Sequence record: PZ150740.1 | Reading direction: 5' to 3' (one strand) | Length of the DNA stretch: 50,699 bases | From: a phage | Part shown: piece after piece, positions 1 to 50,699 of the stretch | How the letters are laid out: every line of letters begins with the position of its first letter | Numbering within the stretch: the stretch's first letter is position 1 | Translations under genes and position numbers: made by a program | The notes under the pieces: generated by a model | What the model saw: the letters and a program-made list of their open reading frames with translations, nothing else | What the model was told of the DNA's origin: nothing | Database searches by the model: none

Positions 1-4
1 GGGC

Positions 5-49
5 ACTTTATCAAATGCCCTTGCGGAAGTTTTAACAAAAAGTGCTATT
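5..49 (-). promoter_or_regulatory. box promoter unit (box 29-49, -10-like TAAAGT 5-10); leader continues at window end
   Basis: Perfect box; 18-bp spacer; stop of gene 48-338 in box. Confidence 0.5.
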
Positions 50-338
50 AGCTCAGATAGTAAAGCTCATCGCGCGCGAAGTCGTCAAAATCTCGCTGTG
101 TCAGCGGTCGATCCTCTCGCGCCGCTTCCTCTATCATGTTGATCAAGAAATCGTTCATCGCTCCTAGTCCACCATCCGGCATATAGCAAGCTGCGAAAGC
201 TCGCGCCCATGAACGAGCATTTTTGAATCCGGCGCGCTTCATTGTGACTGGCGAGTGTTTAGAGTCGTTCCACTTGTTAAACTGCGCGATGTTTTCAAAA
301 GCGTTAACCAGTAGTTTGCGGTAAGTTTTGTTTGCCAT
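48..338 (-). CDS. hypothetical early protein
   Basis: ORF track; stop codon embedded in box copy at 29-49. Confidence 0.5.
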   Translation of the reverse strand: MANKTYRKLLVNAFENIAQFNKWNDSKHSPVTMKRAGFKNARSWARAFAACYMPDGGLGAMNDFLINMIEEAAREDRPLTQRDFDDFARDELYYLS

Positions 339-349
339 TTTAGATCCCC

Positions 350-553
350 TTATTTTTGTTTAAGTCCCATCAGCATCTTGCGCACGCCATCCTTTTTCCC
401 GTCAGAGTAGCCAGCAATTGAACCAGCGGCAAACATCATCAAGTTGCCCCAAAAGGCCATAATGCCCTCATAGTTAATGGTTAAATGGCTGCCGAAAAGG
501 ATCAGAAAAAGAATAATAATACCAGTCTTCATTTTCACCTCAGTAACAATCAT
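350..553 (-). CDS. small hydrophobic (membrane) protein
   Basis: ORF track; hydrophobic stretch GIIILFLILFG; true start may be internal Met (MKTGII). Confidence 0.45.
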   Translation of the reverse strand: MIVTEVKMKTGIIILFLILFGSHLTINYEGIMAFWGNLMMFAAGSIAGYSDGKKDGVRKMLMGLKQK

Positions 554-788
554 TAACGTGAATCAGTACGAAAAAACGACACTTGCGTAAGCGGTGGCGC
601 TTCTTGACGTACATATAGGCATCACTGTAATACTTAAATTCAGTGGCAATGATGCCGAAAAAGTCATCTGTAACATAGTGCCAATTTCCGCCTAAGCTGC
701 GTCGCTGCACATGATAAGTAGAACAGTCGCGGCAAAATACGATCCGGTATTCCGGCTTAAACAGTCGTTTCAATGCGTTAAAAACCAT
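540..788 (-). CDS. hypothetical Cys-containing protein
   Basis: ORF track; several Cys pairs. Confidence 0.45.
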   Translation of the reverse strand: MVFNALKRLFKPEYRIVFCRDCSTYHVQRRSLGGNWHYVTDDFFGIIATEFKYYSDAYMYVKKRHRLRKCRFFVLIHVNDCY

Positions 789-887
789 AGTAGCGCCCTC
801 ATGCTATAAAGAAAAAGTAGCATTGATAATACCGCAATCATTGCGGAATGAAAATCAAAAGGTGGCTTAGGATTCGTTGCGTTATTG

Positions 888-1268
888 TTATTTTCCAGCA
901 TTGCGCGCGATCCTCTTGTAACCATAGTAGAAATCATCGCCTACGCCACGGAATTTTAACGCGTTACGCGCCAGGCGGCGGATTCGACGATTATCCAGTT
1001 TGCCGTAATTGGTTGGCGCTTTAATCGTCTTGATTGGACAACCTCTATGATTAGTGATTCGTTTAAGAGTGGCAACAATACCCTCAAGCGCACGGATAGC
1101 GAAGCCGTCGAAGCCAAGATCTTTATTGATTAGATAGCCATTGATACCAGGGATTCCGAACCTTTTGCTATCAACCTTAACAATCTGGCCCTTCTTCATT
1201 CCGCTATCTGGAATTGCGTAAGTAACTAAGAATTTAGTGCCGACGCGAATTTTTCTGATGTTAACCAT
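888..1268 (-). CDS. hypothetical protein
   Basis: ORF track. Confidence 0.5.
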   Translation of the reverse strand: MVNIRKIRVGTKFLVTYAIPDSGMKKGQIVKVDSKRFGIPGINGYLINKDLGFDGFAIRALEGIVATLKRITNHRGCPIKTIKAPTNYGKLDNRRIRRLARNALKFRGVGDDFYYGYKRIARNAGK

Positions 1269-1338
1269 TGTGATCTCCTCTTGATTGTTGATGTGCGCAT
1301 TATAGCGGGGCCGATAACCCCGCGTTTAGCAATTCGTG

Positions 1339-1929
1339 CTATTTAATCTGCGTGTGCTTCCATTTGACAGTATTGACGATCTCGTTTACAGCCAGTTCCG
1401 GCTTACCGTCCTGCAAGTGGAAATCATAGTGATGGATTCGATAGTGATAACCGCTCAGGTCAATGTAGTCTCTCGAATCGCCAGCAAACGTGAAGCCGTC
1501 GCGATGCAATCGGCAAATATGCACCTCATGCCCCGCCTTAACGAGCGGCTTGATTTCTTCGGGGAATCCGCCATCACTGATCACAACCGACAAATCTCGG
1601 TACATCTCGTGAATCTCTTCAACCATTCGACGCCCGAAATAGTGATCTCCAAAAACTGGCTTCATTACATCCTCGCTAATCCAGATCATGAATTGTCGAG
1701 GCGACTTGCCACCTAAGATAACTTGAGGCTTTTCTTTTTGCTCTCGGTCGTTGTATAGGCCCATAAATTCATCGTATCGAGTCGGGCCAAGCATAGAAAA
1801 AGCAATGTCGAACATAGGTTGCTTGAATGATGCCTTAACCGCTTGGTAACGATGGCCCGTTAGGTAAGCTGCAATAGTGTCCTTCCCGCAACCTGGCGGC
1901 CCATTAAGGATGATAATGTCTCGTTTCAT
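1339..1929 (-). CDS. P-loop nucleotide kinase (dNMP kinase-like)
   Basis: Walker A GPPGCGKDT at N-terminus, resembling the SGKDT P-loop of phage dNMP kinases as recalled. Confidence 0.6.
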   Translation of the reverse strand: MKRDIIILNGPPGCGKDTIAAYLTGHRYQAVKASFKQPMFDIAFSMLGPTRYDEFMGLYNDREQKEKPQVILGGKSPRQFMIWISEDVMKPVFGDHYFGRRMVEEIHEMYRDLSVVISDGGFPEEIKPLVKAGHEVHICRLHRDGFTFAGDSRDYIDLSGYHYRIHHYDFHLQDGKPELAVNEIVNTVKWKHTQIK

Positions 1930-2323
1930 GATTAATGATCTCCATAGCGAAAAATCGCATTAAATTTTTTCCCGCGCTTCTTGTCTTCGTTGCGCTTCTT
2001 GCGTTGCTTTTTCACAAGCTCCACATGCTCATCGTACCCGCGACGCTTCTTTTTGGTAATGATTTTTTCAAAGTTACGCATCATTTCCCCCTTTAGGTTT
2101 TCTCAAAATGGCGCACTTCATGAATGCGCCATAGCAAGAATCACCACTCAAATTTATGTTTGTCTCTGATGATCTCGTAAATTGCTAACCACACCCAAAC
2201 AAACCAGAAAGCGAGAACGATTTTATCGTCTTTGTCTGTCGCGTCAGAATATTTCACCAACGCGCGGAACGTGAATAAGCCTGAAATGTAAAGAAAAACA
2301 ACCAAAAAAAACAAGTAACCAAA

Positions 2324-2587
2324 TCATTTATTTTCTCCTTCAACTACCAGCGTGTAAAGCAGAACAGGCTCTACCATGTCGCGGCGGCGTGGCTCTCGTG
2401 GTGAATCGGGCCATGCGCATTTCCCGATTGACACAATATGGCCTACCAGGTCACTAAGTTTTGAGATTCCATCTCGACGGATAACGTTGTACCCAATATC
2501 CTTGCCGTTAATAGAATGGATAGCAAAAAAGCTAGGCGCGCCATCAACAACGTCTACCGCTTTAAAAAACTCGATCTTGTTAGTCAT
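2324..2587 (-). CDS. hypothetical protein
   Basis: ORF track; preceded by box promoter unit. Confidence 0.5.
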   Translation of the reverse strand: MTNKIEFFKAVDVVDGAPSFFAIHSINGKDIGYNVIRRDGISKLSDLVGHIVSIGKCAWPDSPREPRRRDMVEPVLLYTLVVEGENK

Positions 2588-2618
2588 GATTTAATCCTCG
2601 TTTGTTGTTGATGGGCTT

Positions 2619-2663
2619 ACTATACCGCAAGCCCGTTAAGATGTTTTAACAAAAAGTGCTATT
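2619..2663 (-). promoter_or_regulatory. box promoter unit (-10-like TATAGT)
   Basis: Perfect box 2643-2663; 18-bp spacer; hairpin GGGCTT/AAGCCC around -10. Confidence 0.55.
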
Positions 2664-3372
2664 ACGCATTAACAAAATCGCCGTCGTTGTGCTTGAACTC
2701 CCAGGCCGTTCCTGCTTCATCACACACGAGAAACGCCGTTTCGTTGTAGCTCCAAACATCATAAACCTTATCTTTTATAAAGTTGGCACTGACAAGGCTG
2801 TCTTTGCTGCCGATGAATCTTGCTCGCTCTGTGATCTTGATAGCATCAACGCCGTGAGATTGTATGTGAGCGTGTGGCTTGTCGTATTCCGTGACCTGAT
2901 AGGTTGTGATCCCCAAGCTGCGGAAGTGCTTAACCACGTTCGGCGAATCGTCAAAGGCGCAAACAATGTTGTCCAGGCCAATAGCGCGCAAGGCTTCTTC
3001 TTTAATAACCGTATCCTTTCGATTGTCCTCCTGGCGGCGCATGATGATTTCGTCAAACTTCACGCCGTTCTCATTCAACCATTTGCAGGTTTCATAGCGC
3101 ACCTCGTCGCTGCGTCCGGTCAGGATGACGATGGCAAATCCCGACACCCACAAACCGTTAATAACCGCGATCGTGCTTTTAATCGGTGAATCTCCGGCGG
3201 CGGCCCTGTTAAATTCGCTCCACGATTCCGTAAGGTGCAAGTTTTCAGTTGGCAGCAAGTGCAAGCGATGCGATCCGTCCGATAGTGTGCCATCCAGATC
3301 AACGATAACAATCGGCTTGCTGGTGATTAATTCGTACTTCTTGCCCCACAGTTCGAAAGTATACTTTTTCAT
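2662..3372 (-). CDS. HAD-superfamily phosphatase
   Basis: N-terminal DxDGT motif (IVIVDLDGT); stop codon in box copy 2643-2663. Confidence 0.6.
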   Translation of the reverse strand: MKKYTFELWGKKYELITSKPIVIVDLDGTLSDGSHRLHLLPTENLHLTESWSEFNRAAAGDSPIKSTIAVINGLWVSGFAIVILTGRSDEVRYETCKWLNENGVKFDEIIMRRQEDNRKDTVIKEEALRAIGLDNIVCAFDDSPNVVKHFRSLGITTYQVTEYDKPHAHIQSHGVDAIKITERARFIGSKDSLVSANFIKDKVYDVWSYNETAFLVCDEAGTAWEFKHNDGDFVNA

Positions 3373-3384
3373 CTATCGCCCCTG

Positions 3385-3564
3385 TCATGCTCTATGGATA
3401 TATTCAGCCGTGATAACGATTAGCAAGGAAAATGCTGGAATGCTCCAAATCACTTCCGCAAACGAATTGTCGTAATTCAGCCGGAATCTATGCCGCGCCG
3501 CGTGGATAAGCCACGTAAAAATGAATAACGCCCAGCACAACACAATAATAGTAAAATCTTCCAT
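3385..3564 (-). CDS. small membrane protein (59 aa, below ORF-track cutoff)
   Basis: Hand-translated ORF MEDFTIIVLCWALFIFTWLIH...; fills gap between flanking genes. Confidence 0.3.
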   Translation of the reverse strand: MEDFTIIVLCWALFIFTWLIHAARHRFRLNYDNSFAEVIWSIPAFSLLIVITAEYIHRA

Positions 3565-3585
3565 TGCATTCTCGCTTGTTAAATT

Positions 3586-3795
3586 TTATTGCAATTGCTC
3601 AATCTTTGCCGCCAGTTTATTTAACACGTTCGCCATGCGGCGGGCGCTCTCTGCCGAAAGTATTCCCCGAAAGTCTGGCATCCTGCCATATTCGAAAGTG
3701 CCATCTATAAATATCTGATTTCCACGCTGATAAACGTCGATAGTGTCTCCGTAGTCGTCGGTGAATTTATATTTTGCTGTTTTGTTCTGGTTCAT
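3586..3795 (-). CDS. hypothetical protein
   Basis: ORF track. Confidence 0.5.
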   Translation of the reverse strand: MNQNKTAKYKFTDDYGDTIDVYQRGNQIFIDGTFEYGRMPDFRGILSAESARRMANVLNKLAAKIEQLQ

Positions 3796-3797
3796 GA

Positions 3798-4157
3798 TTA
3801 ATCCTTAAACGCGTGAGCAATTTTGCTGTTAACCTTCGCTTTGATAATCGCGACGCAATAATCAGACAGGCCTCCTCTTGCAATGCGCGATTGCTGATTA
3901 TTAAATTCAATGATGGCCTCGCCAGTTTCGCCATCAATGAAGCGCTCGCGGCCCCAATTGTCTGATATGCGAGCTACACGGGAAACAGCCAGGTAGGGAT
4001 CGTCAATCCCGTAAAATTCCTTGACTGCCTTTTTTGTTAGCTCGTCCTTTTTCGCTACGATTTTCATCGCCACATTGTGACCAATCTGATCTACTGACTG
4101 GTTGCGTTCGATGATATGGCTTACGCGAAAATCAACGTCTTTGTAGCTCTTGAACAT
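3798..4157 (-). CDS. hypothetical protein
   Basis: ORF track. Confidence 0.5.
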   Translation of the reverse strand: MFKSYKDVDFRVSHIIERNQSVDQIGHNVAMKIVAKKDELTKKAVKEFYGIDDPYLAVSRVARISDNWGRERFIDGETGEAIIEFNNQQSRIARGGLSDYCVAIIKAKVNSKIAHAFKD

Positions 4158-4384
4158 TATTTGACTTCCTCAAAGGTTGCGATAAGGTCGGCGTAAGCGC
4201 AAATTGCGTTGCCGTTTTGACCGTTCAGGAACATACGGAATCCTTGATTGTTATTGACGTAAAACGATCCGGTTGATGTTCTCATTTTCTGCGCGGAGTA
4301 GATATGCCCCACTGTGAACATAAAGCCGCAACCTGGCGCTACACTGACACACTTCATTTTTTTCTGGATGATTAAACTTTCCAT
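4157..4384 (-). CDS. hypothetical protein (start adjusted to MESLIIQ)
   Basis: ORF track frame; ATG at 4384 downstream of box unit and RBS-like GAGAGGGGAAA. Confidence 0.45.
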   Translation of the reverse strand: MESLIIQKKMKCVSVAPGCGFMFTVGHIYSAQKMRTSTGSFYVNNNQGFRMFLNGQNGNAICAYADLIATFEEVK

Positions 4385-4414
4385 CGCGTTTCCCCTCTCG
4401 TTGAAAGTAGGGCC

Positions 4415-4458
4415 ATTATACCTGGCCCCACATTTGAGTTTTAACAAAAAGTGCTATT
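4415..4458 (-). promoter_or_regulatory. box promoter unit (-10 TATAAT, 17-bp spacer)
   Basis: Perfect box 4438-4458; hairpin GGGCC/GGCCC around -10. Confidence 0.55.
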
Positions 4459-5351
4459 TACACTTTGACCTTCCACTTAACCATCGTTCCGCGCTTGATG
4501 CTGATCTCACCCGCAACAGTCCGGTTTTTAGTGCCGCCATAGTGAAGCAGGAGAATAACAACATCATCATGAATTTCGATCGTCTTTGGTGTAGCCGTTA
4601 ATTCATACCAAGTGCCGTCATCAAGCCGGACTCCTTTTAGCGTGGCTGCAACTGGCATATCTTCAATCGCGCCCTGCGTTACGATTTCTTGATAGGCAAA
4701 GGCACTCTTATCAATACGCCAGCCTCCAGGCGCTTTCATTTCGGCGACCGCTTTGTGGATCTCCTCGCCAATGATTTTTTGAATTGAAGTCTTTCCGCCG
4801 CCGAATGGTGTTTCTCCAAACAAGTGTTTTGTAATGTCTTCCACGTAGTAAATCTTATCCTCTTCGTTGTGCGGATTGAATTTGTTGTGACCATTGACAA
4901 AGAAATCAACTTTCAACTCTGATTTCTGACCATCGCTATAAACGCCATTGTCGCGCGATGTGTAGCGAATCGTTGAATTACCAGCGGAGCGGAACGTGAT
5001 CGGATACTTGATATTGTCCACGCTTAAGCACCACAGCTTTTTGTAGTCGCATGTTTTCATATTTACCATCGGAATCTCTGCGCGTTCCGTTGAGCGCACT
5101 GGTAACACCTGGCCCTTATATGGCTTGTAGTGCAAGCATGTGTAGCCTGGCATTGCATAGCCATAGTCTTTAAGTGCGTTGTAGTGCTTGTTATGTGCAT
5201 CAATGAAGTGTTCAATCTCCATGCTTGATGGCGCACGCTTGTAGCTATGCAAATCAACCTTATGGCAGGTTTTTTCATCGGTAAAAATGTAATGACCAAT
5301 ACCGCGAGATTCGAAGGTGATCGGGAATTTAATGTCAGCAAGTTTTAACAT
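4458..5351 (-). CDS. hypothetical protein with internal duplication
   Basis: ORF track; repeated segments ADIKFPITFESRG / VDNIKYPITFRSAG. Confidence 0.5.
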   Translation of the reverse strand: MLKLADIKFPITFESRGIGHYIFTDEKTCHKVDLHSYKRAPSSMEIEHFIDAHNKHYNALKDYGYAMPGYTCLHYKPYKGQVLPVRSTERAEIPMVNMKTCDYKKLWCLSVDNIKYPITFRSAGNSTIRYTSRDNGVYSDGQKSELKVDFFVNGHNKFNPHNEEDKIYYVEDITKHLFGETPFGGGKTSIQKIIGEEIHKAVAEMKAPGGWRIDKSAFAYQEIVTQGAIEDMPVAATLKGVRLDDGTWYELTATPKTIEIHDDVVILLLHYGGTKNRTVAGEISIKRGTMVKWKVKV

Positions 5352-5405
5352 GGTGCTTTCTCCTGATTGGTTTTGTGGGCGACGCCGTGCCGCCCTATGT
5401 GATTT

Positions 5406-5450
5406 ATTATGCCTGGTTATCGTTTTCGAGTTTTAACAAAAAGTGCTATT
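5406..5450 (-). promoter_or_regulatory. box promoter unit (-10-like CATAAT)
   Basis: Perfect box 5430-5450; 18-bp spacer. Confidence 0.55.
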
Positions 5451-5635
5451 TAGAATTTTACCTCTTCCACAAGCTCAACCATTTTATAACCAAGACGATA
5501 AGAGTCACCGAACAACAAGATCCCCATAAATTCATCATAGCTTATTGACTCTTTGCCAACCGTTCTAAGCTCTCCGTTGTGAATCACAGTATCGCCGATC
5601 TTGATTTCTGATTTATGGACTAATTTCGTTTTCAT
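5450..5635 (-). CDS. hypothetical protein
   Basis: ORF track; stop in box copy. Confidence 0.5.
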   Translation of the reverse strand: MKTKLVHKSEIKIGDTVIHNGELRTVGKESISYDEFMGILLFGDSYRLGYKMVELVEEVKF

Positions 5636-5650
5636 TTATTCACCTGCTAA

Positions 5651-5836
5651 TTAAAAGAAAGCTACATAGTTTGCAATGCCTTTGGCGTCGTCGTTTGGCA
5701 TTGCTTTTACAGCCAGGTCATAACCTGCCTCTACCTTCTGCTTTGCTGTTTCTTCGTTGTAGCCCCAGATAACCAGGATTTTAACTACGTTTTCTTTGTT
5801 CAGGACTTTAAGGTCTTTGGTGATGCGACGTGCCAT
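5651..5836 (-). CDS. hypothetical protein
   Basis: ORF track; box unit upstream. Confidence 0.5.
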   Translation of the reverse strand: MARRITKDLKVLNKENVVKILVIWGYNEETAKQKVEAGYDLAVKAMPNDDAKGIANYVAFF

Positions 5837-5868
5837 TTTTGTTTCCTCAATCTCGTTTCGATGAGGCT

Positions 5869-5913
5869 ATTATGCCAGGCTTTGCGCCTGGCGTTTTAAC
5901 AAAAAGTGCTATT
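5869..5913 (-). promoter_or_regulatory. box promoter unit (-10-like CATAAT)
   Basis: Perfect box 5893-5913; spacer is palindrome GCCAGGCgcaaaGCCTGGC. Confidence 0.55.
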
Positions 5914-6169
5914 TAATATCTGTTGTGACTTGCTGGTGCATTACGTTCTTTCCGCTGTTGTACGTGCTATCCGTTGCGCCTTTGCAATTGGTGTAATAGA
6001 TGGCGCGACCGTTATCATAGAATCTGTATGCTGTGCATCCGTCAACAGTGAACAGGCGACCGACCTTGAAATCTGACTCCGCGCCTACGACAACCGTTGA
6101 TTCTGATGCCTTTTCGCATCCGGTCAGGAGTGTCATTGCCGCCAAAACGCCGATTAATGCCTTTTTCAT
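5909..6169 (-). CDS. lipoprotein (possible Cor-like superinfection exclusion protein)
   Basis: Signal peptide with lipobox LLTGC; small Cys/Tyr-rich mature part; Cor assignment is inference. Confidence 0.5.
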   Translation of the reverse strand: MKKALIGVLAAMTLLTGCEKASESTVVVGAESDFKVGRLFTVDGCTAYRFYDNGRAIYYTNCKGATDSTYNSGKNVMHQQVTTDIK

Positions 6170-6633
6170 TATTGCTCCTCCTCTTTGATGATTTCGCGGA
6201 TCATATCCTGGTAGCGGCTTACGCCCTCACAAGCTCCAGCCAGTTTATCCCCTTCCAGGTCCACGATGTTCGGAATTGCTGCCAGTAAGCGATCGGCAAA
6301 CTTTTTGATCGCCCTTGCCTTGATAGCTGGCAATTCTTCGGGTGTGATGATTTTCCTTTTCGATTCTCGGACCATGCGGAAAACGTAAAATTTATCATCT
6401 TCCGTTTCCTCAACCTTGATGCTTACCCGACCTGCGGCCCTTACTTCTGGAACGCGGTTGATAATGGTCCGGCTGTAGGATGAACTGCGCGTGATCTTGT
6501 AGCAGTCATCGCCGCTTAACATTCCGGCCAGGTCAATTAGTGACATTTTATACTCTTCAATATCGCCACTAGCCAGGCGGCGACCAAGCTCGCGAAGCCA
6601 ATCGCAATAGTCCTTAGTGGTCTTCTGTTCCAT
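6169..6633 (-). CDS. hypothetical early protein (start adjusted to MEQKTTK)
   Basis: ORF track frame; strong RBS GGAGGAAAGGAA before ATG at 6633; first gene after leftward consensus promoter. Confidence 0.5.
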   Translation of the reverse strand: MEQKTTKDYCDWLRELGRRLASGDIEEYKMSLIDLAGMLSGDDCYKITRSSSYSRTIINRVPEVRAAGRVSIKVEETEDDKFYVFRMVRESKRKIITPEELPAIKARAIKKFADRLLAAIPNIVDLEGDKLAGACEGVSRYQDMIREIIKEEEQ

Positions 6634-6664
6634 TTCCTTTCCTCCAGTTGTTGACTGTTGGCGC

Positions 6665-6692
6665 ATTATAAAAGCTATTTGGTGCGTGTCAA
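6665..6692 (-). promoter_or_regulatory. near-consensus sigma70 promoter (TTGACA-16-TATAAT) for leftward early genes
   Basis: Minus strand reads TTGACAcgcaccaaatagctttTATAAT immediately upstream of gene 6169-6633. Confidence 0.6.
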
Positions 6693-7114
6693 TGTTTTTG
6701 TTGTATTCAAAACGTTACCAATATCGAAAAACTACAAAATCATGCGCAAGTTGTTGATTTCAGGGCTGTTATTTTTCTGTTCACGCTGTTAACGCAATCC
6801 GCCGGAAAAAGTATATATACATATGCAATCCGCCGCGCGCGCAACTATCCATATATACCCACACACAACCAGACCATAACCAACAAAAAGCACTGTAACA
6901 GTGAGAACAAAAAGAAAACATTATAGATATATATAAATAAATAATCTTTATTTTCAATGTATTATAGAGGGATTTTTTTGTTTTTTCCGTTTTCGCTACA
7001 CCGGAAAACCGCGCGGAAACACGCCGCCTGAAATCGGTAACAGGGGTGAACAAAAGACAACAACCACTGACAGCCAGGCGGAAAAGTGAGGCAAGAGGGG
7101 AAGGTTTCACTATC

Positions 7115-7220
7115 TCCCCTGCAACCAATGATTAAACGTGATTACTTTTCTCATCAAATTTGCAAAGGCAATCATCATTTTGACGTGATTTGATTACGAA
7201 TGATTACTTTTGATTATTTC
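7115..7220. repeat. cluster of GATTA(C) direct repeats (iteron-like) in divergent control region
   Basis: About six copies of (T)GATTAC/GATTT within ~100 bp, e.g. tgattacttttc twice. Confidence 0.35.
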
Positions 7221-7246
7221 GATCACAATCCTGGCGCTAACCGTCA

Positions 7247-7291
7247 AATAGCACTTTTTGTTAAAACTCAGACCACCTGATCGGGTACATT
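7247..7291 (+). promoter_or_regulatory. box promoter unit (-10-like TACATT)
   Basis: Perfect box 7247-7267; leader ACACACATCGAAACGAA. Confidence 0.55.
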
Positions 7292-7325
7292 ACACACATC
7301 GAAACGAACCGCTCAGGAGATAGCA

Positions 7326-7598
7326 ATGAACATCAGCAAAACCACTTTCAACTTCGCTAAGCGTCACGGTCTGGATCTGACTGTTGAAGACTTCGGCGAT
7401 GTTCTGCAACTCTGCATATGGGAAGCAGATAACGATTGCGAGTGGCTTTGCTCTTACCGTATCAACTACGATTGCTTGACCTGGCACGGCAATATCTATC
7501 TGCCGCAAGAAGTGAAGGAAGAATTGCCAGCGACTATCAACAACGAAGTTTTCTTGCGTCAGGTGCTGAAATTTATCAGTGAGGAGATCAAGAAGTGA
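7326..7598 (+). CDS. hypothetical early protein
   Basis: ORF track; box unit 7247-7291 upstream. Confidence 0.55.
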   Translation: MNISKTTFNFAKRHGLDLTVEDFGDVLQLCIWEADNDCEWLCSYRINYDCLTWHGNIYLPQEVKEELPATINNEVFLRQVLKFISEEIKK

Positions 7599-7864
7599 TG
7601 GCGGTGATTACCGAAAATGATTTGGATCTGGCGGAGGCATTTTGCAGGGCCGCCAGGGCTAACCTGGATGTGGCTACTAAATTTCTTCCGGTGCGCCCAC
7701 TCTTTTCGTGTGCGCCCGTGAATAAACCGACTCGCGTAATGATCGTGATTGAAGGTGATGGCCTGTACGCTGAAAAGACGTTCCACATCAGCAACATTAA
7801 GGGCCGTGCTGATTTTATCAATGATGTTTGCTTATTGCAGGAGAAGAAAAAATGCTTAATGTGA
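7598..7864 (+). CDS. hypothetical protein
   Basis: ORF track; start overlaps upstream stop (TGATG). Confidence 0.5.
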   Translation: MAVITENDLDLAEAFCRAARANLDVATKFLPVRPLFSCAPVNKPTRVMIVIEGDGLYAEKTFHISNIKGRADFINDVCLLQEKKKCLM

Positions 7865-8064
7865 TCAAGAAAGCACATGAGATGGGTATGGATGTTTCAA
7901 TCTGCGACGCTTCCTCGCGTCACCCGTCAGCACCTGAAAATATGGTTGTTGTCATCGTACATAATCACCGCTATGAGTGCCGTGCGATGTTTGAGAAGCA
8001 GGATAAAGAGTCTCAACGCTGTTTTATCAACGAAGTTTGCGATCTGTATGGGAGAATCAACTGA
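7852..8064 (+). CDS. hypothetical protein
   Basis: ORF track frame; ATG after GGAGAAG RBS. Confidence 0.5.
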   Translation: MLNVIKKAHEMGMDVSICDASSRHPSAPENMVVVIVHNHRYECRAMFEKQDKESQRCFINEVCDLYGRIN

Positions 8065-8330
8065 TGGCACGTATCAATGCACCTATTCCAGTTAAGCGCA
8101 AAGCGCGTTTGCTCAATAACGGATGTTACGCCCTGCGGCCAGCATTTAAGGATCGCACATTTCCGGTTATCGTTAACGTGTCTCACGTAAGCCGTAGCGG
8201 AAACCTGGTATTCGTTAAAGGTGAAGATCTGGCGGCGCTTGGATTCTACGGCGGTGTTTATAGCGAACCGCTCGGATTCTGGCTTGTAGATCCGTTAACT
8301 GGCGAGCGTGAAATCGAATTTCTGGACTAA
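8064..8330 (+). CDS. hypothetical protein
   Basis: ORF track frame; TGATG overlap; stop TAA embedded in box 8330-8350. Confidence 0.5.
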   Translation: MARINAPIPVKRKARLLNNGCYALRPAFKDRTFPVIVNVSHVSRSGNLVFVKGEDLAALGFYGGVYSEPLGFWLVDPLTGEREIEFLD

Positions 8331-8374
8331 ATAGCACTTTTTGTTAAAACTCAATCCTCTCATTCCTGTACATT
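8330..8374 (+). promoter_or_regulatory. box promoter unit (-10-like TACATT)
   Basis: Perfect box; leader ACACGCATCGACAACGAA. Confidence 0.55.
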
Positions 8375-8407
8375 ACACGCATCGACAACGAATGTGAGGA
8401 TTTGAAA

Positions 8408-8560
8408 ATGGTTACTCTGATTACCTGGGAACACGAAAACAGCCAGCCGGAAGCGCGCGAATTTGAAACCGTAGCCGCTTGTTACAACCTGGCGAAAAAT
8501 GGCGGATTCTACAAGGCGCAAATCGTTAACGAGTTTGGAGTTGTTGACTATGAGTTCTAA
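8408..8560 (+). CDS. small protein (50 aa, below ORF-track cutoff)
   Basis: Hand-translated MVTLITWEHENSQPEAREF...; preceded by box unit and RBS TGAGGA. Confidence 0.4.
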   Translation: MVTLITWEHENSQPEAREFETVAACYNLAKNGGFYKAQIVNEFGVVDYEF

Positions 8561-8837
8561 GTTTTACAGCTACACCGACACAGTGGATTTTGAGGGGATA
8601 CAATTGCCCCTCCCGAATATATACCGCTATATCACTCGTGACGAACGCGGATTTATTGAAGCCTGGCGCGCGAAGCCAGTGCGGGATCTTGAATTTGGTG
8701 GCTTCCGATCCCTTGAAGGTGAATTGCCGATCTGCTTTGGTCATCAAAGCGGTAAAAACCTTCCTGTTGTTGAGCGTCAGTATCGCCGCCACAAGATTAC
8801 AAGGCAACTTATCTCTTTAACTGGAAAAGTTGTTTAA
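8550..8837 (+). CDS. hypothetical protein (start adjusted to MSSKFYS)
   Basis: ORF track frame; stop TAA inside box 8836-8856. Confidence 0.5.
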   Translation: MSSKFYSYTDTVDFEGIQLPLPNIYRYITRDERGFIEAWRAKPVRDLEFGGFRSLEGELPICFGHQSGKNLPVVERQYRRHKITRQLISLTGKVV

Positions 8838-8880
8838 TAGCACTTTTTGTTAAAAACGATGTGCGCCTGAATGGTATATT
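8836..8880 (+). promoter_or_regulatory. box promoter unit (-10-like TATATT)
   Basis: Box with 1 mismatch; leader ACATCCATCGACAACAAA. Confidence 0.55.
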
Positions 8881-8911
8881 ACATCCATCGACAACAAACG
8901 AGGATTTAAAG

Positions 8912-9109
8912 ATGGAAAATCAAGTTGATGTTAAAGTAATTATTCGCGACAAGTCTCACGAAAAAGGCTTATTCAAGAAAGGCACTGAAATTACCATCGA
9001 TCTTGATGATATGGTTGCTTACCATTCAGGCTTGGAATGGAAGGTTGTTAAGGTTAACGAATATCATTTCAAGTTGGCTGGCTTTGAAACCGTAATGGAG
9101 ATCATTTAA
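8912..9109 (+). CDS. hypothetical protein (start adjusted to MENQVDV)
   Basis: ORF track frame; RBS GAGGA before ATG. Confidence 0.5.
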   Translation: MENQVDVKVIIRDKSHEKGLFKKGTEITIDLDDMVAYHSGLEWKVVKVNEYHFKLAGFETVMEII

Positions 9110-9321
9110 TGGCAAAGCAATTAAAACTTAAATGCGTAGAAACTTATAACTCAACTTGGAGATTTACGCGCGGAAAAGAATATCGACTAATGGGAAATCT
9201 CAAAGAAGATCCCCATGTAATTTCAGACAATGGTCTTCACCTTTATTTAATGGAATACAACGATGGCTATATTGGCGCTGGTGTTCCAGGCCATAAATTT
9301 AAGATGAAAAATAAGAAATGA
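9109..9321 (+). CDS. hypothetical protein
   Basis: ORF track; TAATG overlap with upstream gene. Confidence 0.5.
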   Translation: MAKQLKLKCVETYNSTWRFTRGKEYRLMGNLKEDPHVISDNGLHLYLMEYNDGYIGAGVPGHKFKMKNKK

Positions 9322-9429
9322 TGCTATTTATTTTCAAAAATGCCTGGATGGTGGCTGTTGCAAATGATCATTACGGCGGCGACGGAAAAAGAGCGCCACG
9401 TCATTCATATTTCAATTGAGGATATTTAA

Positions 9430-9657
9430 ATGAAAGCAAAAGTTTTAAACATTATGGCAACTATTGACGCTCATCACCGCGTTGCTGTAAAACTTGATAA
9501 GTCTTGCGGAATTAGCCAAATCACTATCACCGAGGGCAAAGGCGGCTATCTTATTGGTATCCATCCAGGCGGTAAGGTGCGCAAATACAATAAAGATCAG
9601 GTAAAAGAATTACTGGAAGAAAACGCTTTCTATATTCAAAGTTGGCGCGCTCTTTAA
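9430..9657 (+). CDS. hypothetical protein
   Basis: ORF track; followed by terminator. Confidence 0.5.
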   Translation: MKAKVLNIMATIDAHHRVAVKLDKSCGISQITITEGKGGYLIGIHPGGKVRKYNKDQVKELLEENAFYIQSWRAL

Positions 9658-9664
9658 TTAATCT

Positions 9665-9685
9665 GGCGGCGTTTTGCCGCCTTTT
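9665..9685 (+). terminator. rho-independent terminator
   Basis: GGCGGC-gtttt-GCCGCC hairpin followed by TTTT. Confidence 0.5.
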
Positions 9686-9699
9686 AAATGAGGTGGAAA

Positions 9700-9816
9700 A
9701 TGATAGATAAAGCTATTGATTTCTTTTTTTATTCGATTATTGGTGCGGTTGGCTTTTTGGTTACTGCTGCTGGCCTGGCTATTATCTTAGCTGTTATTAA
9801 GGGGATTATGCGATGA
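9700..9816 (+). CDS. small single-TM peptide (38 aa, not in ORF track)
   Basis: RBS GAGGTGG then ATG; hydrophobic core IIGAVGFLVTAAGLAIILAVI. Confidence 0.35.
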   Translation: MIDKAIDFFFYSIIGAVGFLVTAAGLAIILAVIKGIMR

Positions 9817-9977
9817 GTCAAGACGGATTTTTTGAACGCCTTCAAATGGCAGAAGATGCCGGACTAAATAAAGAGGCGGCGCTTGAGGTGGCATATAAAA
9901 TTAAGACTCTTGATGAGGCTTTAGGTGATATGGATATGGATCTGAATCAAGCGCAATATTTGCAGATCCCACTATGA
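9813..9977 (+). CDS. small acidic protein (54 aa, not in ORF track)
   Basis: ATGA overlap with upstream ORF; hand-translated MSQDGFFERLQ... Confidence 0.35.
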   Translation: MSQDGFFERLQMAEDAGLNKEAALEVAYKIKTLDEALGDMDMDLNQAQYLQIPL

Positions 9978-10171
9978 TTGTTAATGATTGTGGATGCGAT
10001 TTCGATCCTGGTTGTGCGCGCTGTTTTCCGTTTTGAGGTAATTACGATGTATAAAGGTTTAATATTCTCCCTATTGATGGATCTGGTAAAGCCGTTAAAG
10101 ATTGGGCTGATAATGGCTATAAGTGCATTTGCTTTAATGCTGACGGCGGCGATCACGGTGATTACCAGTCA

Positions 10172-10756
10172 GTGCGCATACAGCATGAGAATATCGAATA
10201 CGTTAACGTCTGGATTGATGAAAGATTTTACCACCGCGCGCGCTGGGAGGAATGGGGCATTCCTGACTTTATTATGGCATTTCCACCATGCACCGACCTT
10301 GCAAATAGCGGATCTCGCCATTGGGCCAAAAAACGCCTTGAGAATCCATCGTTCCAGGATGAGGCCGCCGACACTTGCAGGATCGCGGCTGATATAGCTG
10401 ATTATTTCGGTGTTCCTTACATGATCGAAAATCCGGTTGGCAAGTTGTCAACGTTATGGCGAAAGCCTGATTATACGTTCCATCCGTGCGATTACGCTGG
10501 CTATCTGCCGGAAGATGATAAACATCCCGACTTCCCTGATATTATTCCGGCGCGGGATCGCTACTTTAAGAAAACGTGCCTCTGGACTGGCAACGGCTTT
10601 GTTATTCCTCCACGCGCTTTAATCCTGCCGAAAGAGGAAGACAAAGATAATCCAGGCTGGGCCAAAACTGGCGGCAAGTCATCGCGCACAAAGATGATCC
10701 GCTCCCTCACTCCGCGCGGATTTGCTCGCGCCGTCTTTGAGTCAAACTCAAAATAG
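10172..10756 (+). CDS. cytosine-C5 methyltransferase-like protein (catalytic core; N-terminus uncertain, frame open from 10055)
   Basis: FPPC (PC-motif-like), ENP(V)G (ENV-like), PARDRYF and GNGFV motifs in C5-MTase order; no ATG for motif-I region. Confidence 0.4.
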   Translation: MRIQHENIEYVNVWIDERFYHRARWEEWGIPDFIMAFPPCTDLANSGSRHWAKKRLENPSFQDEAADTCRIAADIADYFGVPYMIENPVGKLSTLWRKPDYTFHPCDYAGYLPEDDKHPDFPDIIPARDRYFKKTCLWTGNGFVIPPRALILPKEEDKDNPGWAKTGGKSSRTKMIRSLTPRGFARAVFESNSK

Positions 10757-10796
10757 CACTTTTTGTTAAAAGCCAGGTGTAAAAACCTGGCATAAT
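10752..10796 (+). promoter_or_regulatory. box promoter unit (-10-like CATAAT)
   Basis: Box with 1 mismatch; spacer palindrome GCCAGG-tgtaaaaa-CCTGGC. Confidence 0.55.
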
Positions 10797-10825
10797 CACA
10801 TCGAACAAACAAAGGAGATCTGATC

Positions 10826-11026
10826 ATGAATGTTATCTGTAATGAAACCAACGTATTGATGAAAGGCCGTTTTAAAACGGTTTATCAGAAGATTGCAGGA
10901 AGTAATGATGTGATCGAGGTGGAAGAATTCAGGTTAAGACGCTTGTTAAGGGTAGCCGCTGGCTTCCAGCAAACCGAGATGATTACCGCGCCATTAACAC
11001 AAAAACCGTTCTTTGCACGTTTGTAG
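10826..11026 (+). CDS. hypothetical protein
   Basis: ORF track; box unit 10752-10796 upstream. Confidence 0.5.
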   Translation: MNVICNETNVLMKGRFKTVYQKIAGSNDVIEVEEFRLRRLLRVAAGFQQTEMITAPLTQKPFFARL

Positions 11027-11034
11027 ATCATAAC

Positions 11035-11211
11035 ATGCCGTGCAAAAAGCACTTTAAGCAGGGCAAGCGATACCGAATCGAGAAAGGGCGACCGCTTGGA
11101 AGCGTTGCGGGTTATGTTTTTGATGAGTGCGGCGACCGCTGGAACCTGTACCGTGAAGAGGTCGGATTCTCTGCTGGCGGCTGTTATCTGTTTGAGGGTA
11201 AATATCTGTGA
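11035..11211 (+). CDS. small Cys-containing protein (58 aa, not in ORF track)
   Basis: Hand-translated MPCKKHFKQGKRYRIEKGRPLG... Confidence 0.35.
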   Translation: MPCKKHFKQGKRYRIEKGRPLGSVAGYVFDECGDRWNLYREEVGFSAGGCYLFEGKYL

Positions 11212-11429
11212 TAAACAGTGAAAACCGTTACAAAGTAACGCATTCTACCACAAAGACTTTCAAGCCTGGCGATATAGTCAGGCCCATCAAAAAAACGGCG
11301 GTAGGTTGGCTGATTGGTTTTTCATATCATAAGGCGCTTTACTTTACGTTTAAGGATGGGATTACAGGAGAATGCTACAGCGACCGCCAGCCTGATCGAC
11401 TTCTGGTTGCAATAGAGCGGATCAAATAG
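11208..11429 (+). CDS. hypothetical protein
   Basis: ORF track; stop TAG inside box 11425-11445. Confidence 0.45.
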   Translation: MINSENRYKVTHSTTKTFKPGDIVRPIKKTAVGWLIGFSYHKALYFTFKDGITGECYSDRQPDRLLVAIERIK

Positions 11430-11469
11430 CACTTTTTGACAAAACGGGGTAGTATTGGGCCGTTAAAAT
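11425..11469 (+). promoter_or_regulatory. box promoter unit variant (TTGACA inside box; -10-like TAAAAT)
   Basis: AATAGCACTTTTTGACAAAAC; hairpin GGGCCG/CGGCCC overlaps -10. Confidence 0.5.
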
Positions 11470-11497
11470 TTACGGCCCACAAAGGAGAAGCTAACGA

Positions 11498-13078
11498 ATG
11501 TTTTCATTAGAAACGAACAAATTAACTCCACAGCAAATAATCGCTATGGCTGAAAGCCAGAACCTTTCACCAGTTCGCGTATCAATTCAGGCTAACGGCT
11601 ATCGCCAGTCGTCCAGCTTTTGGGGCGACGTGAAGGATGTAAATAGCGGTCATGATCGCTACCCCGTTATTTCTCTTGGTAATGATATTGATGTTGTAGG
11701 CAAGTTATCACGCAGTATTGCGCGATCCGTTCAATTTCCTGAATCATCGGCTTACATGCACTTTATCGGCTGCATTTCCGCCGCTATGCTTGGACGCTTT
11801 ACGGTTGACTATCACGGAACCGATCAGCCGACTGCGCTTTACGTGGTTACAAGCCAGCCGCCGTCAACTGGTAAATCTGCGATCAACAGTATGGCTATTG
11901 CTCCGATGATTGCGGAAGTTGAGAAGATCAACGAGCAACGCCGCAAGGAAAGAAAGAAAATACAGGCAAAGTTGGCAGGTCTTGCAAAGGAGATGAAAAG
12001 CGAAAGATCCGGCGCTGATATGGAATCTCTATACCAGGAAAAAGAGGATCTGGAGGAGAAGCTGGAAAAGATGTGTGATATAACTTTCCCTGTTTCAGAT
12101 ACAACTCCAGAAGGCTTGGCGAAAATCAACAACAAGCAAGGTAACTTTGCCGTAATATCTGACGAAGCAACAAGTATTAATAGCCTGTTAGGCTTGACCT
12201 ATGCAAATAGCGAAAGGAAGACTAACAGTGAGCTAGTGCTTAAGGCGTGGGATAATGGTCACGTATCAATTGCCCGTGCTAATGCTGACAATAATATGAG
12301 TTTTCGCGCGCTTGGATGCATGAGCGTTATAGCACAGGATGAAACGATAAGCGGTATCATGGACGCTGGATCGCGCGGTATCGGTGTGAGTGAGCGCTTT
12401 TTGTTGGTCCGCGAAGAATCATTCTTAGGCCGTCGCTCATTCATTGATGAAAATGGTGATTCTACCTATGAGGCGGTGGATTCTGAATTGAAAGCCCAAT
12501 ATTATCAATTGGTGCATAACATCATGAGCGAATCAAATATATCGCTGAAAATAAGCCGCTCAGCTATGCGAGTGCTCAACATTGCTCGTCAGGATATGGA
12601 ACCGCATCTTGCAGACGGCGGAAAGTATTCTCATACAATGTTACGCGGTGCGCTGGGTAAAATGGATAAACAGGTGATCAGGCTTGCTTCCGTCCTGCAT
12701 GTTATCCGTAACTGGTTTAATCCTGCCGGATACCCGCAGAAGTCGAAAGAGATCGACGTGGAAACAATGCAAGAGGCGTTGATCATGTTTCAGGAATTGA
12801 GCAAAACATACATTAGCGCCGCCAATGCTTCTGGTTATGCTGGTGATGATGCTGAAATGGGTAAATTGATTGAATTGATCACGAGGCACGGCAAGGCTAA
12901 CAAAGGGATTCTGAATATTCGCGCCCTGTACGAATCAGCGAGAAAGGTAAAACCTTTCGTTGGTCAGGCTGGCGTAATGAAGAGGATAGAGGGGCACTTG
13001 CTGCCAATGCTGGAAGAAAGAAATTATGTTTGTGTGATTAATGGTGTTATTTTTGTCAATCCAATACTGCTGGGATGA
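11498..13078 (+). CDS. large early protein, possible replication-associated ATPase
   Basis: 526 aa; deviant P-loop-like PPSTGKS; placement in early right block; family assignment uncertain. Confidence 0.35.
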   Translation: MFSLETNKLTPQQIIAMAESQNLSPVRVSIQANGYRQSSSFWGDVKDVNSGHDRYPVISLGNDIDVVGKLSRSIARSVQFPESSAYMHFIGCISAAMLGRFTVDYHGTDQPTALYVVTSQPPSTGKSAINSMAIAPMIAEVEKINEQRRKERKKIQAKLAGLAKEMKSERSGADMESLYQEKEDLEEKLEKMCDITFPVSDTTPEGLAKINNKQGNFAVISDEATSINSLLGLTYANSERKTNSELVLKAWDNGHVSIARANADNNMSFRALGCMSVIAQDETISGIMDAGSRGIGVSERFLLVREESFLGRRSFIDENGDSTYEAVDSELKAQYYQLVHNIMSESNISLKISRSAMRVLNIARQDMEPHLADGGKYSHTMLRGALGKMDKQVIRLASVLHVIRNWFNPAGYPQKSKEIDVETMQEALIMFQELSKTYISAANASGYAGDDAEMGKLIELITRHGKANKGILNIRALYESARKVKPFVGQAGVMKRIEGHLLPMLEERNYVCVINGVIFVNPILLG

Positions 13079-13470
13079 TTATGTTTTTGCTTGATCTGTA
13101 TAAATGGTGTGAGTCATACGACTGGTTTAACAGGCAGCACATAGCCAAATTTATCTATCAGCATAGAGAATGTGAGCGGCTCGCACGGGCCGCCGGACTT
13201 ACGCCGCGAATGTTCGCCAGCCTTGCATCTAAGGAATTTTGCGCAAGAATGATGACGGCTGGTTATATAGATGGGGTCTGCGGAAAATACTGGTCCAAAG
13301 GATCGTCAAAGCGGCCTTTCGGATTCGAATTGTATAGCCTGGATGGTATGCGCAACGACTGGATCAGGGATATGGCGAGAATAGGGGAGATGGGCGATGA
13401 TGAATTGTTCCAGGCAAAAGCTGATAGACAAGATCTTGAAGCACTGCGCCGTAAATTCAATATCACATGA
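13075..13470 (+). CDS. hypothetical protein
   Basis: ORF track; ATGA overlap with upstream gene. Confidence 0.5.
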   Translation: MIMFLLDLYKWCESYDWFNRQHIAKFIYQHRECERLARAAGLTPRMFASLASKEFCARMMTAGYIDGVCGKYWSKGSSKRPFGFELYSLDGMRNDWIRDMARIGEMGDDELFQAKADRQDLEALRRKFNIT

Positions 13471-13586
13471 GGATTTTATTCATGCTTTACTTACGCTACT
13501 TTATTCAGATATGCGCGCTTTTAGCACCACTGAACATGTTTTATGCAATGATGATGGTGTATTACTGGTTACGGTAAAGCGTATGG

Positions 13587-13631
13587 AATAGCATTTTTTG
13601 TTAAAACGCCCGGCCTAGTGTCGGGTATATT
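13587..13631 (+). promoter_or_regulatory. box promoter unit (-10-like TATATT)
   Basis: Box with 1 mismatch; 40-bp near-identity to unit at 16802-16846 on the opposite strand. Confidence 0.55.
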
Positions 13632-13667
13632 TGTTTCATCGAAACGAAACAACCAAAAGGTAAAATT

Positions 13668-13892
13668 ATGTCCAGCAAGTTTTTAGTAGTTCGCGTATAT
13701 AATCATGACAACGGATCTTCTGCTGAAATCCCAACAATTTACGACAGGGATTTTGGATGGAGTGAGCAATCGGCGGTTGAAAATGAGCGCAAGATTGCAG
13801 AACTGTACGGCGACACTTGCAGCATTGAAGTAAGGCAGTACGACGAATCGAACAAGCCAACAAACGAAACTCATATGTGGCCCGACGCATAA
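13668..13892 (+). CDS. hypothetical protein
   Basis: ORF track; box unit 13587-13631 upstream; terminator downstream. Confidence 0.5.
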   Translation: MSSKFLVVRVYNHDNGSSAEIPTIYDRDFGWSEQSAVENERKIAELYGDTCSIEVRQYDESNKPTNETHMWPDA

Positions 13893-13898
13893 AAATAA

Positions 13899-13926
13899 AG
13901 GAGGCATTAAGCCTCCTTTTTCTTTT
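13899..13926. terminator. rho-independent terminator (plus strand), overlapping 3' end of spanin gene
   Basis: AGGAGGC-attaa-GCCTCCT followed by TTTTTCTTTT. Confidence 0.5.
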
Positions 13927-14302
13927 CTCTCCAGTAAAGACAAATCAGCACAATTAACACAACCACGCATATGATTACTGGATCGTACCATCTGCCGTTA
14001 TTACCCTGCACGACCTGAATTTTGTCTGCCTTGATGGTATTGGCCTGAATGGTTGATGTTGTGAAATCCTTCTTGCTGGACGTGTCCACCTTGTCAACCG
14101 CAGATTCCTTTATTGTGGTTTCCTGTTTTGTGCTGGCGTCCTGCTTTGCTGTAATGCCAACTGTCTGCTTCACGTTCTCCGCGCCAGCCTGTGCTGTGAT
14201 TTCCGGCTTACTGCCGATTAATCCGGTCAGTGGCGTAACGCTTGAACATCCAGACAAGATCACCGCCATTGCGATTGGTGTAAGTAAAAATTTCTTCATC
14301 AT
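13907..14302 (-). CDS. unimolecular spanin (u-spanin)
   Basis: N-terminal lipoprotein signal (ILSGCSS) plus C-terminal TMD (VIICVVVLIVLICLYW); immediately downstream of endolysin. Confidence 0.6.
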   Translation of the reverse strand: MMKKFLLTPIAMAVILSGCSSVTPLTGLIGSKPEITAQAGAENVKQTVGITAKQDASTKQETTIKESAVDKVDTSSKKDFTTSTIQANTIKADKIQVVQGNNGRWYDPVIICVVVLIVLICLYWREKKKEA

Positions 14303-14303
14303 T

Positions 14304-14788
14304 TCAATCCATTGTGCAATATTTGTATTCGACCTTGCGCCTGTTAAGTAAGCCTTTAGACTTCTCGCGCTTTCCTGTTTTGGGGTTATGGTAATACGTC
14401 CAACGATAAAGCTGATCGCAAGCCTCGTTTAATTTCCCCTGGTTGATGAGTTTCAGCATTGTTGAATTTCTGAAAGCTCCAACTCCTGCATTATAAGTGA
14501 ATGAGTACATTGCTGCACGCATACTATCAGGAATGTCAACCTTAACTTGCTTGTCAACTTCTTTTTTAGCAACCTGGATATGTTTAGCCAACAAAGCATC
14601 ACACTCTTTTTAGTGTACGTTTTCCCCAGGATAACATCTGGTCCGGTTATTCCTGCGCAAACAGTCCATACTCCCGCAATATCTTTGTATGGCTTGTATC
14701 TTACCCCTTCGATCTCTTCAAGAAGTGGAGAAGTCAAGGCAACCGCAACGCCAAAGGCCGCAGCCGCTACCTTGTTCTTTATGCTCAT
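14304..14788 (-). CDS. SAR endolysin (lysozyme), reading frame interrupted by 1-nt frameshift near 14600-14612
   Basis: Two track ORFs in different frames; N-part has SAR-like TMD and [19 protein letters not shown]-part [17 protein letters not shown]; resembles P21-type lysozyme as recalled. Confidence 0.6.
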
Positions 14789-15003
14789 TACTTGCCCCTG
14801 ATTTCAATAGCTTTTTGAATATCACCTTTTTCGATCGCCTCGTGGAATTTTTTACTATCACGCCAGCGAAGGTAAGCGCCCCATGCACCGAATGCAGCCA
14901 TTAAAACAAAGCTGGCAATAGCAATGGTTAACTGCCCTGTAGCTGCGCTTGCGATAGATGAACCGCCAGATCCGGCGGTAGCTGCGTTAATAAAATCTTT
15001 CAT
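14788..15003 (-). CDS. holin (pinholin-like)
   Basis: 71 aa, two hydrophobic segments, Gly/Ala/Ser-rich first TMD; directly upstream of endolysin. Confidence 0.55.
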
Positions 15004-15147
15004 TTTTATTCTCCATATTAATTAAAGTCAATATATTGACCGAATGATAAACTTACATGGTAAAAAATTAAACAAAAAAAGAGGCGACAAACGCCGCCCC
15101 TTTGCAAGTTTTTGATTTAATTTGTCATTGATTTAAATAAAAATTCA

Positions 15148-16265
15148 TCAATTCATCATTTCTGGATAGTGAACAAATCGCCCCACTTCTCCATGCTCTT
15201 TGTCGTAAATGATAACCGCTGCACGGCGTCGAGATCTCCAGCCACCGCGCGCGGCGTATGCGTCTTTTGCCGCCAGGGTGCTATGCACCTCAACGATGCC
15301 AAGCGACGTTTCCGTCACAGTCTGGTGATGCCAGTGCCCTACGTGCGCATACATAGTTTTTGAGTTTCCGAAGTCCTCCCGCCAATCTGACGCGCACATC
15401 ATTAGCAAAGTCTCAGGTTTGCGCACTGTGTGCCCGTGATGGTACGCAAGGAAAGTTTTTCCGTATTGCGTGTGGTGAACAACGCGAGGAGAAACATCAA
15501 CGTAAACGCGCGGCTCGTTCTCATATGCTGCCGCCATTGCTGCGCGTAGCCAAATCATTCCTGATTGGTCGTGATTCCCCTCTACTACCTGGACCTCAAC
15601 ATGTTTATGCTTTAACAGCATTTTATTAATTGCGCGGCGCACTGCACGTATTGCAACGTAAACCAATTTTGCATATCGGCTATCTTGATCAAGTACGTGA
15701 CCGCTTGCAGGTGTCACCGCCTCCAGGCCGTCGCTATGCAGCATATCGCCACCAATCAGGATAACAGCCTTTTCGCTGTCCGGTGCGCACATCAAAGCAT
15801 AGTCGATAAAGTTATTCATAACGCGCTCTGCCGTCGCAGTATCCCAATTTTCGCCGCATTCGTGCTTATGGGCCATAGCGCCTAAGTGCATGTCAAAGAT
15901 CGGATACAATGAAAGCGTTTCATTATAGTTACGCTCCTGCAATGGAACTGGATCTAATCGCGGCACTTCCTCGCTAAATGCCTCCATTGCTGCGCGCATC
16001 AATGCCTCTAATTGCTCTTTATCCTTGCTGGTTTTTGTCCACTTGAGGATTATGTTGCCTTCTTTGTCAGTCATTACTGACTCACCATGAACACCAAAAC
16101 CAGGCGCTCCAATGGTCGATAACTGTCCTTGCTTTGCAAGACGCGCCGCGCGACGCTCGACGCTTCTCACATTCATTCCGTACTCTTGAGCGATCTGTTT
16201 ATATGTCTTACCTGCCGCCCGTTCGATCTTGAGTTGCTCATCTGTAATTTTTACATTTTTCATTC
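15148..16265 (-). CDS. calcineurin-like metallophosphoesterase with N-terminal HTH-like domain
   Basis: Motifs GGDMLHSDG, EGNHD, HHGH; N-terminal segment YKQIAQEYGMNVRSVERRAARL; start adjusted to MKNVKI. Confidence 0.6.
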
Positions 16266-16357
16266 TGCTACCTATCTCATTACTATATGGTACATAACTG
16301 TAACAGCGATGATAACGGGTAACGGTAGAACAAACAAGCGCCACATGATAACTATCC

Positions 16358-16600
16358 TCATTTATAATATTTGCGAGGCTCTCGGATTTTAGCCATTGCC
16401 TCTTTGAAATCAATTTTTGTTGGAACTGCTGGAACTCTCACCATTTTTCGCGGCCTTTCCTTGAGGAAAGTCATCTTATCGCCGCTAATTATGCTCACAT
16501 CTGCAATATCAAAGTATTGCGCGATCTTCTTTATATCGTCGGCTATTCCGCATTCTTTAGCGTGATTCCATACCGCATCTCTACCTTGCTCAACCTTCAT
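16358..16600 (-). CDS. hypothetical protein (start adjusted to MKVEQGR)
   Basis: ORF track frame. Confidence 0.45.
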   Translation of the reverse strand: MKVEQGRDAVWNHAKECGIADDIKKIAQYFDIADVSIISGDKMTFLKERPRKMVRVPAVPTKIDFKEAMAKIREPRKYYK

Positions 16601-16769
16601 GCTTATAATATGCCTCCGCTTGTTCAATTGGCGCGTGACCGTATGCAACTTTCAGTAAAAACATTGCGATGTCCCAATCAAACTGGAACCCTTCCTTTGA
16701 ACCGCCCTCTACTGAACCTTTTGCTACTTCTTGAGCAAGATTAAAAGCGCGTTTATCGAATACCACCAT
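16590..16769 (-). CDS. small protein (59 aa, not in ORF track)
   Basis: Hand-translated MVVFDKRAFNLAQEVAKGS...; RBS GAGGAAATAAAA; downstream of box unit. Confidence 0.4.
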   Translation of the reverse strand: MVVFDKRAFNLAQEVAKGSVEGGSKEGFQFDWDIAMFLLKVAYGHAPIEQAEAYYKHEG

Positions 16770-16801
16770 TTTTATTTCCTCATGTTTGCTTCGTTGAAAT
16801 A

Positions 16802-16846
16802 ATTATGCCCGACACTAGGCCGGGCGTTTTAACAAAAAATGCTATT
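16802..16846 (-). promoter_or_regulatory. box promoter unit (-10-like CATAAT)
   Basis: Box with 1 mismatch; near-identical to unit at 13587-13631. Confidence 0.55.
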
Positions 16847-17102
16847 AGTGGATCATTCCGTGCTGAAAATTCCACGAATCGACAAACTCTTGCATGTCAT
16901 TTCTTATTTGTTCGTGCCATTTTTCAAGCGGTAGTTTTCTTGTCTCCTCAAAGCTCATATCTAATGCGCTTGAAAATTCCCACGGATCGCAATCAATCAT
17001 CTTTTTCACGTTATGGTTTTTATCAAGTGCATCGCACACCATAGCGCGAAATAACAACCATTCGCCAGTTTCATTTAAATAAACGCTTCTCTCTTTTTTC
17101 AT
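16845..17102 (-). CDS. hypothetical protein
   Basis: ORF track; stop in box 16826-16846. Confidence 0.5.
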   Translation of the reverse strand: MKKERSVYLNETGEWLLFRAMVCDALDKNHNVKKMIDCDPWEFSSALDMSFEETRKLPLEKWHEQIRNDMQEFVDSWNFQHGMIH

Positions 17103-17106
17103 CGTG

Positions 17107-17832
17107 TTAGCTCCGTTTGCGTGCGCGACGTTCGGTTACAGAAGGGCAAATATCGCTGATCTTAACGTATCGCGTTTTCTGCTCCTCGCCTTCTTTAAGT
17201 TTGCGCATGACAAAAATCACGCTTCCCTTGTTGTTGCCCTGCACAGGCTCACCAGTCAATCCAGACACAAAGGCGATTCTTCCGGTGCGGGAGTATTCTA
17301 CTCCACCCTCTTCGTAAACCTCGCCAGTGATCCAGATGATTTCAGCCGCGTTTTTCTGCGCTTCATAAAACCATGCTGTAGAGTTGTCGGCTGGCAACAA
17401 AACATCAATTTGGTTGTTGTGCTCCATTTGCTCAATTGCTTTCTTGATAAATGGAGTTGGGTTGCTGTACGGTGGGTTAAGCCATACGTGCTTGTTGCTA
17501 CCCCACCAACGCTTTAAGCAGTTTGTTTCCTTGCTATAGAACTTCTCGCAAACTGCGTTTTCCTGGCTTGCTGCTGCGTCGAGATCGTATTCACCAAATT
17601 CTGATTCCATCCACTCCACGATCTCTTGAGGAGTGCTCCACATATCGCGCACAACGTCCGGCGTGGTGCTTCCAGCGTATCGGTTGCCGCTTACCTTATA
17701 ATATTGATTTGGCTTTACTGCCTGGTAATGGCCTCCAGTTGCAAGGGCATTCCCTATAAACGTTTCTCTCTCCAACTGCTCAAAGCTAACGAATGCGTCA
17801 TGAGTGTCTTTATCTAAAATATCTTTAGCCAT
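17107..17832 (-). CDS. dam: DNA N6-adenine methyltransferase (Dam-like)
   Basis: NPPY motif (WLNPPYSNP); box unit upstream. Confidence 0.75.
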   Translation of the reverse strand: MAKDILDKDTHDAFVSFEQLERETFIGNALATGGHYQAVKPNQYYKVSGNRYAGSTTPDVVRDMWSTPQEIVEWMESEFGEYDLDAAASQENAVCEKFYSKETNCLKRWWGSNKHVWLNPPYSNPTPFIKKAIEQMEHNNQIDVLLPADNSTAWFYEAQKNAAEIIWITGEVYEEGGVEYSRTGRIAFVSGLTGEPVQGNNKGSVIFVMRKLKEGEEQKTRYVKISDICPSVTERRARKRS

Positions 17833-17871
17833 TTCATTTCTCCGCTATTAAAAGCAATCTCGTGTTATTGA

Positions 17872-17916
17872 ATTATGGCGCAATCCATCGCGCCAGTTTT
17901 AACAAAAAGTGCTATT
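17872..17916 (-). promoter_or_regulatory. box promoter unit upstream of Dam gene (-10-like CATAAT)
   Basis: Perfect box 17896-17916; spacer hairpin GGCGC/GCGCC. Confidence 0.55.
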
Positions 17917-18232
17917 TAAGCATGTATTCAATAGCCAACTTAAACTGATTGAATCCGTAGGCGACCGCAGCGAATCCTCCTAAGCTGCGAACGCGACGCA
18001 AAAAAGCCTTTTGTTCATCGCTGACTGGTGATGCTTTCCCCTTGCCTGATTTATTTACTCGTTTGATCTCAATCGCTGCAAAGGGGTATTTTCCGTTTAA
18101 ACCAATCAGGATGATGAAATCGCTTACTCCCTTAACCAAGCCGGACTGCTGATCAATCATCGCCGTTACTTTAGACTTCTCATTCTCGTTTACCGTATGC
18201 CACGCCAGCAAGTAAGGATGAGCATAAGTCAA
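17912..18232 (-). CDS. VRR-NUC domain nuclease
   Basis: KGVSDFII ... IEIK ... SDEQKAFLRRVRSLGG pattern typical of VRR-NUC; start codon uncertain (TTG in track). Confidence 0.6.
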   Translation of the reverse strand: MTYAHPYLLAWHTVNENEKSKVTAMIDQQSGLVKGVSDFIILIGLNGKYPFAAIEIKRVNKSGKGKASPVSDEQKAFLRRVRSLGGFAAVAYGFNQFKLAIEYMLK

Positions 18233-18329
18233 CCACTGAAAACTATCTATCTGGTGATTAACTTCCTTTCTCGTGTCGGTTGATCTCTTTCGTAAAACTC
18301 AAGATAATCGCCTTTATCAGTTATAGCCA

Positions 18330-18860
18330 TTAAACAAACTCCCGTTTTGCAATGTTATCCTCACCTTTGCCGTTTTTGCGATGCGTTACGCGTACAGGAG
18401 GCATGATGTGATGAGCGTATGACATTATTTTACGCGCATTTCTATAGCTCGCCACCATACCAGCAATCTTGCGATCCGGTATGTGCTGCAATGCTATTTT
18501 TCTCCATATCGTCCGGCAAATGTTGCTTTCTGACTCAGGGAAAAATCTTTCGTATGCCTTGAACGTGTCGCCGTTGGCCTCAAGCTCATAGCAAAAAACA
18601 ATTCCTTTCTGGTTTTTCGTCATATCAACGCGGAAAGATTTAACGTTGCACCAATCGTTTTTGGTGTAGTGCTTACCGCTTAACTTCTCGTTAGGATCGA
18701 CAAGAGAAATATCGCAACAACGGCAAACTCTCGCCACTACGTCGTTTTTTGTTCCGCAACCGCGCTTGATTATCTTTTTTGTTCTCTGATCTACCTGGTC
18801 CTCGCAAATTCTGTAAGTCCAAAAATGCTCGCATCTCTTCCCGTTATCGTCTACGTGCAT
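18330..18860 (-). CDS. Cys-rich (zinc-ribbon-like) protein
   Basis: Multiple CxxC-like pairs (CEHF...C, CRCC). Confidence 0.45.
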   Translation of the reverse strand: MHVDDNGKRCEHFWTYRICEDQVDQRTKKIIKRGCGTKNDVVARVCRCCDISLVDPNEKLSGKHYTKNDWCNVKSFRVDMTKNQKGIVFCYELEANGDTFKAYERFFPESESNICRTIWRKIALQHIPDRKIAGMVASYRNARKIMSYAHHIMPPVRVTHRKNGKGEDNIAKREFV

Positions 18861-18909
18861 ACATCGGCGAGCGTAAAAGCTGTTTAGCGTTCCACATATC
18901 GGGCAAGTC

Positions 18910-20325
18910 TTAGGCTCTTTCCGTTTGTAAATCTCTTTTGAAATTGCGCTTGCTCAAGAATTCGATCGAATACAAATCCCCTAACTCATCCATAGTACCT
19001 GCAAAATCCAATACAAGATGATCTTTTTTCTTGAATCCCTGCTCAATGTGCCATTGCTTAAGCAGTCGCATACCGCGCCCCAAAAGCTGGATAAGCAATG
19101 TTAGAGATCCTATCTTTCTCAGTATTACCGAAGTATCCCAAAACGGAACGTTAACGCCAGTGGTAAGCGCCTGTACCTGGAAGATGTATTTTACTTTCCC
19201 CTCGTATGCCTCCCTCAGCCACTCTTTACGCTGATTATCTCCAGTTTTGCCAGTTATGATCCTGTATTCAACGCCTTGCGGCAGTGCGGCGGCGGCCTCC
19301 TTGCAGTGTCTTTCCCCTGCGCATGTAACTAAAACTCCGTTCCTGTCTTTGCATATCTCATGGACTTTAGCCATGATTTTCTGTGTCATTGTTGCGTCTT
19401 GATGGATCTTTTCTTCCATCTTGCGCAATGTTTTAGCGTCAAAGTCTGAAACGCCATCCTCGCTACTGGCTTCGAACTCTGAAAGGTCATACCCCAGGTC
19501 GCCTACGTCGCCGAAATTTGTTGGCACTACCGAACCGAATTTGATTAAGTAGTTTGTGTCTATGTTAGTAACCTGCTCACGCCAGAATCCCTTTTTGTTC
19601 TTATCTTCAACCAGTATTGGAACCACGCCGCGAAATTCAGATCCAGTCATACCGAATATTCGCAATTCGTGCCCGTATGCCTCGCGACACCTGCGCATCA
19701 TTTCCATGATTATTACGGTGTACTGTGTGCGCCCTGTTCCGAACATTCGATCGCCATTGGAATCAAATTGCTGTTCTTCTCCAATCAGTACAGGCAAATC
19801 CTTCTTAGTGGTCATCTGCTGGTAAGATTCATTATTTTCTATCGCGTCCGCGAGATCCTCCCAATCCACCTGGTGACATTCATCAATACCGATAACGTGC
19901 GGAACATAATCACCTAACGACTTAAACAATCCGTTTACTACAGTGCCCTCAGAACCGACTACGATCGGAAAGTATGCGCTTTTTGTTTTCAGTCCGGCAC
20001 AATAGATTGAGTTTGGCACGCCAAGATTGCTGATCTCTTCCGAATCCTGATCAACAATTTCAGCCTGGCGAGCAAGCACCATCATTTTCAATCCCATTTT
20101 GCGGCATTGCGCCGCAACCATCGCAAACATCAATGTTTTGCCAGCCGACACAGAAGCCTTAACAAAGAAAGGATGCTCATAGTTTTTCATGCGCTTTGCG
20201 ATCTCGGCATACGCAACGCACTGATAAGGATAAGGCACTATATTGCCAACCGTGAATCGCTCTTGGATGCTTTTTATTACTGCCTCGCCTAACGCCGATA
20301 TTTGTTTTTCTATATTTGGAATCAT
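18910..20325 (-). CDS. SF2 DNA helicase (DExH-box)
   Basis: Walker A SAGKT; GIDECHQ (DECH box). Confidence 0.8.
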   Translation of the reverse strand: MIPNIEKQISALGEAVIKSIQERFTVGNIVPYPYQCVAYAEIAKRMKNYEHPFFVKASVSAGKTLMFAMVAAQCRKMGLKMMVLARQAEIVDQDSEEISNLGVPNSIYCAGLKTKSAYFPIVVGSEGTVVNGLFKSLGDYVPHVIGIDECHQVDWEDLADAIENNESYQQMTTKKDLPVLIGEEQQFDSNGDRMFGTGRTQYTVIIMEMMRRCREAYGHELRIFGMTGSEFRGVVPILVEDKNKKGFWREQVTNIDTNYLIKFGSVVPTNFGDVGDLGYDLSEFEASSEDGVSDFDAKTLRKMEEKIHQDATMTQKIMAKVHEICKDRNGVLVTCAGERHCKEAAAALPQGVEYRIITGKTGDNQRKEWLREAYEGKVKYIFQVQALTTGVNVPFWDTSVILRKIGSLTLLIQLLGRGMRLLKQWHIEQGFKKKDHLVLDFAGTMDELGDLYSIEFLSKRNFKRDLQTERA

Positions 20326-20357
20326 CTTAAACCTTTAAAAAATGCCATTTGGAGTAT

Positions 20358-20402
20358 ATAATAGACTCATTACAATAAACTGTTTTAACAAAAAATGCTA
20401 TG
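20358..20402 (-). promoter_or_regulatory. box promoter unit upstream of helicase (-10-like TATTAT), overlapping divergent plus-strand TATAAT
   Basis: Box with 2 mismatches; plus-strand TATAAT at 20357-20362 for gene 20413. Confidence 0.5.
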
Positions 20403-20412
20403 AGGTGACTAG

Positions 20413-20889
20413 ATGAAAGATGCACGAATTGCAGTGTCTACGGGTGAGATCGACAAGCGCACTATTAACGGTAACAACGGAACGCGACGAGGTAAAGACA
20501 AAAAGCCACGAAAACACCGAACCGGATTTCTTATCCTGCGAGATGAGGTAAAAGCAAGCCTGAAATCTCGCCTTGACATTCTGATCGAGTATTACGGCGG
20601 TGTTCCTGCTATGGCTCGGCGTCTGCGCGTATCTCAGCAGGTAGTTAACCAATGGCGAAAGCGTGGTATGATTTCAGCCGCCGGAGCGCAAAAGGTGCAT
20701 AACGACTACAAATATAATGGATGCAAAGGATACCGCGCCTCGTTTTGTCGTCCAGATCTGCGGTTTGACTCTAACGGTAAGCCCATTACTACCCGTTGCG
20801 ACAAATACGAAATGTTGCGCGTAGTCAAAAATTCAGACTACGAACCTGGTGGGCGATTCTACAAAGGTGATAACAGCACGAATAGCTAA
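20413..20889 (+). CDS. putative HTH DNA-binding regulator
   Basis: Segment GVPAMARRLRVSQQVVNQWRKRG resembles Cro/YdaS-type HTH; basic N-terminus. Confidence 0.45.
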   Translation: MKDARIAVSTGEIDKRTINGNNGTRRGKDKKPRKHRTGFLILRDEVKASLKSRLDILIEYYGGVPAMARRLRVSQQVVNQWRKRGMISAAGAQKVHNDYKYNGCKGYRASFCRPDLRFDSNGKPITTRCDKYEMLRVVKNSDYEPGGRFYKGDNSTNS

Positions 20890-20896
20890 TGATAAG

Positions 20897-20932
20897 GCCC
20901 AGCGAAATGATAATATTTGCTGGGCTTTTTTT
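20897..20932 (+). terminator. rho-independent terminator
   Basis: GCCCAGC ... GCTGGGC hairpin followed by TTTTTTT. Confidence 0.5.
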
Positions 20933-20945
20933 ATTGAGGTTTGCT

Positions 20946-21875
20946 ATGAACACTGAAAACTTTATGACCTATCAGAAAGAAGATGTTTTGCCATATATGA
21001 AGGGGTTATGGCGTGAAGCTCTACAAAGCATTTGCGGACTGCATAGCGATGTTTTCAACAAAAAGCATCAGCCTTGCCCACACTGCGGCGGTAAGGATCG
21101 TTTTAGATGGACTGATAAGTTAAACGAAGAGGGCGACGGCGGCGCGATCTGCAACGTGTGCGGTAACGACACTGGAATCGGTTGGTTAATGAAATTGACT
21201 GGAGAACCTTACAGCGAGGCCATCAACATTTTGGGCCGCTTCCTCGGCAAAGTGCCACAAGATTACAGGATCAGAGCAAACAAACGCGCTTCACGTTCTT
21301 CTGGCTACTCGTTCGGGAAACAGGCAAGTCATGAATGCTGCGAAAAAGTGATGGCAAAAACATTAAAATTCGATCGCACACCTTTAAGCGTTTATGAGGG
21401 GATATATCCGCCGGAAGATTGTCATTATGATTGCGGCGTCAAGGATGGTCGATACATTCACGCGCTACCTTGTCACCTGGTGCATGATGACGGGCTGGAT
21501 GATGAAATGTGTAACGTGCTTTTCATTGATGAGGATGGAAAGGATTGGTTTTTAGCTCGCGACTACACGCGCGGATCTGTTGTTAAAACAGGTAGCACGG
21601 ATAAGACGATCTATTTGTGCCTTGATTGGGTTGACTCCCAACACGTTCATTTATCAACTGGTCAAGAGGTGTGGGCCTGTTTTACTCCTTCAAATCTTGA
21701 AATGGTTGCGCATAGATATAAAGGAGAAAGAAGAATGCGCGTAGTCTGCCGGAAAGATGATCGTGATGTGATAATCGCGGCAGAGGAAAGAGGTCTTGAC
21801 ATAATGATGCCTGTTAACGATAATTTTAAACAGGGCGTAGAAAGAAAACTCTACAAGCCCGAATCACTGCTATAA
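20946..21875 (+). CDS. primase-like protein with zinc-ribbon (start adjusted to MNTENF)
   Basis: CPHCGGKDRFRW ... CNVCG zinc-binding motif typical of primase zinc-ribbon domains. Confidence 0.65.
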   Translation: MNTENFMTYQKEDVLPYMKGLWREALQSICGLHSDVFNKKHQPCPHCGGKDRFRWTDKLNEEGDGGAICNVCGNDTGIGWLMKLTGEPYSEAINILGRFLGKVPQDYRIRANKRASRSSGYSFGKQASHECCEKVMAKTLKFDRTPLSVYEGIYPPEDCHYDCGVKDGRYIHALPCHLVHDDGLDDEMCNVLFIDEDGKDWFLARDYTRGSVVKTGSTDKTIYLCLDWVDSQHVHLSTGQEVWACFTPSNLEMVAHRYKGERRMRVVCRKDDRDVIIAAEERGLDIMMPVNDNFKQGVERKLYKPESLL

Positions 21876-21890
21876 AACTCCGCTAGTATT

Positions 21891-21916
21891 GCCCCGCTTA
21901 TGCGGGGTTTTTTTTT
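21891..21916 (+). terminator. rho-independent terminator
   Basis: GCCCCGC-ttat-GCGGGG followed by T9. Confidence 0.6.
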
Positions 21917-21981
21917 GCACTTGAAAATGCTATTATCTGCATTATCATTAGCAAAAAGTGCTATTTAGGAGGATTTTACAA

Positions 21982-24612
21982 ATGGCGATTTACAGACAAG
22001 GCCAAGCGTCTATGGACGCGCAAGGTTATGTAACTGGTTACGATACAAAATGGCGTGAGCAATTAACATTGATTCGCCCAGGTGCAACTATTTTCTTTCT
22101 TACTCAACCTTTGCAAGCTGCTGTGATTACAGAGGTGATTAGCGATACAAGCATTCGCGCAATTACTACTGGCGGCGCGGTAGTCCAGAAGACAAATTAC
22201 CTGATCTTGCTTCATGACTCGTTGACGGTTGACGGGCTGGCGCAGGACGTAGCGGAAACATTGCGTTACTATCAAAGCAAGGAAACGGAGATTGCTGACG
22301 CGCTTGAATTTTTTAGAGATTTCGATCTTGATGGGTTGAAAGATCTTGTAAATCAGGTGAAACAAGGCGCTGAATCAGCAAAACAAAGCGCTAGTGCCGC
22401 AAAGACTTCTGAAACAAACGCTAAAACATCGGAAACTAATGCCAAAGCATCTGAAAATGCAGCCAATGCAAGTAAGAATGCGGCTAAAACATCGGAAACT
22501 AATGCTGCTAACTCGGCTAGTGCCGCAAAGACTTCTGAAACAAACGCCAAAACATCGGAAACTAATGCCAAAGCATCTGAAAATGCAGCCAATGCAAGTA
22601 AGAATGCGGCTAAAACATCGGAAACTAATGCTGCTAACTCGGCTAGTGCCGCAAAGACTTCTGAAACAAACGCCAAAACATCGGAAACTAATGCCAAAGC
22701 ATCTGAAAATGCAGCCAATGCAAGTAAGAATGCGGCTAAAACATCGGAAACTAATGCTGCTAACTCGGCTAGTGCCGCGAAGACTTCTGAAACAAACGCT
22801 AAAACATCGGAAACTAATGCTGCAAACAGTGCAAACAAGGCTAAAACAGAGGCTGATCGCGCAGCGGCTGCTGCTGGAAGCTCAGAGGCTCAGAATAGAG
22901 TGCCGTATGCTGGTGTAACATTACCTGCGCCTACTGGCGTAAGGGATATGCTCAAGCGGTTGCGCGATACTGTCAAAGGAGGATTCTGGCGCGTCGATGA
23001 TATTACGCAGTTCCCTTCTGGCGAGATGACGCCGTTCAGGTATGGTCCAGGGGTGTGCGGCGGCGCTGGTGACACATTTTTTGCGTTTAACGTTGACTAT
23101 CAGACCTCTCGCGTGAAGGTTTTCGCTGGAAACAATGCCGCGATTAACGGCTCATCTGGAAATGTGGGTGCCATTGAACTGGCGAAGCTGGGTGCTAACG
23201 GTGACGTGGCGATCGGAGACGGCGGGACAGGCGCATCGAACGACCAGGGAGCGCGCGCAAACCTTCAGGTCATGCATGAGCGCCGGGCAACGTTGGTTAG
23301 TGAAGACCTTAACATCCTTCAGGGTGATAAGGCTGGATTTTATTATACTAGCTTATCTGCCAACGCAACGCCGGAGCGTAATTATCCCGTTCAGGAAGCA
23401 GGTTGTCTACTTGTTCAGCGCACTGGCGCTAACGATCCTAAAAGCTGCATACAGACGTTTACAGGATACAATAGCGGGCGTCGTTTTATGCGATGGCTTA
23501 GTAACGCGACTACTGGCATCTGGTCGAAATGGTACGAGTTGTATAACGCGGGGTCGTCGCCGGAATATAACGCTTACGTGAGAGCTAAAAGCGGTGATCG
23601 AATCGTCGAAATGTTTGTAGGAGGCACGGATGTTGGCATTCGCAACCGCACGTCGCAGAAAGTGCTACAGCTGCGTGATGATGGAGGCCTTTCGTATGAC
23701 AACAAGCTGATCGCGTATAACGGACTTGTAGCCAGCGGCACCTTCGCTATGACCGTACCAAGCATTAAAGTTACAACCGCTAATGGCGGTTTTCGTATCG
23801 ACGGAACAGCATCAACAAACAACCAACCGCTGCACGTAACAGGGTACAACTCCGCAGGCACGCGTCTTTGGTTTTTAGGTAAAGATACTGGAACGAGTGC
23901 GTTATTTCTAAATGACATAACGAAAAGCAAGGTTGAACTTATCGATTCTGGGGTTGTGTTAGGTACGAAAGACTTTGCGGGAAAAGCATATGTACAGGCG
24001 GCGAGTTTAGAGATAGACCGACCGAGTGGTAAGTATTTCAAAATGCAGAACGACGGAAACTCATCACACCCTGCAAGTTTCAAATTGTGGGGGAACGGGT
24101 CAGATAGACCGTCTGTTATTGAGTGGGCTTTCGATAACGGCCCTGGGTGGGTTTTTTACGGTCAGTTAAATAAAGATAACTCAAAGCATCTTCAAGTTAA
24201 CGGCCCTGTAAATGCGACAGCATTCAATCAAGCATCTGACAGAGATCTTAAGGACAACATTGAGGAGATTGATAACGCAACTGAATCATTGCGCAAAATG
24301 AGCGGATACACTTACACGCTTAAGGAGAATGGTTTACCTTATGCTGGGGTAATTGCTCAAGAAGTAATGGAGGCAATACCGGAAGCTGTTAGCGGATTCA
24401 CTCGGTACACGGATCTTGCTGGTCCAACTAAGGATGGAAATCAGCTAGTTGGCGAGGAAAGATTCTTATCTGTTGATTATGGCGCTGTTACTGGATTGCT
24501 TGTGAAAGTATGCCGTGAAAGTGACGATCGCATAAGCAAACTTGAAAATGAGGTTGCAGAATTAAAAGATTTACTGTCAAAGCTAATCAACAATCCTACT
24601 ACTCTTAACTAA
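21982..24612 (+). CDS. tail fibre with tandem Ala/Ser/Thr-rich repeats and C-terminal intramolecular chaperone domain
   Basis: 42-aa repeat x3.4; C-terminal [13 protein letters not shown]...YAGVIAQEV...LENEVAELK typical of autocleaving chaperone domains. Confidence 0.8.
22390..22819 (+). repeat. intragenic tandem repeat, 126-bp unit, about 3.4 copies, near-identical
   Basis: Unit starts at 22390, 22516, 22642, 22768; only 1-2 substitutions between copies. Confidence 0.85.
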
Positions 24613-24618
24613 AAAAAT

Positions 24619-24644
24619 GCCCCGCAAATGCGGGGCATTTTGTT
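24619..24644. terminator. bidirectional rho-independent terminator
   Basis: GCCCCGC-aaat-GCGGGGC flanked by A-run and T-run, between convergent genes. Confidence 0.65.
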
Positions 24645-24645
24645 A

Positions 24646-25098
24646 TTAGAATGGTATATCATCGTCAAAGTCAATCGGAGGCTGATTGCTTTGCTGTGGC
24701 TGCTGTTGAGTGTTTTGTTGCTGTTGCTGTTGTGGTTGCCCCCAACCTCCTTGCGTTCGCTGTTGATATTGTTGCTGACTTTCCCCACGCTGGCTAAATA
24801 GCAAGTTTGCAAATCCGCCAGGCTGCACGGTGCTGTAAATCTTTCCGTTGTATTCTCGCGTTTCAACTCGCAAGGTATCGCAGGAAACAGAAATAACCTT
24901 GCCTACCTGGAACGCCTCAGCATACCAACCATTCAGGCCGTCTGTTTTCGCGTTAAAGAAAAATACATAGTTTGTATACTGCCAATTGCCTTCACGGTCT
25001 TTATATCGTTCGGAAAGCTCAACAACATATAGCGTGCTGCCGTTAGGCATTTGCTTTACTTTTGGCTCTTTTCGGATCTCACCTGTAATAACGTGCAT
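24646..25098 (-). CDS. ssb: single-stranded DNA-binding protein
   Basis: Gln/Gly-rich linker and acidic C-terminal tail DFDDDIPF; start adjusted to MHVITGEI after RBS. Confidence 0.85.
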   Translation of the reverse strand: MHVITGEIRKEPKVKQMPNGSTLYVVELSERYKDREGNWQYTNYVFFFNAKTDGLNGWYAEAFQVGKVISVSCDTLRVETREYNGKIYSTVQPGGFANLLFSQRGESQQQYQQRTQGGWGQPQQQQQQNTQQQPQQSNQPPIDFDDDIPF

Positions 25099-25112
25099 TT
25101 TGTTTTCTCCTA

Positions 25113-25140
25113 TGACAAAAGGGGCGCAAGCGCCCCGTTT
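25113..25140 (-). terminator. rho-independent terminator after Erf gene
   Basis: GGGGCG-cttg-CGCCCC followed by TTTTGT on minus strand. Confidence 0.5.
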
Positions 25141-25141
25141 A

Positions 25142-25798
<657 letters not shown>

Positions 25799-25871
25799 TT
25801 AATTCTCCCGTTATCTGGTTGGCGAATTATATCACCAACCATTATAAAAGTTTAGCTATTTATTTGGTTTG

Positions 25872-26927
25872 TCATAGATACTGCCTGAATTGAGCGCGTA
25901 CCCAATCAGGAGTATCAAGATCAATTTCTGGTTGCCCGTTTGCATACGAAGGCCATTCATCTAACTGTTGGCAAACGTTGAACTTGTTGATCACGCTCAT
26001 GTACTGGATGCGACCGATCTTCAATTGCTCAATGTTCATGCGGAATGCGAGCGGCAAGTAAGGCTCTTTCTTCTCTTGAGCAAGCAATCTCACAATTACT
26101 GGCCTTTCCTCGTCTGGATACGCCTTTTTAAATAAATCATGCTGCAAAGCCATTTTGAGATAATAGCCGTGATTGTAAGCCAGGCGCTGGAAGTCAACCG
26201 GATTTGCGCTAACCGTTGTTTTATAGTCAGTGATAATCACAGCTTCTGGATAGATGACTTCTTCATAAATCGGTCGGCCTTTTTCGTCGTAACCGTTAAT
26301 GATTGTGGCCTTTACATCCTTGTTTACGTCAACGTGATCAAGGCGCACTTTAACTTTTACGCCATTGATGATCCCGAATATTGACATTTCACGCTGCGCG
26401 GTTGGGCTATTCATGCAAGCATTATGCTCAGGTATTGCCTCAAGTACGCGCCGCATCGCTACACAGGCATCATAATCTTTCGCGTCGATTAGCTGCACGC
26501 CGTCCGCTGCGGCCTGGCATTCTGCCATCATTTCGATAAGCCACCATACATTGAGATCCTCACCGCACTTGTACAGCATTTCCAGCAATTCGGGGTATTG
26601 CTTACCCGTTGTACCTTTCAGGCCAAAAGATTTCAGCTTTGAGGCCAACGCCGTTTGACTTGTGATCAGATCTTTAAAATCATCCTGCGATGGTGCGCGG
26701 CGATATGTTTTTTCGAATAACTCCTTGCTTTCAAAATTGGTATGCGACTGCGTACCGAAAACAAGTGCCTTAGTTTCCTGGCGAGGCTTGTACTTCCAGT
26801 ACGCCGGGCAAGTGCTGTAAATCTCCGCCAAGCTGGAACCGCTGACGTATTCAGCAGTCCACGCGTTAGGATCATGATAAAGCTCATTGCTCATTTCTTC
26901 GCTGGTGTAGGCGTTAAAATCACTCAT
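25872..26927 (-). CDS. recombination exonuclease (PD-(D/E)xK family)
   Basis: Position upstream of Erf/SSB; D...(I)TDYK nuclease-like motif. Confidence 0.55.
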   Translation of the reverse strand: MSDFNAYTSEEMSNELYHDPNAWTAEYVSGSSLAEIYSTCPAYWKYKPRQETKALVFGTQSHTNFESKELFEKTYRRAPSQDDFKDLITSQTALASKLKSFGLKGTTGKQYPELLEMLYKCGEDLNVWWLIEMMAECQAAADGVQLIDAKDYDACVAMRRVLEAIPEHNACMNSPTAQREMSIFGIINGVKVKVRLDHVDVNKDVKATIINGYDEKGRPIYEEVIYPEAVIITDYKTTVSANPVDFQRLAYNHGYYLKMALQHDLFKKAYPDEERPVIVRLLAQEKKEPYLPLAFRMNIEQLKIGRIQYMSVINKFNVCQQLDEWPSYANGQPEIDLDTPDWVRAQFRQYL

Positions 26928-26957
26928 CTTTAATGCTCCTGGTTGCTTTGTGTGTGC

Positions 26958-26985
26958 ATTGTAGCCATTTGGTTGATTTAGTCAA
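26958..26985 (-). promoter_or_regulatory. near-consensus sigma70 promoter (TTGACT-16-TACAAT) for recombination genes
   Basis: Minus strand reads TTGACTaaatcaaccaaatggcTACAAT; spacer resembles promoter at 6665-6692. Confidence 0.55.
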
Positions 26986-27353
26986 TAGTTGTTTTGTTTT
27001 TTCTGTTTTCTAAACGTTCTCAGATGGCAATAAAACAAATTTGACGCGTAAGTTAATGATTAATATGTGTTATTTTTCTTGTTCCCTTGTTCTCTCAGAT
27101 ACGCCGGATTATATACATACACATGAATGATGGCACATACAGATACTCAGAAAGAAAAATCACCACAAACAACCAAAACCACAAGAAACACAGATAACAA
27201 GAAAAAACAAATATACATACATAAATAAATAAACTATTGATTTTATATGTATATATCTATTTTGTTGATTATTTATTGTTCTTATGTTGGCTAAAATTTG
27301 CGCTAAATTTACGCCGTCTTAAATCCGATAACACCGGAAAACAAAAAATAACA

Positions 27354-27397
27354 TGTAGCACTTTTTGCTAAACCCAGCTTGTCGGATCGTGTATAGT
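27354..27397 (+). promoter_or_regulatory. degenerate box promoter unit (-10-like TATAGT) upstream of lipoprotein gene
   Basis: TGTAGCACTTTTTGCTAAACC (4 mismatches); leader TACAGTCAACAACAAC. Confidence 0.45.
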
Positions 27398-27428
27398 TAC
27401 AGTCAACAACAACTAAGGAGTATTGAAG

Positions 27429-27704
27429 ATGAAAAAATTAATCGCAGTTATAGCCACCGTAGCCGCTCTGACCGGATGTTCTTCTTCGCCTACTGGCAAC
27501 TTCAAGGAGATCGATTGCACGGCAAAATTTAACGTTAAAACATTCCCTGTTAACGGATTCCATGAGGTTAAAATTAATGCTGTCCGCGAAAACAGATTCA
27601 GCCAAAAGCAATACAGGTTGAGCGTTGACAATAAAGAAGTTAAATTTATCAACCGTTGGCAAGATGAAAGAAAATTCATTGATTTGAGGTGCAAAAATGG
27701 CTGA
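27429..27704 (+). CDS. lipoprotein
   Basis: Signal peptide with lipobox ALTGCSS; start adjusted to ATG at 27429. Confidence 0.55.
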   Translation: MKKLIAVIATVAALTGCSSSPTGNFKEIDCTAKFNVKTFPVNGFHEVKINAVRENRFSQKQYRLSVDNKEVKFINRWQDERKFIDLRCKNG

Positions 27705-27975
27705 ATATGGGTATGCAATATATGATGAGCAAGGTAGAAATGTTACTGGCCTTTTAACTCCAGTTTTTTTCTTGGATAAATTTACTCAATCATCTGGCAG
27801 TAAGACCTACTCAAACAGGCCGCCAGGTAAGTCGTTGAAAGCAATATATGTTGGAATGAATTCGTGGCGCGGAGGAGATCCTGGCGCTCCAAGTTTAGGT
27901 GTAAGCGGTGATACTGTTACATGGAGCGGACTTTCTGGATCTGACTCAAGATATATATATACTTTTTGGGGGTAA
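27697..27975 (+). CDS. hypothetical protein
   Basis: ORF track. Confidence 0.45.
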   Translation: MAEYGYAIYDEQGRNVTGLLTPVFFLDKFTQSSGSKTYSNRPPGKSLKAIYVGMNSWRGGDPGAPSLGVSGDTVTWSGLSGSDSRYIYTFWG

Positions 27976-28592
27976 TAATGTACGGGATGAGCATAAAAAA
28001 ACCAGACGGATCATTGTGGTTAAGTCCAGATTTCACTCCTGTTAACCTTATAGATAAAGGTAAAATATCAGCAAAAACAGGAACCGTTTTTAATACTTCT
28101 ATACCAATAAATAGACCGTGCTTCTTTTTTGTAAGGTTAACATCAAAATCATACATAGCATTTAATCAGTTTAATAATGGTGGGAAGCACGCAATAAAGA
28201 TAGAAAAGTCCGACAATCAAGGTGAGGTATTTGTTTATGCTTTTAGCAATATGGTTACTCCTCCTGGTAGTCACGGAATAGCTTTTTATAATGCTAATGG
28301 TGAGATGGTTTATCATGGAAAGATGAAGCCTTTGGATGCAAAACTTGTATCTGTAAGCGGGATCACTTTTGACGTTAACTTGGGATACCCTTGCGCCATC
28401 ATGCCATCACTAACAGCTTTAAACTCTGTGCGTAATCCGTCTTTAGGTGGATTCATGATATTTGAGTCTCAAGCTGCCGCGTATGGCAACGGGGTATATT
28501 CTTTATCTAGGCAGGTTGCGCAAACTTCTGGTCCTGTTGGTATTTACACGGCTTCATCTGTTTTGGTTATAAATTCATCACACTATGATTAA
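27966..28592 (+). CDS. hypothetical protein
   Basis: ORF track. Confidence 0.5.
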   Translation: MGVIMYGMSIKKPDGSLWLSPDFTPVNLIDKGKISAKTGTVFNTSIPINRPCFFFVRLTSKSYIAFNQFNNGGKHAIKIEKSDNQGEVFVYAFSNMVTPPGSHGIAFYNANGEMVYHGKMKPLDAKLVSVSGITFDVNLGYPCAIMPSLTALNSVRNPSLGGFMIFESQAAAYGNGVYSLSRQVAQTSGPVGIYTASSVLVINSSHYD

Positions 28593-28596
28593 AATT

Positions 28597-28622
28597 AAAG
28601 GGGGCTATGCCCCCTTTTTTTT
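28597..28622. terminator. bidirectional rho-independent terminator
   Basis: AGGGGGC-tat-GCCCCCT with T8, between convergent genes. Confidence 0.65.
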
Positions 28623-31600
28623 ACCAACTTCCGGTTATTCTCCCTATCTCAACCCTCAATTGTCCATTTGCATCTTTCACCTTTAATCCTTCGTTAGTGA
28701 ATTTTGTAGCTCCTTCTCCCGCTCTCGTTCCGTAGTTCTCAAAGTTACCATTTTTATCAAGCCTCCATCCTTGCTGATTCTGAACAAAGTTATTTGACTG
28801 AATCACGTTACCAATCATTGCGTTAGTAATGGACCCGTTTTTCACTAGCAGGCTGTTAATGAAAACCTGGTTGTTTTCAACAACGAAAGGCAAAGTAAAC
28901 GTTCCGCCAGTAGAGCTAGTCATGATCGCGAACCTGTTAGCATCAAACAAGATTTGCGAGATCAAGCCTTGAGAAGATTGCGACAACTGCATGATCATTC
29001 CTGCGCTGTACTTCTGCCCCTTGTAAGTAAGGCCCAATTTCATAGCGTACTTAGCGCCAACAGAATCAACGTTAGCCCACGAATCAAGTTTTTCGGCTAG
29101 TGCTGATTCAACGTCTCCGAATTTGGCTGTTAAAGCCTGGTCAGCCTGAACCCTTGCCTCTGTCTCATTAGCGATAGCCTGTCTTACTTCTGAGATGTTC
29201 GCCTCAACATCAACCTTGATTGCATCGTTAAGGTCATTAATCTCTTTCGAAAACTTAGCGTCAAGCTGCTGAACGGCTTGCGCACGCGCTTCTGATTCAT
29301 TGGTAATGGTTTGCCTTACCTCGCCAATACTTGCAGCCGTATCTCGTTTTACGCCGTCTATTTCCTTCGTAAATTTAGAATCAAGCTGCTGAACTTGAGT
29401 AGCTCGCGTCTCTGCTTCGTTGGCAATCGCTTCCTGAACGGTTTTGATACTTGAAACTATATCGTCATCAATTGAAGCCTTTAACTCTTCGATTTGAGTT
29501 ACTCGCGCCTCCGTTTCGTTGGCGATAAGCTCAAGAGCGTGACCATATTCAGCCTTGCGCTTTCCGTTTTGTACTCGCGTCCATTTCACATCAGCATCGT
29601 TTGCCAATGCGTTCTGGATGATTGATTGCGCCTGGTCTTTGATTTTGTTGGCACTGTCTATGGCGTTCTCTTTGATTTCTTGACCCGCTTCGGTATCAAA
29701 AATCTTGTCCAGAATGTCGCCTAAAACAGATTCAACATCATCTGACGCCATGCCGCGAACAAAGTCAGTCCAGCCGGAAACATTGCCGATCCTGTCAACG
29801 CTACGGATTCTATACCATACAACTTGCCCCGCTGGTAACGTGCTATGCCAATACTCATATTGAGGATACGGGATCAGAGTAAGCAAACTTGAGTTTTCCA
29901 CTGTTCCATCTGGCGATTGGTGAAGCTCAATGTAAGCCGTATCTCCAGACCCTTCCGGCATACCCCATTTGACACGAATGCCAAAAACTTCATTATCAGA
30001 AGCTGTAAGATTAATCGGCGCTCCTGGCTCGCCAACTTTACCCGTCAGGGTGGCGGTTGCAATCTTTGACCACGGGGAGGTGTTCCCACTTGCAGAAACA
30101 GATCTAACCCTTACTTGATAGTTCCCCGCGTAAATTCCTTCCACCTCTATCTCTTTGTTAGCTGTCTGCGGCGTGTTCAGCCAGTTACCATCACCTTTTC
30201 GCCATTGCATTTCATACAGTGACGCATAAGGAACTTTTTCCCACGACACAACCATAGTTTCAACGCTGACGCCCTGCACGACGCGAGAATAAGAAGAGAT
30301 CTGCACGTTATCAGGTGCTGCCATCACGTCAGGTTGAACAATTGAAGTTGGCCTGTCATCAATGTTTACGCCATAATCAATCTCGTCGTATTTGTTCGGA
30401 TCGTACTCCACAGCCGTGATTGAAAAGGTAAACTCGTTTTCGTCATCACCCTTGCTGATAGTTGTCACAACGTATTGCTGCAACGCAAGGTCAGTGCGGT
30501 CAATCGCAAAAACAGTATCAGGCTTAACATCAAAACCAAAGCCAATATTTAACTCAATGGTTTTTCCGTCTGCGCTCACCTTTGAGATCGTTCGCTTAAC
30601 TGGCTTTCCGTCCGGCTTGTTGATGATAATAAAATCACCAGGACGAGCATCAACCTTAAACGGAACGAAAACCTGCAATCCTGAAACTTCCATCACTCGG
30701 CCCGATAGGTTTAACGTTAGGTTGCTGCTCTGAAAATTATCAGCGATAGCAATCACATCACCTATTGATGGAATCATCCCCTCCAGTCCAGTAGCAAAGT
30801 TTACAGTAGTGCTTCTAAGGTTTGTTTTCAAAACCCACCGACCGCGACGATTCGCTTCGCTCCTGCGTGTACACCCGATCGCTGTAATGCTTGTTGGATT
30901 GTATCCAAATCGTAATGCCGCCTCAGTATCAAAAACACCCTCTACGTCCTGTTGATACATGTTTTGTTCGTCGTCAAACGTCACATTACATTGCGTGTAC
31001 ATGCTTTTTTCGCTTGCTGCTGTGTACTGAAAATCACCGTTGATGACGTTTTCATTAGTAAACACGTATGATGGATCGCGCGGTTTATCAATCACGATTG
31101 ATAAGCTCTCTCCATTCCAAAAGCTCATTCCGCGAAAGATTGAGCAAATGTCACGGATTAGCTGATAAGCCTCTACTTGATTCTGGATCACCACATCGCA
31201 TAGGTAGCGAGGCTCTGTCCCGCCCTTGCCGTCTGGAACTTTCTGATCACAGTAAACACCTGCCTCGTATAAGCTCCACTTGTCGATCTGTATTCCTAAC
31301 TCTCGCTGGTCAAGCCCATAACGCTGATTCGTCACCAGATCATAAAGAACCCATGCAGGATTATTTGACCACGCTTTTTTAAAAGTCCCATCCCATGACC
31401 CGTGATATTCTCTTGATATTGGATCATAGTTGCTTGGCACATTAATAATCTTCCATTTCTTTTTTATAGAAATGTTAGGGATTTGCGTAGGAAACAATTC
31501 GCTGTCAAATTCTACGAATACAAGGCCAGTCAGAGGATAACGGAATTTTGCATCCACAACCTCAGCGTAACTTTGCAGTTTGATTTTATCAGTCACCTTT

Positions 31601-32199
31601 GAAGATGTGCTGTCTGGAGTCAGTCGCTTGACTCTGATTAAAACGCGCTCCTCAAACTTAGGAAGATCAATCCTTCTGCTGCGGTCATATCCTGATCTTG
31701 TCTTGCCGTCAATTACATCTCTCATAACCTCGCTATAAGAACCGCCATCAACAGCCATATCTACGGCATATTGAACCCTTACACCAACAAGATCGCCGTT
31801 ATCCTCCTGTTTTATGCCAGTTGGCATCAGAATCTTGATTCTGATTGCGGAAAGATTTTTGTTTGTTACAGAGATAATATAGGGATTGTCTGCTGTAATA
31901 TCTCGCGAAACTGTCACCTCGCTTGATGTGTCAGTAAAACCCTGGATGTAATCTTGCGTCTGTGTGCCTGGTCTATATTCAGCCGTTACCCCCTCATAGT
32001 TAACAGTGCCATCACTGGCAATGACAGGAACATCATCAAGATAAAGATCACGCAACGTGAAATCTGGATCGCACTCGCCATCAGATACAGCCAGCAAAAC
32101 TTTAATCTTGTTTATCGAGATCAGGTTATCTTCCATCTCTTTTGGCACGTATGGCTTTTTGCTTCCGCCCTTACTGCCGCTTATCATATATTTAGCCAT
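28621..32199 (-). CDS. tail tip / host specificity protein (lambda J-like)
   Basis: Strong resemblance to lambda J (VPSNYDP...WDGTFKKAWSNNPAWVLYDL); start adjusted to MAKYMISGSKGG. Confidence 0.85.
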   Translation of the reverse strand: MAKYMISGSKGGSKKPYVPKEMEDNLISINKIKVLLAVSDGECDPDFTLRDLYLDDVPVIASDGTVNYEGVTAEYRPGTQTQDYIQGFTDTSSEVTVSRDITADNPYIISVTNKNLSAIRIKILMPTGIKQEDNGDLVGVRVQYAVDMAVDGGSYSEVMRDVIDGKTRSGYDRSRRIDLPKFEERVLIRVKRLTPDSTSSKVTDKIKLQSYAEVVDAKFRYPLTGLVFVEFDSELFPTQIPNISIKKKWKIINVPSNYDPISREYHGSWDGTFKKAWSNNPAWVLYDLVTNQRYGLDQRELGIQIDKWSLYEAGVYCDQKVPDGKGGTEPRYLCDVVIQNQVEAYQLIRDICSIFRGMSFWNGESLSIVIDKPRDPSYVFTNENVINGDFQYTAASEKSMYTQCNVTFDDEQNMYQQDVEGVFDTEAALRFGYNPTSITAIGCTRRSEANRRGRWVLKTNLRSTTVNFATGLEGMIPSIGDVIAIADNFQSSNLTLNLSGRVMEVSGLQVFVPFKVDARPGDFIIINKPDGKPVKRTISKVSADGKTIELNIGFGFDVKPDTVFAIDRTDLALQQYVVTTISKGDDENEFTFSITAVEYDPNKYDEIDYGVNIDDRPTSIVQPDVMAAPDNVQISSYSRVVQGVSVETMVVSWEKVPYASLYEMQWRKGDGNWLNTPQTANKEIEVEGIYAGNYQVRVRSVSASGNTSPWSKIATATLTGKVGEPGAPINLTASDNEVFGIRVKWGMPEGSGDTAYIELHQSPDGTVENSSLLTLIPYPQYEYWHSTLPAGQVVWYRIRSVDRIGNVSGWTDFVRGMASDDVESVLGDILDKIFDTEAGQEIKENAIDSANKIKDQAQSIIQNALANDADVKWTRVQNGKRKAEYGHALELIANETEARVTQIEELKASIDDDIVSSIKTVQEAIANEAETRATQVQQLDSKFTKEIDGVKRDTAASIGEVRQTITNESEARAQAVQQLDAKFSKEINDLNDAIKVDVEANISEVRQAIANETEARVQADQALTAKFGDVESALAEKLDSWANVDSVGAKYAMKLGLTYKGQKYSAGMIMQLSQSSQGLISQILFDANRFAIMTSSTGGTFTLPFVVENNQVFINSLLVKNGSITNAMIGNVIQSNNFVQNQQGWRLDKNGNFENYGTRAGEGATKFTNEGLKVKDANGQLRVEIGRITGSW

Positions 32200-32278
32200 G
32201 ACTTTTAACCTTTTGTGCTGTTTCTTGGTTTGAACATTATAAAGGCACAAAAAAACCCGCGCAAGGCGGGTATTTTTT

Positions 32279-32878
32279 TTATGCTTTATCTTCTGCGTAG
32301 CTGCCAGCCGACCAGATCGCGCCGCCTACTGTCCTATATCCATATGGCAAAGGAACCGGATAGCCTGCCGCCGTGGTATTTACTGCGCCGCCGAAAGCGT
32401 AAGAAGGCTTGTTTTCTGCTGATTGGCTTTGCAGTTTCATTCCGCCCTGCTGCGGCGAGATCATTTGCATGACACCGCCAAGCGCGATAGCACCACCCAT
32501 GAGGAAAGCAGAAGATGCAAACGAACTAGCCATCATTGCTGCCACGCCGCCACTTGCAATCACTGCCACCGCCATGATGGTAACACCAAGTATTGATTGG
32601 AACAGTCCTCCTGACTTCGACCCCGTGGGAATTGGAATTATCCTGACCTCTTTCGCGCATTTCCAAGTGCGTTCGTCATGCTGGTTAATCTCTTTTCCGT
32701 CAACAATAACAGCGTAACGCATACGCGACCCCACTTCGCTTTGCATGTAGTCTTTGAACCCTTCAACCTGGGAAGATAACGCGCGTATTGCTTCGGGGTA
32801 TGAGTCAACCGCCATTTTGTGAAAGACGCCAAATCTACGCCCCAGAGAACCAGATAGCTTAATTACTTTCAATGTCAT
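32279..32878 (-). CDS. tail assembly protein (lambda I-like)
   Basis: Position between K-like and J-like genes; Gly/Ala-rich C-terminal half. Confidence 0.6.
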   Translation of the reverse strand: MTLKVIKLSGSLGRRFGVFHKMAVDSYPEAIRALSSQVEGFKDYMQSEVGSRMRYAVIVDGKEINQHDERTWKCAKEVRIIPIPTGSKSGGLFQSILGVTIMAVAVIASGGVAAMMASSFASSAFLMGGAIALGGVMQMISPQQGGMKLQSQSAENKPSYAFGGAVNTTAAGYPVPLPYGYRTVGGAIWSAGSYAEDKA

Positions 32879-33590
32879 ATTTCAGATCCTTATGTCGGCA
32901 AATTTTTACAGTGTGCTCCTGATACCATCCAGAATACAAGTCGATGCGAGATAGCTTTCCAAACGCATGATGTAATAGCTGGTTGTTACCCAAATAAATC
33001 CCCGCATGATTCCAGACTGGCGATGATAGTTGCATAATCACCATATCACCAGGTTTTGGAGGCTCGTTAGTTTCAACAAATCCCTCTTTCAAATAATTAT
33101 CCTGGTAAAGATTTTCACCATATTCTGACTTCCACCACTCGTAAGGCTTTCGGAAGTCATTCAATACTACTCCGTGCTGTTTATGCCATGCCATGATAAG
33201 ACCCCAGCAATCAAACGACCCCAGCGACCACGGGCGACCGATAAGCGGCCTCTCCTGCGGCTCGACAATTCTCATATCACCTTCTGGCCATGAAACTATA
33301 ATCCACGACACACCCATTTCATCGCACATACATGAGTCGTGCGCGCTCGGTATCGTGCTAGCACCATCCCCGCAATGGGAATGCACCACCGCGATTAATT
33401 CGCCTTTGTCGAGCGATTCAGCGTATTCTACGGCGTCCATTTCAAAATGATTTTCTGGATCGTCATGCACATTGGTTATGCGGTGATATTTCTGCACCCG
33501 TGACTTTTGAGTTATGACGCCGCAAGCCTCTTTAGGGTATTCCTCTTTAACGTGCTGCATTATTTCAAGTTTAATTTTTGCACTAATCAT
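32859..33590 (-). CDS. tail assembly protein (lambda K-like; JAB/MPN plus NlpC/P60)
   Basis: HSHCGD...S..D JAMM-like motif and Cys/His peptidase-like C-terminal part; start adjusted to MISAKIK. Confidence 0.65.
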   Translation of the reverse strand: MISAKIKLEIMQHVKEEYPKEACGVITQKSRVQKYHRITNVHDDPENHFEMDAVEYAESLDKGELIAVVHSHCGDGASTIPSAHDSCMCDEMGVSWIIVSWPEGDMRIVEPQERPLIGRPWSLGSFDCWGLIMAWHKQHGVVLNDFRKPYEWWKSEYGENLYQDNYLKEGFVETNEPPKPGDMVIMQLSSPVWNHAGIYLGNNQLLHHAFGKLSRIDLYSGWYQEHTVKICRHKDLKYDIESN

Positions 33591-34351
33591 TATTGATTCC
33601 TCCGTAGCAGTGACGCCACCGCGCAACCGCCGAAATCCAACTCGTTTTGCTGACCGAATCTCAATTTGCAAGCCGTTACAGTTCCGGCGCAATAGTCTTG
33701 TGATGGATCTGTTACTGGCTTATTGTCTTTATCGAACATTGCCGATCCGTTATAAGAGCAACCCTTTCCGCTCCTATACCATCCCCTTTGCGCCCAATAG
33801 CAAACGCTTTGAGTGATGCGCGGCGGTATCATTAATCCATCCATATCGTAAGGCGATGTCAGATCAAATTTCGCCACCTCTCTATTATACTGGCTTGGGC
33901 GCTCAATGTAATAAACCAATTTTCTGTAAGCGCCATCTTTGATTGCTCCGCCTTCTCCGATAAATTCCTTTGCCGTGATCCAGAAAGTCACCTTTGCTTG
34001 CATCATGCCATTGTAATTTCTGATCATTGCGCTAACCCTGCTGTCAAGGTTTGACAATATAAGCTGAGGCTTATCTGCCCTGCCGTTACTTGTGAAGTTA
34101 ATCCCGCTCACACCGAAAGGCCGCGCCCCGTAAACCTCACCCCGGAAAATAATATCTTTCGGCGGCAAGATTCCAGTTTGCTGCGCTTGCATTAATTCTT
34201 CGGCAGTATAAGAGATGTTCTCATTGTGAAATCGGTAAATATTTGCTCCGAACTTCGTCCCGTCAATCTCTACAAGCGTTATAATTTCGCCTGGGTACAA
34301 ACTTTGTAGGCAGTTCTCAAATTCAACTCTACCTGATTCTTTATTAGCCAT
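33590..34351 (-). CDS. minor tail protein (lambda L-like)
   Basis: Position; C-terminal Cys cluster CAGTVTACKLRFGQQNELDFGGC. Confidence 0.65.
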   Translation of the reverse strand: MANKESGRVEFENCLQSLYPGEIITLVEIDGTKFGANIYRFHNENISYTAEELMQAQQTGILPPKDIIFRGEVYGARPFGVSGINFTSNGRADKPQLILSNLDSRVSAMIRNYNGMMQAKVTFWITAKEFIGEGGAIKDGAYRKLVYYIERPSQYNREVAKFDLTSPYDMDGLMIPPRITQSVCYWAQRGWYRSGKGCSYNGSAMFDKDNKPVTDPSQDYCAGTVTACKLRFGQQNELDFGGCAVASLLRRNQ

Positions 34352-34414
34352 TTTCTACCTCCTTTTTGCTCATTGTAACATCAAGAAAAAAGCCGCACAA
34401 AGGCGGCTTTAAAA

Positions 34415-34771
34415 TTACTGCATTGATGTAAATTGTTCCGTAAAAGTGGCTTTTACTTCCTGAACGGTTGGCGACAGTGGAGTAAGGCCGACGCTGCCGC
34501 TTTTCACCCTGAACAATCCAGGGCTTCCATCGGGCATGATCCACAAGAAAGGTTTTAGCCTGTGCTCATTCAGGAACTTGACAACATCTCTGTAATCAAG
34601 CCCAGCGTAAACAATGCTAAACTCTCGCCGGATTGTGTTAAAGCCTCCAGATGCTACCTGTGTGTATCCGTTACCGAATGCAATCTCTCGATCGTTATTT
34701 GATGACGTCATGGACCCGCCGCCGTTCTGAACCTGCGTACACCACTTAAACTGATCCAGCTTCATTATCAA
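34415..34771 (-). CDS. minor tail protein (lambda M-like)
   Basis: Size and position between tape measure and L-like gene. Confidence 0.55.
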   Translation of the reverse strand: MIMKLDQFKWCTQVQNGGGSMTSSNNDREIAFGNGYTQVASGGFNTIRREFSIVYAGLDYRDVVKFLNEHRLKPFLWIMPDGSPGLFRVKSGSVGLTPLSPTVQEVKATFTEQFTSMQ

Positions 34772-37449
34772 CCTCGCTTGCTCATAACAAATTCGTAAAC
34801 CTCCCCGCCCTGCATACAGGAACGTTTAATCATATCAGTAAAGATCATCTTAACGCCAGTTTCGATGCCCTTCGGATCGCTGCCGTTATTGATGCTAACA
34901 TCAATCCCACCAATGTTAAATTGAGGTGCTCCACCAGTGACAGCGCCACCGCCAGTATAGCCGGAACCACCAACAACGCCGCCATTAGCATAGCCTCTCA
35001 TCATGCGGTACAAGTTGCCTACCCCGATACTCTGCGTCGCCTCCTTCGTCATGACAAATTCACCTTTATGGACAATTCCGGCTGGCTCATACTTCCCGCC
35101 GTCGCCAGTGTATCCACCGCCAGCAAATCCGCCAATGTTCTTAAGCAAGCTCCCCATCGTCCAGGTTTGACCACCCATCAGGCCAGATAACGCATTAAAG
35201 ACAACCATTTTCGTGATCATCTGAATAATCATTTTGATGATAGCCGTCGAGAAGTCTTTAAAGTTTGCCTTGCCAGTAGCGATAAAATTCGCTAATTGGT
35301 TTGTAAGGCCGTTTAACGCCTCGCTTGCGATCTGCTGAACATTGCCATAGGCATTGTTTGCATCTTCCGCGAATAGCTCCCATGCGTTCTTTGCTCCGGC
35401 TAACCAGTTGCTTTGCGCCTCGTCTTGCGCCTGGTAATACAGCTTAAGTTTCGTCTCCATTTGCTGAAAAACTTCGTCGCTAACGCTTCCGCCTTGCGCC
35501 TCGTAGTCGGTGCGCAGCTTGCGTAACTCTAACTCACGCTCGATCTGCTTTTCAGTGTAGCCAAGTTGCTTAAGGCCAATCGCATCAATAGCCGCCTCCG
35601 TTTCACGGATAAACTTAAGACTATCTTGCTCCAGCTTGTTTTTGCGCTCCTGCAAAACAATCTGATCCCCTAGCTCCGCTTTTTGCCTTGCCATTTCAAG
35701 AACGGCTTTTTGCTCGTTTAGTAGCGCCTGTTCCGCTCCAGTCAATTTACGCTTGCTCTGCGCATCCTCCAGGATCTCTATCTGCTTTTCGATGCTCCAT
35801 AAAGATTTACGCTGACGAGAAATAACATCATTAACAGTGCGATGCTCTTTAAGCGTTTCCAGTTGCGCTTTTAAAACGTACAACTCTTTATCAAGCTGCT
35901 CAGTCGGGCCGCGAACTATTCCGCCTTTAGCCTCTTTCTTTTTCTGCTCCTGCTTCTTGATCTCCTCAAGCTCTTTGCGTCTGAACTCCACGTTTTCAGC
36001 CGCGCGCTTTTTCAGTTCTTCATCAGCAGAACGCGCCACACCCTTCTGATCCTCAATGGCTTTGTTTAAAGCCTCTTGTGCTGCTCTCACTCTGTTTAAT
36101 GACAGGTTTTCTTTGTCGATTCGCTCCGCTCGCTCAGCCATATCCCTATTCGCATCTTTTACGACCTTTCCAATGTCTTCATAAGTGTTAAGTGCAAACT
36201 TAAGCATAGGATTAACATAGCCAAGCTCTTTACCTAACAGGCCGCCTGACGGGGAAGCGTAATCACGTTTCGCTTTCAACACTTCATACCACGAATCGCC
36301 CAACTCAAGGACTTTGTTTTTGTGGTTTGCAATTTCGTTATTCAAGCTAACAAAGCTAGACGCGCCCTTGTACTCGTTGACTTTCTTTTTTGCGTCATCA
36401 TAAGTCATGCCAACGTCAACCAGTTTTTTAATCGCCTCGCTCGCGCCGTCTTTCGTGGTGATGTAAGCCTTTGCCAGATCTTCGGCGCTTTCTCCTGTTT
36501 TGTCGGAAAGCTCCTGGATTCCGGTAGCAATCTTTTCGGCAAACTCACCAGAAAGACCAGTTGCATCCTCAACTGTTTTTGTGATCTCCTTTAGCTGCGC
36601 ATTTGCCTTATATGCATTGTATGCAGCAAATCCAAGAGCACCAGTCAACACAGTCATTCCAGCACTTAAAGGAGTGATAAAGGTCATTAGTGCCTTAAAT
36701 GTATTAGCCACCCCACCAAAAGAATCCTTAATCTGTCCACCCTGCTGGATTGCTACCAACCAAACGGGCATACCAGAAGCAAGTGAAGTCACCACGTCTG
36801 TGATCTGCATTGGCAATAGCTTCATTGCTTGATTGTATTGGCCTGTAGAAATCCCAAGTTTTTGGATCTGCTTTTCCTGCTCTTTCAGTCTTGCGATGTA
36901 AGGTGCCGCCTCCTGGCTAACTCCAAGCTGTGCCGCTTTCATTTCCAGCAATTCAGACTTGCTTTTTCCGGCTGCTTCTTCCTGCTCACGCAAAGCCTGG
37001 ATGAATTTTTTAGCCTCTTCCGCTGCACGCGCTTTGTTCTTTGATTCCTCAAGCGCCGCGCGGCCTTCCTCTGTCATCGCTTTTTTTGTTGCGATCAGCT
37101 TGTTTTGCTGTGTCTCAAGAATTGCCCCAAGCTCAAAAAAAGTCTCATCAGGAACAATGCCCTTTTTCCATAGCGCATCAAGCTGTGTCGCCGCATTTCG
37201 CAGCTTATCCATCTTTGACGCGGTGGGATCAATTGACTCCTGGATTTTCTTAAATTCTGCTTTCTGGCGCGCCAATTCTTCGGCAAACTGTTTAGCTTGC
37301 TGTCGCGCCACAACCTCAGAATCAACAAATTCATTAACGCTTTTTTTTGCGTCGTCGTTTGCCTTCTTGAATTGCTGCAATGATTTAACAGCATTATTGA
37401 CCTGCGACACGTCAACGCCTAGCGTTAGGCCAGCGTATTTCTCAGCCAT
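34768..37449 (-). CDS. tail tape measure protein
   Basis: 893 aa, coiled-coil-rich, follows G/GT chaperone genes. Confidence 0.8.
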   Translation of the reverse strand: MAEKYAGLTLGVDVSQVNNAVKSLQQFKKANDDAKKSVNEFVDSEVVARQQAKQFAEELARQKAEFKKIQESIDPTASKMDKLRNAATQLDALWKKGIVPDETFFELGAILETQQNKLIATKKAMTEEGRAALEESKNKARAAEEAKKFIQALREQEEAAGKSKSELLEMKAAQLGVSQEAAPYIARLKEQEKQIQKLGISTGQYNQAMKLLPMQITDVVTSLASGMPVWLVAIQQGGQIKDSFGGVANTFKALMTFITPLSAGMTVLTGALGFAAYNAYKANAQLKEITKTVEDATGLSGEFAEKIATGIQELSDKTGESAEDLAKAYITTKDGASEAIKKLVDVGMTYDDAKKKVNEYKGASSFVSLNNEIANHKNKVLELGDSWYEVLKAKRDYASPSGGLLGKELGYVNPMLKFALNTYEDIGKVVKDANRDMAERAERIDKENLSLNRVRAAQEALNKAIEDQKGVARSADEELKKRAAENVEFRRKELEEIKKQEQKKKEAKGGIVRGPTEQLDKELYVLKAQLETLKEHRTVNDVISRQRKSLWSIEKQIEILEDAQSKRKLTGAEQALLNEQKAVLEMARQKAELGDQIVLQERKNKLEQDSLKFIRETEAAIDAIGLKQLGYTEKQIERELELRKLRTDYEAQGGSVSDEVFQQMETKLKLYYQAQDEAQSNWLAGAKNAWELFAEDANNAYGNVQQIASEALNGLTNQLANFIATGKANFKDFSTAIIKMIIQMITKMVVFNALSGLMGGQTWTMGSLLKNIGGFAGGGYTGDGGKYEPAGIVHKGEFVMTKEATQSIGVGNLYRMMRGYANGGVVGGSGYTGGGAVTGGAPQFNIGGIDVSINNGSDPKGIETGVKMIFTDMIKRSCMQGGEVYEFVMSKRG

Positions 37450-37487
37450 TTTAAAACCTCCAGATATTAAAAAGCGCCTTGCGGCGC

Positions 37488-38122
37488 TTATGTTTTGTTT
37501 GAATGAATCATTTCTAGCGCCTTTTGTTCCATGATGCGCAAATCATTTAGCGCCATCTCCCGATCCTCAATCTTGTAAATGTCAAAAAGCATAGGCAAAA
37601 CGTTATAGTCGAACCCATACACACTGCCGCTAGTCGATCTCCATTGCGTCTGCATAGCGCAAAACAGATCCCAAGATTGAAACATTGATTCATCAAAAAT
37701 TACCTCCGGCGGCTCCTCCCCTTCGTAGTCTGAACGGGATAGGCCGACGGCCTCTAATTGTGCGTCAGTTGGCGGCTTGAGGTAAAACAGGTAAACCGCC
37801 CGCTTTAGTTTTTTACCCGCTGCCCCGCAAGTGCTTTCATATAATGACCAGTCAGCGATAATGACGCAGAAGGGTAATAATCCAGCAATTTAGCAACGTT
37901 TTCCTCGTTAAATTCATCTTCCAGATCCCAACCGGAAGCAAGGAAGGTGATCATTTCTACGTCACTCATCGGCTTTTCTGCCGTGTATCGCTCGTGAATC
38001 TCGCTTGCCTTCTTGTGGCGCACAGTGAAAACAATAACTTGCTCATCACCATTTGGAAGCACGAAAGAAACAGGCAGTTTAAAATCAGGCAGTGGGCCTA
38101 ACGTTAGTTTCATCTTTGCCAT
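37488..38122 (-). CDS. tail assembly chaperone G and GT fusion via -1 frameshift (G = 37805-38122)
   Basis: G ORF ends ...VKN-stop; -1 frame open from slippery site to 37488 and matches track ORF 37488-37685. Confidence 0.7.
37808..37814 (-). other. slippery heptamer A_AAA_AAC for programmed -1 ribosomal frameshift
   Basis: Minus strand GTA AAA AAC TAA at end of G ORF; -1 frame continues 100+ codons. Confidence 0.65.
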
Positions 38123-38145
38123 CTCAAGATCTCCTTATAGCACTT

Positions 38146-38190
38146 TTTGTTAAAAGTGGAATTAATTTATTTGATAGATTGATTTTACAG
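38146..38190 (+). promoter_or_regulatory. orphan box copy, antisense to tail operon
   Basis: TATAGCACTTTTTGTTAAAAG + 18 bp + TAGATT on plus strand; its complement abuts RBS of G gene. Confidence 0.4.
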
Positions 38191-38197
38191 GAATGAA

Positions 38198-38222
38198 AAA
38201 AGGGGCGCAACGCCCCTTGTTT
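38198..38222. terminator. rho-independent terminator downstream of major tail protein gene
   Basis: GGGGCG-caa-CGCCCC with flanking T/A runs. Confidence 0.6.
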
Positions 38223-38884
38223 TACTTAACGTCAGAAGGTAAGAACGTGAATCGACCTTTCAGAGATACGGAAAGGGAAACAGTTTCCATTTCGTTCATA
38301 GTGGTTTGCGGAATGTCATTAAAAGACAATACGCCAGCCCAGCAACGCATCTCTTTAGCTTTCGGCACGTACATACGCAAGGCGGTCACGTCGCCGGACT
38401 CCTCAGCCTCGCGCAAGATCGGATAAATCGGATTATCATACTCATGCGCGAAAGTATAGGTAAGAGAAACGGCGCTCTTGTAGGTCGGCAACTGCTGCTC
38501 CTGGTCATCAGCCAAACACTGATAAGTGTAATACTGTTGCTCGCCGCCGTCCTGCGCAAGATCCTGTACGCAAGGAACCTCTACCCAAGATTTCACTTCT
38601 CGGAAAGTTGCTGTGTTCTGTCCTTCTGGAAATACGTTTGTATCTTTAGTGCTAACACCCTCAAGAGTAACACTTACATTATCTGATACTTCCTTAACTC
38701 GAAGCACTCGACTAACAAGTTTGCCCCAAGAAGATGTTTCAATAAGAACATAAGCGCCTTTTTTGATGCTTTGAGTGTTTTCGGTTGTAAAAACAGGATT
38801 ATCAGCATTGCTGATTTGAGTCGCGCTAATTGGCTCACCCATATTAACGCCGATGAAAATTTGAGAACCATTAGGCAAGTGCAT
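38222..38884 (-). CDS. major tail protein
   Basis: Position upstream of G/GT; followed by attenuating terminator. Confidence 0.6.
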   Translation of the reverse strand: MHLPNGSQIFIGVNMGEPISATQISNADNPVFTTENTQSIKKGAYVLIETSSWGKLVSRVLRVKEVSDNVSVTLEGVSTKDTNVFPEGQNTATFREVKSWVEVPCVQDLAQDGGEQQYYTYQCLADDQEQQLPTYKSAVSLTYTFAHEYDNPIYPILREAEESGDVTALRMYVPKAKEMRCWAGVLSFNDIPQTTMNEMETVSLSVSLKGRFTFLPSDVK

Positions 38885-38886
38885 GA

Positions 38887-39288
38887 TTATTCCTCCTTTG
38901 TGTCAAGCCTAACACTGAAACGGATCGGCAAGAACCAACCTGTTTCACTTTTTAGTAATGCGTGGACGTTTGCCCCCTCGCTAATATAGCCAGTTTCAAA
39001 CATTCTACCATCATAGAAAAATCTCGCAATCTCTTTAGCCAGCAAACGCGCTTTATCAGTGCCACCGCCAGGAGGAATGACAATCCCAACCTGAACCAAA
39101 CCGATATAAGAAACACATTTTCTATCAAGAGATATGCGATCCGTGTCTGCTTCCATGTAGTTAAATTTTAACCACATAGAACCATCTCCAGGCGGCACAA
39201 AATCAACGTTTTCATAGGCTATCTTAAATTGTGATTCATATTCAGCCGCCAGCGCCTTTCTTGCCGCCAACATTAAATCATAGTGCAT
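38887..39288 (-). CDS. tail terminator / tail completion protein (by position)
   Basis: ORF track; synteny. Confidence 0.4.
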   Translation of the reverse strand: MHYDLMLAARKALAAEYESQFKIAYENVDFVPPGDGSMWLKFNYMEADTDRISLDRKCVSYIGLVQVGIVIPPGGGTDKARLLAKEIARFFYDGRMFETGYISEGANVHALLKSETGWFLPIRFSVRLDTKEE

Positions 39289-39730
39289 TTTTTGCCCTCG
39301 AATCCTTTATTGCCTTAGCCATATAAGATCGCAGCTTTACCGCCACGATTCCAAGTACGCCGGACGGCGCTTGTTTTGAATGCCCGTATTCAAGCGCGTT
39401 GGCGTAAATGAGCATGTTTGAAAAATAGATTGACCGCACCGCGCCACCGCCACGCATGATTGCATATATTGCTCGCTTACCTTCTGCAATGGTTTTACTA
39501 CCATCGCGATCGTATTGGTTGAGCGCATATAGCGGCGGCTTGTTTGCCGTTATCTGCCAGTTGGCTTTATATCGGCCCGTATCAACTGGCGAGCGATTTA
39601 CAAGATCCTCGTGGACGTTTGTCGCGAACATTTCAACGCAATCAACAAGGCCGCTGCTTACTGAATCAATCCACCTGCTTATATCACCGTGAAATTCCCT
39701 GATCTTATAATTATCAGCCATGCACAGCAA
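39278..39730 (-). CDS. head-tail joining protein (by position)
   Basis: ORF track; synteny. Confidence 0.4.
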   Translation of the reverse strand: MLCMADNYKIREFHGDISRWIDSVSSGLVDCVEMFATNVHEDLVNRSPVDTGRYKANWQITANKPPLYALNQYDRDGSKTIAEGKRAIYAIMRGGGAVRSIYFSNMLIYANALEYGHSKQAPSGVLGIVAVKLRSYMAKAIKDSRAKNAL

Positions 39731-40094
39731 TCCTCCTTAATATCGGACGATAAGCCGCCGTGATGTTAGTCTGCCTGACTGGTCTTGCTTCAACGACAAC
39801 ATAACGTTCGCCATCAATTTCAATCTGATAACCATTTTTGATCTCAGTTTCATTGGTGAATATCCCCAACTTGTCGGTTACTCGGATTGTTTCACCGTCA
39901 ACCTCTCTAGTCCTCGGAGATCTAACAAGCCCCTTTATCATCACTGAAATCTCCGGCTTGGTAACTTCCTCTCCGCCGATAATCTCAACCCCTCCCTGCT
40001 GCGTGATGCACTTAAACATACCGTTAGCATCGCTGAAAAAGTTAATCCCAGCCGTAGCCATTCTTGCAATCTCATTGTAGTTCATCGGCAGCAT
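39714..40094 (-). CDS. head-tail connector / head closure protein (by position)
   Basis: ORF track; synteny. Confidence 0.4.
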
Positions 40095-40564
40095 CTCCGG
40101 CGCAATCCAGTCACAAGGCCAAAGCCGCCACCGTTCTTACGGTTTAACACTTCGTACATTTTGCCCCACGGCGTTTGTCGGATCTGCTTTCCGCTTGTAT
40201 CGGAAGAAATTCGATCAAACGTCTGACTAAACTCACCAGTCAGAGTGAACGAGGCAACGCGGCGGGAGTAGCTTTCTACGCTTTCACCTTCCTGTTTCAT
40301 TGCCCCGTCTAAGGTCATAAGGTGAAGAGTGTAAAGCGCAACCGCTTTCGGGTATGAGTTTTTAAACCGTTTTTTGCAAACAAACTCTTTAGCAAGCTCA
40401 ATCCATGCCACAATTAAATCGGGATCAACCTGTTGCATTGGTGGGGCCAACTTTACGATTTGCTGAACGATTTCAGCGTCTGTGTAAAATTCATCTACCA
40501 TTTTGTTTTCTCCAGATGTGACAAAGGGCGCATAAGCGCCCCAATTATTAATATTCGCCGCCAT
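40082..40564 (-). CDS. head-tail adaptor protein (by position)
   Basis: ORF track; synteny. Confidence 0.4.
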
Positions 40565-40829
40565 CCTCTAGCTCTTTGCGGCTCTTACCCTCGGTAGGAT
40601 CTTTTTTGCGCTTCTTCTCCGCTTTCGCCTTGATTTGCTCGTTAATTTCGGAATTGTCTTTAACTTCCACATCGCCGCGAGCGATTAGGTATTCAACTGC
40701 GGAATCATTAATGCGATCGGATTCAATTTCAATTTCATCACCAGGATGATAACGCTTACCGTCCATAATAATCATGCAAACGCCAGTTACTTTAAGTTTT
40801 AAGGTTTTGCTCATTTTTGTGTACTCCAT
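40548..40829 (-). CDS. small structural-module protein
   Basis: ORF track; Lys/Glu-rich C-terminus; true start may be internal MSKTLKL. Confidence 0.4.
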
Positions 40830-40872
40830 AAATAAAAAAAGGGGAACCCTTAAGGCTCCCCATGTTATCTAA

Positions 40873-41844
40873 TTACTCAGCTTTTTTCAAGCCAGTAATA
40901 AGCACCATCGTAAACGGACGATAAATAGTAAGGCCAGTACACTTGGAAGTGCAAGGAACCTTGAAATGTAGGTCTTTTGGCTGCGCCGGAAGCATGTTAA
41001 ACGCTTCTGGAATCTCAATGCTCATGTTCATTGGATCTTTTTCGTAAACCAAGCAACCTTTCGTACCTTTGCCGTCAATGTCCTCAAGCTCTGCGATAGA
41101 GTCGATAGTGATACCGCCGTTTTGCTTCTGGAAGTATTCAAGATAACTTTCAGTGGTATTTTCCATTCGAACCGTTAGGACTTTACGCATGGACGGCGGG
41201 ATCAGGATGTTGGTCGCGCGGTGCTGACCTTTGGTCACTTCCTCGATCGTTTCGATTGCAGCCTCCAGTTCATCGCTTGCTACCTGCGGGAACTTGGTAT
41301 TGCCGTCATTGCTCATCCAGCCTTTGGATGCAATTTTCGTAAGGTTAGGATGATCGAAAACTGAAACGATCTTATGAGGCTTGGAACCTTTGAACACCAG
41401 GAAGTTAATCAACTGATCATGTGCATTTTGCGCAGCGTTAGCCTTGCGAGTTGACAGGCTCTTGCCAGTTCGCTGACCTGCTTTAATCTCATCAATGGAG
41501 ATCAGATAAGCGTTACCCAGGCGGAACACTTTGCCAAACTCAGAAGTCATCAGCGCGTCCACGGTCGGCAGATCATCGGTGTAGTCGGCGATAATTTTCG
41601 CGTAGCCAACCTTATCAAAAGTCTGATACTCGAAAGTCTTATCAGTATCAGAAAGCTCGTTTGTTACAGGGAATACGCGAAGCGCGGAACCTGCCGGATA
41701 CTCTTTCTCGTATGCGGTAGAGCGGATCTTGTGTAGCTCTTGAGCGGTCCAAATACCCATATCAGAAGCGTCGGACTTAACACCCTGAATCTGCAAATGA
41801 TTCGCTACAATCGTAGCATCTAGTTCATCATATTTTTTAGCCAT
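40873..41844 (-). CDS. major capsid protein
   Basis: 323 aa, position after scaffold and paralogous head proteins; strong RBS GGAGGAA. Confidence 0.7.
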   Translation of the reverse strand: MAKKYDELDATIVANHLQIQGVKSDASDMGIWTAQELHKIRSTAYEKEYPAGSALRVFPVTNELSDTDKTFEYQTFDKVGYAKIIADYTDDLPTVDALMTSEFGKVFRLGNAYLISIDEIKAGQRTGKSLSTRKANAAQNAHDQLINFLVFKGSKPHKIVSVFDHPNLTKIASKGWMSNDGNTKFPQVASDELEAAIETIEEVTKGQHRATNILIPPSMRKVLTVRMENTTESYLEYFQKQNGGITIDSIAELEDIDGKGTKGCLVYEKDPMNMSIEIPEAFNMLPAQPKDLHFKVPCTSKCTGLTIYRPFTMVLITGLKKAE

Positions 41845-41854
41845 TTTGCTTCCT

Positions 41855-41884
41855 CCATAAAAAAGGCCGTTAAATGTAACGGCC
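41855..41884 (-). terminator. hairpin plus T-run immediately upstream of capsid gene RBS
   Basis: Minus strand GGCCGTTA-catt-TAACGGCC followed by TTTTTTAT. Confidence 0.45.
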
Positions 41885-41889
41885 TAGAT

Positions 41890-41910
41890 GATAGCACTTT
41901 TTGTTAAACG
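41890..41910 (+). promoter_or_regulatory. orphan box copy, antisense to head operon
   Basis: GATAGCACTTTTTGTTAAACG; no good -10 at fixed spacing. Confidence 0.35.
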
Positions 41911-41934
41911 CGCAATGTTTTTTTATGCTATCAG

Positions 41935-42717
41935 TTATGCGCCAGCGGTTTTCTTAAATACAATATCAAACTGGTCAGCAACTCCAGAACCATCATTAGC
42001 AGTCCAGTTGACATTAACTCTGCCTCCTACACCAGTAGGAACAACAAGACCTGTGCGGCTAACACTGGCAACCTTTGGATCTTGTGGATTTGTAATTGTC
42101 CACTGACCCGTTTTGTCATCAGCCCAAGTCGGAACAACCGTTACCTTTAATTGAACGTTATTGATCGTCTCTGTGCCCTCTATGTATCCATTTTCAGCCT
42201 CAATAATCGCACCAGTAAGAAGGTATTTTCTATGATGAAGCGGCGTTATCCTTACTCCTACTATGTTTATTGTTTCATCAAACTTGTAGAAGTCACCAGT
42301 AAAAATCCAGCCATCGACGATTTCATCGCCATCACTCTTTGCTACAAAACCATCATTGTTAACATAAACAAGATCCCCGTGCTCAGGGGGAGATTCAATT
42401 GTTTGAGTTACACACCATACAACACCTCTTGTCAAAATGTTGATGGAGTCTCCTTCCTTGTAGTCGGAATACCCGTCTTCCTCGTTAACTGTCGTTGTTA
42501 TGTTGCTCCTTAGCGCAACACCCGCAACCACAGCGTCCTCCTCTTTGTGGTCAACAAATATGTTGTAACCGCCGATTCTCTCCTTAAAGAAAACAACCTT
42601 ACCAGCAATGATCGATTCAGAACCACAAACGCCAGTACCATCAATATTGTAGCGAGTAGAATCAACCAAACAACCAGGGCAAGAAAGACCCATAACAGAT
42701 GAATAATCTTTAGCCAT
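41935..42717 (-). CDS. head-associated structural protein with C-terminal Ig-like extension (paralogue of 42768-43277)
   Basis: Shares MAK...YNIDG...GVA.RS...IN..T.G.VW.V...GFV.S.G....WIFTGD pattern with neighbouring gene. Confidence 0.5.
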   Translation of the reverse strand: MAKDYSSVMGLSCPGCLVDSTRYNIDGTGVCGSESIIAGKVVFFKERIGGYNIFVDHKEEDAVVAGVALRSNITTTVNEEDGYSDYKEGDSINILTRGVVWCVTQTIESPPEHGDLVYVNNDGFVAKSDGDEIVDGWIFTGDFYKFDETINIVGVRITPLHHRKYLLTGAIIEAENGYIEGTETINNVQLKVTVVPTWADDKTGQWTITNPQDPKVASVSRTGLVVPTGVGGRVNVNWTANDGSGVADQFDIVFKKTAGA

Positions 42718-42767
42718 TTTATTTCTCCTTACATAATAAAAAAGGCGCTCAAGCGAGCGCCTTGATT

Positions 42768-43277
42768 TTAGCTTGGGAAGACCTGAACTTCAAACAATGT
42801 AATCACATCCTGACCAGAACCGTAAGTTGTTTTATCGCCAGTAAAGATCCAGTTCGTTGTAATTGCTCCAGAACTTTTAACAAATCCTGTGGAATCATCA
42901 ATTTTCACAGGCTCGCGATATTGTGGAGTCTTTGCCTTATCGGAATCATCTACGACCATCCAAACTCTACCCTCTGTCATGACGTTGATGCCTCCACCAA
43001 CTTCATAAACCATACGACCGTTTTCTCCGGTTGTCTGGAAGTGCGATCGGATAGCCACGCCATAAGGAACGTCACCGCTTGAAGTGATGGCGTCGATAAG
43101 TTTGTTACCCATAGAATCTACGCCTTTTAATTTTACCGCCACGCCAACGGGGATAGCGATTCCATCATCCTTGTCAAGAACACAAGCGCCGTCGATGTTA
43201 TATGCCGAAGTATCGGATACCTGACCAGGAAGAGCGCGCGCCATAGTGTCAAAATAACTTGCTCCAATTTTAGCCAT
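42768..43277 (-). CDS. head-associated structural protein (paralogue of 41935-42717)
   Basis: Paralogy to adjacent gene; position between scaffold and capsid genes. Confidence 0.5.
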   Translation of the reverse strand: MAKIGASYFDTMARALPGQVSDTSAYNIDGACVLDKDDGIAIPVGVAVKLKGVDSMGNKLIDAITSSGDVPYGVAIRSHFQTTGENGRMVYEVGGGINVMTEGRVWMVVDDSDKAKTPQYREPVKIDDSTGFVKSSGAITTNWIFTGDKTTYGSGQDVITLFEVQVFPS

Positions 43278-43289
43278 TTTAATTACTCC

Positions 43290-44405
43290 TTATTTCAGTT
43301 TCTCAAAACGAGCGTTAGGATTCAGCTTAGAACCTGAGTCATCCTGCTTTTCATTCGCGAAAGAGTCACCTTTAATGCTCTTACGCTGCGCCGCCATTTT
43401 ATCAGAGTTTTTGGCAATGTCGAAAGCTGTTTCGATATAGGCATCAGTTTTATCGGAAACGTCATTTCCCATAACTTCTTTGATGTATGCAACCTTGATT
43501 GCTTTCGCATCCAGGCCGTCGCACTTGATGCCTAACTCTTTAGCGTCCGCTACTAATTGAGCATGTTGCGCGGCATCTTCTTTGGCTTTCTTGACTGCGG
43601 CATCAATCTGATCCTGAATGCCATCTACTTTGGTTTGCAGTGCGTCTCGCTCAGCTTCCAGGCCGTCCGCCTTTTCTTTCTGCGCTTTGGCATCAGCTTT
43701 CAGTGATTCAATGTGATCCGCAACTGCTTTCGGCACGTCAAACTCTACAGCGCCATCCAGTTTAATTTTTACAGTCATGATTTGATCCTCTTTGTTGTTA
43801 ATAACGTCGTCACTATACGGAAAATCTTGCTGGCTATCAAGGTTTAATTTTGCAATGCCAGCTCGACCTCGGAAAACTAACGCGATGTGGTTTACCTTGA
43901 TTTCAGTCTGGATTGCATCAAACTTAACCCAATCAGGAGAATCAGGTTTCCAGTCTTCGCTAACGTCCTCATCGAAAACGTACTCACCAGTTTTATTATT
44001 GCCCCAGCCTGGTTTATCAATATCAACCGATGTATAACCAACTGAAATTTCCGCCGTGTCTCGCTTCTTCGCGCTTTCGATTGCTCGTTTTGAGTAAATG
44101 CTTAACGGAACCTCTACGCCGATCCCGTTAGGAACACCAGCGCCAGCACAAGAACCAACCACAACCTTTTCGGCGTTTTCTGGCGTTACCGTGACGTGAC
44201 CAACCGTGACTGGCTTCCCTGCGAAGGTGGCGAGCGAGTCGGCCTTGAATACTTCGGACGCCGGACGAAATTCTCGGCGCTCACCGAAAGGAGTCTGATA
44301 GACTTGTAAACCAATTCGCGCCACGATAGGGCGATCAACTAAAAACCCGTTATCATCAAAGTGCGCCTTTACTTTGGCGCTATCAAATCTTTGTTTTGCT
44401 TTCAT
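43290..44405 (-). CDS. head scaffolding protein (possibly with N-terminal protease-like domain)
   Basis: C-terminal Ala/Lys/Asp/Glu-rich coiled-coil region; position. Confidence 0.5.
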   Translation of the reverse strand: MKAKQRFDSAKVKAHFDDNGFLVDRPIVARIGLQVYQTPFGERREFRPASEVFKADSLATFAGKPVTVGHVTVTPENAEKVVVGSCAGAGVPNGIGVEVPLSIYSKRAIESAKKRDTAEISVGYTSVDIDKPGWGNNKTGEYVFDEDVSEDWKPDSPDWVKFDAIQTEIKVNHIALVFRGRAGIAKLNLDSQQDFPYSDDVINNKEDQIMTVKIKLDGAVEFDVPKAVADHIESLKADAKAQKEKADGLEAERDALQTKVDGIQDQIDAAVKKAKEDAAQHAQLVADAKELGIKCDGLDAKAIKVAYIKEVMGNDVSDKTDAYIETAFDIAKNSDKMAAQRKSIKGDSFANEKQDDSGSKLNPNARFEKLK

Positions 44406-44415
44406 TTAATACCTC

Positions 44416-45171
44416 TTAACTATTCCAATCTGGTATAGCCCAACAACGACAACCGAAAGGCTCACCAGGAAAATCATGTTCAGAATCTAGCGCAATGCGC
44501 TTACCTTCCCATTGTACATGCTGCAATCGCTCTCTGTCATCAAGCATACCATGCCAAAAATAATGAGTTACTTTTGCATCGTAAAGACGCTGGCGCATGA
44601 GTCTACTATTCCAAGCGCCTATGATGTTTTCCGCCCTGGTCTTACCCCAAGAGCTATACACTGCGAACCTCTTACCAGCCAATTCATTGACCTGACTATC
44701 TCTCATTCCGCGAAAGTTTGCCAATCTAATATTGGTTGACCAGTCAGACACGATGTTTCCAAATAGTTTTTGAAGAGATGCGATCGTCATGTCATGCCAT
44801 TGACCGTATAGCGTCCTATACCAACTCTCATTCGCATTGGCCCCAATAGCCATAAGGATGATAACGGCGTAATTTGACTTGCCTCCCGTTGATTTCGCTA
44901 CGTTAATAAATTGCTTTGAGTTGAATTTATACACAGCAAGGCCGATAGCCGGAAGTGATGCGGCGATGCCATCTATTAGCTTTAACGCGAAGCTACTAAT
45001 CTCATCCTCTGCGGCGTTGATTTCTTCGGTGTCCGCGTCAAATTTCATTTCCTTTGTTTTGCTGCGCATCAGCACAACAAGATCCCTTATCGCCTCCTGA
45101 ATTGAGCGGCGCAATTGCCGCTCGCTTGCTTCAGGAAAGCGCCATTGTTTAACGACGCCTTTCACTATCAT
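44416..45171 (-). CDS. minor head protein (Mu F / SPP1 gp7-like head morphogenesis protein)
   Basis: C-terminal ...GEPFGCRCWAIP motif typical of this family; position after portal. Confidence 0.75.
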   Translation of the reverse strand: MIVKGVVKQWRFPEASERQLRRSIQEAIRDLVVLMRSKTKEMKFDADTEEINAAEDEISSFALKLIDGIAASLPAIGLAVYKFNSKQFINVAKSTGGKSNYAVIILMAIGANANESWYRTLYGQWHDMTIASLQKLFGNIVSDWSTNIRLANFRGMRDSQVNELAGKRFAVYSSWGKTRAENIIGAWNSRLMRQRLYDAKVTHYFWHGMLDDRERLQHVQWEGKRIALDSEHDFPGEPFGCRCWAIPDWNS

Positions 45172-46466
45172 TGATCGTTACCCTCGGTTGTTCCTGGCTC
45201 CGGCTCTACGTCCTGCTCAGGTAATTTAATGTTATTGCCGTCTTTTAGTTTAACGTTAGGCGCAATGGCTCGCAATGTGTCGCGCGCCTCCTCTGTATCC
45301 ATGAATTGACCGTCAATAGCTTTGCTCAAAGAATCAATATTCTTGTTCAAGATCTCGGCCTGGTCCTTTTCACTTGGAACGCTTAACGGCGCAAACTGAA
45401 TGCTCCATTCTTCCTCTTGAATCAGGAACGGGATCAGAAATTCAAGGATTGGTTTGTATTCCTCCTTTCTCTTTCGATCGATCAGCTTATAGAAGGTTTC
45501 AAGCGCTGTGTTCTGGCTCGCACTAACACCGCCAACGTTCTTGTTTTTGAGGATGATTTCATGGATGCCGGAAAGAGATACAATGCGATCCATCTTCTTT
45601 TCCAGGAATGAATCTACGCCGGAAATATCAGAATTTAAAACATCATATTCCTCATCTTCCGCATCAATGCCGATCGCACGGCCTACGCCACCCTCATCAT
45701 CAACTTGAGCAAGGCGCAAACGCGCGGCGTTAACACCATCATCATCATCACAAAGATCGGCAAGTCCTTTAGCTTTCCATACTGCCTGTTGCTTACGTCG
45801 CAACAATTGAGTTGCTAAGTTTTCGCAGTAGTTATAATCACAAATGGCCTCAACAAGTCGCTTATTCAGGACCGACTCACCCCACCCATCATTTGATTGA
45901 CGTCGCTGATTTGGTAGACGCTCACCGTCGATAATACAGATTCGCGAATAGTGAACCTGGTATTCTGGCAAGTCGGCACCAGGTGCAATGGTGTAAATTA
46001 ATGGCTCACCATATCGTACCTTGCGTGGATTAGTTTCTCGCTTTTCTACTCGAACCTGAAAGCGATCGTAAACGCGAACATCTTCAAGGATTGCACCAGG
46101 CGCTACAGGTGACTTTAACGCCCTGCCATCCTGAACGATTGCCACGATTGCAGCGCCACCAAAAAGACGCGACCAGCAAAGCGCATCAATGATTTTATCG
46201 TTTAGTCGCTTCTCATCCCACAAAGATCTGATACTTTCCTCATCTTCCACGCCATCAATATTAAATCCAGGCGTTACCATTTCCTCTGGAACAACGTCGA
46301 TGATTCTTTTTGCTAGGCCGTCGCGAATGTAAAAATCAGCGTGCGTGGTGTATTCGAACCCTTGCATAAAGAAAGGCAATTCCACACGCCCATTGCCCTT
46401 GCTGCCCTTGAAAATCTCGTTGTATCCATCGGCCTTAACTAGCCTTGTTTTTTCACTCATCGTCAA
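45168..46466 (-). CDS. portal protein
   Basis: Size 432 aa, position immediately downstream of terminase large subunit. Confidence 0.75.
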   Translation of the reverse strand: MTMSEKTRLVKADGYNEIFKGSKGNGRVELPFFMQGFEYTTHADFYIRDGLAKRIIDVVPEEMVTPGFNIDGVEDEESIRSLWDEKRLNDKIIDALCWSRLFGGAAIVAIVQDGRALKSPVAPGAILEDVRVYDRFQVRVEKRETNPRKVRYGEPLIYTIAPGADLPEYQVHYSRICIIDGERLPNQRRQSNDGWGESVLNKRLVEAICDYNYCENLATQLLRRKQQAVWKAKGLADLCDDDDGVNAARLRLAQVDDEGGVGRAIGIDAEDEEYDVLNSDISGVDSFLEKKMDRIVSLSGIHEIILKNKNVGGVSASQNTALETFYKLIDRKRKEEYKPILEFLIPFLIQEEEWSIQFAPLSVPSEKDQAEILNKNIDSLSKAIDGQFMDTEEARDTLRAIAPNVKLKDGNNIKLPEQDVEPEPGTTEGNDQ

Positions 46467-46530
46467 ATCTCCATAATAAAAAAGGCTGGAAAAATCCAGC
46501 CTTGATTATATAACTTTTTAGCAATTAGTG

Positions 46531-48099
46531 CTATTTATTGCGTAGACCAGCCAGCTTTTTCATCCTTGCCACCGGATCATCTGCCAAATTCATTTCGACG
46601 TTAACAGCATCAACTATATTATCGACAATATCATCATGGGGATGAGAATCATCAAAAGTGAATGCTGCAACCTCTGCCAGTATCTCAGGCAGCATGGGGT
46701 GATTTTCTGGCAGTGCCACACGTCCGGCCCTCATCACTGGCGCGGCGTCCATTGCTCGCGTTACCTTGTCATTGCTTCGCTGAACGGGATTTATATCAAT
46801 CTGGATCTTCTTTTTGGCCCCCTGAATCAAACCCGTGCCGCTGGCCTTATCCTCAATGTGGATACGTCGCAAGCTGCCACACTCCTTATTGCGCTTCCAG
46901 CACTGATTAACGAAGGCAATAAAATTTAATTCAAGATCCGGCGCTTCCCACTTTCCGCGAATGCCATCAATGAAGTAAACGCGATTCTTATACATCCCCC
47001 AATAACAAAAAACTGAATAGTCGTTAAGCTCTCCGGCCTTCTGCGCGGTATCTCCAGTAATAAATGTGTATTCAAAGCGATCCGGTTTTGGTAGTGCGCA
47101 TTTTTCGCCGCTGCCGTAATACTGGAACCACTCTGTTTTAAACACGTTCCCGCCAAGCGCGATTGGTTGCTGTTGGTATTGGCTGGCGAACGTGTAAGGA
47201 TCTGCATTGCGCAATGCAAGCAATTCCTCCGCGCTTTCCTTTGCAGGCCAAAATGAATAATGAGCAACGCCATCTATCATAACTGGCTTACTTGACAGCA
47301 CATCACGATCAAATTCAGGCTTCAACCAATCAGGAAGCGTCTCGCGGTATTCTTTCGTAACCAGCGCCGGAATGCTCACAACTTTAAACTCGATACCACC
47401 CATCCCGCCATTAAGCATAAACCAGGTGGAATCATTAACGTGTAGTCGCTGTTGCACCATAACAATCGGCGTGGTGTCTTTCATTCGACGCGATCGCACT
47501 GTGTTTTTTAACCGCATGTGGATAGCCTCACGCTTTACCTTAGAAAGCATATCATCCGGCTTGTCTGGATCGTCAAGAACCAGCATACCAGTAAAACCAT
47601 CGTCCATATAGCCGCCACGCAAACCTGTTACCTGGCCGCCAATAGAACGTGAGTTAACTTGCAATTTAACCTTGCCGCCTTCGGTGACTATCAGATCTTT
47701 AGCGCTCGCCTTTGCCAGTTTTCCTGGCCATAGCTCTTGCCACTCAGGAGAACCAATAATCTCCTTTATCCGGTTGCTGTTTTGCTGGACAAGGCCATCA
47801 CTAAACGAAAGGTTAAGGTTTCTCACTTTCCGGCTTTTCAATGACGCGTAGGGTGACATGTGGATCGAGAAAATCTCAGTCTTACCGCTACCTGGCGTAA
47901 TGTTGAAAATCACATTCTGCGACTCTCCATTGATGATCTTCTCTACCTCACTGCACAATAAGCTAAAATGCCAGTTGCTCTGGAATTTTTGCCCCTGCAA
48001 TAACTGGAACCAGATTCTGATCATCTTTTCGAATGAATGCTCACTGATTTCTTTAATGGCTCGCTTTTGCGCCGCCGTCAAATCTTCCCATATGATCAT
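46531..48099 (-). CDS. terminase large subunit
   Basis: Walker A-like NITPGSGKTE, Walker B MLVLDDPDK; size 522 aa. Confidence 0.85.
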   Translation of the reverse strand: MIIWEDLTAAQKRAIKEISEHSFEKMIRIWFQLLQGQKFQSNWHFSLLCSEVEKIINGESQNVIFNITPGSGKTEIFSIHMSPYASLKSRKVRNLNLSFSDGLVQQNSNRIKEIIGSPEWQELWPGKLAKASAKDLIVTEGGKVKLQVNSRSIGGQVTGLRGGYMDDGFTGMLVLDDPDKPDDMLSKVKREAIHMRLKNTVRSRRMKDTTPIVMVQQRLHVNDSTWFMLNGGMGGIEFKVVSIPALVTKEYRETLPDWLKPEFDRDVLSSKPVMIDGVAHYSFWPAKESAEELLALRNADPYTFASQYQQQPIALGGNVFKTEWFQYYGSGEKCALPKPDRFEYTFITGDTAQKAGELNDYSVFCYWGMYKNRVYFIDGIRGKWEAPDLELNFIAFVNQCWKRNKECGSLRRIHIEDKASGTGLIQGAKKKIQIDINPVQRSNDKVTRAMDAAPVMRAGRVALPENHPMLPEILAEVAAFTFDDSHPHDDIVDNIVDAVNVEMNLADDPVARMKKLAGLRNK

Positions 48100-48626
48100 T
48101 AAAGTTGCTCCAGAATATCAATCACAGCCTCTTTCACCTCATCGGCAGTTACTGCGTCAATGCTTGCATTAGCTGCCGCGCTCGCTTCAACGCTCACTGT
48201 TGCTGGTTTCTCTACGCCGATCTCTTTACCGATAAATCCAGCGTTAATCATGTTATTTGCCGCAAGCTGGAATTTTTGCTCGTAAATTACTTTATCAACA
48301 AACTCCATCACATCGCAGAATCCAGGCTCTTTACGCCACTTGCTTACAGCCGCCTCAGTAACTCCGAGATACAAGCTGAATCCGTTTACCGTGAAAACGC
48401 GAGGCTTGTAAACTCTGCTCTCGTACACGTCACCCTGAAAGGAAGCAGTTTCAGCCGCCTGAATGTGATTCTCTTCGGCCCAAGTGAAATAGCGGATCGC
48501 CATATCAAAAACCTGTTCCGGCGTGTACTTGTGGCGGTTATTTAGCGTGACAATATCGCCATAAGTTTTATTGTATAACTCTTTGAAATTTAATGCCTTT
48601 ACAGCAGGCTCAACGTTTTTAGCCAT
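48099..48626 (-). CDS. terminase small subunit (putative; start adjusted to MAKNVEP)
   Basis: Position upstream of and overlapping terL (ATGA); RBS AAGGAGGA. Confidence 0.5.
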   Translation of the reverse strand: MAKNVEPAVKALNFKELYNKTYGDIVTLNNRHKYTPEQVFDMAIRYFTWAEENHIQAAETASFQGDVYESRVYKPRVFTVNGFSLYLGVTEAAVSKWRKEPGFCDVMEFVDKVIYEQKFQLAANNMINAGFIGKEIGVEKPATVSVEASAAANASIDAVTADEVKEAVIDILEQL

Positions 48627-48669
48627 TGTTAATCCTCCTTTGGTTAGATGCCTGATTATACCAAACAAC

Positions 48670-48700
48670 GGGCAATAAAAAACCCGCCGTGCGGCGGGTC
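48670..48700 (-). terminator. rho-independent terminator upstream of terminase promoter
   Basis: CCCGCC-gtgc-GGCGGG hairpin followed by TTTTTTATTG on minus strand; then TGGTATAAT extended -10. Confidence 0.5.
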
Positions 48701-48704
48701 ATTT

Positions 48705-48929
48705 TTAAGCTGTATATTTTACTTTTCCATCTTTGGCTCGAATGGAATTTAGGATCTTGCTACCGATCATCAGGTATTGACCACGGACAAGCCATTTCTT
48801 TTGTTTTTCGCTCCAGATTGCAGAAGCGTACCAACCTTTATTAATCACGAACTTATAAGCAAAGCGCATGACAACGGAAAAGATAATGATAGCCATGATA
48901 AAACCAATGCAGAAAGATAATGCGATCAT
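48705..48929 (-). CDS. small membrane protein
   Basis: ORF track; hydrophobic N-terminus. Confidence 0.45.
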   Translation of the reverse strand: MIALSFCIGFIMAIIIFSVVMRFAYKFVINKGWYASAIWSEKQKKWLVRGQYLMIGSKILNSIRAKDGKVKYTA

Positions 48930-49111
48930 TGTAAAGCCCTCACAAGGTTAATTGAAAATTGATGTGTTTCAGGATTAGCGCCAGATTGCTCTTTTGCTTT
49001 TGCTACTGCTTCCAGTTCATCAAGAGCATCAACTACGCATTCATATTCCTGTTTGCATGATTGGCAATTACGCCCCATTCGCCGGATCGTCATCTTCACT
49101 TTGTAATTCAT
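48926..49111 (-). CDS. small Cys-containing protein (start adjusted to MNYKVKM)
   Basis: ORF track frame; CQSC...C motif. Confidence 0.4.
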   Translation of the reverse strand: MNYKVKMTIRRMGRNCQSCKQEYECVVDALDELEAVAKAKEQSGANPETHQFSINLVRALQ

Positions 49112-49301
49112 CAGCGACAACCTCACGCTTAATGCTGGTAATGTTGTGAATCGGGTAAGCAACATTACCGATAGAAATGCAAGTTTCGTCACCGTCTAGC
49201 TGATCCTCTGTAGCTTCTACTGTAAAGCTGTTAACAAAGCTATTGTAGAAAGGATGAATAACGGTATCACGGAAAGAAACGGTTAATTTGTATTTAATCA
49301 T
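49068..49301 (-). CDS. hypothetical protein
   Basis: ORF track; RBS GGAGA; downstream of structured leader. Confidence 0.5.
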   Translation of the reverse strand: MIKYKLTVSFRDTVIHPFYNSFVNSFTVEATEDQLDGDETCISIGNVAYPIHNITSIKREVVADELQSEDDDPANGA

Positions 49302-49434
49302 TTTGAATCTCCATTAAAAAAGGCGATACGTCTTACGGATTATCTTGCATTGCAAAAACCTCCTGCATATCGCCGTTGCTGTGTGACTATCGCGTCACGC
49401 GTTCGGACTAAGCCGCTCTTATGTAAACGACGCC

Positions 49435-49463
49435 ATGCTAACCAATCAGGAAAGAGTTGTCAA
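49435..49463 (-). promoter_or_regulatory. sigma70-like promoter (TTGACA-17-TAGCAT) with long structured leader
   Basis: Minus strand TTGACAactctttcctgattggtTAGCAT; ~125-nt leader with inverted repeats before gene 49068-49301. Confidence 0.45.
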
Positions 49464-49694
49464 TCATTCCCTGTCGAAAGCGTTCCCCCAACGTCCGCGC
49501 AAGTAACCACATAGCCAAATGAATTGAGTGATCGTCAACATTGGCGCGATTGGCTGGTAGTGTTCTGCAATGATGCCCTTCATTACTTCATCAACATACT
49601 TCCCGCGCTTTTCCACATCCGCTTTCATCGCCTCGCCGCACTTTTTAGCCTGGCGTTTAGCTGCGTTGAATTGCGCCTCATTCATTCCAAACAT
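49464..49694 (-). CDS. hypothetical protein
   Basis: ORF track. Confidence 0.5.
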   Translation of the reverse strand: MFGMNEAQFNAAKRQAKKCGEAMKADVEKRGKYVDEVMKGIIAEHYQPIAPMLTITQFIWLCGYLRGRWGNAFDRE

Positions 49695-49878
49695 TACAGA
49701 CCTCTACCCTTCCACAAGTTGTACATTTCGAAATAGTGCATTGCTGTTTCAGTGTCGCCTCGCTCTAATGCTTCCTCTTGCTTCTGTGCGCACCACTGCG
49801 ACGGTTTTATGTAGTTATCCATTGAATCACCTTAACTAAAAAATTCATCGTTAGAATGAGATTTATGCTCTCCTATGG

Positions 49879-50202
49879 CTATTCATTTTCGTTAAATTCT
49901 CCGCGCATTATGCACTTGATGTTTTCCAGTGAGTTGTGCTTGTACTCGTTCCACTGCTCAGTGGTGAAATTCATGCTCCTGGGCGATCCCAATTCTTCGC
50001 TAATTAGATCGTCAATCAATTGGCTCACCTCGTCGACAACAAGTTCGTTGGTTTGTTCGATGTTCTCCACGCACTCAAAACCCTGAATGCACCCACCTAA
50101 AACCTGTTGACGCTTTTTAGCCTCATCAAGAGTGTCACAAATTGCGCGACGCTCCTGCTTGTTTTCGTTAGTTCCGATCTTGTAGTAGTGAATATAAATC
50201 AT
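49879..50202 (-). CDS. hypothetical protein
   Basis: ORF track. Confidence 0.5.
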   Translation of the reverse strand: MIYIHYYKIGTNENKQERRAICDTLDEAKKRQQVLGGCIQGFECVENIEQTNELVVDEVSQLIDDLISEELGSPRSMNFTTEQWNEYKHNSLENIKCIMRGEFNENE

Positions 50203-50480
50203 AAACCTGATTCCTCCATAGTCTCGTTTATGCGCTTCCAGTTTTCGACTTGCTGATCTCTGTATCCGTTCTCACCGAACCAAGCCGCTGTTTCTGCCTG
50301 ATCAGTGCCAACAGGAACAAATGCGTGTTCAAGCTGGTTAAAAACTTCACGCGCTACCGTCTCAGGAATTTTAACAGTTGCCTGGACGCCGTCATCATCC
50401 CGCCAGCCAAAGGCCGCTAACATAATGCGCGCTTGCTGCTCTGACAGGTTAATCGTGATCATTCTTCTACTACCTCGCAT
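50199..50480 (-). CDS. hypothetical protein
   Basis: ORF track. Confidence 0.5.
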   Translation of the reverse strand: MRGSRRMITINLSEQQARIMLAAFGWRDDDGVQATVKIPETVAREVFNQLEHAFVPVGTDQAETAAWFGENGYRDQQVENWKRINETMEESGL

Positions 50481-50671
50481 TCGTCATGGTTAACACTAAT
50501 ATTATCGCCAGCCTTGATAAACTCGCTGTTACGCGGCGCAATAACACAATAAGATCCGTCACTGAAATGACCGTCAACCTCCAGCACATCACCAACAACC
50601 AAACCGCATTGCTCAAGAGTAATTGATCCGTCGCCGTTGATAGTGTCGATTTTGGTGATTTTGATTTTCAT
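50459..50671 (-). CDS. hypothetical protein (first gene of box unit that spans the window junction)
   Basis: ORF track; RBS GAGGAAAG; leader matches box-unit leader consensus. Confidence 0.5.
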   Translation of the reverse strand: MKIKITKIDTINGDGSITLEQCGLVVGDVLEVDGHFSDGSYCVIAPRNSEFIKAGDNISVNHDECEVVEE

Positions 50672-50699
50672 TGCGCTTTCCTCTGTTTCGCTTCAATAA

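What the first reader, a model, noticed from the sequence alone, without database searches (positions are those of the whole stretch)
7115..7220. Iteron-like GATTAC repeat cluster beside the rightward early promoter
Within about 100 bp upstream of the first rightward box unit there are repeated GATTA(C)-containing elements (tgattaaacgtgattacttttc; cgtgatttgattacgaatgattacttttgattatttcg). Short direct repeats at this density in a non-coding divergent region are typical of operator arrays or replication-origin iterons.
Basis: seen in the sequence. Interest (0 to 1): 0.45.

Follow-up and report, generated by a model that had tools for sequence, protein, structure and literature searches.

The report
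Repeat array beside phage packaging cut
A real, non-random cluster of TGATTA repeats in a T1-like coliphage lies 18 bp from the point where related phage genomes physically end, so it is most likely the terminase docking site that starts DNA packaging, not a replication origin or a simple operator.

Summary
Five TGATTA hexamers (7129, 7139, 7191, 7201, 7211, all on the + strand) lie on one face of the helix. This is the densest non-trivial hexamer cluster in the 50.7-kb window, and 0 of 20,000 local shuffles reach it. The window is a Warwickvirus (T1-like, Drexlerviridae). The cluster sits in the 660-bp divergent non-coding region, 32-119 bp upstream of the first rightward 'box' promoter.

The iteron/operator reading is only partly supported. 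No initiator or regulator gene co-varies with the array, and the repeats are 6-7 bp, not iteron-sized.

The decisive context is packaging. The pac end was mapped to this same region in T1, TLS and SU57. The genome records of three phages from three genera (XY3, G29-2, PHB17) end at the same homologous nucleotide ±1, which is window 7110|7111, 18 bp from the first hexamer. TGATT-type motifs recur at similar offsets from that end in the other genera. The phage's small terminase is a P22 gp3 homologue.

Best reading (about 0.45): the array is the terminase-recognition part of the pac site. Binding itself is untested, and an upstream regulatory role for the adjacent promoter remains a live rival.

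Side note: the 19 'box' repeats match the E. coli marbox consensus perfectly.

The parts
7129..7144 (+). Proximal repeat pair: TGATTA-aacg-TGATTA(C), 10-bp spacing, at +19 and +29 from the inferred genome end
   Evidence: positionally matched by TAATCA-ct-TGATTA (+22/+29) in G29-2 and AATCA/AATCA (+13/+23) in PHB17
7150..7177 (-). Central segment with inverted relatives of the repeat on the - strand: TGATGAG (7150-7156) and TGATGATTG (7169-7177). The same 9-mer TGATGATTG lies 7 nt before position 1 (the assigned pac) of phage TLS
7186..7216 (+). Distal repeat group: degenerate TGATTT (7186), then TGATTAC-gaa-TGATTAC-ttt-TGATTAT at 7191/7201/7211, exact 10-bp period, +76 to +101 from the inferred end
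   Evidence: G29-2 has TGATT at +78 and +98
7110..7111 (.). Inferred pac cleavage point / physical genome end (between 7110 and 7111). Packaging is inferred to run leftward (towards lower coordinates) from here
   Evidence: The record end of XY3 maps exactly here. The record ends of G29-2 and PHB17 fall at the homologous nucleotide ±1. [quoted passage not shown] Direction comes from the TLS pac-HindIII fragment and the T1 terminal-repeat annotation
7248..7291 (+). First rightward 'box' promoter unit: ATAGCACTTTTTGTTAAAAC (7248-7267), an 18-nt spacer, then -10-like TACATT (7286-7291). The predicted start is about 7298. This is a neighbour of the array, not part of the repeats
48099..48668 (-). 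Small terminase (TerS), a P22 gp3 homologue and the proposed binding partner. The true start is probably the ATG 42 nt inside this ORF
   Evidence: Pfam GP3_package E=4e-11; PDB 3P9A E=2e-15; relatives annotate the later start
46531..48099 (-). Large terminase (TerL), the nuclease/ATPase that would make the cut
   Evidence: Pfam Terminase_6C E=1e-10; annotated as terminase large subunit in relatives

Best explanation
The TGATTA cluster is the terminase-recognition part of this phage's pac site, the place where headful DNA packaging starts. Proposed mechanism: late in infection the ring-shaped small terminase (a P22 gp3-type TerS) binds the hexamers. They lie on one face of the helix in two groups (7129/7139 and 7186-7216), with inverted copies between them, so the DNA is wrapped or bent. 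The large terminase is thereby positioned to cut the concatemer at 7110|7111, 18 bp from the first hexamer. Packaging then runs leftward through the AT-rich core and the left early arm towards the terminase genes. The array stays on the non-packaged side of the first cut, like pacL of SPP1. Shown here: the array is real, unique in the genome and helically phased; the phage has a gp3-type TerS; pac was mapped to the homologous region in three relatives; and three related genome records end at one homologous nucleotide next to the array. Inferred: that this end is the terminase cut in this phage, that TerS is the protein that reads the hexamers, and the direction of packaging.
For: (1) Real, unique, phased array. 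(2) Pac lies in this non-coding region in relatives. The T1 record opens inside the homologous divergent region and annotates a 2.8-kb terminal repeat from position 1. TLS position 1 is the authors' assigned pac: the paper's 5,882-bp pac-HindIII and ~2.7-kb EcoRV fragments fit the only HindIII site at 5876 and the EcoRV site at 2733. It lies 118 bp from the first box, in TGAT-hexamer-rich DNA. The SU57 end was chosen from PhageTerm plus an abrupt step in read depth, and its authors state that pac lies in the corresponding region of T1-like phages. (3) Base-level coincidence. The XY3 record ends at gtttcac|tatctcccct (= window 7110|7111), G29-2 at gtttctct|atcccct and PHB17 at |gattcccct. That is ±1 nt across three genera. 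Korf et al., who sequenced G29-2, state in general that contigs were linearised at points where most reads ended abruptly, with other phages arranged by reference to relatives. By my estimate, three of about 213 randomly opened records would coincide within ±1 nt with an expectation of about 0.006. (4) Conserved geometry despite sequence turnover. The first TGATT/AATCA motif lies +13 to +22 from that end in all three. A second group lies at +76..+101 (window) and at +78/+98 (G29-2). In T1, the genome-wide maximum of TGAT density straddles record position 1. (5) TerS is a gp3 homologue whose N-terminal 100 residues are well conserved across array types, in line with a shared TGATT core. (6) By analogy from my own knowledge, the P1 pac site (TGATCA/G hexamers) and SPP1 pacL/pacR are arrays of short phased repeats bound by the small terminase.
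Against: No read-level terminus data exist for this phage. How the XY3 and PHB17 record ends were chosen is undocumented, and XY3 is deposited as circular. For G29-2 the paper's linearisation statement is general, so it is not confirmed that this particular record was opened at read ends. The T1 and TLS pac positions have roughly 100-bp resolution, and the final TLS base was picked by a weak resemblance to P22 pac. By homology they fall about 60-80 bp from the shared record end. The hexamers are on the + strand here but on the opposite strand in T1, TLS and PHB17. Hanrivervirus and WaterSpirit have few TGATT motifs and instead carry GGAATA/TTATTCC arrays where the distal group lies. Both hexamer groups lie on one side of the inferred cut, unlike P1. 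The array and the TerS allele occur in the same 61 records, but so do the regulator, helicase and portal alleles, so co-occurrence is a clade effect. There is no match to the P22 pac 12-mer. The array's position just upstream of a promoter fits a transcriptional role equally well on geometry alone.
Confidence: 0.45

Rival explanations
1. Upstream regulatory array for the first rightward promoter. A phage regulator or a host transcription factor binds the phased direct repeats at about -82 to -169 and activates or shuts off the adjacent box promoter. Candidate phage regulator: the Cro/YdaS-like HTH protein at 20413-20889. Candidate host factor: a winged-helix response regulator, which reads direct repeats on a 10-11 bp period.
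For: The array ends 32 bp upstream of the box unit that heads the whole right-hand early operon, and this is the only box promoter with free upstream DNA. Relatives carry different repeat arrays (GGAATA/TTATTCC) at the same place, as expected of type-specific operators. The phage encodes an HTH protein (Pfam YdaS_toxin E=1e-6, P22_Cro E=6e-4, both below their curated Pfam score cut-offs). On the - strand the repeats read GTAAT-N5-GTAAT, which resembles, from memory, the CpxR consensus GTAAA-N5-GTAAA.
Against: There is no overlap with the -35/-10 elements. The repeats are direct rather than the palindromes typical of Cro-type dimers. Neither flanking gene co-varies with the array. [quoted passage not shown] This reading does not explain why three genome records end 18 bp away. 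The host-factor resemblance is recalled, not tested.
Confidence: 0.25
2. Replication-origin iterons. A phage initiator binds the repeats and opens the nearby AT-rich core (6917-6982) to start replication.
For: Direct repeats lie in the longest non-coding region of a phage whose origin is unknown; the TLS paper reports finding no iteron-type repeats in the TLS genome. An AT-rich core (GC 0.22) lies 150-250 bp to the left and is conserved as far as Citrobacter and Salmonella phages.
Against: The repeat core is 6-7 bp, against 18 bp for the lambda iterons annotated. No initiator gene is adjacent. The helicase (87-88% identical) and primase (72-81%) change little between phages with unrelated arrays. 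The AT-rich core has its own flanking repeats, (A/G)TAACA and a 25-nt unit in three copies, which are better iteron candidates and are shared across array types. GC skew only follows gene orientation.
Confidence: 0.08
3. Architectural DNA. The phased TGATTAC-TTTT units form intrinsically curved DNA or a nucleoid-protein (Fis/IHF/H-NS) site that stimulates the neighbouring promoter or assists another complex, with no sequence-specific phage partner.
For: The hexamers and their T-tracts repeat on a 10.2-10.4 bp period, which is the signature of curvature. The region is AT-rich (GC 0.35-0.36).
Against: There is no IHF core consensus in the array. The exact 11-mer TGATTACTTTT repeated twice, and hexamer identity 5 of 5, exceed what curvature alone requires. 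Curvature was not modelled. This reading is compatible with, rather than exclusive of, the pac reading.
Confidence: 0.1
4. No function: local duplication or slippage of a 10-bp unit in tolerant non-coding DNA.
For: The two groups look like a 24-nt duplication (75% identity, 72 bp apart, family D3). In the few variants seen, substitutions are not clearly depleted in the hexamers.
Against: TGATT-type motifs recur at matching offsets in other genera whose intervening sequence is unrelated. The cluster is the genome-wide density maximum both here and in T1. All 61 carriers keep it at 97-100% identity, although the surrounding block is equally conserved.
Confidence: 0.05

Closest known systems
Phage P1 pac site (TGATCA/G hexamers bound by PacA; described from my own knowledge, not checked here)
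   Same: Short hexamers beginning TGAT, repeated in two groups (4 + 3 in P1, 2 + 3-4 here) over about 100-160 bp, next to a terminase cleavage point in a headful-packaging phage.
   Different: The P1 hexamers contain Dam GATC sites and flank the cut on both sides, with an IHF site between them. Here TGATTA has no GATC; only one GATC follows the array, at 7221. Both groups lie on one side of the inferred cut, and no IHF core is present. The small terminase is unrelated to PacA, being P22 gp3-type.
Phage SPP1 pacL/pacC/pacR (from my own knowledge)
   Same: A precise cut (pacC) with small-terminase binding repeats and phased A/T tracts on the non-encapsidated side (pacL). The repeats are thought to wrap around a TerS ring.
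   Different: In SPP1 the site overlaps the promoter and 5' end of the TerS gene itself. Here it lies about 9 kb from the terminase genes, beside an early promoter. No pacR-like counterpart was identified on the packaged side; only GGAAA repeats were noted there.
Phage P22 pac (22-bp asymmetric site GAAGATTTATCTGAAGTCGTTA inside gene 3; sequence as quoted in PMC11447400)
   Same: The recognition protein is homologous: window TerS against P22 gp3, PDB 3P9A, E=2e-15. The P22 core contains GATTTAT, loosely like TGATTAT/TGATTT.
   Different: P22 uses a single non-repeated site inside the TerS gene. The window has no match to the 12-mer core at up to 2 mismatches in this region or in terS, and pac lies far from terS.
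pac region of T1-like phages as currently described (T1, TLS, SU57)
   Same: The same genomic place: the long divergent non-coding region between the two early arms, 80-160 bp from the first box repeat.
   Different: Published descriptions stop at restriction-map or read-depth resolution. According to its authors the SU57 pac 'was not identified', and TLS offers only 'AGATTT'. No repeat array, precise conserved cut or TerS-binding model has been described in the papers I could read.
Lambdoid ori iterons / plasmid iterons
   Same: Direct repeats in one orientation near an AT-rich stretch.
   Different: Iterons are 17-22 bp (18 bp in lambda), lie within or beside the initiator gene and co-vary with it. 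None of this holds here.

Membership tests
pac site of a headful-packaging phage | Phage encodes a small/large terminase pair and belongs to a group that packages by the headful mechanism from pac | tested here: met
   TerS GP3_package E=4e-11 and PDB 3P9A E=2e-15; TerL Terminase_6C. T1, TLS and SU57 are reported as pac/headful phages.
pac site of a headful-packaging phage | A preferred physical DNA end (first cut) maps at or next to the element | tested here: inconclusive
   Met for relatives. Pac was mapped to the homologous region in T1, TLS and SU57. The record ends of XY3, G29-2 and PHB17 coincide ±1 nt at window 7110|7111, 18 bp from the array. The paper describing G29-2 says contigs were linearised where reads ended abruptly. 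Not shown for this phage itself, and the method used for XY3 and PHB17 is unknown.
pac site of a headful-packaging phage | The small terminase binds the element specifically | not testable with these tools
   Needs EMSA or footprinting. The co-occurrence of the array and the TerS allele (61 = 61 records) is a clade effect, because the regulator, helicase and portal alleles give 59-61 as well.
pac site of a headful-packaging phage | The element is unique in the genome | tested here: met
   It is the only TGATTA cluster. TGATTACTTTT occurs only here, and TGAT density peaks here.
P1-type pac (Dam-controlled hexamers flanking the cut) | Hexamers contain GATC and lie on both sides of the cleavage site, with an IHF site between | tested here: not met
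   TGATTA lacks GATC. Both groups lie to the right of 7110|7111. No WATCAANNNNTTR match lies within 7100-7230.
P22-type pac | A single asymmetric site resembling AAGATTTATCTG inside the TerS gene | tested here: not met
   There are only 3 matches at up to 2 mismatches in the window, fewer than the 6.45 expected by chance. None is in terS or in the array.
Replication-origin iterons | Three or more direct repeats of about 17-22 bp | tested here: not met
   The conserved core is 6-7 bp on a 10-bp period. The only longer unit (24 nt) has 2 copies at 75% identity.
Replication-origin iterons | A cognate initiator gene adjacent to, and co-varying with, the repeats | tested here: not met
   The flanking genes are DUF7174 and small proteins of unknown function, and they do not co-vary with the array.
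Replication-origin iterons | An adjoining AT-rich unwinding element and origin activity | not testable with these tools
   An AT-rich core exists 150-250 bp away. Origin activity needs marker-frequency or plasmid-replication assays.
Operator array of a phage repressor or activator | Sites overlap or abut the core promoter, or lie at a defined activator position | tested here: inconclusive
   The array spans about -82 to -169 from the predicted start. It does not overlap the -35/-10 elements, but the position is compatible with upstream activation.
Operator array of a phage repressor or activator | A cognate DNA-binding protein is identified and co-varies with the sites | tested here: not met
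   The neighbours do not co-vary. The only recognisable HTH protein (20413-20889) follows the clade, like every other core gene.

The most novel reading that the evidence does not exclude
The array is the sequence-level pac recognition element of T1-like phages, which has not been defined so far: phased TGATT-type hexamers read by a P22 gp3-type small terminase, placed about 9 kb from the terminase genes. Because it abuts the first 'box' promoter, which is itself a perfect class II marbox, terminase binding late in infection could also switch off the right-hand early operon. Packaging initiation and early-gene shut-off would then be coupled at one locus.
Probability: 0.12. Interest if true: 0.6.

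Novelty: new member of a known kind. Interest (0 to 1): 0.45.

Why it matters
T1-like phages (Drexlerviridae) are common therapeutic candidates, notorious laboratory contaminants and generalized transducers. Their pac site is known only to lie 'somewhere' in this non-coding region. A base-level cut position, plus a candidate terminase-binding array, would make several things directly testable. These are packaging specificity and transduction frequency, and the design of packaging-competent plasmids or packaging-defective phages. It would also give annotators a principled point at which to open these genomes. If the array is instead a regulatory site, it marks the control point of the whole right-hand early operon.

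Tried and rejected
(1) Rfam at permissive threshold: only a chance snoRNA hit, E=0.93. RNA folding of either strand is no better than shuffles, z = -1.1 and +0.25. An RNA element is rejected.

(2) A second sigma-70 promoter inside the array: the scan finds none. By hand the best candidate is TTGATT-16-GATTAT, 8 of 12 matches. Rejected as weak.

(3) A collection-wide scan for TGATTA-N4-TGATTA-N4-TGATTA returned 120+ unrelated tandem repeats in giant viruses and other contigs. It was uninformative, and that scan was wasted.

(4) Genome-wide protein co-variation and allele-set comparison: confounded by clade. These only exclude the immediate neighbours as partners.

(5) Host-factor ideas recalled from memory (Fur, CRP, FNR, ArcA, OmpR, CpxR, IHF): none fits well by eye. 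Only IHF was formally scanned, with no hit in the array. These remain leads, not results.

(6) The lambda 'esp' test. Drexler reported (recalled from memory) that T1 starts packaging between lambda P and Q. The lambda 38-46 kb stretch has no TGAT-dense cluster comparable to T1's. There is one exact 13-mer match to the T1 sequence spanning record position 1, with E about 0.03. It is recorded under 'noticed' and not used as evidence.

(7) Looking for more record ends at the SU57 junction: the output is ranked by coverage, so split records were not shown. Uninformative.

(8) The T1 genome paper and papers for XY3 and PHB17 are not held in the library.

(9) GC skew follows gene strand only.

Full report
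WHAT THE WINDOW IS. The 801 bases around the finding are 98% identical to Escherichia phages swan01, mar001J1, SECphi27, tonnikala and about 40 others. Their records classify them as Drexlerviridae, Tempevirinae, Warwickvirus. The window is therefore a T1-like virulent coliphage.

The finding lies in a roughly 660-bp stretch without credible genes (6667-7325). On the left is a leftward DUF7174 gene. Its ORF is 6169-6666, but the real start is probably the ATG at 6633, because a perfect sigma-70 promoter overlaps the ORF's first codons (TTGACA-16-TATAAT, 6692..6665, - strand). On the right is a rightward 90-aa gene at 7326-7598.

THE OBSERVATION. TGATTA occurs five times on the + strand, at 7129, 7139, 7191, 7201 and 7211. 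Three copies are TGATTAC. The 11-mer TGATTACTTTT occurs twice, and only here. A degenerate TGATTT sits at 7186. Between the two groups, the - strand carries TGATGAG (7150-7156) and TGATGATTG (7169-7177).

None of 20,000 dinucleotide-preserving shuffles of the 106-bp region reaches five TGATTA. Scanning the whole window, no other complex hexamer reaches this density. TGAT/ATCA density (10 per 120 bp against a mean of 1.86) is the window's maximum. The five hexamers fall on one face of the helix: resultant 0.97-0.99 at a 10.2-10.4 bp period, reached by 3 of about 20,000 random placements. The unit is a 6-7 bp core on a 10-bp period in two groups, not a long iteron.

THE NEIGHBOURING 'BOX UNIT'. 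ATAGCACTTTTTGTTAAA occurs 19 times in the window at up to 3 mismatches, against 0.12 expected. Most copies are followed after about 18 nt by a TATAAT-like hexamer and a conserved CATCGAAACGA leader. The copy at 7248-7267 has TACATT at 7286-7291, which predicts a start near 7298. The TGATTA array therefore spans about -82 to -169. It is beside the core promoter, not on it.

This 21-nt repeat is already described for TLS, T1 and Rtp. Its function is unknown and is explicitly listed as an open question (Supplementary Table S1).

COMPARISON WITH RELATIVES. Tiwna and 60 other records carry the same array at 97-100% identity, and nothing carries it at lower identity. It is an all-or-none cassette.

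WaterSpirit (also Warwickvirus) and the Hanriverviruses pSf-1, damhaus and G29-2 have unrelated sequence at the same place. They still show a TGATTAATCA or TAATCA-nn-TGATTA element where the first pair lies, and TTATTCC/GGAATA inverted arrays where the distal group lies. T1 (Tunavirinae), TLS (Tlsvirus) and SU57 (Braunvirinae) also have TGATT-rich repeats in the homologous region: TGTGATTGTTGC twice, GATTAC twice and CGATTAACA three times in T1, and TGATTTGATTTGATTAGATTTG in TLS. A TGATT-type motif cluster is thus a family-wide property of this region, while its exact form varies.

WHO COULD BIND IT: CO-VARIATION. A genome-wide tblastn of all window ORFs against tiwna, WaterSpirit, pSf-1 and T1 shows the following.
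- The DUF7174 neighbour is only 29% identical in tiwna, which has the same array.
- The right-hand neighbours are 92-100% identical in WaterSpirit, which has a different array.
So neither flank encodes the specificity partner.

Everything else follows the clade. The array (61 records), the TerS gene (61), the HTH regulator gene (61 at 95% or more), the helicase (61) and the portal (59) define the same set. Co-variation therefore cannot single out a partner. None of the ten flanking proteins has a significant match to a known DNA-binding fold at sequence level. The only recognisable HTH protein is the Cro/YdaS-like product of 20413-20889.

THE PACKAGING CONTEXT. Three independent lines place the pac end of T1-like phages in this very region.

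(a) The T1 reference record is opened inside the homologous divergent region and annotates the 2.8-kb terminal repeat from position 1. Synteny (window 4458-5351 matching T1 ST70) shows that the T1 + strand corresponds to the window - strand.

[quoted passage not shown] In the record the only HindIII site in the first 9.5 kb is at 5876 and an EcoRV site is at 2733. Record position 1 is therefore the assigned pac. It lies 118 bp from the first box, in the sequence ...TGATCGttataTGATCAgaTGATGATTGATGtgtg|AGATTTTGTGATTGaaatTGATTTGATTTGATTAGATTTG.

(c) For SU57, the end was chosen from PhageTerm candidates at an abrupt change in read frequency. The authors state that pac, though not identified, lies in the corresponding region of T1 and other T1-like phages. 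That end is 3 nt from a TGATT motif.

Measured from the first box, these three ends map to window 7086-7168.

A BASE-LEVEL COINCIDENCE. Three further genome records end at one homologous nucleotide, shown here in window orientation.
- XY3 (Warwickvirus, near-identical to the window here): ...aaggtttcac|tatctcccctgcaaccaaTGATTA, which is window 7110|7111.
- G29-2 (Hanrivervirus): ...gtgtttctct|atcccctccacac...TAATCActTGATTA.
- PHB17 (another Tempevirinae lineage; its 90-aa protein is 66% identical): |gattcccctcacAATCAgtaatAATCA.
Haarsle ends 8-9 nt further right.

[quoted passage not shown] All three records run from this point in the T1/TLS direction.

With about 213 related records opened at random, my own arithmetic gives about 0.006 for the expected number of triples coinciding within ±1 nt anywhere in a 50-kb genome. 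Here the coincidence also falls inside the 1.3% of the genome where pac was mapped. I therefore take 7110|7111 as the probable pac cut.

Caveats apply. I could not read how the XY3 and PHB17 ends were chosen, and XY3 is deposited as circular. For G29-2 the paper's statement is general and allows arrangement by reference to relatives when ends were not detected. By this homology the nominal T1 and TLS starts are off by about 60-80 bp, which is within the resolution of restriction mapping.

GEOMETRY RELATIVE TO THE END. Offsets of TGATT (+ strand) or AATCA (- strand) motifs from the end are:
- window: +19, +29, +60(-), +76, +81, +91, +101
- G29-2: +22(-), +29, +78, +98
- PHB17: +13(-), +23(-), +54(-)
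The box lies at +138, +136 and +148 respectively. Similar offsets persist between window and G29-2 although the sequence between the motifs is unrelated. This argues for function tied to this locus. Because the cut and the promoter are at a fixed distance from each other, the geometry does not by itself say which of the two the array serves.

THE TERMINASE. The product of 48099-48668 (- strand) matches Pfam GP3_package (E=4e-11) and P22 gp3 (PDB 3P9A, E=2e-15). Its first roughly 100 residues are well conserved from T1 to the window, consistent with a shared core motif. The window has no P22-type pac 12-mer.

MOST LIKELY MECHANISM. I propose that the TerS ring binds the phased hexamers, bends or wraps the DNA, and positions TerL to cut at 7110|7111. 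Packaging then proceeds leftward, in the direction given by the TLS pac-HindIII fragment and the T1 repeat annotation. The array stays on the non-packaged side, as pacL does in SPP1.

Shown: the array's reality, uniqueness and phasing; the TerS family; pac mapping in relatives; and the coincident ends.

Points against this reading:
- The motif is in the opposite orientation in T1, TLS and PHB17.
- TGATT motifs are scarce, and GGAATA arrays are present instead, in Hanriverviruses and WaterSpirit.
- Both hexamer groups lie on one side of the cut, unlike P1.
- There are no direct data for this phage.
Confidence is about 0.45.

RIVALS. An upstream regulatory array for the box promoter (0.25) fits the position and the type-specific turnover. 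It lacks a partner and does not explain the coincident ends. Iterons (0.08) fit poorly: the repeat size is wrong, there is no adjacent initiator, and the replication proteins are nearly unchanged between array types. Better iteron candidates, (A/G)TAACA and a 25-nt unit in three copies, sit around the conserved AT-rich core. Curved DNA or a nucleoid-protein site (0.10) is compatible with, and may be part of, the pac reading; no IHF core is present. No function (0.05) is unlikely given the cross-genus positional conservation. An RNA element is rejected.

COMPARISON WITH WHAT IS KNOWN. Functionally the closest models are P1 pac (TGATCA/G hexamers) and SPP1 pacL. The array fails the defining P1 features of GATC content, flanking both sides of the cut, and an IHF site. 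It also fails the P22 feature of a single site inside terS. It is therefore not a member of those specific types, although it may work like them.

It belongs to the loosely described 'pac region of T1-like phages'. The papers I could read give no sequence determinants for that region. TLS offers only 'AGATTT', and the SU57 authors say their pac site was not identified. I rate the finding a new member of a known kind, of moderate interest.

SIDE OBSERVATION WORTH FOLLOW-UP. The 19 box units match the published E. coli marbox consensus 5'-GCAnnWWnTGnnAAA-3' with zero mismatches: 19 matches against 1.7 expected. They are in the forward orientation. For the 7248 unit the site is centred at about -40 from the predicted start, and the other units have a similar box-to--10 spacing. 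This is the class II MarA/SoxS/Rob geometry defined in that paper.

No paper in the library contains both 'marbox' and 'Drexlerviridae'. This would answer the open question posed in the TLS paper. It is only a consensus match so far.

Noticed in passing
window, 19 sites (e.g. 7251-7265 +, 4440-4454 -, 8334-8348 +, 1325-1339 -, 46517-46531 -): The family-wide 21-nt intergenic 'box' repeat aaATAGCACnnnTTGnTAAAA has no known function and is listed as an open question in PMC11447400. It matches the published E. coli MarA/SoxS/Rob marbox consensus GCAnnWWnTGnnAAA with 0 mismatches at 19 sites, against 1.7 expected. The sites are in forward orientation about 18 nt upstream of a -10-like hexamer, centred about -40 for the 7248 unit, which is class II marbox geometry. 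No MarA/SoxS homologue is encoded, which suggests use of the host factors; Rob is constitutive.
   Followed up: partly
window 6917-6982, with flanks 6767-6791, 6896-6920 and 7037-7062: An AT-rich core (GC 0.22) is conserved at about 83% in distant Citrobacter and Salmonella Drexlerviridae, where nothing is annotated. It is flanked by three copies (one inverted) of a 25-nt GTAACAG...AACAAAA unit. In relatives it is flanked by 6-8 ATAACA/TGTTAT repeats. This is a better candidate for the unknown replication origin than the TGATTA array.
   Followed up: partly
window 6692-6665 (- strand) and ORF 6169-6666: A perfect sigma-70 promoter (TTGACA-16-TATAAT, 12/12) drives the left arm, whereas the right arm starts with a box-type promoter. 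The same asymmetry is seen in T1 and TLS. The promoter overlaps the first codons of the 165-aa ORF, so the DUF7174 gene probably starts at the internal ATG (6633, 154 aa), as annotated in tiwna.
   Followed up: partly
L169 (T1) 48835-48836 plus 1-11; L180 (lambda) 39898-39910: The 13-mer TTGTTGCATGGTG, which spans T1 record position 1, occurs exactly once in lambda 38-46 kb, inside gene P (BLAST E about 0.03 in that 8-kb search). From memory, Drexler reported that T1 starts packaging lambda DNA at a site between P and Q. This may be chance, or it may be the basis on which the T1 record was opened.
   Followed up: partly
L003 (pSf-1) about 1770-1815; L004 (damhaus); L002 (WaterSpirit) about 2130-2175; L169 (T1) 48760-48800: Where the window has its distal TGATTA triple, Hanriverviruses, WaterSpirit and T1 carry TTATTC(C) twice and GGAATA(A) twice as an inverted array on a 9-bp period, centred on TGATTAAT. 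This looks like a second, different protein-binding module next to the box promoter.
   Followed up: no
window 6794-6804 and 6825-6835: An exact 11-nt direct repeat, GCAATCCGCCG, occurs 31 bp apart and brackets a TATATATACATAT stretch in the left half of the non-coding region.
   Followed up: no
box units at 5895-5912 (-), 10753-10770 (+), 13588-13605 (+), 17898-17915 (-) and others: The spacer between the box and the -10-like hexamer often holds a GC-rich hairpin, for example GCCAGGCgcaaaGCCTGGC. Many boxes start directly at the TAA stop codon of the upstream gene. The unit may combine a terminator or attenuator with a promoter.
   Followed up: no
phage collection hits: 15-20 records named 'Campylobacter phage' (MG0656xx, host C. 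jejuni, unannotated) match this coliphage region at 85-94% identity. They look like T1-like coliphage genomes, probably contaminants or mislabelled records.
   Followed up: no
L174 (pSf-1) 25054-25524: The annotated pSf-1 small terminase diverges completely from all relatives after about residue 105 and ends early. This is consistent with a frameshift (sequencing error or real) in that record.
   Followed up: no
window 6747-6759 (- strand): The only perfect IHF core consensus (WATCAANNNNTTR) in the non-coding region lies near the leftward promoter, not in the TGATTA array. There are 5 such sites in the window against 3.6 expected, so this may be chance.
   Followed up: no

What the first reader, a model, noticed from the sequence alone, without database searches (positions are those of the whole stretch)
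7326..11429. Dense array of small early genes, many under 60 aa, with translational coupling
Hand translation reveals ORFs below the track cutoff at 3385-3564, 8408-8560, 9700-9816, 9813-9977, 11035-11211 and 16590-16769, each with RBS-like sequences and start-stop overlaps (TGATG, ATGA, TAATG) with neighbours. Several are predicted single-TM peptides. Such early micro-genes are typical of host-takeover or anti-defence functions and are easily missed.
Basis: seen in the sequence. Interest (0 to 1): 0.4.

Follow-up and report, generated by a model that had tools for sequence, protein, structure and literature searches.

The report
Small accessory genes of T1-like phage
This is the ordinary, already annotated block of small accessory genes of a T1-like coliphage; four of the six tiny genes proposed are real and conserved, but two are fragments of longer genes broken by single-base deletions that are probably sequencing errors.

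Summary
The window is a Warwickvirus-like phage genome (Drexlerviridae, T1-like), about 96% identical to phages tiwna and JLBYU26. Positions 7326-11429 hold 15 same-strand genes covering about 93% of the DNA, with a median length of 74 aa. Eight of the 14 gene junctions overlap by 1-13 nt, so the dense, coupled array is real.

Four of the six micro-ORFs listed are real genes. They are intact in relatives and under purifying selection: 8408-8560 (50 aa, Pfam DUF7170), 9700-9816 (38 aa, single TM), 3385-3564(-) (59 aa, two TM-like segments) and 16590-16769(-) (59 aa). A fifth real one, 9318-9419 (33 aa), was not listed.

ORFs 9813-9977 and 11035-11211 are artefacts. Single-base deletions at about 9944 and 10931, absent from all close relatives, cut a 74-aa gene and a 128-aa gene. 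A third deletion breaks the Dcm-like methylase. Similar deletions break the endolysin and a helicase, which points to sequence errors.

Function is mostly unknown. Gene 8912-9109 is a homologue of Gp54(Bas11), a non-essential protein that triggers the CapRel defence. "Early" and "anti-defence" remain inference. The array is split into short operons by a known family-wide 21-nt repeat.

The parts
7248..7266 (+). Copy of the family-wide intergenic repeat ATAGCACTTTTTGTTAAAA. A -10-like TACATT lies at 7286-7291. It heads the operon g01-g04.
   Evidence: repeat described for phage TLS in PMC11447400
7326..7598 (+). g01, 90 aa, phrog_6147, unknown function
   Evidence: annotated as tiwna gp75
7598..7864 (+). 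g02, 88 aa, no family hit; TGATG overlap with g01
   Evidence: tiwna gp74
7852..8064 (+). g03, 70 aa; overlaps g02 by 13 nt; weak similarity to g02
8064..8330 (+). g04, 88 aa, phrog_9595; TGATG overlap with g03
8331..8349 (+). Intergenic repeat copy; -10-like TACATT at 8369-8374; heads operon g05-g06
8408..8560 (+). g05, a real micro-gene of 50 aa; Pfam DUF7170 and phrog_4653
   Evidence: Pfam E 2.8e-28. Intact in 7 relatives. 43 synonymous against 4 non-synonymous differences in frame +1.
8550..8837 (+). g06, 95 aa, phrog_1972; overlaps g05 by 11 nt
8837..8855 (+). Intergenic repeat copy; -10-like TATATT at 8875-8880; heads operon g07-g10. Its start is a recurrent homology breakpoint among relatives.
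8912..9109 (+). g07, 65 aa, homologue of Gp54 of phage Bas11 (the CapRelSJ46 trigger)
   Evidence: Pfam PF25180, 122.9 bits against a cut-off of 27; PDB 9axb E 1e-16; PMC11578894
9109..9321 (+). g08, 70 aa; TAATG overlap with g07
   Evidence: phrog E 3.6e-19. 33 aa in all 9 relatives that have it, dN/dS 0.04-0.18. Frame control.
9430..9657 (+). g10, 75 aa, phrog_4344
9665..9681 (+). Terminator-like GC hairpin followed by a T run, between g10 and g11
   Evidence: conserved in tiwna and FritzSarasin
9700..9816 (+). g11, a real micro-gene of 38 aa, a single-pass membrane peptide; SD GAGGTGG; ATGA overlap with g12
   Evidence: Hydropathy 2.51. Kept at 37-38 aa down to 51% identity. Found in 64 phage records. 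The exact sequence is on 75 contigs.
9813..10036 (+). g12, a 74-aa acidic protein with an invariant C-terminal NDCxCxFDxxCxRCFPF motif. It is frameshifted here by a 1-nt deletion at about 9944.
10047..10756 (+). Dcm-like DNA methyltransferase (236 aa in relatives), frameshifted here by a 1-nt deletion at about 10076
   Evidence: (phrog_757, E 2e-84)
10753..10771 (+). Intergenic repeat copy; -10-like CATAAT at 10791-10796; heads operon g14-g15
10826..11211 (+). g14, a 128-aa all-beta protein (phrog_2684), frameshifted here by a 1-nt deletion at about 10931.
11208..11429 (+). g15, 73 aa, GTG start, GTGA overlap with g14
11426..11444 (+). Variant repeat copy (TTGACA form) that heads the helicase operon; right boundary of the array
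3385..3564 (-). Real micro-gene outside the array, 59 aa, two TM-like segments
   Evidence: 10 phage records. Annotated as JLBYU10_42 but unannotated in SECphi27. dN/dS 0.15. Hydropathy.
16590..16769 (-). Real micro-gene outside the array, 59 aa, phrog_2180 (= tiwna gp53)

Best explanation
Positions 7326-11429 are the variable accessory-gene block of a T1-like (Warwickvirus, Drexlerviridae) coliphage. It holds 15 small genes in about five short operons.

Four operons begin about 75 nt downstream of a copy of the family-wide repeat aaATAGCACnnnTTGnTAAAA, which is followed 22 nt later by a -10-like hexamer. The fifth follows a terminator-like hairpin. Within operons the genes are packed by 1-13-nt start/stop overlaps, which fits translational coupling.

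Gene content differs between close relatives, and the homology breakpoints fall at gene junctions and at the repeat cassettes. The block therefore behaves like a shuffling accessory region.

The true micro-genes are 8408-8560, 9318-9419 and 9700-9816, plus 3385-3564(-) and 16590-16769(-) elsewhere in the window. ORFs 9813-9977 and 11035-11211 are not independent genes. They are pieces of a 74-aa gene and a 128-aa gene that are broken in this sequence by single-base deletions in short homopolymer runs, most likely sequencing or assembly errors.

Shown: gene structure, conservation, the frameshifts and family membership. Inferred: that the repeat cassettes act as promoters, that expression is early or middle, and that the products serve host-interaction or anti-defence roles.
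For: Identity of the phage and of the annotated homologues.

Frameshifts:
- The window has 1-nt gaps against three relatives.
- The corrected products match PHROG profiles end to end.
- The 74-aa form is 100% identical to tonnikala_19, and more than 80 of the 97 homologue clusters are exactly 74 aa.
- The 128-aa family is 117-129 aa in about 45 clusters.
- The exact 54-, 58- and 66-aa products are absent from a collection of about 15 billion proteins.
- The same kind of deletion splits the endolysin, the ATP-dependent helicase and the VRR-NUC nuclease. All lie between 9.9 and 19 kb, and none in the structural half.
- ORF 11035 has no SD sequence.

Real micro-genes: intact in relatives; dN/dS 0-0.5; the correct frame stands out in nucleotide-level frame controls for g05 and g09; Pfam DUF7170.

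Mosaicism: presence/absence matrix and breakpoints at 7599, 8058/8073, 8410, 8836, 9051/9114, 9318 and 9429.

Repeat: 19 copies co-oriented with the genes. In 14 of 19 a -10-like hexamer lies exactly 22 nt after TTGnTA. The repeat was described in TLS as being of unknown function.
Against: - There are no expression data (RNA, ribosome footprints or peptides) for any of these genes.
- No reads are available, so error against real mutation cannot be settled directly.
- The -35 region of the cassettes is non-canonical (22-nt spacer), and the sigma-70 scan did not call them. Promoter function is therefore inferred.
- For the 38-aa TM gene, the substitution pattern alone does not separate the sense frame from the mirrored antisense frame. 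The call rests on the SD, the ATGA coupling, strand context and the preserved hydrophobic profile.
Confidence: 0.8

Rival explanations
1. All six micro-ORFs are real, independent small genes of this phage. On this view ORFs 9813-9977 and 11035-11211 are translated as 54-aa and 58-aa proteins.
For: Both ORFs start with ATG. ORF 9813 has a real SD and a real ATGA coupling. ORF 11035-11211 roughly matches the C-terminal domain of the 128-aa protein, so a stand-alone product is conceivable.
Against: - All close relatives carry the uninterrupted 74-aa and 128-aa genes.
- The invariant Cys4 C-terminus of the 74-aa family would be lost.
- There is no SD before 11035.
- The exact short products are absent from about 15 billion proteins.
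Confidence: 0.05
2. The single-base deletions are real mutations. This phage lineage would be losing dispensable accessory genes (the 74-aa gene, Dcm and the 128-aa gene) by pseudogenisation.
For: Accessory genes are dispensable: Gp54 is non-essential in Bas11 (PMC11578894). Another contig, L008, also shows broken copies of the same three genes.
Against: Deletions of the same type, all contractions of short homopolymer runs and none of them insertions, also split the endolysin and the ATP-dependent helicase in the same 9-kb stretch. That is hard to reconcile with a plaque-forming phage.
Confidence: 0.12
3. The sub-60-aa ORFs are chance open frames in intergenic DNA and encode nothing.
For: Six-frame scanning gives 192 ORFs of at least 30 aa in 18 kb, so an open frame alone means little.
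Against: - Length and frame are kept at 51-59% identity.
- dN/dS is well below 1.
- g05 shows 43 synonymous against 4 non-synonymous differences, in the called frame only.
- There are Pfam and PHROG families for g05 and g09.
Confidence: 0.03

Closest known systems
Homologous gene blocks annotated in Warwickvirus phages (tiwna gp62-gp75, FritzSarasin/Bas04 bas04_0047-0062, JLBYU26_12-27)
   Same: Same genes in the same order at 95-96% nucleotide identity. All are annotated as hypothetical proteins plus a Dcm-like methylase.
   Different: The window lacks the 282-nt gene tiwna gp68, carries three frameshifts, and differs from FritzSarasin in the cassette between 8410 and 8836.
Gp54 of phage Bas11 (PDB 9axb/9erv; Pfam PF25180), the alternative trigger of the CapRelSJ46 defence
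   Same: g07 (8912-9109) matches over its full length. It is a small, non-essential six-stranded beta-barrel protein from the same phage family.
   Different: The alignment shows roughly 55% identity (read by eye). The paper reports that the SECphi27, Bas5 and Bas8 homologues do not trigger CapRelSJ46, so trigger activity cannot be assumed here.
Phage accessory regions (Silas et al., bioRxiv 10.1101/2023.04.06.535777)
   Same: A cluster of small genes of mostly unknown function, with content that varies between near-identical phages and lies between conserved genes.
   Different: No gene of this block has been shown to counter a defence. That paper does not mention Drexlerviridae.
PeSL promoter/stem-loop cassettes of T4-type phages (PMC2839356, PMC4122927)
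   Same: A short conserved regulatory cassette is repeated in front of small variable genes, and homology breakpoints between relatives fall at the cassettes.
   Different: There is no terminator component. Stem-loops, where present, lie between the repeat and the -10 and lack a T run. The -35 geometry is non-canonical. The phage is a siphovirus from an unrelated family.
21-nt intergenic repeat of phage TLS (aaATAGCACnnnTTGnTAAAA, PMC11447400)
   Same: Same sequence, same orientation, and 72-78 nt upstream of start codons.
   Different: Nothing differs materially; this is the same element. Its function is unknown, and the TLS paper lists it as an open question.

Membership tests
Real protein-coding micro-gene (sORF) | The reading frame, with its start and stop, is kept in diverged relatives | tested here: met
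   Met for 8408-8560, 9318-9419, 9700-9816, 3385-3564(-) and 16590-16769(-). NOT met for 9813-9977 and 11035-11211, which read through as 74-aa and 128-aa genes in relatives.
Real protein-coding micro-gene (sORF) | Purifying selection in the called frame | tested here: met
   dN/dS is 0-0.08 (g05), 0.04-0.18 (g09), 0.15 (3385) and 0.12-0.26 (16590). The frame control is clear for g05 and g09 and ambiguous for the TM gene g11.
Real protein-coding micro-gene (sORF) | Evidence of translation (footprints or peptides) | not testable with these tools
   No expression data are available.
Pfam PF25180 (Gp54, phage antiviral trigger protein) | Score above the curated gathering threshold over the full length | tested here: met
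   g07 scores 122.9 bits against a cut-off of 27, over 1-65 of 65. PDB 9axb E 1e-16.
Pfam PF25180 (Gp54, phage antiviral trigger protein) | Binds and activates CapRelSJ46 | not testable with these tools
   The literature reports that several homologues do not trigger it.
Pfam PF23776 (DUF7170) | Score above the gathering threshold | tested here: met
   g05 scores 98.2 bits against a cut-off of 27, over 1-50 of 52.
Phage accessory region | Gene content varies among closely related genomes, between conserved flanks | tested here: met
   Presence/absence matrix, breakpoints at gene junctions, and flanks conserved at 97%.
Phage accessory region | Genes are dispensable and act on host defences | not testable with these tools
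   Only Gp54(Bas11) is reported as non-essential.
PeSL-type mobile regulatory cassette | Composite of a terminator stem-loop and an early promoter | tested here: not met
   A -10-like hexamer is present in 16 of 19 copies (14 at 22 nt, 2 at 21 nt), but there is no canonical -35 (22-nt spacer) and no hairpin-plus-T-run terminator.
PeSL-type mobile regulatory cassette | Indels and replacements between relatives are bounded by the cassettes | tested here: met
   Breakpoints recur at 8836 and at 8410/8411 in several relatives. FritzSarasin swaps the genes between them.
C5-cytosine DNA methyltransferase (Dcm-like) | Conserved catalytic motifs and a family-model match | tested here: inconclusive
   The corrected product shows FDGSG, FPPCTD and ENPVG (read directly) and matches phrog_757 'DNA methyltransferase' at E 2e-84. 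There is no Pfam hit at E<0.1. The gene is frameshifted in this window.
Early (pre-replication) phage genes | Transcribed first after infection from host-RNA-polymerase promoters | not testable with these tools
   No timing data were found. The cassettes are shared with replication genes such as the helicase at 11498.

The most novel reading that the evidence does not exclude
Probability: 0.3. Interest if true: 0.5.

Novelty: already known. Interest (0 to 1): 0.22.

Why it matters
The practical lesson concerns quality control. Micro-ORFs read off a single genome can be products of frameshift errors. Here one comparison with relatives removes two of six candidates and exposes a 9-kb stretch of this sequence with broken essential genes.

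The genuine micro-genes (33, 38, 50 and 59 aa) are annotated inconsistently across GenBank relatives, so a consistent annotation would help screens for defence triggers and anti-defence genes in Drexlerviridae. The block contains a homologue of the only functionally characterised small protein of this kind (Gp54), and possibly structural relatives of it.

Tried and rejected
- Profile-profile comparison (hhalign) among all array families, to look for paralogues. Nothing was significant: the best was g02 against g03 at 11% probability, and g14 against Gp54, g08 and g15 gave P of only 0.03-0.08. BLASTP of g14 against g15 gave E 0.23.
- AlphaFold of the 74-aa protein gave pLDDT 65, too poor for a fold search.
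- PDB sequence searches of g12 and g14 found nothing.
- The sigma-70 consensus scan called no promoter at the repeats.
- Rfam and tRNA scans of the whole window found nothing.
- Literature searches for expression timing in T1-like phages found nothing usable.
- An exact-text search for the repeat sequence found no paper. The TLS description was found by keyword.
- Programmed frameshifting was considered and rejected. The deletion sites (CTTG, ATTTG, TTCCA) are not slippery heptamers, and relatives encode the genes in one frame.


Full report
**What the window is.** Megablast of 7326-11429 against GenBank phages finds 240 records. The best are at 95-96% identity over the full length and are all T1-like coliphages of the genus Warwickvirus (Drexlerviridae, Tempevirinae), such as tiwna, JLBYU26 and FritzSarasin/Bas04. 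In those records the same stretch is annotated as 13-18 hypothetical proteins plus a Dcm-like methyltransferase. The window has no tRNA genes and no Rfam matches.

**Anatomy of the array.** Reading the sequence against the relatives' annotation gives 15 genes, all on the + strand:
- g01 7326-7598 (90 aa)
- g02 7598-7864 (88 aa)
- g03 7852-8064 (70 aa)
- g04 8064-8330 (88 aa)
- g05 8408-8560 (50 aa)
- g06 8550-8837 (95 aa)
- g07 8912-9109 (65 aa)
- g08 9109-9321 (70 aa)
- g09 9318-9419 (33 aa)
- g10 9430-9657 (75 aa)
- g11 9700-9816 (38 aa)
- g12 9813-10036 (74 aa once corrected)
- Dcm-like methylase 10047-10756 (236 aa once corrected)
- g14 10826-11211 (128 aa once corrected)
- g15 11208-11429 (73 aa)

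Coding sequence covers about 93% of the 4,104 nt. Most starts have a Shine-Dalgarno-like sequence. The exceptions are g09, which has only the ATGA overlap, and the ATG at 11035, which has none.

**Two of the six micro-ORFs are frameshift artefacts.** Alignment with tiwna and FritzSarasin and whole-genome BLAST against tiwna and JLBYU26 show that the window lacks one base at about 9944 (CT[T]G), 10076 (ATT[T]G) and 10931 (TTC[C]A).
- Restoring the base at 9944 turns the 54-aa ORF 9813-9977 into a 74-aa protein. It matches phrog_9323 over 1-74 of 75 and is 100% identical to tonnikala_19. More than 80 of the 97 homologue clusters are exactly 74 aa. They share an invariant C-terminal NDCxCxFDxxCxRCFPF motif that the truncated reading would lose.
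- Restoring 10931 fuses ORFs 10826-11026 and 11035-11211 into a 128-aa protein. It matches phrog_2684 end to end, and its homologues are 117-129 aa in about 45 clusters.
- Restoring 10076 repairs the methylase.
- The exact 54-, 58- and 66-aa products do not occur in a collection of about 15 billion proteins, whereas the exact 38-aa peptide occurs on 75 contigs.

**The deletions are probably errors.** In the 13-kb block 9091-22361, which is 97.5% identical to tiwna, there are ten unpaired 1-nt deletions and one insertion. Nearly all of the deletions are contractions of short homopolymer runs. Besides the three above, they split the endolysin (14607), the VRR-NUC nuclease (18282) and the ATP-dependent helicase (18921 and 18969). 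No gene in the structural half is split. A plaque-forming phage with a broken endolysin and helicase is implausible, so sequencing or assembly error is the most likely cause. This is an inference, because no reads are available. Real pseudogenisation is kept as a rival at about 0.12.

**The other micro-ORFs are real genes.**
- *g05 (8408-8560).* It is Pfam DUF7170 (E 2.8e-28) and phrog_4653. It is intact in seven relatives. It shows 43 synonymous against 4 non-synonymous differences in its own frame. The other frames show mostly non-synonymous differences, except the mirror antisense frame, which is full of stop codons.
It is phrog_32259, is exactly 33 aa in nine relatives even where its upstream neighbour differs, and has dN/dS of 0.04-0.18.
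- *g11 (9700-9816).* It is a 38-aa single-pass membrane peptide with hydropathy 2.51. It is present in 64 phage records and is kept at 37-38 aa, with the same hydrophobic profile, at 51-54% identity. Its substitution pattern alone does not separate sense from mirror antisense, so this call also rests on the SD, the ATGA coupling and strand context.
- *3385-3564(-).* It has two TM-like segments. It occurs in ten records, is annotated in JLBYU10 at 59% identity but left unannotated in RefSeq SECphi27, and has dN/dS of 0.15.
- *16590-16769(-).* It is tiwna gp53 and phrog_2180, with dN/dS of 0.12-0.26.

'Several single-TM peptides' therefore reduces to one single-TM and one double-TM protein.

**How the block is organised and evolves.** Copies of ATAGCACTTTTTGTTAAAA lie at 7248, 8331, 8837, 10753 and 11426. 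There are 19 copies in the window, against 0.03 expected by chance, and all point the same way as the downstream genes.
- In 14 of the 19 copies a -10-like hexamer lies exactly 22 nt after TTGnTA.
- A conserved leader, CATCGAAACGA, and an SD follow.
- The start codon is 72-78 nt downstream.

This is the 21-nt repeat reported for phage TLS, whose authors list its function as an open question (PMC11447400). The exact 19-mer is widespread on 44-53-kb viral contigs. The 22-nt spacer is not canonical for sigma-70, and the consensus scan does not call these sites. Promoter function, and therefore 'early' timing, is inferred.

A terminator-like hairpin at 9665-9681 separates g10 from g11.

Gene content is mosaic among relatives. 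Homology breakpoints fall at gene junctions and recur at 8836 (the start of a repeat) and at 8410 (the end of the leader). FritzSarasin carries different genes between those two points. This resembles the accessory regions of Silas et al.. It also partly resembles the PeSL cassettes of T4-type phages, although the terminator half of a PeSL is absent.

**Function.** Most products have no annotated function.
- *g07* is a full-length homologue of Gp54(Bas11) (Pfam PF25180, PDB 9axb). Gp54(Bas11) is a 66-aa, non-essential, six-stranded beta-barrel that directly activates the CapRelSJ46 defence. Its benefit to the phage is unknown, and several homologues do not trigger CapRel (PMC11578894).
- *g12* is strongly acidic (16 D+E against 5 K+R) and sits directly upstream of the methylase. 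Its model is too poor to interpret.

Anti-defence or host-takeover roles remain plausible but untested.

**Verdict.** The feature is an ordinary, already annotated accessory-gene block of a known phage genus. Two of the six micro-ORFs proposed are artefacts of a locally error-ridden sequence. The modestly new points are the possible Gp54-like fold of phrog_2684 and the fixed geometry and breakpoint association of the known 21-nt repeat.

Noticed in passing
window 9900-19000 (sites about 9944, 10076, 10931, 14307, 14607, 15074, 17832, 18282, 18921, 18969): There is a cluster of unpaired 1-nt deletions relative to tiwna and JLBYU26, nearly all contractions of short homopolymer runs. They split the endolysin, the VRR-NUC nuclease, the ATP-dependent helicase, the Dcm-like methylase and two small genes. 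None is seen in the structural half. This looks like a low-quality stretch of the assembly.
   Followed up: yes
19 sites across the window, e.g. 30(-), 2644(-), 5894(-), 7248(+), 13588(+), 17897(-), 38137(+): This is the family-wide 21-nt repeat aaATAGCACnnnTTGnTAAAA, known from phage TLS with unknown function. A -10-like hexamer lies at a fixed 22 nt after TTGnTA in 14 of 19 copies. By my own arithmetic that places the repeat centre near -41, a class-II-activator-like position. Fifteen of the 19 copies lie in the non-structural 0-22 kb.
   Followed up: partly
window 6667-7325: The large divergent intergenic region between the leftward and rightward small-gene blocks is about 600 nt and unannotated in tiwna. 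It contains AT-rich repeats (TATATATACATAT, three copies with inverted arrangement) and GATTAC-type direct repeats. It could be an origin or a regulatory region. JLBYU26 annotates a 115-aa ORF here.
   Followed up: partly
window 9109 (junction g07/g08): The 282-nt gene tiwna gp68 (also FritzSarasin bas04_0055) is cleanly absent from the window between the Gp54 homologue and g08.
   Followed up: partly
window 7598-8064: The adjacent genes g02 and g03 share a visible motif, (V/I)V(V/I)...F(I)N(D/E)VC.L. hhalign gives only 11% probability. They may be an old tandem duplication.
   Followed up: partly
window 9813-10036: The 74-aa protein encoded directly upstream of the methylase is very acidic (net about -11). 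It has an invariant four-cysteine C-terminal motif, NDCxCxFDxxCxRCFPF. It stays next to the methylase gene in diverged relatives (L009, L022).
   Followed up: partly
L008 (IMGVR_UViG_2974632794_000001): This related viral contig also shows broken copies of the 74-aa gene, the methylase and the 128-aa gene. It is either another error-prone assembly or an independent loss.
   Followed up: no
window 22420-22757: BLAST against JLBYU26 gives staggered, overlapping matches offset by about 126 nt. This suggests a tandem repeat inside the long tail-fibre gene.
   Followed up: no
GenBank hits: Twenty of the 240 matching T1-like phage records are labelled as Campylobacter phages with Campylobacter jejuni as host, which is unexpected for this family.
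   Followed up: no

What the first reader, a model, noticed from the sequence alone, without database searches (positions are those of the whole stretch)
9984..10756. Cytosine-C5 methyltransferase-like ORF lacking an in-frame start for its motif-I region, overlapped by a second open frame
The track ORF 10172-10756 (GTG start) has FPPC, ENP(V)G, PARDRYF and GNGFV in the order of C5-MTase motifs IV, VI, VIII and X. Its frame is open from 10055 and encodes LIDGSGKAV (possible degenerate motif I) but has no start codon there. An ATG at 10047 in another frame (MYKGLIFSL...) stays open to 10397, so two frames are open together for about 340 nt. Possibilities are a frameshifted MTase, a truncated catalytically dead MTase-like protein, or a genuine overlapping gene. 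The residues deviate from canonical PCQ and ENV, so the enzymatic assignment is tentative.
Basis: partly seen in the sequence, partly recalled or inferred. Interest (0 to 1): 0.55.

Follow-up and report, generated by a model that had tools for sequence, protein, structure and literature searches.

The report
Frameshifted phage Dcm methyltransferase gene, probably artefact
This is the well-known Dcm-like cytosine methyltransferase gene of T1-like E. coli phages, split into two reading frames by one missing T that is most likely a sequencing or assembly error, so it is ordinary.

The parts
10047..10756 (+). dcm: Dcm-like C5-cytosine DNA methyltransferase gene. It is 710 nt here and 711 nt (236 aa) in relatives, and is frameshifted after codon 9.
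10074..10075 (+). Frameshift site: TT here, TTT in all relatives aligned. It is codon 10, the Phe of motif I (S-L-F-D-G-S-G).
   Evidence: Alignments. The blastn gap list reports it at 10076. The frameshifted 25-mer is absent from IMG/VR, JGI metagenomes and GTDB genomes.
10035..10038 (+). Shine-Dalgarno GAGG, 8 nt upstream of the ATG at 10047.
   Evidence: Two K42 retron escapers carry a point mutation 9 bp upstream of the dcm start. In KarlJaspers that position falls in this GAGG.
10047..10397 (+). Reading frame entered from the true start codon: 9 genuine residues (MYKGLIFSL) followed by 107 out-of-frame residues. This is the 'second open frame'.
   Evidence: It has no Pfam hit and the frame is not conserved in homologues.
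10172..10756 (+). The 194-aa GTG ORF. It equals Dcm residues 43-236 and carries motifs IV (PPC82) and VI (E128-N-P) and the C-terminal motifs, but not the AdoMet-binding motif I.
9813..10036 (+). Upstream 74-aa gene (phrog_9323), cut to 54 aa by a private 1-nt deletion at about 9943-9944 (TT to T, right after a GATC).
10826..11211 (+). Downstream 128-aa gene, split into 66-aa and 58-aa ORFs by a private 1-nt deletion at about 10931 (a C of CCAGG).
14307..14788 (-). Endolysin (163 aa in relatives), frameshifted at 14612 (T6 to T5). A further deletion at 14307 removes the G of a GATC.
17915..20325 (-). VRR-NUC nuclease (139 aa, frameshift at 18283) and ATP-dependent helicase (665 aa, frameshifts at 18923 and 18971).

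Best explanation
The locus is the ordinary dcm gene of a Warwickvirus-type (Drexlerviridae, T1-like) E. coli phage. Its product is a compact 236-aa C5-cytosine DNA methyltransferase. In a close relative this enzyme methylates CCWGG sites, and it is the protein sensed by the retron Ec86 (Eco1) defence. In this window one T is missing from a TTT run in codon 10. Translation from the true ATG (10047) therefore leaves the methyltransferase frame after 9 residues, and the rest of the gene appears as a start-less open frame. The missing T is most likely a sequencing or assembly error and not a property of the phage. Shown here: the deletion, the identity of the repaired product, the C5-MTase fold, and the cluster of gene-breaking deletions. 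Taken from the literature: the enzymatic activity and the retron link. Inferred: that the deletions are errors.
For: 1. The single-T deletion appears against MikeNSara, FritzSarasin, JLBYU26, KarlJaspers and a JGI contig. The seven full-length hits at 84-99% identity span 711 nt (one spans 705) against 710 nt in the window. All 30 top records are exactly 3 nt longer over 9700-11000.
2. Adding one T restores a protein identical (236/236) to MikeNSara Dcm, with no other damage.
3. Comparison of the whole window with three relatives shows isolated, uncompensated 1-nt deletions at 9944, 10076, 10931, 14307, 14612, 15081, 17835, 18283, 18923 and 18971. All lie within 9.9-19 kb.
4. tblastn with 97 MikeNSara proteins shows frame breaks only in six genes of this stretch: the 74-aa gene, dcm, the 128-aa gene, endolysin, VRR-NUC and the 665-aa helicase. 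Their products are cut to 54, 116, 66, 111, 27 and 471 aa.
5. Indels elsewhere in the window are intergenic or are compensated pairs in divergent stretches.
6. Six of the ten deletions lie in or within 5 nt of GATC or CCWGG, against a 12% background (binomial p about 4e-4, tested post hoc). The rest lie in homopolymers. This is the known error profile of nanopore consensus on Dam/Dcm-methylated DNA (PMC6591954).
8. The 711-bp dcm of K42 has C82, E128, K175 and K176 at the same numbering as the repaired protein here. It gives 5mC on msDNA and triggers retron Ec86 (bioRxiv 10.1101/2023.08.16.553469; published in Cell Rep 2024;43:114857 according to the reference list read).
Against: No reads or platform information are available, so an error cannot be proven. 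The restriction of the deletions to 9.9-19 kb is unexplained, because GATC and CCWGG are evenly spread over the window. Window-private substitutions look like natural third-position divergence and are not enriched near these motifs. dcm is dispensable, and 1-bp frameshifts in it are selected by retron Ec86. An independent dcm frameshift exists in an otherwise intact metagenomic genome. A real knockout is therefore biologically plausible.
Confidence: 0.85

Rival explanations
1. The frameshift is a genuine loss-of-function mutation. The phage carries a dcm-null allele, for example one selected during propagation on a host with retron Ec86 (E. coli B/BL21 lineage) or another defence that senses 5mC, or one that is simply tolerated because dcm is dispensable.
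For: All four K42 escapers from retron Ec86 carried mutations that disrupt, or may disrupt, dcm, and one was a 1-bp deletion causing a frameshift. The JGI contig Ga0495776_010417 carries an independent 2-nt deletion in a (CG)4 repeat of dcm, with the product stopping after 72 aa. Its neighbours, including endolysin, Dam, VRR-NUC and both helicases, are all intact. The repaired protein shows no further decay, which would fit a very recent mutation.
Against: The same 9-kb stretch has seven other gene-breaking 1-nt deletions, including in the endolysin and a helicase, which cannot all be real in a viable phage. At that density of about one per kb, a hit in a 711-nt gene is expected by chance and needs no selection. 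The allele is found nowhere else.
Confidence: 0.12
2. A truncated methyltransferase-like protein, residues 43-236 expressed from the GTG at 10172, is the real product. It would be catalytically dead and would act as a DNA-binding or decoy protein.
For: The 194-aa ORF exists and keeps motifs IV and VI and the C-terminal motifs.
Against: It lacks the AdoMet-binding motif I and the first beta-strand of the Rossmann fold. No relative has this arrangement; all relatives encode the full 236 aa from the ATG behind a GAGG Shine-Dalgarno sequence. The exact 194-aa product is not on record anywhere.
Confidence: 0.02
3. The two co-open frames reflect a genuine overlapping gene or a programmed ribosomal frameshift.
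For: The alternative frame is stop-free for 111 codons in the Warwickvirus relatives as well.
Against: Those relatives are 95-99% identical, so this says little. At 85% nucleotide identity (KarlJaspers) the frame has a stop at codon 44. In K50_evo13 it has stops at codons 0, 3 and 43, and in 011D2 at 41, 49, 62 and 81. The frame's product has no family hit. There is no X XXY YYZ slippery heptamer at TCC CTA TTG ATG. Relatives need no frameshift because their ORF is continuous.
Confidence: 0.01

Closest known systems
Dcm of Drexlerviridae phage K42 / KarlJaspers (Bas06), the trigger of retron Ec86 (Eco1); Wang et al., bioRxiv 10.1101/2023.08.16.553469, Cell Rep 2024;43:114857
   Same: The gene length is the same (711 bp, 236 aa). 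The genomic position is the same, downstream of the 74-aa gene and upstream of the 128-aa gene and the 526-aa helicase. The repaired protein is 214/236 identical to KarlJaspers Dcm. C82, E128, K175 and K176 carry the same numbering.
   Different: The window copy lacks one T in codon 10 and cannot make the enzyme as written. The K42 sequence itself was not available, so KarlJaspers stood in for it; the preprint reports the two genomes as 95.4% identical.
Classical C5-cytosine DNA methyltransferases (Pfam PF00145: M.HhaI, M.HaeIII, E. coli Dcm, and the DNMT3A/B catalytic domain)
   Different: At 236 aa it is much shorter, with a very small target-recognition region. Motif IV is PCT (not PCQ) and motif VI is ENP (not ENV). 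It scores below detection with Pfam and NCBIfam models. None of the 120 listed homologues, out of 3,033 found, has a precomputed Pfam domain.
Nanopore consensus errors at Dam/Dcm-methylated motifs and homopolymers (Wick et al. 2019, PMC6591954)
   Same: The window-private indels in 9.9-19 kb are all deletions. They lie in homopolymers or in or next to GATC or CCWGG.
   Different: The sequencing platform of this record is unknown. The errors are confined to one 9-kb stretch instead of being spread over the genome.

Membership tests
C5-cytosine DNA methyltransferase | Motif I, the AdoMet-binding F-x-G-x-G, at the N-terminus and in frame with a start codon | tested here: not met
   As written, the ATG frame leaves the MTase frame at codon 10, and the MTase frame has no start before V43. 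After restoring one T the motif is SLFDGSG, which is invariant in 30 homologues.
C5-cytosine DNA methyltransferase | Motif IV Pro-Cys with the catalytic cysteine | tested here: met
   FPPC82TDL is present, and P and C are invariant in alignment A3. It aligns with SPCNDLS of DNMT3B.
C5-cytosine DNA methyltransferase | Motif VI E-N-V with the conserved glutamate | tested here: met
   MIE128NPV is present, and E-N-P is invariant in alignment A3. The third residue is P where the classical motif has V.
C5-cytosine DNA methyltransferase | Significant match to the family profile (Pfam PF00145 or NCBIfam) | tested here: not met
   There is no hit at E<=1 for the repaired 236-aa protein or for the 194-aa ORF. 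A profile search of the PDB gives only E about 0.07 to DNMT3B.
C5-cytosine DNA methyltransferase | C5-MTase fold | tested here: met
C5-cytosine DNA methyltransferase | Produces 5-methylcytosine in DNA | not testable with these tools
   The literature covers only the orthologue. K42 Dcm gives 5mC on Ec86 msDNA by LC-MS, dependent on the CCTGG site, and a C82A/E128A/K175A/K176A mutant is inactive.
Phage Dcm that triggers retron Ec86 | Orthology with the 711-bp dcm of KarlJaspers-type Drexlerviridae (same length, synteny and catalytic residue numbering) | tested here: met
   The repaired gene is 711 nt and 214/236 identical to KarlJaspers Dcm. The flanking genes are the same, and C82, E128, K175 and K176 are in place.
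Phage Dcm that triggers retron Ec86 | Activates retron Ec86 toxicity | not testable with these tools
   This needs expression in an Ec86-positive host.
Programmed ribosomal frameshift | A slippery site, with both frames needed and conserved in relatives | tested here: not met
   There is no slippery heptamer at 10068-10079, and relatives have one continuous ORF.
Overlapping (overprinted) gene | The alternative frame stays open across diverged homologues | tested here: not met
   Stops occur at codon 44 (KarlJaspers), at codons 0, 3 and 43 (K50_evo13) and at codons 41, 49 and 62 (011D2).

The most novel reading that the evidence does not exclude
The missing T is real. This phage would then be a natural dcm-null variant, and dcm would be a liability gene that is repeatedly inactivated by slippage at short repeats (TTT here, (CG)4 in the JGI contig Ga0495776_010417, and dG451 in the laboratory escaper). 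Such loss would let the phage evade retron Ec86 or other defences that sense phage cytosine methylation. In that case on/off variants of the retron trigger would coexist in natural Drexlerviridae populations.
Probability: 0.1. Interest if true: 0.4.

Novelty: already known. Interest (0 to 1): 0.12.

Why it matters
It matters mainly for annotation. As deposited, the sequence would yield a pseudogene or a mis-called 194-aa 'methyltransferase'. At least five other genes in the window, among them the endolysin, VRR-NUC and a helicase, have the same problem, so the 9.9-19 kb stretch of this record should be re-checked against reads. The gene itself matters biologically because it is the phage cytosine methyltransferase that retron Ec86 senses. 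The family has more than 3,000 members yet escapes Pfam and NCBIfam models, so it is easy to overlook or mislabel. If the frameshift were real, it would be a natural example of loss of a retron trigger.

Tried and rejected
- Pfam and NCBIfam scans of the repaired protein, the 194-aa ORF and the alternative-frame product gave no hits.
- phmmer and profile searches of PDB sequences gave only borderline DNMT3B matches, E 0.05-0.07.
- A look-up of the exact 194-aa product, meant to identify the source record, found nothing on record.
- Exact-string scans for the frameshifted allele in IMG/VR, JGI metagenomes and GTDB genomes gave 0 hits. The intact allele gave 2 hits in IMG/VR.
- The overlapping-gene reading was rejected because the alternative frame has stops in diverged homologues.
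- The programmed-frameshift reading was rejected because there is no slippery site and relatives have a continuous ORF.
- I tested whether window-private substitutions also cluster at GATC or CCWGG, or in 9.9-19 kb, which would be further error evidence. They do not: 37 of 574 lie near motifs, and most look like natural third-position changes. The artefact argument therefore rests on the deletions alone.
- The longer annotated start (ATG 9984, 257 aa, used in some relatives) was rejected in favour of ATG 10047. The extension overlaps the repaired upstream gene by 53 nt, is not conserved in the family alignment, has low pLDDT, and lacks the GAGG Shine-Dalgarno sequence that precedes 10047.

Full report
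**What is in the sequence.** The window is a complete genome of a T1-like phage (Drexlerviridae, Tempevirinae, Warwickvirus type). It is 96-98% identical to Escherichia phages MikeNSara, vB_EcoS-95, JLBYU26, SECphi27, tonijn, Poky and FritzSarasin/Bas04.
- ORF 10172-10756 (GTG start, 194 aa) contains FPPC, ENPVG, PARDRYF and GNGFV.
- Its frame is stop-free from 10055 and reads RFNILPIDGSGKAV..., with no start codon before 10172.
- The ATG at 10047 opens another frame (MYKGLIFSL...) that runs to 10397.
- The reported span 9984-10756 is 773 nt, which is not a multiple of three.

**Cause of the two frames.**
- In relatives the corresponding CDS is intact. It is annotated either as 774 nt (257 aa, from an upstream ATG) or as 711 nt (236 aa, from the ATG that corresponds to 10047).
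- Alignments show that the window has CTATTGATGG where MikeNSara, FritzSarasin, JLBYU26, KarlJaspers and a JGI contig have CTATTTGATGG. One T is missing from a TTT run, leaving TT at 10074-10075.
- This is codon 10, the Phe of S-L-F-D-G-S-G, the AdoMet-binding motif I.
- Re-inserting the T gives a 711-nt ORF. Its product matches MikeNSara's at 236/236 residues, FritzSarasin's at 228/236 and KarlJaspers Dcm at 214/236. It is also essentially identical to the representative of a 320-member protein cluster.
- The true start is the ATG at 10047. It sits 8 nt behind GAGG (10035-10038), which overlaps the stop codon of the repaired upstream gene.
- The longer N-terminus annotated in some records is not conserved and is modelled with low confidence.

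**What the gene is.**
- Pfam and NCBIfam do not recognise even the repaired protein. None of the 120 listed homologues, out of 3,033 found, has a Pfam domain on record.
- It matches PHROG 757, 'DNA methyltransferase', at E=2e-84.
- A 30-sequence alignment shows invariant FDGSG, PPC, ENP and a C-terminal RSLTPRG block.
- The literature settles the function for a close orthologue. Wang et al. (bioRxiv 10.1101/2023.08.16.553469; Cell Rep 2024;43:114857 according to the reference list read) studied the 711-bp dcm of the KarlJaspers-like phage K42.
  - It produces 5-methylcytosine on the msDNA of retron Ec86.
  - Its catalytic and substrate-binding residues are C82, E128, K175 and K176, which is exactly the numbering of the repaired protein here.
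  - It triggers the retron defence.
  - All four phage escapers carried mutations that disrupt, or may disrupt, dcm. [quoted passage not shown]
  - In KarlJaspers that upstream position lies in the GAGG, which supports the start assignment.

**The second open frame.** It is simply the +1 frame of dcm, entered because of the deletion.
- It is open in the near-identical Warwickvirus relatives.
- It has stops at codon 44 in KarlJaspers, at codons 0, 3 and 43 in Klebsiella phage K50_evo13, and at codons 41, 49, 62 and 81 in phage 011D2.
- Its product matches no family.
- There is no slippery heptamer at the site.
- An overlapping gene and a programmed frameshift are therefore both rejected.

**Artefact or real mutation?** blastn of the whole window against three relatives lists many indels. 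Most are compensated pairs in divergent patches or lie in intergenic homopolymers.
- The isolated, uncompensated ones are all 1-nt deletions in the window: 9944, 10076, 10931, 14307, 14612, 15081, 17835, 18283, 18923 and 18971. All lie between 9.9 and 19 kb.
- tblastn with 97 MikeNSara proteins shows frame breaks in exactly six genes, all in this stretch. The table gives the length in relatives and the length of the product in the window.

| Gene | Length in relatives (aa) | Product in the window (aa) |
|---|---|---|
| 74-aa gene | 74 | 54 |
| dcm | 236 | 116 |
| 128-aa gene | 128 | 66 |
| endolysin | 163 | 111 |
| VRR-NUC nuclease | 139 | 27 |
| ATP-dependent helicase | 665 | 471 |

- Every other gene in the window is intact.
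- A phage that forms plaques cannot lack its endolysin and also carry this many broken replication genes. At about one deletion per kb in this stretch, a hit in a 711-nt gene is expected without any selection.
- Six of the ten deletions lie in or within 5 nt of GATC or CCWGG, where 12% would be expected (binomial p about 4e-4, a post hoc test). Two remove the G of GATC and one removes a C of CCAGG. The others lie in homopolymers.
- That is the published profile of nanopore consensus errors on Dam/Dcm-methylated enterobacterial DNA (PMC6591954).
- The frameshifted 25-mer occurs nowhere in IMG/VR, JGI metagenomes or GTDB genomes.

I therefore rate an assembly or sequencing artefact at about 0.85.

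**What speaks for a real knockout.**
- dcm is dispensable and is counter-selected by retron Ec86.
- I found an independent case. The JGI contig Ga0495776_010417 (49.6 kb) has an intact TTT but has lost 2 nt from a (CG)4 repeat about 160 nt downstream, so Dcm stops after 72 residues.
- All of that contig's neighbouring genes are intact: the 74-aa and 128-aa genes, the 526-aa helicase, endolysin (163 aa), Dam (241 aa), VRR-NUC (139 aa) and the 665-aa helicase.
- Two other viral contigs from the same sample carry an intact 236-aa dcm.
- Natural dcm-null variants therefore probably exist, and the window's allele could be one (about 0.12). Nothing in the window requires that reading.

**Unexplained.**
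- The gene-breaking deletions are confined to 9.9-19 kb although GATC and CCWGG are evenly distributed over the window.
- Window-private substitutions show no error-like enrichment.

**Verdict.** The gene is an already known and experimentally characterised phage Dcm. The oddity is most likely an artefact, so interest is low.

Noticed in passing
window 9813-10036 and 10826-11211: Both neighbours of dcm are also frameshifted by private 1-nt deletions. The 74-aa gene is hit at about 9944 (TT to T) and the 128-aa gene at about 10931 (CC to C inside CCAGG).
   Followed up: yes
window 14307-14788, 17915-18330 and 18333-20325 (minus strand): The endolysin (deletion at 14612), the VRR-NUC nuclease (18283) and the 665-aa ATP-dependent helicase (18923 and 18971) are frameshifted relative to all relatives. 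No gene outside 9.9-19 kb is broken.
   Followed up: yes
window 9944, 10076, 10931, 14307, 18283 and 18971; also 11075-11076: Six of the ten isolated deletions lie in or within 5 nt of GATC or CCWGG (p about 4e-4, post hoc). A private AG to GA swap at 11075-76 destroys another GATC. This fits basecalling errors at methylated motifs, but the restriction to one 9-kb stretch is unexplained.
   Followed up: partly
L012 6573-7281 (JGI contig Ga0495776_010417, sample 3300045988): This contig has an independent 2-nt deletion in the (CG)4 repeat of dcm (equivalent to window ~10236-10237), so the product stops after 72 aa, while all neighbouring genes are intact. Two other viral contigs from the same sample (L010, L011) have an intact 236-aa dcm. 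It may be a natural dcm-null variant.
   Followed up: partly
protein family of window 10047-10756 (alignment A3): The family has more than 3,000 members of 227-260 aa. It has a clear C5-MTase fold and invariant FDGSG, PPC and ENP, yet it is invisible to Pfam-A and NCBIfam models, and no listed member has a precomputed Pfam domain.
   Followed up: yes
relatives L001-L003 (CDS 1786-2559) versus Poky, tonijn and KarlJaspers: The start of dcm is annotated inconsistently: 257 aa from an upstream ATG that overlaps the 74-aa gene, or 236 aa from the ATG behind GAGG. The 236-aa form is the one supported.
   Followed up: yes
L005 38539-39066 (phage Poky): Poky carries an HNH endonuclease gene between the 74-aa gene and dcm, overlapping dcm's annotated start (38573). 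The window and most relatives lack it.
   Followed up: no
whole window: GATC occurs 297 times, against about 194 expected from base composition alone. The phage also encodes a Dam methyltransferase (17110-17832, minus strand).
   Followed up: no
phage collection hits: Twenty to twenty-two records labelled 'Campylobacter phage' (host C. jejuni) match this E. coli T1-like phage type. One example is A119, which is 28.8 kb and unannotated. The host labels look doubtful.
   Followed up: no

What the first reader, a model, noticed from the sequence alone, without database searches (positions are those of the whole stretch)
13907..15003. Compact lysis cassette: pinholin-like holin, SAR endolysin, unimolecular spanin
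The holin (71 aa) has a Gly/Ala/Ser-rich first TMD typical of pinholins that partner SAR endolysins. The endolysin N-terminus is a weakly hydrophobic signal-anchor ([13 protein letters not shown]). The next gene has both an N-terminal lipobox (LSGC) and a C-terminal TMD, the u-spanin architecture I recall as described for phage T1 gp11. Gene ends overlap (ATGA).
Basis: partly seen in the sequence, partly recalled or inferred. Interest (0 to 1): 0.4.

Follow-up and report, generated by a model that had tools for sequence, protein, structure and literature searches.

The report
T1-type phage lysis cassette, endolysin frameshifted
This is the ordinary, already-described holin / SAR-endolysin / one-piece spanin lysis cassette of a T1-like coliphage, except that in this particular sequence the endolysin gene is broken by a one-base deletion that looks like a sequencing error rather than biology.

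Summary
The window is a complete ~50.7 kb Warwickvirus (T1-like, Drexlerviridae) genome. The cassette sits on the minus strand at the stated coordinates.

- **Holin:** 14788-15003, 71 aa.
- **Endolysin:** 14304-14788.
- **Spanin:** 13907-14302, 131 aa.

The three proteins are 55%, 65% and 47% identical to T1 gp13, gp12 and gp11. The endolysin also matches the crystallised SAR endolysin R21 (3HDE, E 5.6e-47). Published descriptions of T1-like phages give exactly this reading.

An A6 run is A5 here (14607-14611), which splits the gene into 111-aa and 96-aa ORFs. A second deletion inside a GATC site (14306|14307) removes the ATGA overlap with the spanin. Neither deletion occurs in 61 related phage records, nor in 9 metagenomic contigs with an identical spanin.

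The window carries nine such private one-base deletions. They also break the helicase and three other genes, and they cluster at Dam/Dcm motifs and homopolymers (P = 1.5e-4). The most likely cause is assembly error.

Verdict: already known, low interest.

The parts
14788..15003 (-). Holin gene (71 aa), T1 gp13 family. It has a weakly hydrophobic Gly/Ala/Ser-rich segment at residues 4-22, a strong TMD at 25-43 and a charged C-terminal tail.
   Evidence: ORF. PHROG phrog_2877 'holin', E 3.8e-32. 55% identity to T1 gp13. PF27028 Phage_T1_holin on identical or near-identical proteins. Hydropathy.
15011..15014 (-). GGAG Shine-Dalgarno sequence, 7 nt upstream of the holin ATG.
   Evidence: Read directly from the sequence.
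14304..14788 (-). Endolysin gene (GH24 lysozyme, R21/T1 gp12 type), disrupted. Codons 1-61 are in one frame (14606-14788) and codons 62-161 in another (14304-14606).
   Evidence: Split ORFs. Pfam Phage_lysozyme on both pieces. tblastn with the tonijn endolysin gives two frames. Alignment to intact 492-nt genes. The repaired protein matches 3HDE at E 5.6e-47.
14732..14770 (-). Codons for [13 protein letters not shown], the core of the N-terminal signal-anchor-release (SAR) domain (residues 7-19).
   Evidence: Translation and hydropathy 2.22 over 13 residues. It aligns with the SAR domain of R21 and RrrD.
14663..14710 (-). Codons for the catalytic triad E27-x8-D36-x5-T42.
   Evidence: Regex match on the translation. 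It aligns with the LEGVSYIPYKDIVGVWT segment of R21.
14607..14611 (-). Frameshift site: a run of 5 A on the gene strand, where all relatives have 6.
   Evidence: Alignment. Indel lists against six independent relatives. All 61 matching phage records lie below 99% identity over the 141-nt query, and the ten rows listed each span 142 nt, i.e. carry the extra base.
14306..14307 (-). Site of a second one-base deletion, inside a GATC (Dam) site. It changes the C-terminus from ...MDLK* to ...MD* and abolishes the ATGA overlap with the spanin start.
13907..14302 (-). Unimolecular spanin gene (131 aa), T1 gp11 family.
   Evidence: ORF. phrog_1804 'Rz-like spanin', E 4.8e-47. 47% identity to T1 gp11, E 2e-37. 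1097 phage records hold a homologue, many annotated as u-spanin.
14246..14257 (-). Lipobox LSGC. Cys19 is the lipoylation site, and +2 is Ser, which predicts outer-membrane sorting.
   Evidence: Regex and translation. The same lipobox is reported as wild type for T1 gp11 (PMC6139136).
13931..13987 (-). C-terminal transmembrane domain of the spanin (residues 106-124).
   Evidence: Hydropathy 2.46 over 19 residues. Modelled as a helix at 108-130, with block-mean pLDDT 87 and 81 for residues 111-130.
13897..13919 (.). Bidirectional intrinsic-terminator-like hairpin at the end of the cassette. The spanin stop codon lies in its loop.
   Evidence: T1 has an annotated terminator overlapping the end of gene 11.
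15078..15103 (-). Terminator-like hairpin between the upstream DNA-repair exonuclease gene and the holin.

Best explanation
This is the standard lysis cassette of a T1-like (Warwickvirus) coliphage.

Inferred mechanism, by homology:
1. The 71-aa holin accumulates in the inner membrane.
2. The endolysin is exported by Sec and held inactive on the periplasmic face by its weakly hydrophobic N-terminal SAR domain.
3. When the holin triggers and collapses the membrane potential, the SAR domain leaves the bilayer. The GH24 muramidase (E27/D36/T42) then refolds and degrades the peptidoglycan.
4. [quoted passage not shown] Once the peptidoglycan mesh is gone, it is free to disrupt the outer membrane, probably by fusing it with the inner membrane.

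The endolysin gene as written in this window is frameshifted (A6 to A5 at 14607-14611) and carries a second deletion in a GATC site. These are most likely consensus errors of the assembly, not features of the phage. The deletion-only pattern at homopolymers and methylation motifs is typical of nanopore data. The real phage almost certainly encodes the intact 163-aa enzyme seen in all relatives.
For: Identity of the cassette:
- The region is 98% identical in DNA to many Warwickvirus genomes annotated holin / endolysin / (u-)spanin.
- It is syntenic and homologous with T1 genes 13, 12 and 11.
- The endolysin matches R21 structures 3HDE and 3HDF and RrrD 4ZPU.
- PHROG and Pfam hits agree.
- The lipobox, TMDs and catalytic triad are present.
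- T1 gene 11 complements a lambda RzRz1 defect, and its wild-type lipobox is LSGC (PMC6139136).
- The exonuclease-holin-endolysin-spanin module is present in 508 of 522 Drexlerviridae (PMC13164509).

Frameshift as artefact:
- Nine one-base differences private to the window are all deletions.
- They split five genes conserved intact in relatives. One is the 665-aa ATP-dependent helicase, hit by two deletions.
- The shifted frames keep 90-100% amino-acid identity to tonijn downstream of the breaks, 100% for the endolysin.
- Five of the nine lie within 2 nt of a GATC or CCWGG motif, against a 6.9% background (P = 1.5e-4). The other four are in homopolymers.
- The phage encodes a Dam methylase.
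- The truncated ORFs are absent from a collection of about 15 billion proteins.
- All 9 contigs with a 100% identical spanin carry an intact 163-aa endolysin overlapping the spanin by 4 nt.
- None of 61 phage records share the A5 allele.
- DNA-modification motifs such as GATC cause errors in nanopore reads and assemblies (PMC11610603).
Against: - No reads are available, so the sequencing platform and the error status are inferred.
- The gene-breaking deletions are confined to 9.9-19 kb of the window, and I cannot explain why.
- The pinholin mode of the holin and the SAR behaviour of T1-type endolysins are predictions in the literature, not experiments on this family (PMC11447400 words them as 'proposed' and 'predicted').
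- The single-sequence structure model of the holin shows one long helix (15-58) rather than a hairpin.
Confidence: 0.85

Rival explanations
1. The frameshifts are real. The window would then be a defective or degenerating genome, or a mutant stock, whose endolysin is a pseudogene, so the cassette is non-functional.
For: The deletions are present in the sequence as given. Homopolymer slippage is also a genuine mutational mechanism.
Against: - At least five genes are broken at once, including a helicase hit twice. Drexlerviridae are virulent phages that must propagate to be sequenced.
- The downstream frames show no decay.
- The enrichment at Dam/Dcm motifs has no mutational rationale but a known technical one (PMC11610603).
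- The allele appears nowhere else.
Confidence: 0.1
2. The A5 allele is real and is decoded by -1 ribosomal slippage on U-AAA-AAG (tRNA-Lys slipping from AAG to AAA). This would yield exactly the wild-type ...TKK|ECD... protein at low level, a way of dosing the endolysin.
For: A -1 shift at AAA-AAG would restore the wild-type amino-acid sequence (read). AAA-AAG is the efficient slippery pair of E. coli dnaX and IS elements (general knowledge).
Against: - The heptamer is not canonical: U, not A, precedes it.
- The downstream RNA has no unusual structure (z = +0.41).
- No relative uses this arrangement.
- The same genome has eight other private deletions that cannot be rescued this way.
Confidence: 0.02
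3. The holin is not a pinholin. It would be a single-TMD (N-out, C-in) holin, or one that forms large holes, and the Gly/Ala/Ser-rich N-terminus would be a periplasmic tail rather than a releasable TMD1.
For: - The T1 GenBank record annotates gp13 as 'contains single transmembrane domain'.
- Only one segment is strongly hydrophobic.
- There is no charged or polar loop between segments 4-22 and 25-43. The AlphaFold model gives a continuous helix 15-58.
- There is no sequence similarity to the S21-type pinholin.
Against: - The hydropathy pair (0.78 / 1.89) and the 71-aa length closely mirror those of the S21-like EssD (0.74 / 1.87).
- The partner is a SAR endolysin, which needs only depolarisation.
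- Specialists annotate T1-like holins as class II pinholins (PMC4559738, PMC11447400, PMC13164509).
Confidence: 0.25

Closest known systems
Phage T1 lysis cassette: gp13 holin, gp12 endolysin, gp11 u-spanin
   Same: Same gene order, downstream of the DNA-repair exonuclease gene. Sizes match (71 / 162-163 / 131-133 aa). Identities are 55%, 65% and 47%. The LSGC lipobox is identical. A terminator overlaps the spanin 3' end.
   Different: T1 (Tunavirus) has extra genes (14, 15) between the exonuclease and the holin, whereas this window has only a 145-bp spacer. In this window the endolysin is frameshifted, probably through an error.
Warwickvirus genomes (tonijn, JK16, SECphi27, swan01, the JLBYU series)
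   Same: About 98% DNA identity over the cassette and the same annotation; for example JLBYU01 reads 'putative holin / putative endolysin / putative unimolecular spanin'.
   Different: They have A6 and an intact GATC, giving a 163-aa endolysin with a 4-nt ATGA overlap onto the spanin.
Phage 21 / DLP12 pinholin-SAR endolysin system (S21/EssD, R21/RrrD, Rz-Rz1)
   Same: The endolysin is a clear homologue of R21 and RrrD, SAR domain and catalytic triad included (E 5.6e-47). The holin has the same length and hydropathy pattern as EssD.
   Different: The holin has no sequence similarity to S21/EssD, no dual-start motif and no polar loop between the two hydrophobic segments. The linker between the SAR domain and the catalytic Glu is 6 residues shorter than in R21. 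The spanin is unimolecular rather than a two-component Rz/Rz1.
Phage P1 Lyz (SAR endolysin regulated by disulfide isomerisation)
   Same: GH24 fold with an N-terminal SAR domain; weak sequence match to 1XJT and 1XJU (E about 2e-4).
   Different: This SAR domain has no cysteine (Cys at 44, 63, 124 and 158 only). Regulation is therefore expected to be of the R21 (steric/refolding) type, not thiol-based.

Membership tests
T1 gp11 u-spanin family | N-terminal lipoprotein signal with a lipobox [LVI][ASTVI][GAS]C | tested here: met
   LSGC at residues 16-19, preceded by MMKK and a hydrophobic h-region, with Ser at +2. Identical to the T1 gp11 wild-type lipobox (PMC6139136).
T1 gp11 u-spanin family | C-terminal transmembrane domain | tested here: met
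   Residues 106-124, hydropathy 2.46. Modelled as a helix at 108-130.
T1 gp11 u-spanin family | At least 40% identity over at least 40% of the periplasmic domain to a family member (family criterion of PMC6139136) | tested here: met
   47% identity over 126 aligned residues to T1 gp11, E 2e-37.
T1 gp11 u-spanin family | No periplasmic cysteine | tested here: met
   Cysteines only at 19 (lipoylated) and at 112 and 121 (inside the TMD).
T1 gp11 u-spanin family | Periplasmic domain dominated by beta strands | tested here: inconclusive
   The single-sequence AlphaFold model has pLDDT below 50 over most of residues 27-91 and no secondary structure there.
T1 gp11 u-spanin family | Disrupts the outer membrane (complements lambda Rz/Rz1) | not testable with these tools
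   Shown for T1 gp11 only (PMC6139136).
SAR endolysin, R21 type (GH24) | T4-lysozyme-like fold with an E-x8-D/C-x5-T catalytic triad | tested here: met
   E27-x8-D36-x5-T42. Pfam PF00959 on both fragments. 3HDE at E 5.6e-47.
SAR endolysin, R21 type (GH24) | N-terminal weakly hydrophobic, Gly/Ala-rich TMD that is not cleaved, after a basic N-terminus | tested here: met
   MSIKNK followed by [17 protein letters not shown]. It aligns with the SAR domain of R21 and RrrD. Absence of cleavage is inferred, not tested.
SAR endolysin, R21 type (GH24) | One continuous reading frame encoding the SAR domain plus both lysozyme lobes | tested here: not met
   Frameshift at 14607-14611. Met in all relatives examined. 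Judged a sequence error.
SAR endolysin, R21 type (GH24) | Release from the membrane and activation on depolarisation | not testable with these tools
   Known for R21. T1 gp12 is described only as 'predicted' (PMC11447400).
Pinholin (functional class, prototype S21 68) | Small holin with two TMDs (N-in, C-in), the first being weakly hydrophobic and releasable | tested here: inconclusive
   Segment 4-22 has hydropathy 0.78 and TMD 25-43 has 1.89, against 0.74 and 1.87 in EssD. However, there is no polar loop between them, and the AlphaFold model shows one continuous helix at 15-58. T1 gp13 is annotated as single-TMD in GenBank.
Pinholin (functional class, prototype S21 68) | Sequence homology to S21 | tested here: not met
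   BLASTP finds no alignment with E <= 100. The holin instead belongs to phrog_2877 and PF27028 Phage_T1_holin. Pinholin is a functional class, so this does not exclude it.
Pinholin (functional class, prototype S21 68) | Paired with a SAR endolysin | tested here: met
   The adjacent gene is an R21 homologue.
Pinholin (functional class, prototype S21 68) | Forms small (about 2 nm) holes that depolarise the membrane but do not pass folded endolysin | not testable with these tools
   I found no experimental report for T1-type holins in the library.

The most novel reading that the evidence does not exclude
The A5 allele is genuine, and the endolysin is made only through low-level -1 ribosomal frameshifting at U-AAA-AAG, which would reproduce the wild-type ...TKK-ECD... 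sequence. This would be a translational throttle on a SAR endolysin.
Probability: 0.02. Interest if true: 0.5.

Novelty: already known. Interest (0 to 1): 0.08.

Why it matters
It matters little for biology. The cassette is the textbook T1-type pinholin / SAR-endolysin / u-spanin module, present in about 97% of Drexlerviridae (508 of 522).

The practical value is for quality control:
- This genome sequence carries at least nine probable one-base deletion errors. They falsely split the endolysin, a helicase and three other genes.
- Automatic annotation would therefore report a phage with a truncated lysin.

Tried and rejected
- **Programmed -1 frameshifting at the A run.** Rejected as the main reading. 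The heptamer is non-canonical, there is no downstream structure, no relative shares it, and eight other private deletions occur in the same genome.
- **A compensating insertion within the endolysin.** None was found; both gaps are deletions.
- **The exact truncated ORFs elsewhere.** Not in the collection of about 15 billion proteins.
- **Sequence relation of the holin to S21/EssD.** None. The only Pfam hit in the local copy was a sub-threshold DUF3262 match.
- **AlphaFold on single sequences** for the beta-rich spanin domain and the holin hairpin. Both were uninformative for the question asked.
- **The J Virol 2018 paper on T1 gp11 localisation** (PMC6206483). Not held in the library.
- **A promoter for the cassette.** Promoter-like matches were at the chance level (3 found against 3.1 expected).

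Full report
**What is at the coordinates**

Three back-to-back minus-strand genes fill 13907-15003.
- A 71-aa ORF lies at 14788-15003.
- A lysozyme-like gene runs from the ATG at 14786-14788 down to 14304.
- A 131-aa ORF lies at 13907-14302.

A GGAG sits 7 nt upstream of the first ATG. Terminator-like hairpins flank the block at 15078-15103 and 13897-13919, and the second is bidirectional and contains the last gene's stop codon. PHROGs calls the three genes holin (phrog_2877, E 3.8e-32), endolysin (phrog_7) and Rz-like spanin (phrog_1804, E 4.8e-47). Pfam finds Phage_lysozyme.

**What the window is**

The cassette is 98% identical in DNA to dozens of Warwickvirus genomes (Drexlerviridae, Tempevirinae), such as tonijn, JK16, SECphi27, swan01 and the JLBYU series. 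These genomes annotate the genes as holin, endolysin and (unimolecular) spanin. Searches with both halves of the window show it is a whole genome of this genus at about 96% identity.

- *Holin.* Residues 4-22 ([19 protein letters not shown]) are 79% Gly/Ala/Ser/Thr with mean hydropathy 0.78. Residues 25-43 form a strong TMD (1.89), and the C-terminal tail is charged.
- *Endolysin.* It starts [23 protein letters not shown] and carries E27-x8-D36-x5-T42.
- *Spanin.* It has lipobox LSGC (Cys19, Ser at +2), a C-terminal TMD at 106-124 (hydropathy 2.46) and no periplasmic cysteine.

The endolysin is not one ORF. The frame opened at 14788 ends at 14453 after 111 aa, and only the first 61 or so residues are lysozyme. 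The remaining 100 residues are in another frame at 14304-14606.

Alignment with the intact 492-nt genes of tonijn and JLBYU01 shows two one-base deletions.
- ACT-AAA-AAA-GAG has become ACT-AAA-AAG-AG. That is A6 to A5, at window 14607-14611.
- GGATCTGAAATGA has become GGATTGAAATGA. A base is lost inside a GATC site, at 14306|14307.

The second deletion shortens the C-terminus from MDLK* to MD*. It also moves the stop to TGA 14304-14306, one base before the spanin ATG. The ATGA overlap seen in relatives is therefore absent here. At the holin/endolysin junction, TAATG shares a single base.

**Is the frameshift biology or artefact?**

I compared the whole window with tonijn, JLBYU10 and four metagenomic contigs. 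Nine one-base differences are private to the window, at 9944, 10076, 10931, 14307, 14607, 15074, 18282, 18921 and 18969. All nine are deletions.

The evidence points to artefact:
- tblastn with the tonijn proteins shows five genes split across frames: the ATP-dependent helicase, VRR-NUC, the endolysin, and the gp40 and gp42 homologues. The helicase is 665 aa in relatives but forms 471-aa and 176-aa ORFs here, after two deletions 48 nt apart.
- The shifted frames keep 90-100% amino-acid identity to tonijn downstream of each break, and 100% for the endolysin.
- Five of the nine deletions lie within 2 nt of a GATC or CCWGG motif, against 6.9% of positions by chance (binomial P = 1.5e-4). The other four are in homopolymers.
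- The phage encodes a Dam methylase (17107-17832).
- The two truncated ORFs are absent from a collection of about 15 billion proteins, whereas the exact holin and spanin are present.
- All nine contigs carrying a 100% identical spanin have an intact 163-aa endolysin overlapping the spanin by 4 nt. Those long enough also have intact helicase and VRR-NUC genes.
- None of 61 phage records share the A5 allele.
- Modification motifs such as GATC are documented causes of errors in nanopore reads and assemblies (PMC11610603).

I conclude that the deletions are consensus errors. Platform and error status remain inferred, because no reads are available. I cannot explain why all the gene-breaking deletions fall within 9.9-19 kb.

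**Alternative readings of the frameshift**

A real pseudogene is unlikely. A virulent phage could hardly propagate with five broken genes, and the motif bias has no mutational rationale.

A -1 ribosomal slip at U-AAA-AAG would regenerate the exact wild-type sequence, which makes it an attractive idea. Several points count against it:
- The heptamer is non-canonical.
- The downstream RNA is unremarkable (z = +0.41).
- No relative is built this way.
- It cannot rescue the other broken genes.

**Comparison with known systems**

- *T1.* Against T1, the holin, the intact-relative endolysin and the spanin are 55%, 65% and 47% identical to gp13, gp12 and gp11. The order is the same, downstream of the DNA-repair exonuclease.
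- *R21.* The repaired endolysin matches the crystallised SAR endolysin R21 (3HDE E 5.6e-47; 3HDF) and E. coli RrrD (4ZPU). The alignment runs through the SAR domain, with a linker 6 residues shorter before the catalytic Glu. P1 Lyz is only a distant match, and this SAR domain has no cysteine, so R21-type rather than thiol-based regulation is expected.
- *Spanin family.* The spanin meets the family criteria of Kongari et al. (PMC6139136): lipobox, C-terminal TMD, more than 40% identity to gp11 and no periplasmic cysteine. That paper also records that T1 gene 11 complements lambda RzRz1 and that its wild-type lipobox is LSGC.
- *Module frequency.* The exonuclease-holin-endolysin-spanin module is found in 508 of 522 Drexlerviridae (PMC13164509).

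**The pinholin label**

This is the weakest element of the reading.
- *For.* The literature calls T1-type holins 'proposed' class II pinholins (PMC11447400, PMC4559738). Length and hydropathy here closely mirror the S21-like EssD (0.74 / 1.87 against 0.78 / 1.89).
- *Against.* There is no sequence similarity to EssD, no polar loop between the two segments and no dual-start motif. The T1 GenBank record says 'single transmembrane domain'. A single-sequence AlphaFold model gives one continuous helix at 15-58.

I therefore treat 'works like a pinholin' as plausible (about 0.7) but untested. The AlphaFold model of the spanin was uninformative for the periplasmic domain.

**Mechanism (inferred by homology, nothing shown here)**

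1. The holin accumulates in the inner membrane.
2. The endolysin is exported and tethered inactive by its SAR domain.
3. Holin triggering depolarises the membrane. The SAR domain exits, and the muramidase refolds and degrades the murein.
4. The u-spanin bridges the two membranes through lipoylated Cys19 and its C-terminal TMD. It is then free to disrupt the outer membrane, probably by fusing it with the inner membrane (model of PMC6139136).

**Verdict**

The finding is a correct recognition of an already-described cassette. Novelty is 'already known' and interest is low.

Noticed in passing
window 18330-20325 (-): The ATP-dependent helicase is 665 aa in tonijn and in contigs L006 and L007. Here it is split into 471-aa and 176-aa ORFs by two private one-base deletions at 18969 (GATCG[A]AA) and 18921 (C3 to C2).
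   Followed up: yes
window 17912-18330 (-), 9813-10033 (+), 10826-11208 (+): The VRR-NUC gene and the homologues of tonijn gp42 and gp40 are also split by private one-base deletions: 18282 next to GATC, 9944 next to GATC, and 10931 inside CCAGG.
   Followed up: yes
window 9900-19000: All gene-breaking private deletions fall in this 9-kb stretch (methylase, lysis and replication genes). The structural half (25-50 kb) has no split genes in tblastn with the tonijn proteins. The cause is unknown; uneven coverage or partial polishing is possible.
   Followed up: partly
window 15004-15147: Only a 145-bp spacer with a terminator-like hairpin separates the DNA-repair exonuclease gene from the holin. 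There is no standalone SH3-domain gene here, whereas PMC13164509 reports one next to the lysis module in 188 of 522 Drexlerviridae.
   Followed up: partly
window 13668-13919: A conserved 74-aa hypothetical ORF (13668-13892, +) converges on the spanin gene. The two share one bidirectional terminator hairpin (13897-13919), whose loop holds the spanin stop codon.
   Followed up: partly
whole window: There are 297 GATC and 122 CCWGG sites in 50.7 kb. On equal base frequencies about 198 GATC would be expected. The genome encodes a Dam-type methylase (17107-17832) and a second methyltransferase homologue.
   Followed up: no
window 22400-24150 and 3400-4450: These stretches have no megablast-level match to tonijn or JLBYU10. 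They are variable regions (tail-fibre and small early genes) among otherwise about 96% identical genomes.
   Followed up: no
window 37469-37474: An A6 to A5 difference against both tonijn and JLBYU10, just upstream of the tape-measure gene. It lies in or near the tape-measure chaperone frameshift-extension region, and I did not check whether it affects that product.
   Followed up: no

What the first reader, a model, noticed from the sequence alone, without database searches (positions are those of the whole stretch)
14304..14788. SAR endolysin reading frame is broken by a single-base frameshift in a homopolymer
The lysozyme is split between two frames (track ORFs 14453-14788 and 14304-14594). 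The N-terminal part carries the SAR-like TMD and catalytic-region sequence [18 protein letters not shown]...GKTYTKK; the C-terminal part resumes as (K)[11 protein letters not shown]...[19 protein letters not shown]. Restoring one base in the A5 run (minus strand ACTAAAAAGAGTGT, plus 14600-14612) gives a continuous lysozyme of about 160 aa. This is either a sequencing error, a genuine lysis-defective pseudogene, or a programmed frameshift.
Basis: seen in the sequence. Interest (0 to 1): 0.55.

Follow-up and report, generated by a model that had tools for sequence, protein, structure and literature searches.

The report
Endolysin frameshift is a sequencing artefact
The split lysis-enzyme gene is real in this sequence, but it is one of about nine single-base errors that this T1-like coliphage assembly alone carries, so it is almost certainly a sequencing mistake and not biology.

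Summary
On the minus strand, a P21-R-type SAR endolysin (GH24 lysozyme) is split between two frames at an A5 run, window 14607-14611. Adding one A gives a continuous 161-aa protein that aligns end to end with phage 21 lysozyme.

The window is a Warwickvirus genome (Drexlerviridae, T1-like), 96-98% identical to about 60 GenBank phages.
- All 60 relatives listed at this site have an indel-free span matching A6, and the endolysin is one 492-nt CDS in the eleven annotated records fetched.
- The A5 allele is absent from IMG/VR and metagenome contigs. A6 is found there 7 times.

The frameshift is not alone. In a 10-genome alignment of window 9700-19300:
- The window has 8 private 1-nt deletions, all in coding sequence. 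The nine relatives have none.
- Its private substitution count is ordinary (34, against 8-38).
- The deletions break the ATP-dependent helicase, VRR-NUC, Dcm methylase, two small ORFs and the endolysin (hit twice).
- Seven of the eight lie in runs of 2 or more bases. Five lie within 2 nt of GATC or CCWGG (P about 2e-4).

A ninth indel (T8 run, 2304-2311) shifts another small gene.

Homopolymer and methylation-motif errors are the known signature of uncorrected long-read consensus. Programmed frameshifting and a true pseudogene are both poorly supported. Interest is low.

The parts
14788..15003 (-). Holin gene (71 aa), the first gene of the lysis cassette. Its stop overlaps the endolysin ATG (ATGA-type junction, TAATG).
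   Evidence: ORF. It is 100% identical to the tonijn holin over 71 aa and is annotated as holin in all relatives.
14603..14788 (-). Endolysin codons 1-62 in the original frame. This part holds the SAR-like N-terminal segment [17 protein letters not shown] (residues 7-23) and the catalytic E27/D36/T42. In the sequence as given, this frame runs on out of frame to a stop at 14453.
   Evidence: tblastn q1-62 at 96.8%. Pfam positions 2-40. Aligned to 3HDE. Hydropathy and Gly/Ala/Ser/Thr content.
14607..14611 (-). A5 run (T5 on the plus strand), where one A is missing compared with A6 in all relatives. This is the frameshift site.
   Evidence: Alignment A1. blastn gaps. All 60 listed GenBank relatives span 59/59 nt (56/56 for the two SLUR29 records) with the A6 query. 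The A5 pattern has 0 hits in IMG/VR and 0 in metagenomes, against 3 and 4 for A6.
14304..14609 (-). Endolysin residues 61-161 in the -1 frame (the C-terminal lobe of the lysozyme fold), ending at TGA 14304-14306.
   Evidence: tblastn q61-161 at 100% identity to the tonijn endolysin. Pfam positions 43-125.
14306..14307 (-). Second private 1-nt deletion in the endolysin. The C of GATCTG (G of GATC on the plus strand) is missing. The stop codon moves up two codons and the ATGA overlap with the spanin start is lost. This is not a homopolymer; the missing base lies inside a Dam site.
13907..14302 (-). Unimolecular spanin gene (131 aa), with an N-terminal lipobox LSGC and a C-terminal transmembrane segment. 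Third gene of the lysis cassette, intact.
   Evidence: ORF. It is 97.7% identical to tonijn gp35. Annotated as u-spanin or unimolecular spanin in relatives.
9943..9944 (.). Private 1-nt deletion (GATCTT to GATCT) in the gp42-like small ORF upstream of dcm.
10074..10076 (.). Private 1-nt deletion (TTT to TT) in the 5' part of the Dcm-like cytosine methyltransferase gene.
   Evidence: (gp41 aligned only from residue 10).
10930..10931 (.). Private 1-nt deletion inside a CCAGG (Dcm) motif. It splits the gp40-like ORF.
18281..18282 (.). Private 1-nt deletion (GGATC to GATC). It splits the VRR-NUC nuclease gene.
18920..18969 (.). Two private 1-nt deletions 48 nt apart (CCC to CC at 18921, and GATCGAAA to GATCGAA at 18969), with a cluster of private substitutions. 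Together they split the 665-aa ATP-dependent helicase at about residue 460.
2304..2311 (-). T8 run on the minus strand where tonijn and JLBYU10 have CTTTTTT (7 nt). This is a 1-nt insertion that shifts the frame after codon 5 of a small gp63-like gene.
   Evidence: (aligned only from residue 5).

Best explanation
The endolysin gene is an ordinary, intact SAR endolysin of a Warwickvirus (T1-like) coliphage that this assembly has mis-read. One A of an A6 run was dropped at 14607-14611, and one C was dropped near the stop codon at 14306/14307. These are two of at least nine single-base indel errors in the deposited or assembled sequence. The errors concentrate in short homopolymers and at or next to Dam (GATC) and Dcm (CCWGG) methylation motifs. 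That pattern is expected from uncorrected or poorly polished long-read consensus of natively methylated DNA, and this phage itself encodes Dam-like and Dcm-like methylases. In the real phage, the gene most likely encodes a 163-aa enzyme. By analogy with P21 R, that enzyme would be exported by the Sec system, held inactive in the inner membrane by its SAR segment, and released when the holin depolarises the membrane; none of this was tested here. What is shown: the indels, their uniqueness to this sequence, and their sequence context. What is inferred: the sequencing technology, and that the physical phage carries A6.
For: (1) The window is 96-98% identical to about 60 Warwickvirus genomes. All 60 listed relatives align to the A6 version over an indel-free span, 47 of them at 100% identity. 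No record matches the A5 version exactly. The endolysin is annotated as one 492-nt CDS in the eleven relatives fetched.
(2) The exact 25-nt A5 pattern has 0 hits in IMG/VR and 0 in JGI/ENA metagenome contigs. The A6 pattern has 3 and 4.
(3) In a 10-genome MAFFT alignment of window 9700-19300, the window has 8 private 1-nt deletions and each of the nine relatives has none. Private substitutions are 34 in the window against 8-38 in the relatives, so there is no sign of general decay. Three IMG/VR contigs carry the extra base at every one of these sites that they cover.
(4) All 8 deletions fall in coding sequence. They split the ATP-dependent helicase, VRR-NUC, the endolysin, the gp40-like and gp42-like ORFs, and truncate the dcm 5' end. 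The indel polymorphisms shared among relatives all lie outside or at the very start of the CDSs annotated in relatives (with CDS maps).
(5) Seven of the 8 deletions are in runs of 2 or more bases. Five of 8 are within 2 nt of GATC or CCWGG, against a background of 8.3% (binomial P = 1.8e-4). The window's private substitutions are also enriched near these motifs (7 of 34, P = 0.012), unlike those of eight of the nine relatives.
(6) Nanopore consensus errors concentrate at Dcm motifs and then in homopolymers (Wick et al. 2019, PMC6591954).
(7) The two endolysin pieces are 96.8% and 100% identical in protein to the tonijn endolysin, so there is no relaxed constraint.
Against: No reads or quality values are available, so the error is inferred and not observed. 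The source record could not be identified, so the sequencing platform is unknown. Eight of the nine indels cluster in 9.9-19 kb, while the structural-gene half of the genome is clean. A uniform error process does not explain this. Three of the 8 deletions are not near a methylation motif. The AAA-AAG context left by the deletion is shift-prone in E. coli, so a real A5 allele could be partly tolerated.
Confidence: 0.9

Rival explanations
1. The deletion is a genuine inactivating mutation. The sequenced genome would be lysis-defective, from a non-viable or recently crippled phage carrying a real endolysin pseudogene.
For: The sequence as given encodes only a 62-residue native N-terminal piece followed by 49 out-of-frame residues, plus a separate C-terminal ORF. 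Homopolymer slippage is also a real mutational mechanism.
Against: The same genome would also need seven more private frameshifts, in the helicase, VRR-NUC, dcm and small ORFs, while showing a normal number of private substitutions (34 against 8-38). The broken pieces show no missense decay (100% and 96.8% identity). Frameshifts without any excess of substitutions are not what natural decay produces. Drexlerviridae are virulent phages propagated by plaque formation (own knowledge). The enrichment at GATC and CCWGG has no mutational rationale for 1-nt deletions. The allele appears in no other isolate or metagenome.
Confidence: 0.06
2. The A5 allele is real, and the endolysin is made by -1 ribosomal frameshifting or transcriptional slippage at ACU-AAA-AAG. 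Lys-tRNA would slip from AAG back onto AAA, and the next codon read would be GAG. This gives exactly the wild-type sequence T-K-K-E-C-D and lowers the endolysin dose.
For: The C-terminal frame is -1 relative to the N-terminal frame, and a -1 shift after AAA-AAG regenerates the ancestral protein sequence exactly. A-AAG is a known shift-prone motif in E. coli, as in dnaX and IS elements (own knowledge).
Against: The heptamer is U-AAA-AAG, not A-AAA-AAG, so the P-site tRNA cannot re-pair fully. The 77 nt downstream have no structure better than shuffled sequence (z = 0.41; 124 of 200 shuffles fold at least as well). AAAAAG occurs 103 times in the window. The two-frame layout is not conserved: in the relatives fetched, the gene is annotated as a single CDS, and all 60 listed relatives have the A6 length. 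The other private indels in this genome are not at slippery sites.
Confidence: 0.02

Closest known systems
Phage 21 R (R21) SAR endolysin, PDB 3HDE/3HDF, and its E. coli DLP12 prophage homologue RrrD, PDB 4ZPU
   Same: The restored protein aligns over residues 2-159 with 3HDE (E = 5.6e-47) and 4ZPU (E = 4.9e-46), with roughly half the aligned positions identical in the printed alignment. Both share the GH24 Phage_lysozyme domain and the E-x8-D-x5-T spacing (E27, D36, T42). Both have an N-terminal weakly hydrophobic Ala/Gly-rich segment: mean Kyte-Doolittle 2.0 against 2.3, and G+A+S+T fraction 0.53 against 0.59.
   Different: The linker between the SAR segment and the catalytic Glu is six residues shorter, and there is a 6-residue insertion near the C-terminus. 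In the window as given, the ORF is split by the missing A.
Endolysins of Warwickvirus and other T1-like Drexlerviridae (e.g. tonijn YP_009901256.1, JK16 YP_009900896.1), in the holin / endolysin / u-spanin cassette
   Same: Same gene order and about 98% nucleotide identity over the cassette. The protein pieces are 96.8% and 100% identical.
   Different: Relatives have A6, a 492-nt single CDS, and a 4-nt ATGA overlap with the spanin gene. The window lacks one A and one C.
dnaX / IS-type programmed -1 ribosomal frameshift sites (A-AAA-AAG with stimulators)
   Same: The AAA-AAG codon pair is in the zero frame, and the downstream ORF is in the -1 frame.
   Different: There is no full X-XXY-YYZ heptamer, no downstream structure and no conservation in relatives.
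Long-read (nanopore) consensus errors at homopolymers and methylated motifs
   Same: The private 1-nt indels sit in short runs and at or next to GATC and CCWGG. The literature reports that consensus errors concentrate in Dcm motifs and then in homopolymers (PMC6591954).
   Different: The platform used for this sequence is unknown. The regional clustering in 9.9-19 kb is not explained.

Membership tests
SAR endolysin, R21 type (GH24 lysozyme) | Complete Phage_lysozyme (PF00959 / GH24) domain in one polypeptide | tested here: not met
   In the window as given, the domain is split: profile positions 2-40 in ORF 14453-14788 and 43-125 in ORF 14304-14594. With one A restored it is met, at positions 2-125 and 134 bits. 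The failure is attributed to sequence error, not to the gene.
SAR endolysin, R21 type (GH24 lysozyme) | Catalytic Glu-x8-Asp/Cys-x5-Thr triad | tested here: met
   E27, D36 and T42 in [16 protein letters not shown] align with EGVSYIPYKDIVGVWT of 3HDE.
SAR endolysin, R21 type (GH24 lysozyme) | N-terminal weakly hydrophobic signal-anchor-release segment, rich in Gly/Ala/Ser/Thr | tested here: met
   Residues 7-23, [17 protein letters not shown], have mean Kyte-Doolittle 2.01 and G+A+S+T fraction 0.53. The R21 values are 2.29 and 0.59. The segment aligns with the R21 SAR segment.
SAR endolysin, R21 type (GH24 lysozyme) | Sec-dependent export, membrane tethering, and release on depolarisation | not testable with these tools
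   This needs fractionation and lysis experiments.
Programmed -1 ribosomal frameshift | Slippery heptamer X-XXY-YYZ in the zero frame | tested here: not met
   The sequence is U-AAA-AAG (ACU AAA AAG). Only the A-site codon can re-pair perfectly.
Programmed -1 ribosomal frameshift | Downstream stimulatory RNA structure | tested here: not met
   The 77 nt downstream fold to an MFE of -12.5 kcal/mol, z = 0.41. 124 of 200 shuffles fold at least as well.
Programmed -1 ribosomal frameshift | Two-frame architecture conserved among relatives | tested here: not met
   All 60 listed relatives have the A6 length. The gene is a single annotated CDS in the eleven relatives fetched. The A5 pattern has 0 hits in IMG/VR and 0 in metagenome contigs.
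Sequencing or assembly indel artefact | Several private single-base indels in one assembly that are absent from all close relatives | tested here: met
   The window has 8 private deletions, and each of nine relatives has none over 9.6 kb. There is also 1 insertion at 2304-2311. They break 6-7 genes.
Sequencing or assembly indel artefact | Indels in error-prone contexts (homopolymers, modified-base motifs) | tested here: met
   Seven of 8 lie in runs of 2 or more bases. Five of 8 lie within 2 nt of GATC or CCWGG, P = 1.8e-4. Literature context.
Sequencing or assembly indel artefact | Disagreement with raw reads or independent re-sequencing | not testable with these tools
   No reads are available, and the source record was not found.
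Decaying pseudogene | Excess substitutions or relaxed constraint in the broken gene or genome | tested here: not met
   Private substitutions number 34 against 8-38 in relatives. The endolysin pieces are 96.8% and 100% identical in protein. There are no internal stops other than those caused by the shifts.

The most novel reading that the evidence does not exclude
The A5 allele is physically real in this phage. A working endolysin would be made at a low level by -1 slippage of Lys-tRNA on AAA-AAG (or by polymerase slippage on the A run), which regenerates the exact wild-type sequence. That would make this a naturally occurring leaky frameshift that throttles endolysin dose and lysis timing.
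Probability: 0.02. Interest if true: 0.4.

Novelty: not a real feature. Interest (0 to 1): 0.05.

Why it matters
The main value is as a quality flag. This genome sequence carries at least nine single-base indel errors, which would create false pseudogenes and split ORFs in any annotation: endolysin, helicase, VRR-NUC nuclease, Dcm methylase and three small ORFs. The clustering of errors at Dam and Dcm motifs in a phage that encodes its own Dam and Dcm methylases is a practical warning. Phage genomes assembled from native-DNA long reads need short-read or methylation-aware polishing before frameshifts are read as biology. If the frameshift were real, it would be a modest curiosity about leaky decoding and lysis timing.

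Tried and rejected
1. I tried to find the source record, or any other assembly encoding the same truncated 111-aa product or the window's 884-aa tail fibre, by exact look-up. Nothing is on record, so the platform and authors stay unknown.
2. I scanned IMG/VR and metagenome contigs for the A5 allele and found none. The A6 positive control was found 3 and 4 times.
3. I looked for a frameshift-stimulating RNA structure downstream of the A run and found none. I also checked whether AAAAAG is unusual here. It occurs 103 times, so it is not a distinctive signal.
4. I considered general pseudogenisation. It was rejected because private substitutions are not elevated and the gene pieces are 97-100% identical to relatives.
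5. I considered that the indels could be lineage polymorphisms. This was rejected because the indels shared among relatives all lie outside or at the very start of annotated CDSs, while the window-only ones are all coding.
6. I did not run the large protein-database searches or structure prediction. The GenBank comparisons and the PDB sequence match already settle the gene's identity.

Full report
**What is in the sequence**

On the minus strand the window carries a three-gene lysis cassette:
- a 71-aa holin at 14788-15003;
- a lysozyme-type endolysin starting at 14788;
- a 131-aa lipoprotein with a C-terminal membrane segment at 13907-14302, which is a unimolecular spanin.

ORF 14453-14788 (111 aa) carries [61 protein letters not shown] and then runs out of frame. 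ORF 14304-14594 carries ...LAKHIQ...[19 protein letters not shown]... through to the stop.

Pfam PF00959 matches the first ORF at profile positions 2-40 and the second at 43-125. With one A added, the protein matches 2-125 in one stretch at 134 bits.

The run is AAAAA at 14607-14611, read on the minus strand. The restored 161-aa protein aligns without a gap over residues 2-159 with phage 21 lysozyme R (PDB 3HDE, E = 5.6e-47) and with E. coli RrrD (4ZPU). The junction TYTKKECDALL aligns with TYTKAECKALL.

**What the gene is**

The restored protein has the E-x8-D-x5-T spacing of the R21 family (E27, D36, T42). It also has an Ala/Gly-rich, weakly hydrophobic N-terminal segment comparable to the R21 SAR segment. 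It sits between a small holin and a u-spanin, as in T1-like phages. Relatives annotate these genes as holin, endolysin and u-spanin. It is an ordinary SAR endolysin.

**What the genome is**

The window is a Warwickvirus genome (Drexlerviridae, Tempevirinae). It is 96-98% identical over most of its length to about 60 GenBank coliphages, including tonijn, JK16, swan01, vB_EcoS-95, SECphi27 and the JLBYU series. No record in the collection is identical to it.

**Is the A5 allele shared?**

It is not.
- The four-way alignment shows A6 in JK16, tonijn and SECphi27.
- A 59-nt query carrying A6 matches 47 of 61 records at 100%. All 60 listed records match over an indel-free span.
- The 58-nt A5 query matches none exactly.
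- An exact 25-nt A5 pattern has no hit in IMG/VR or in the metagenome contig collection. The A6 pattern has 3 and 4 hits.
- In the eleven annotated relatives I fetched, the endolysin is one 492-nt CDS whose TGA overlaps the spanin ATG.

**The frameshift is not alone**

The same alignment shows a second 1-nt deletion in the gene. GATCTGAAATGA has become GATTGAAATGA at 14306/14307. This removes the last two residues and the ATGA overlap.

Whole-window blastn against tonijn and JLBYU10 shows a series of 1-nt deletions between 9.9 and 19 kb. tblastn with the 80 annotated tonijn proteins shows five genes split between frames, plus two genes that lose their first residues:
- the 665-aa ATP-dependent helicase;
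- the VRR-NUC nuclease;
- the endolysin;
- the gp40-like ORF;
- the gp42-like ORF;
- the Dcm-like methylase, which loses its first 9 residues;
- the gp63-like ORF, which loses its first 4 residues.

All structural, packaging and other replication genes are intact.

A 10-genome MAFFT alignment of window 9700-19300 separates two kinds of indel. The indels shared by several genomes lie outside or at the very start of the CDSs annotated in relatives (13655, 15008, 15024, 15062, 15074, 16769, 17832). The indels private to the window all lie in coding sequence (9943, 10074, 10930, 14307, 14607, 18282, 18921, 18969).

| Genome | Private 1-nt deletions | Private substitutions |
|---|---|---|
| Window | 8 | 34 |
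| Each of nine relatives | 0 | 8-38 |

Three uncultivated IMG/VR contigs carry the extra base at every one of these sites that they cover. There are no premature stops other than those produced by the shifts. A ninth indel is a 1-nt insertion: a T8 run at 2304-2311 against CTTTTTT in tonijn and JLBYU10. It shifts the frame of the gp63-like small gene.

**Context of the private deletions**

- Seven of the eight lie in runs of two or more identical bases.
- Five of the eight lie within 2 nt of GATC or CCWGG. Only 8.3% of positions do, giving a binomial P of 1.8e-4.
- The window's private substitutions are also enriched near these motifs (7 of 34, P = 0.012). Those of eight of the nine relatives are not, and EcoS-95 is borderline at P = 0.064.

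The phage encodes Dam-like and Dcm-like methylases, and its usual hosts are dam+ dcm+ (own knowledge). Nanopore consensus errors concentrate in Dcm motifs and then in homopolymers (Wick et al. 2019, PMC6591954).

I therefore infer a long-read or otherwise indel-prone assembly that was not fully polished. This is an inference, because the platform is unknown and the source record could not be found.

**Rival readings**

A genuine lysis-defective pseudogene would require the same genome to have also acquired frameshifts in its helicase, nuclease and methylase genes. It would have to do so with no excess of substitutions and no missense decay. The endolysin pieces are 96.8% and 100% identical to tonijn. 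That is not how decay looks, and such a phage should not propagate.

A programmed -1 frameshift is formally possible. The C-terminal frame is -1, and a slip of Lys-tRNA from AAG to AAA would regenerate T-K-K-E-C-D exactly. Against it:
- the heptamer is U-AAA-AAG, not a full slippery heptamer;
- there is no downstream structure (z = 0.41);
- AAAAAG occurs 103 times in the window;
- no relative has the two-frame layout.

I give these readings about 6% and 2%.

**What remains unexplained**

Eight of the nine indels lie within 9.9-19 kb, and the structural half of the genome is clean. Uneven coverage or partial polishing could cause this, but I cannot test it.

**Verdict**

The frameshift is not a real biological feature. 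The gene underneath is a typical member of a known family. Interest is low, apart from flagging that this genome sequence needs correction.

Noticed in passing
window 14306-14307: A second private 1-nt deletion in the endolysin, inside a GATC site. It moves the stop codon up two codons and removes the ATGA stop/start overlap with the spanin gene that all aligned relatives have.
   Followed up: yes
window 9943, 10074, 10930, 18282, 18921, 18969: Six further window-only 1-nt deletions. They split or truncate the gp42-like ORF, the Dcm-like methylase, the gp40-like ORF, the VRR-NUC nuclease and the ATP-dependent helicase (hit twice, 48 nt apart, with a cluster of private substitutions at 18911-18972).
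   Followed up: yes
window 2304-2311: A T8 run on the minus strand where tonijn and JLBYU10 have CTTTTTT. This 1-nt insertion shifts the frame after codon 5 of a small hydrophobic gp63-like gene. It was compared with only two relatives.
   Followed up: partly
window 9700-19300: The window-only deletions, and to a lesser degree the window-only substitutions, are enriched within 2 nt of Dam (GATC) and Dcm (CCWGG) motifs. This suggests methylation-related basecalling errors. The phage encodes both kinds of methylase.
   Followed up: yes
window 13907-14302: The third lysis gene is a unimolecular spanin of the T1 gp11 type: lipobox LSGC near the N-terminus, a C-terminal transmembrane segment, and no embedded Rz1-like gene. 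It is intact and 97.7% identical to tonijn gp35.
   Followed up: partly
window 21958-24612: An 884-aa lateral tail-fibre ORF. Its N-terminal 148 residues are 92% identical to the tonijn protein, but the rest is only 30-47% identical, and there is no nucleotide match to tonijn over about 22.4-24.1 kb. This is probably a host-range module swap.
   Followed up: no
window 20926, 34411-34414, 37469-37474, 40814-40818: More homopolymer length differences from both tonijn and JLBYU10, all outside the CDSs annotated in the two relatives. They may be natural polymorphisms or further errors. The one at 37469-37474 lies just upstream of the tape-measure gene start.
   Followed up: partly
whole window: AAAAAG is over-represented on both strands: 103 matches against 70 expected from shuffles, and none of 100 shuffles reached 103. 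This probably reflects Lys-rich, A-rich coding sequence.
   Followed up: no
window 1 / 50699: The window is the same length as a whole genome of this genus. It is circularly permuted and reverse-oriented compared with tonijn: window 1 corresponds to tonijn 43419 and window 50699 to tonijn 43420. The window therefore appears to be a complete genome opened at an arbitrary point.
   Followed up: partly
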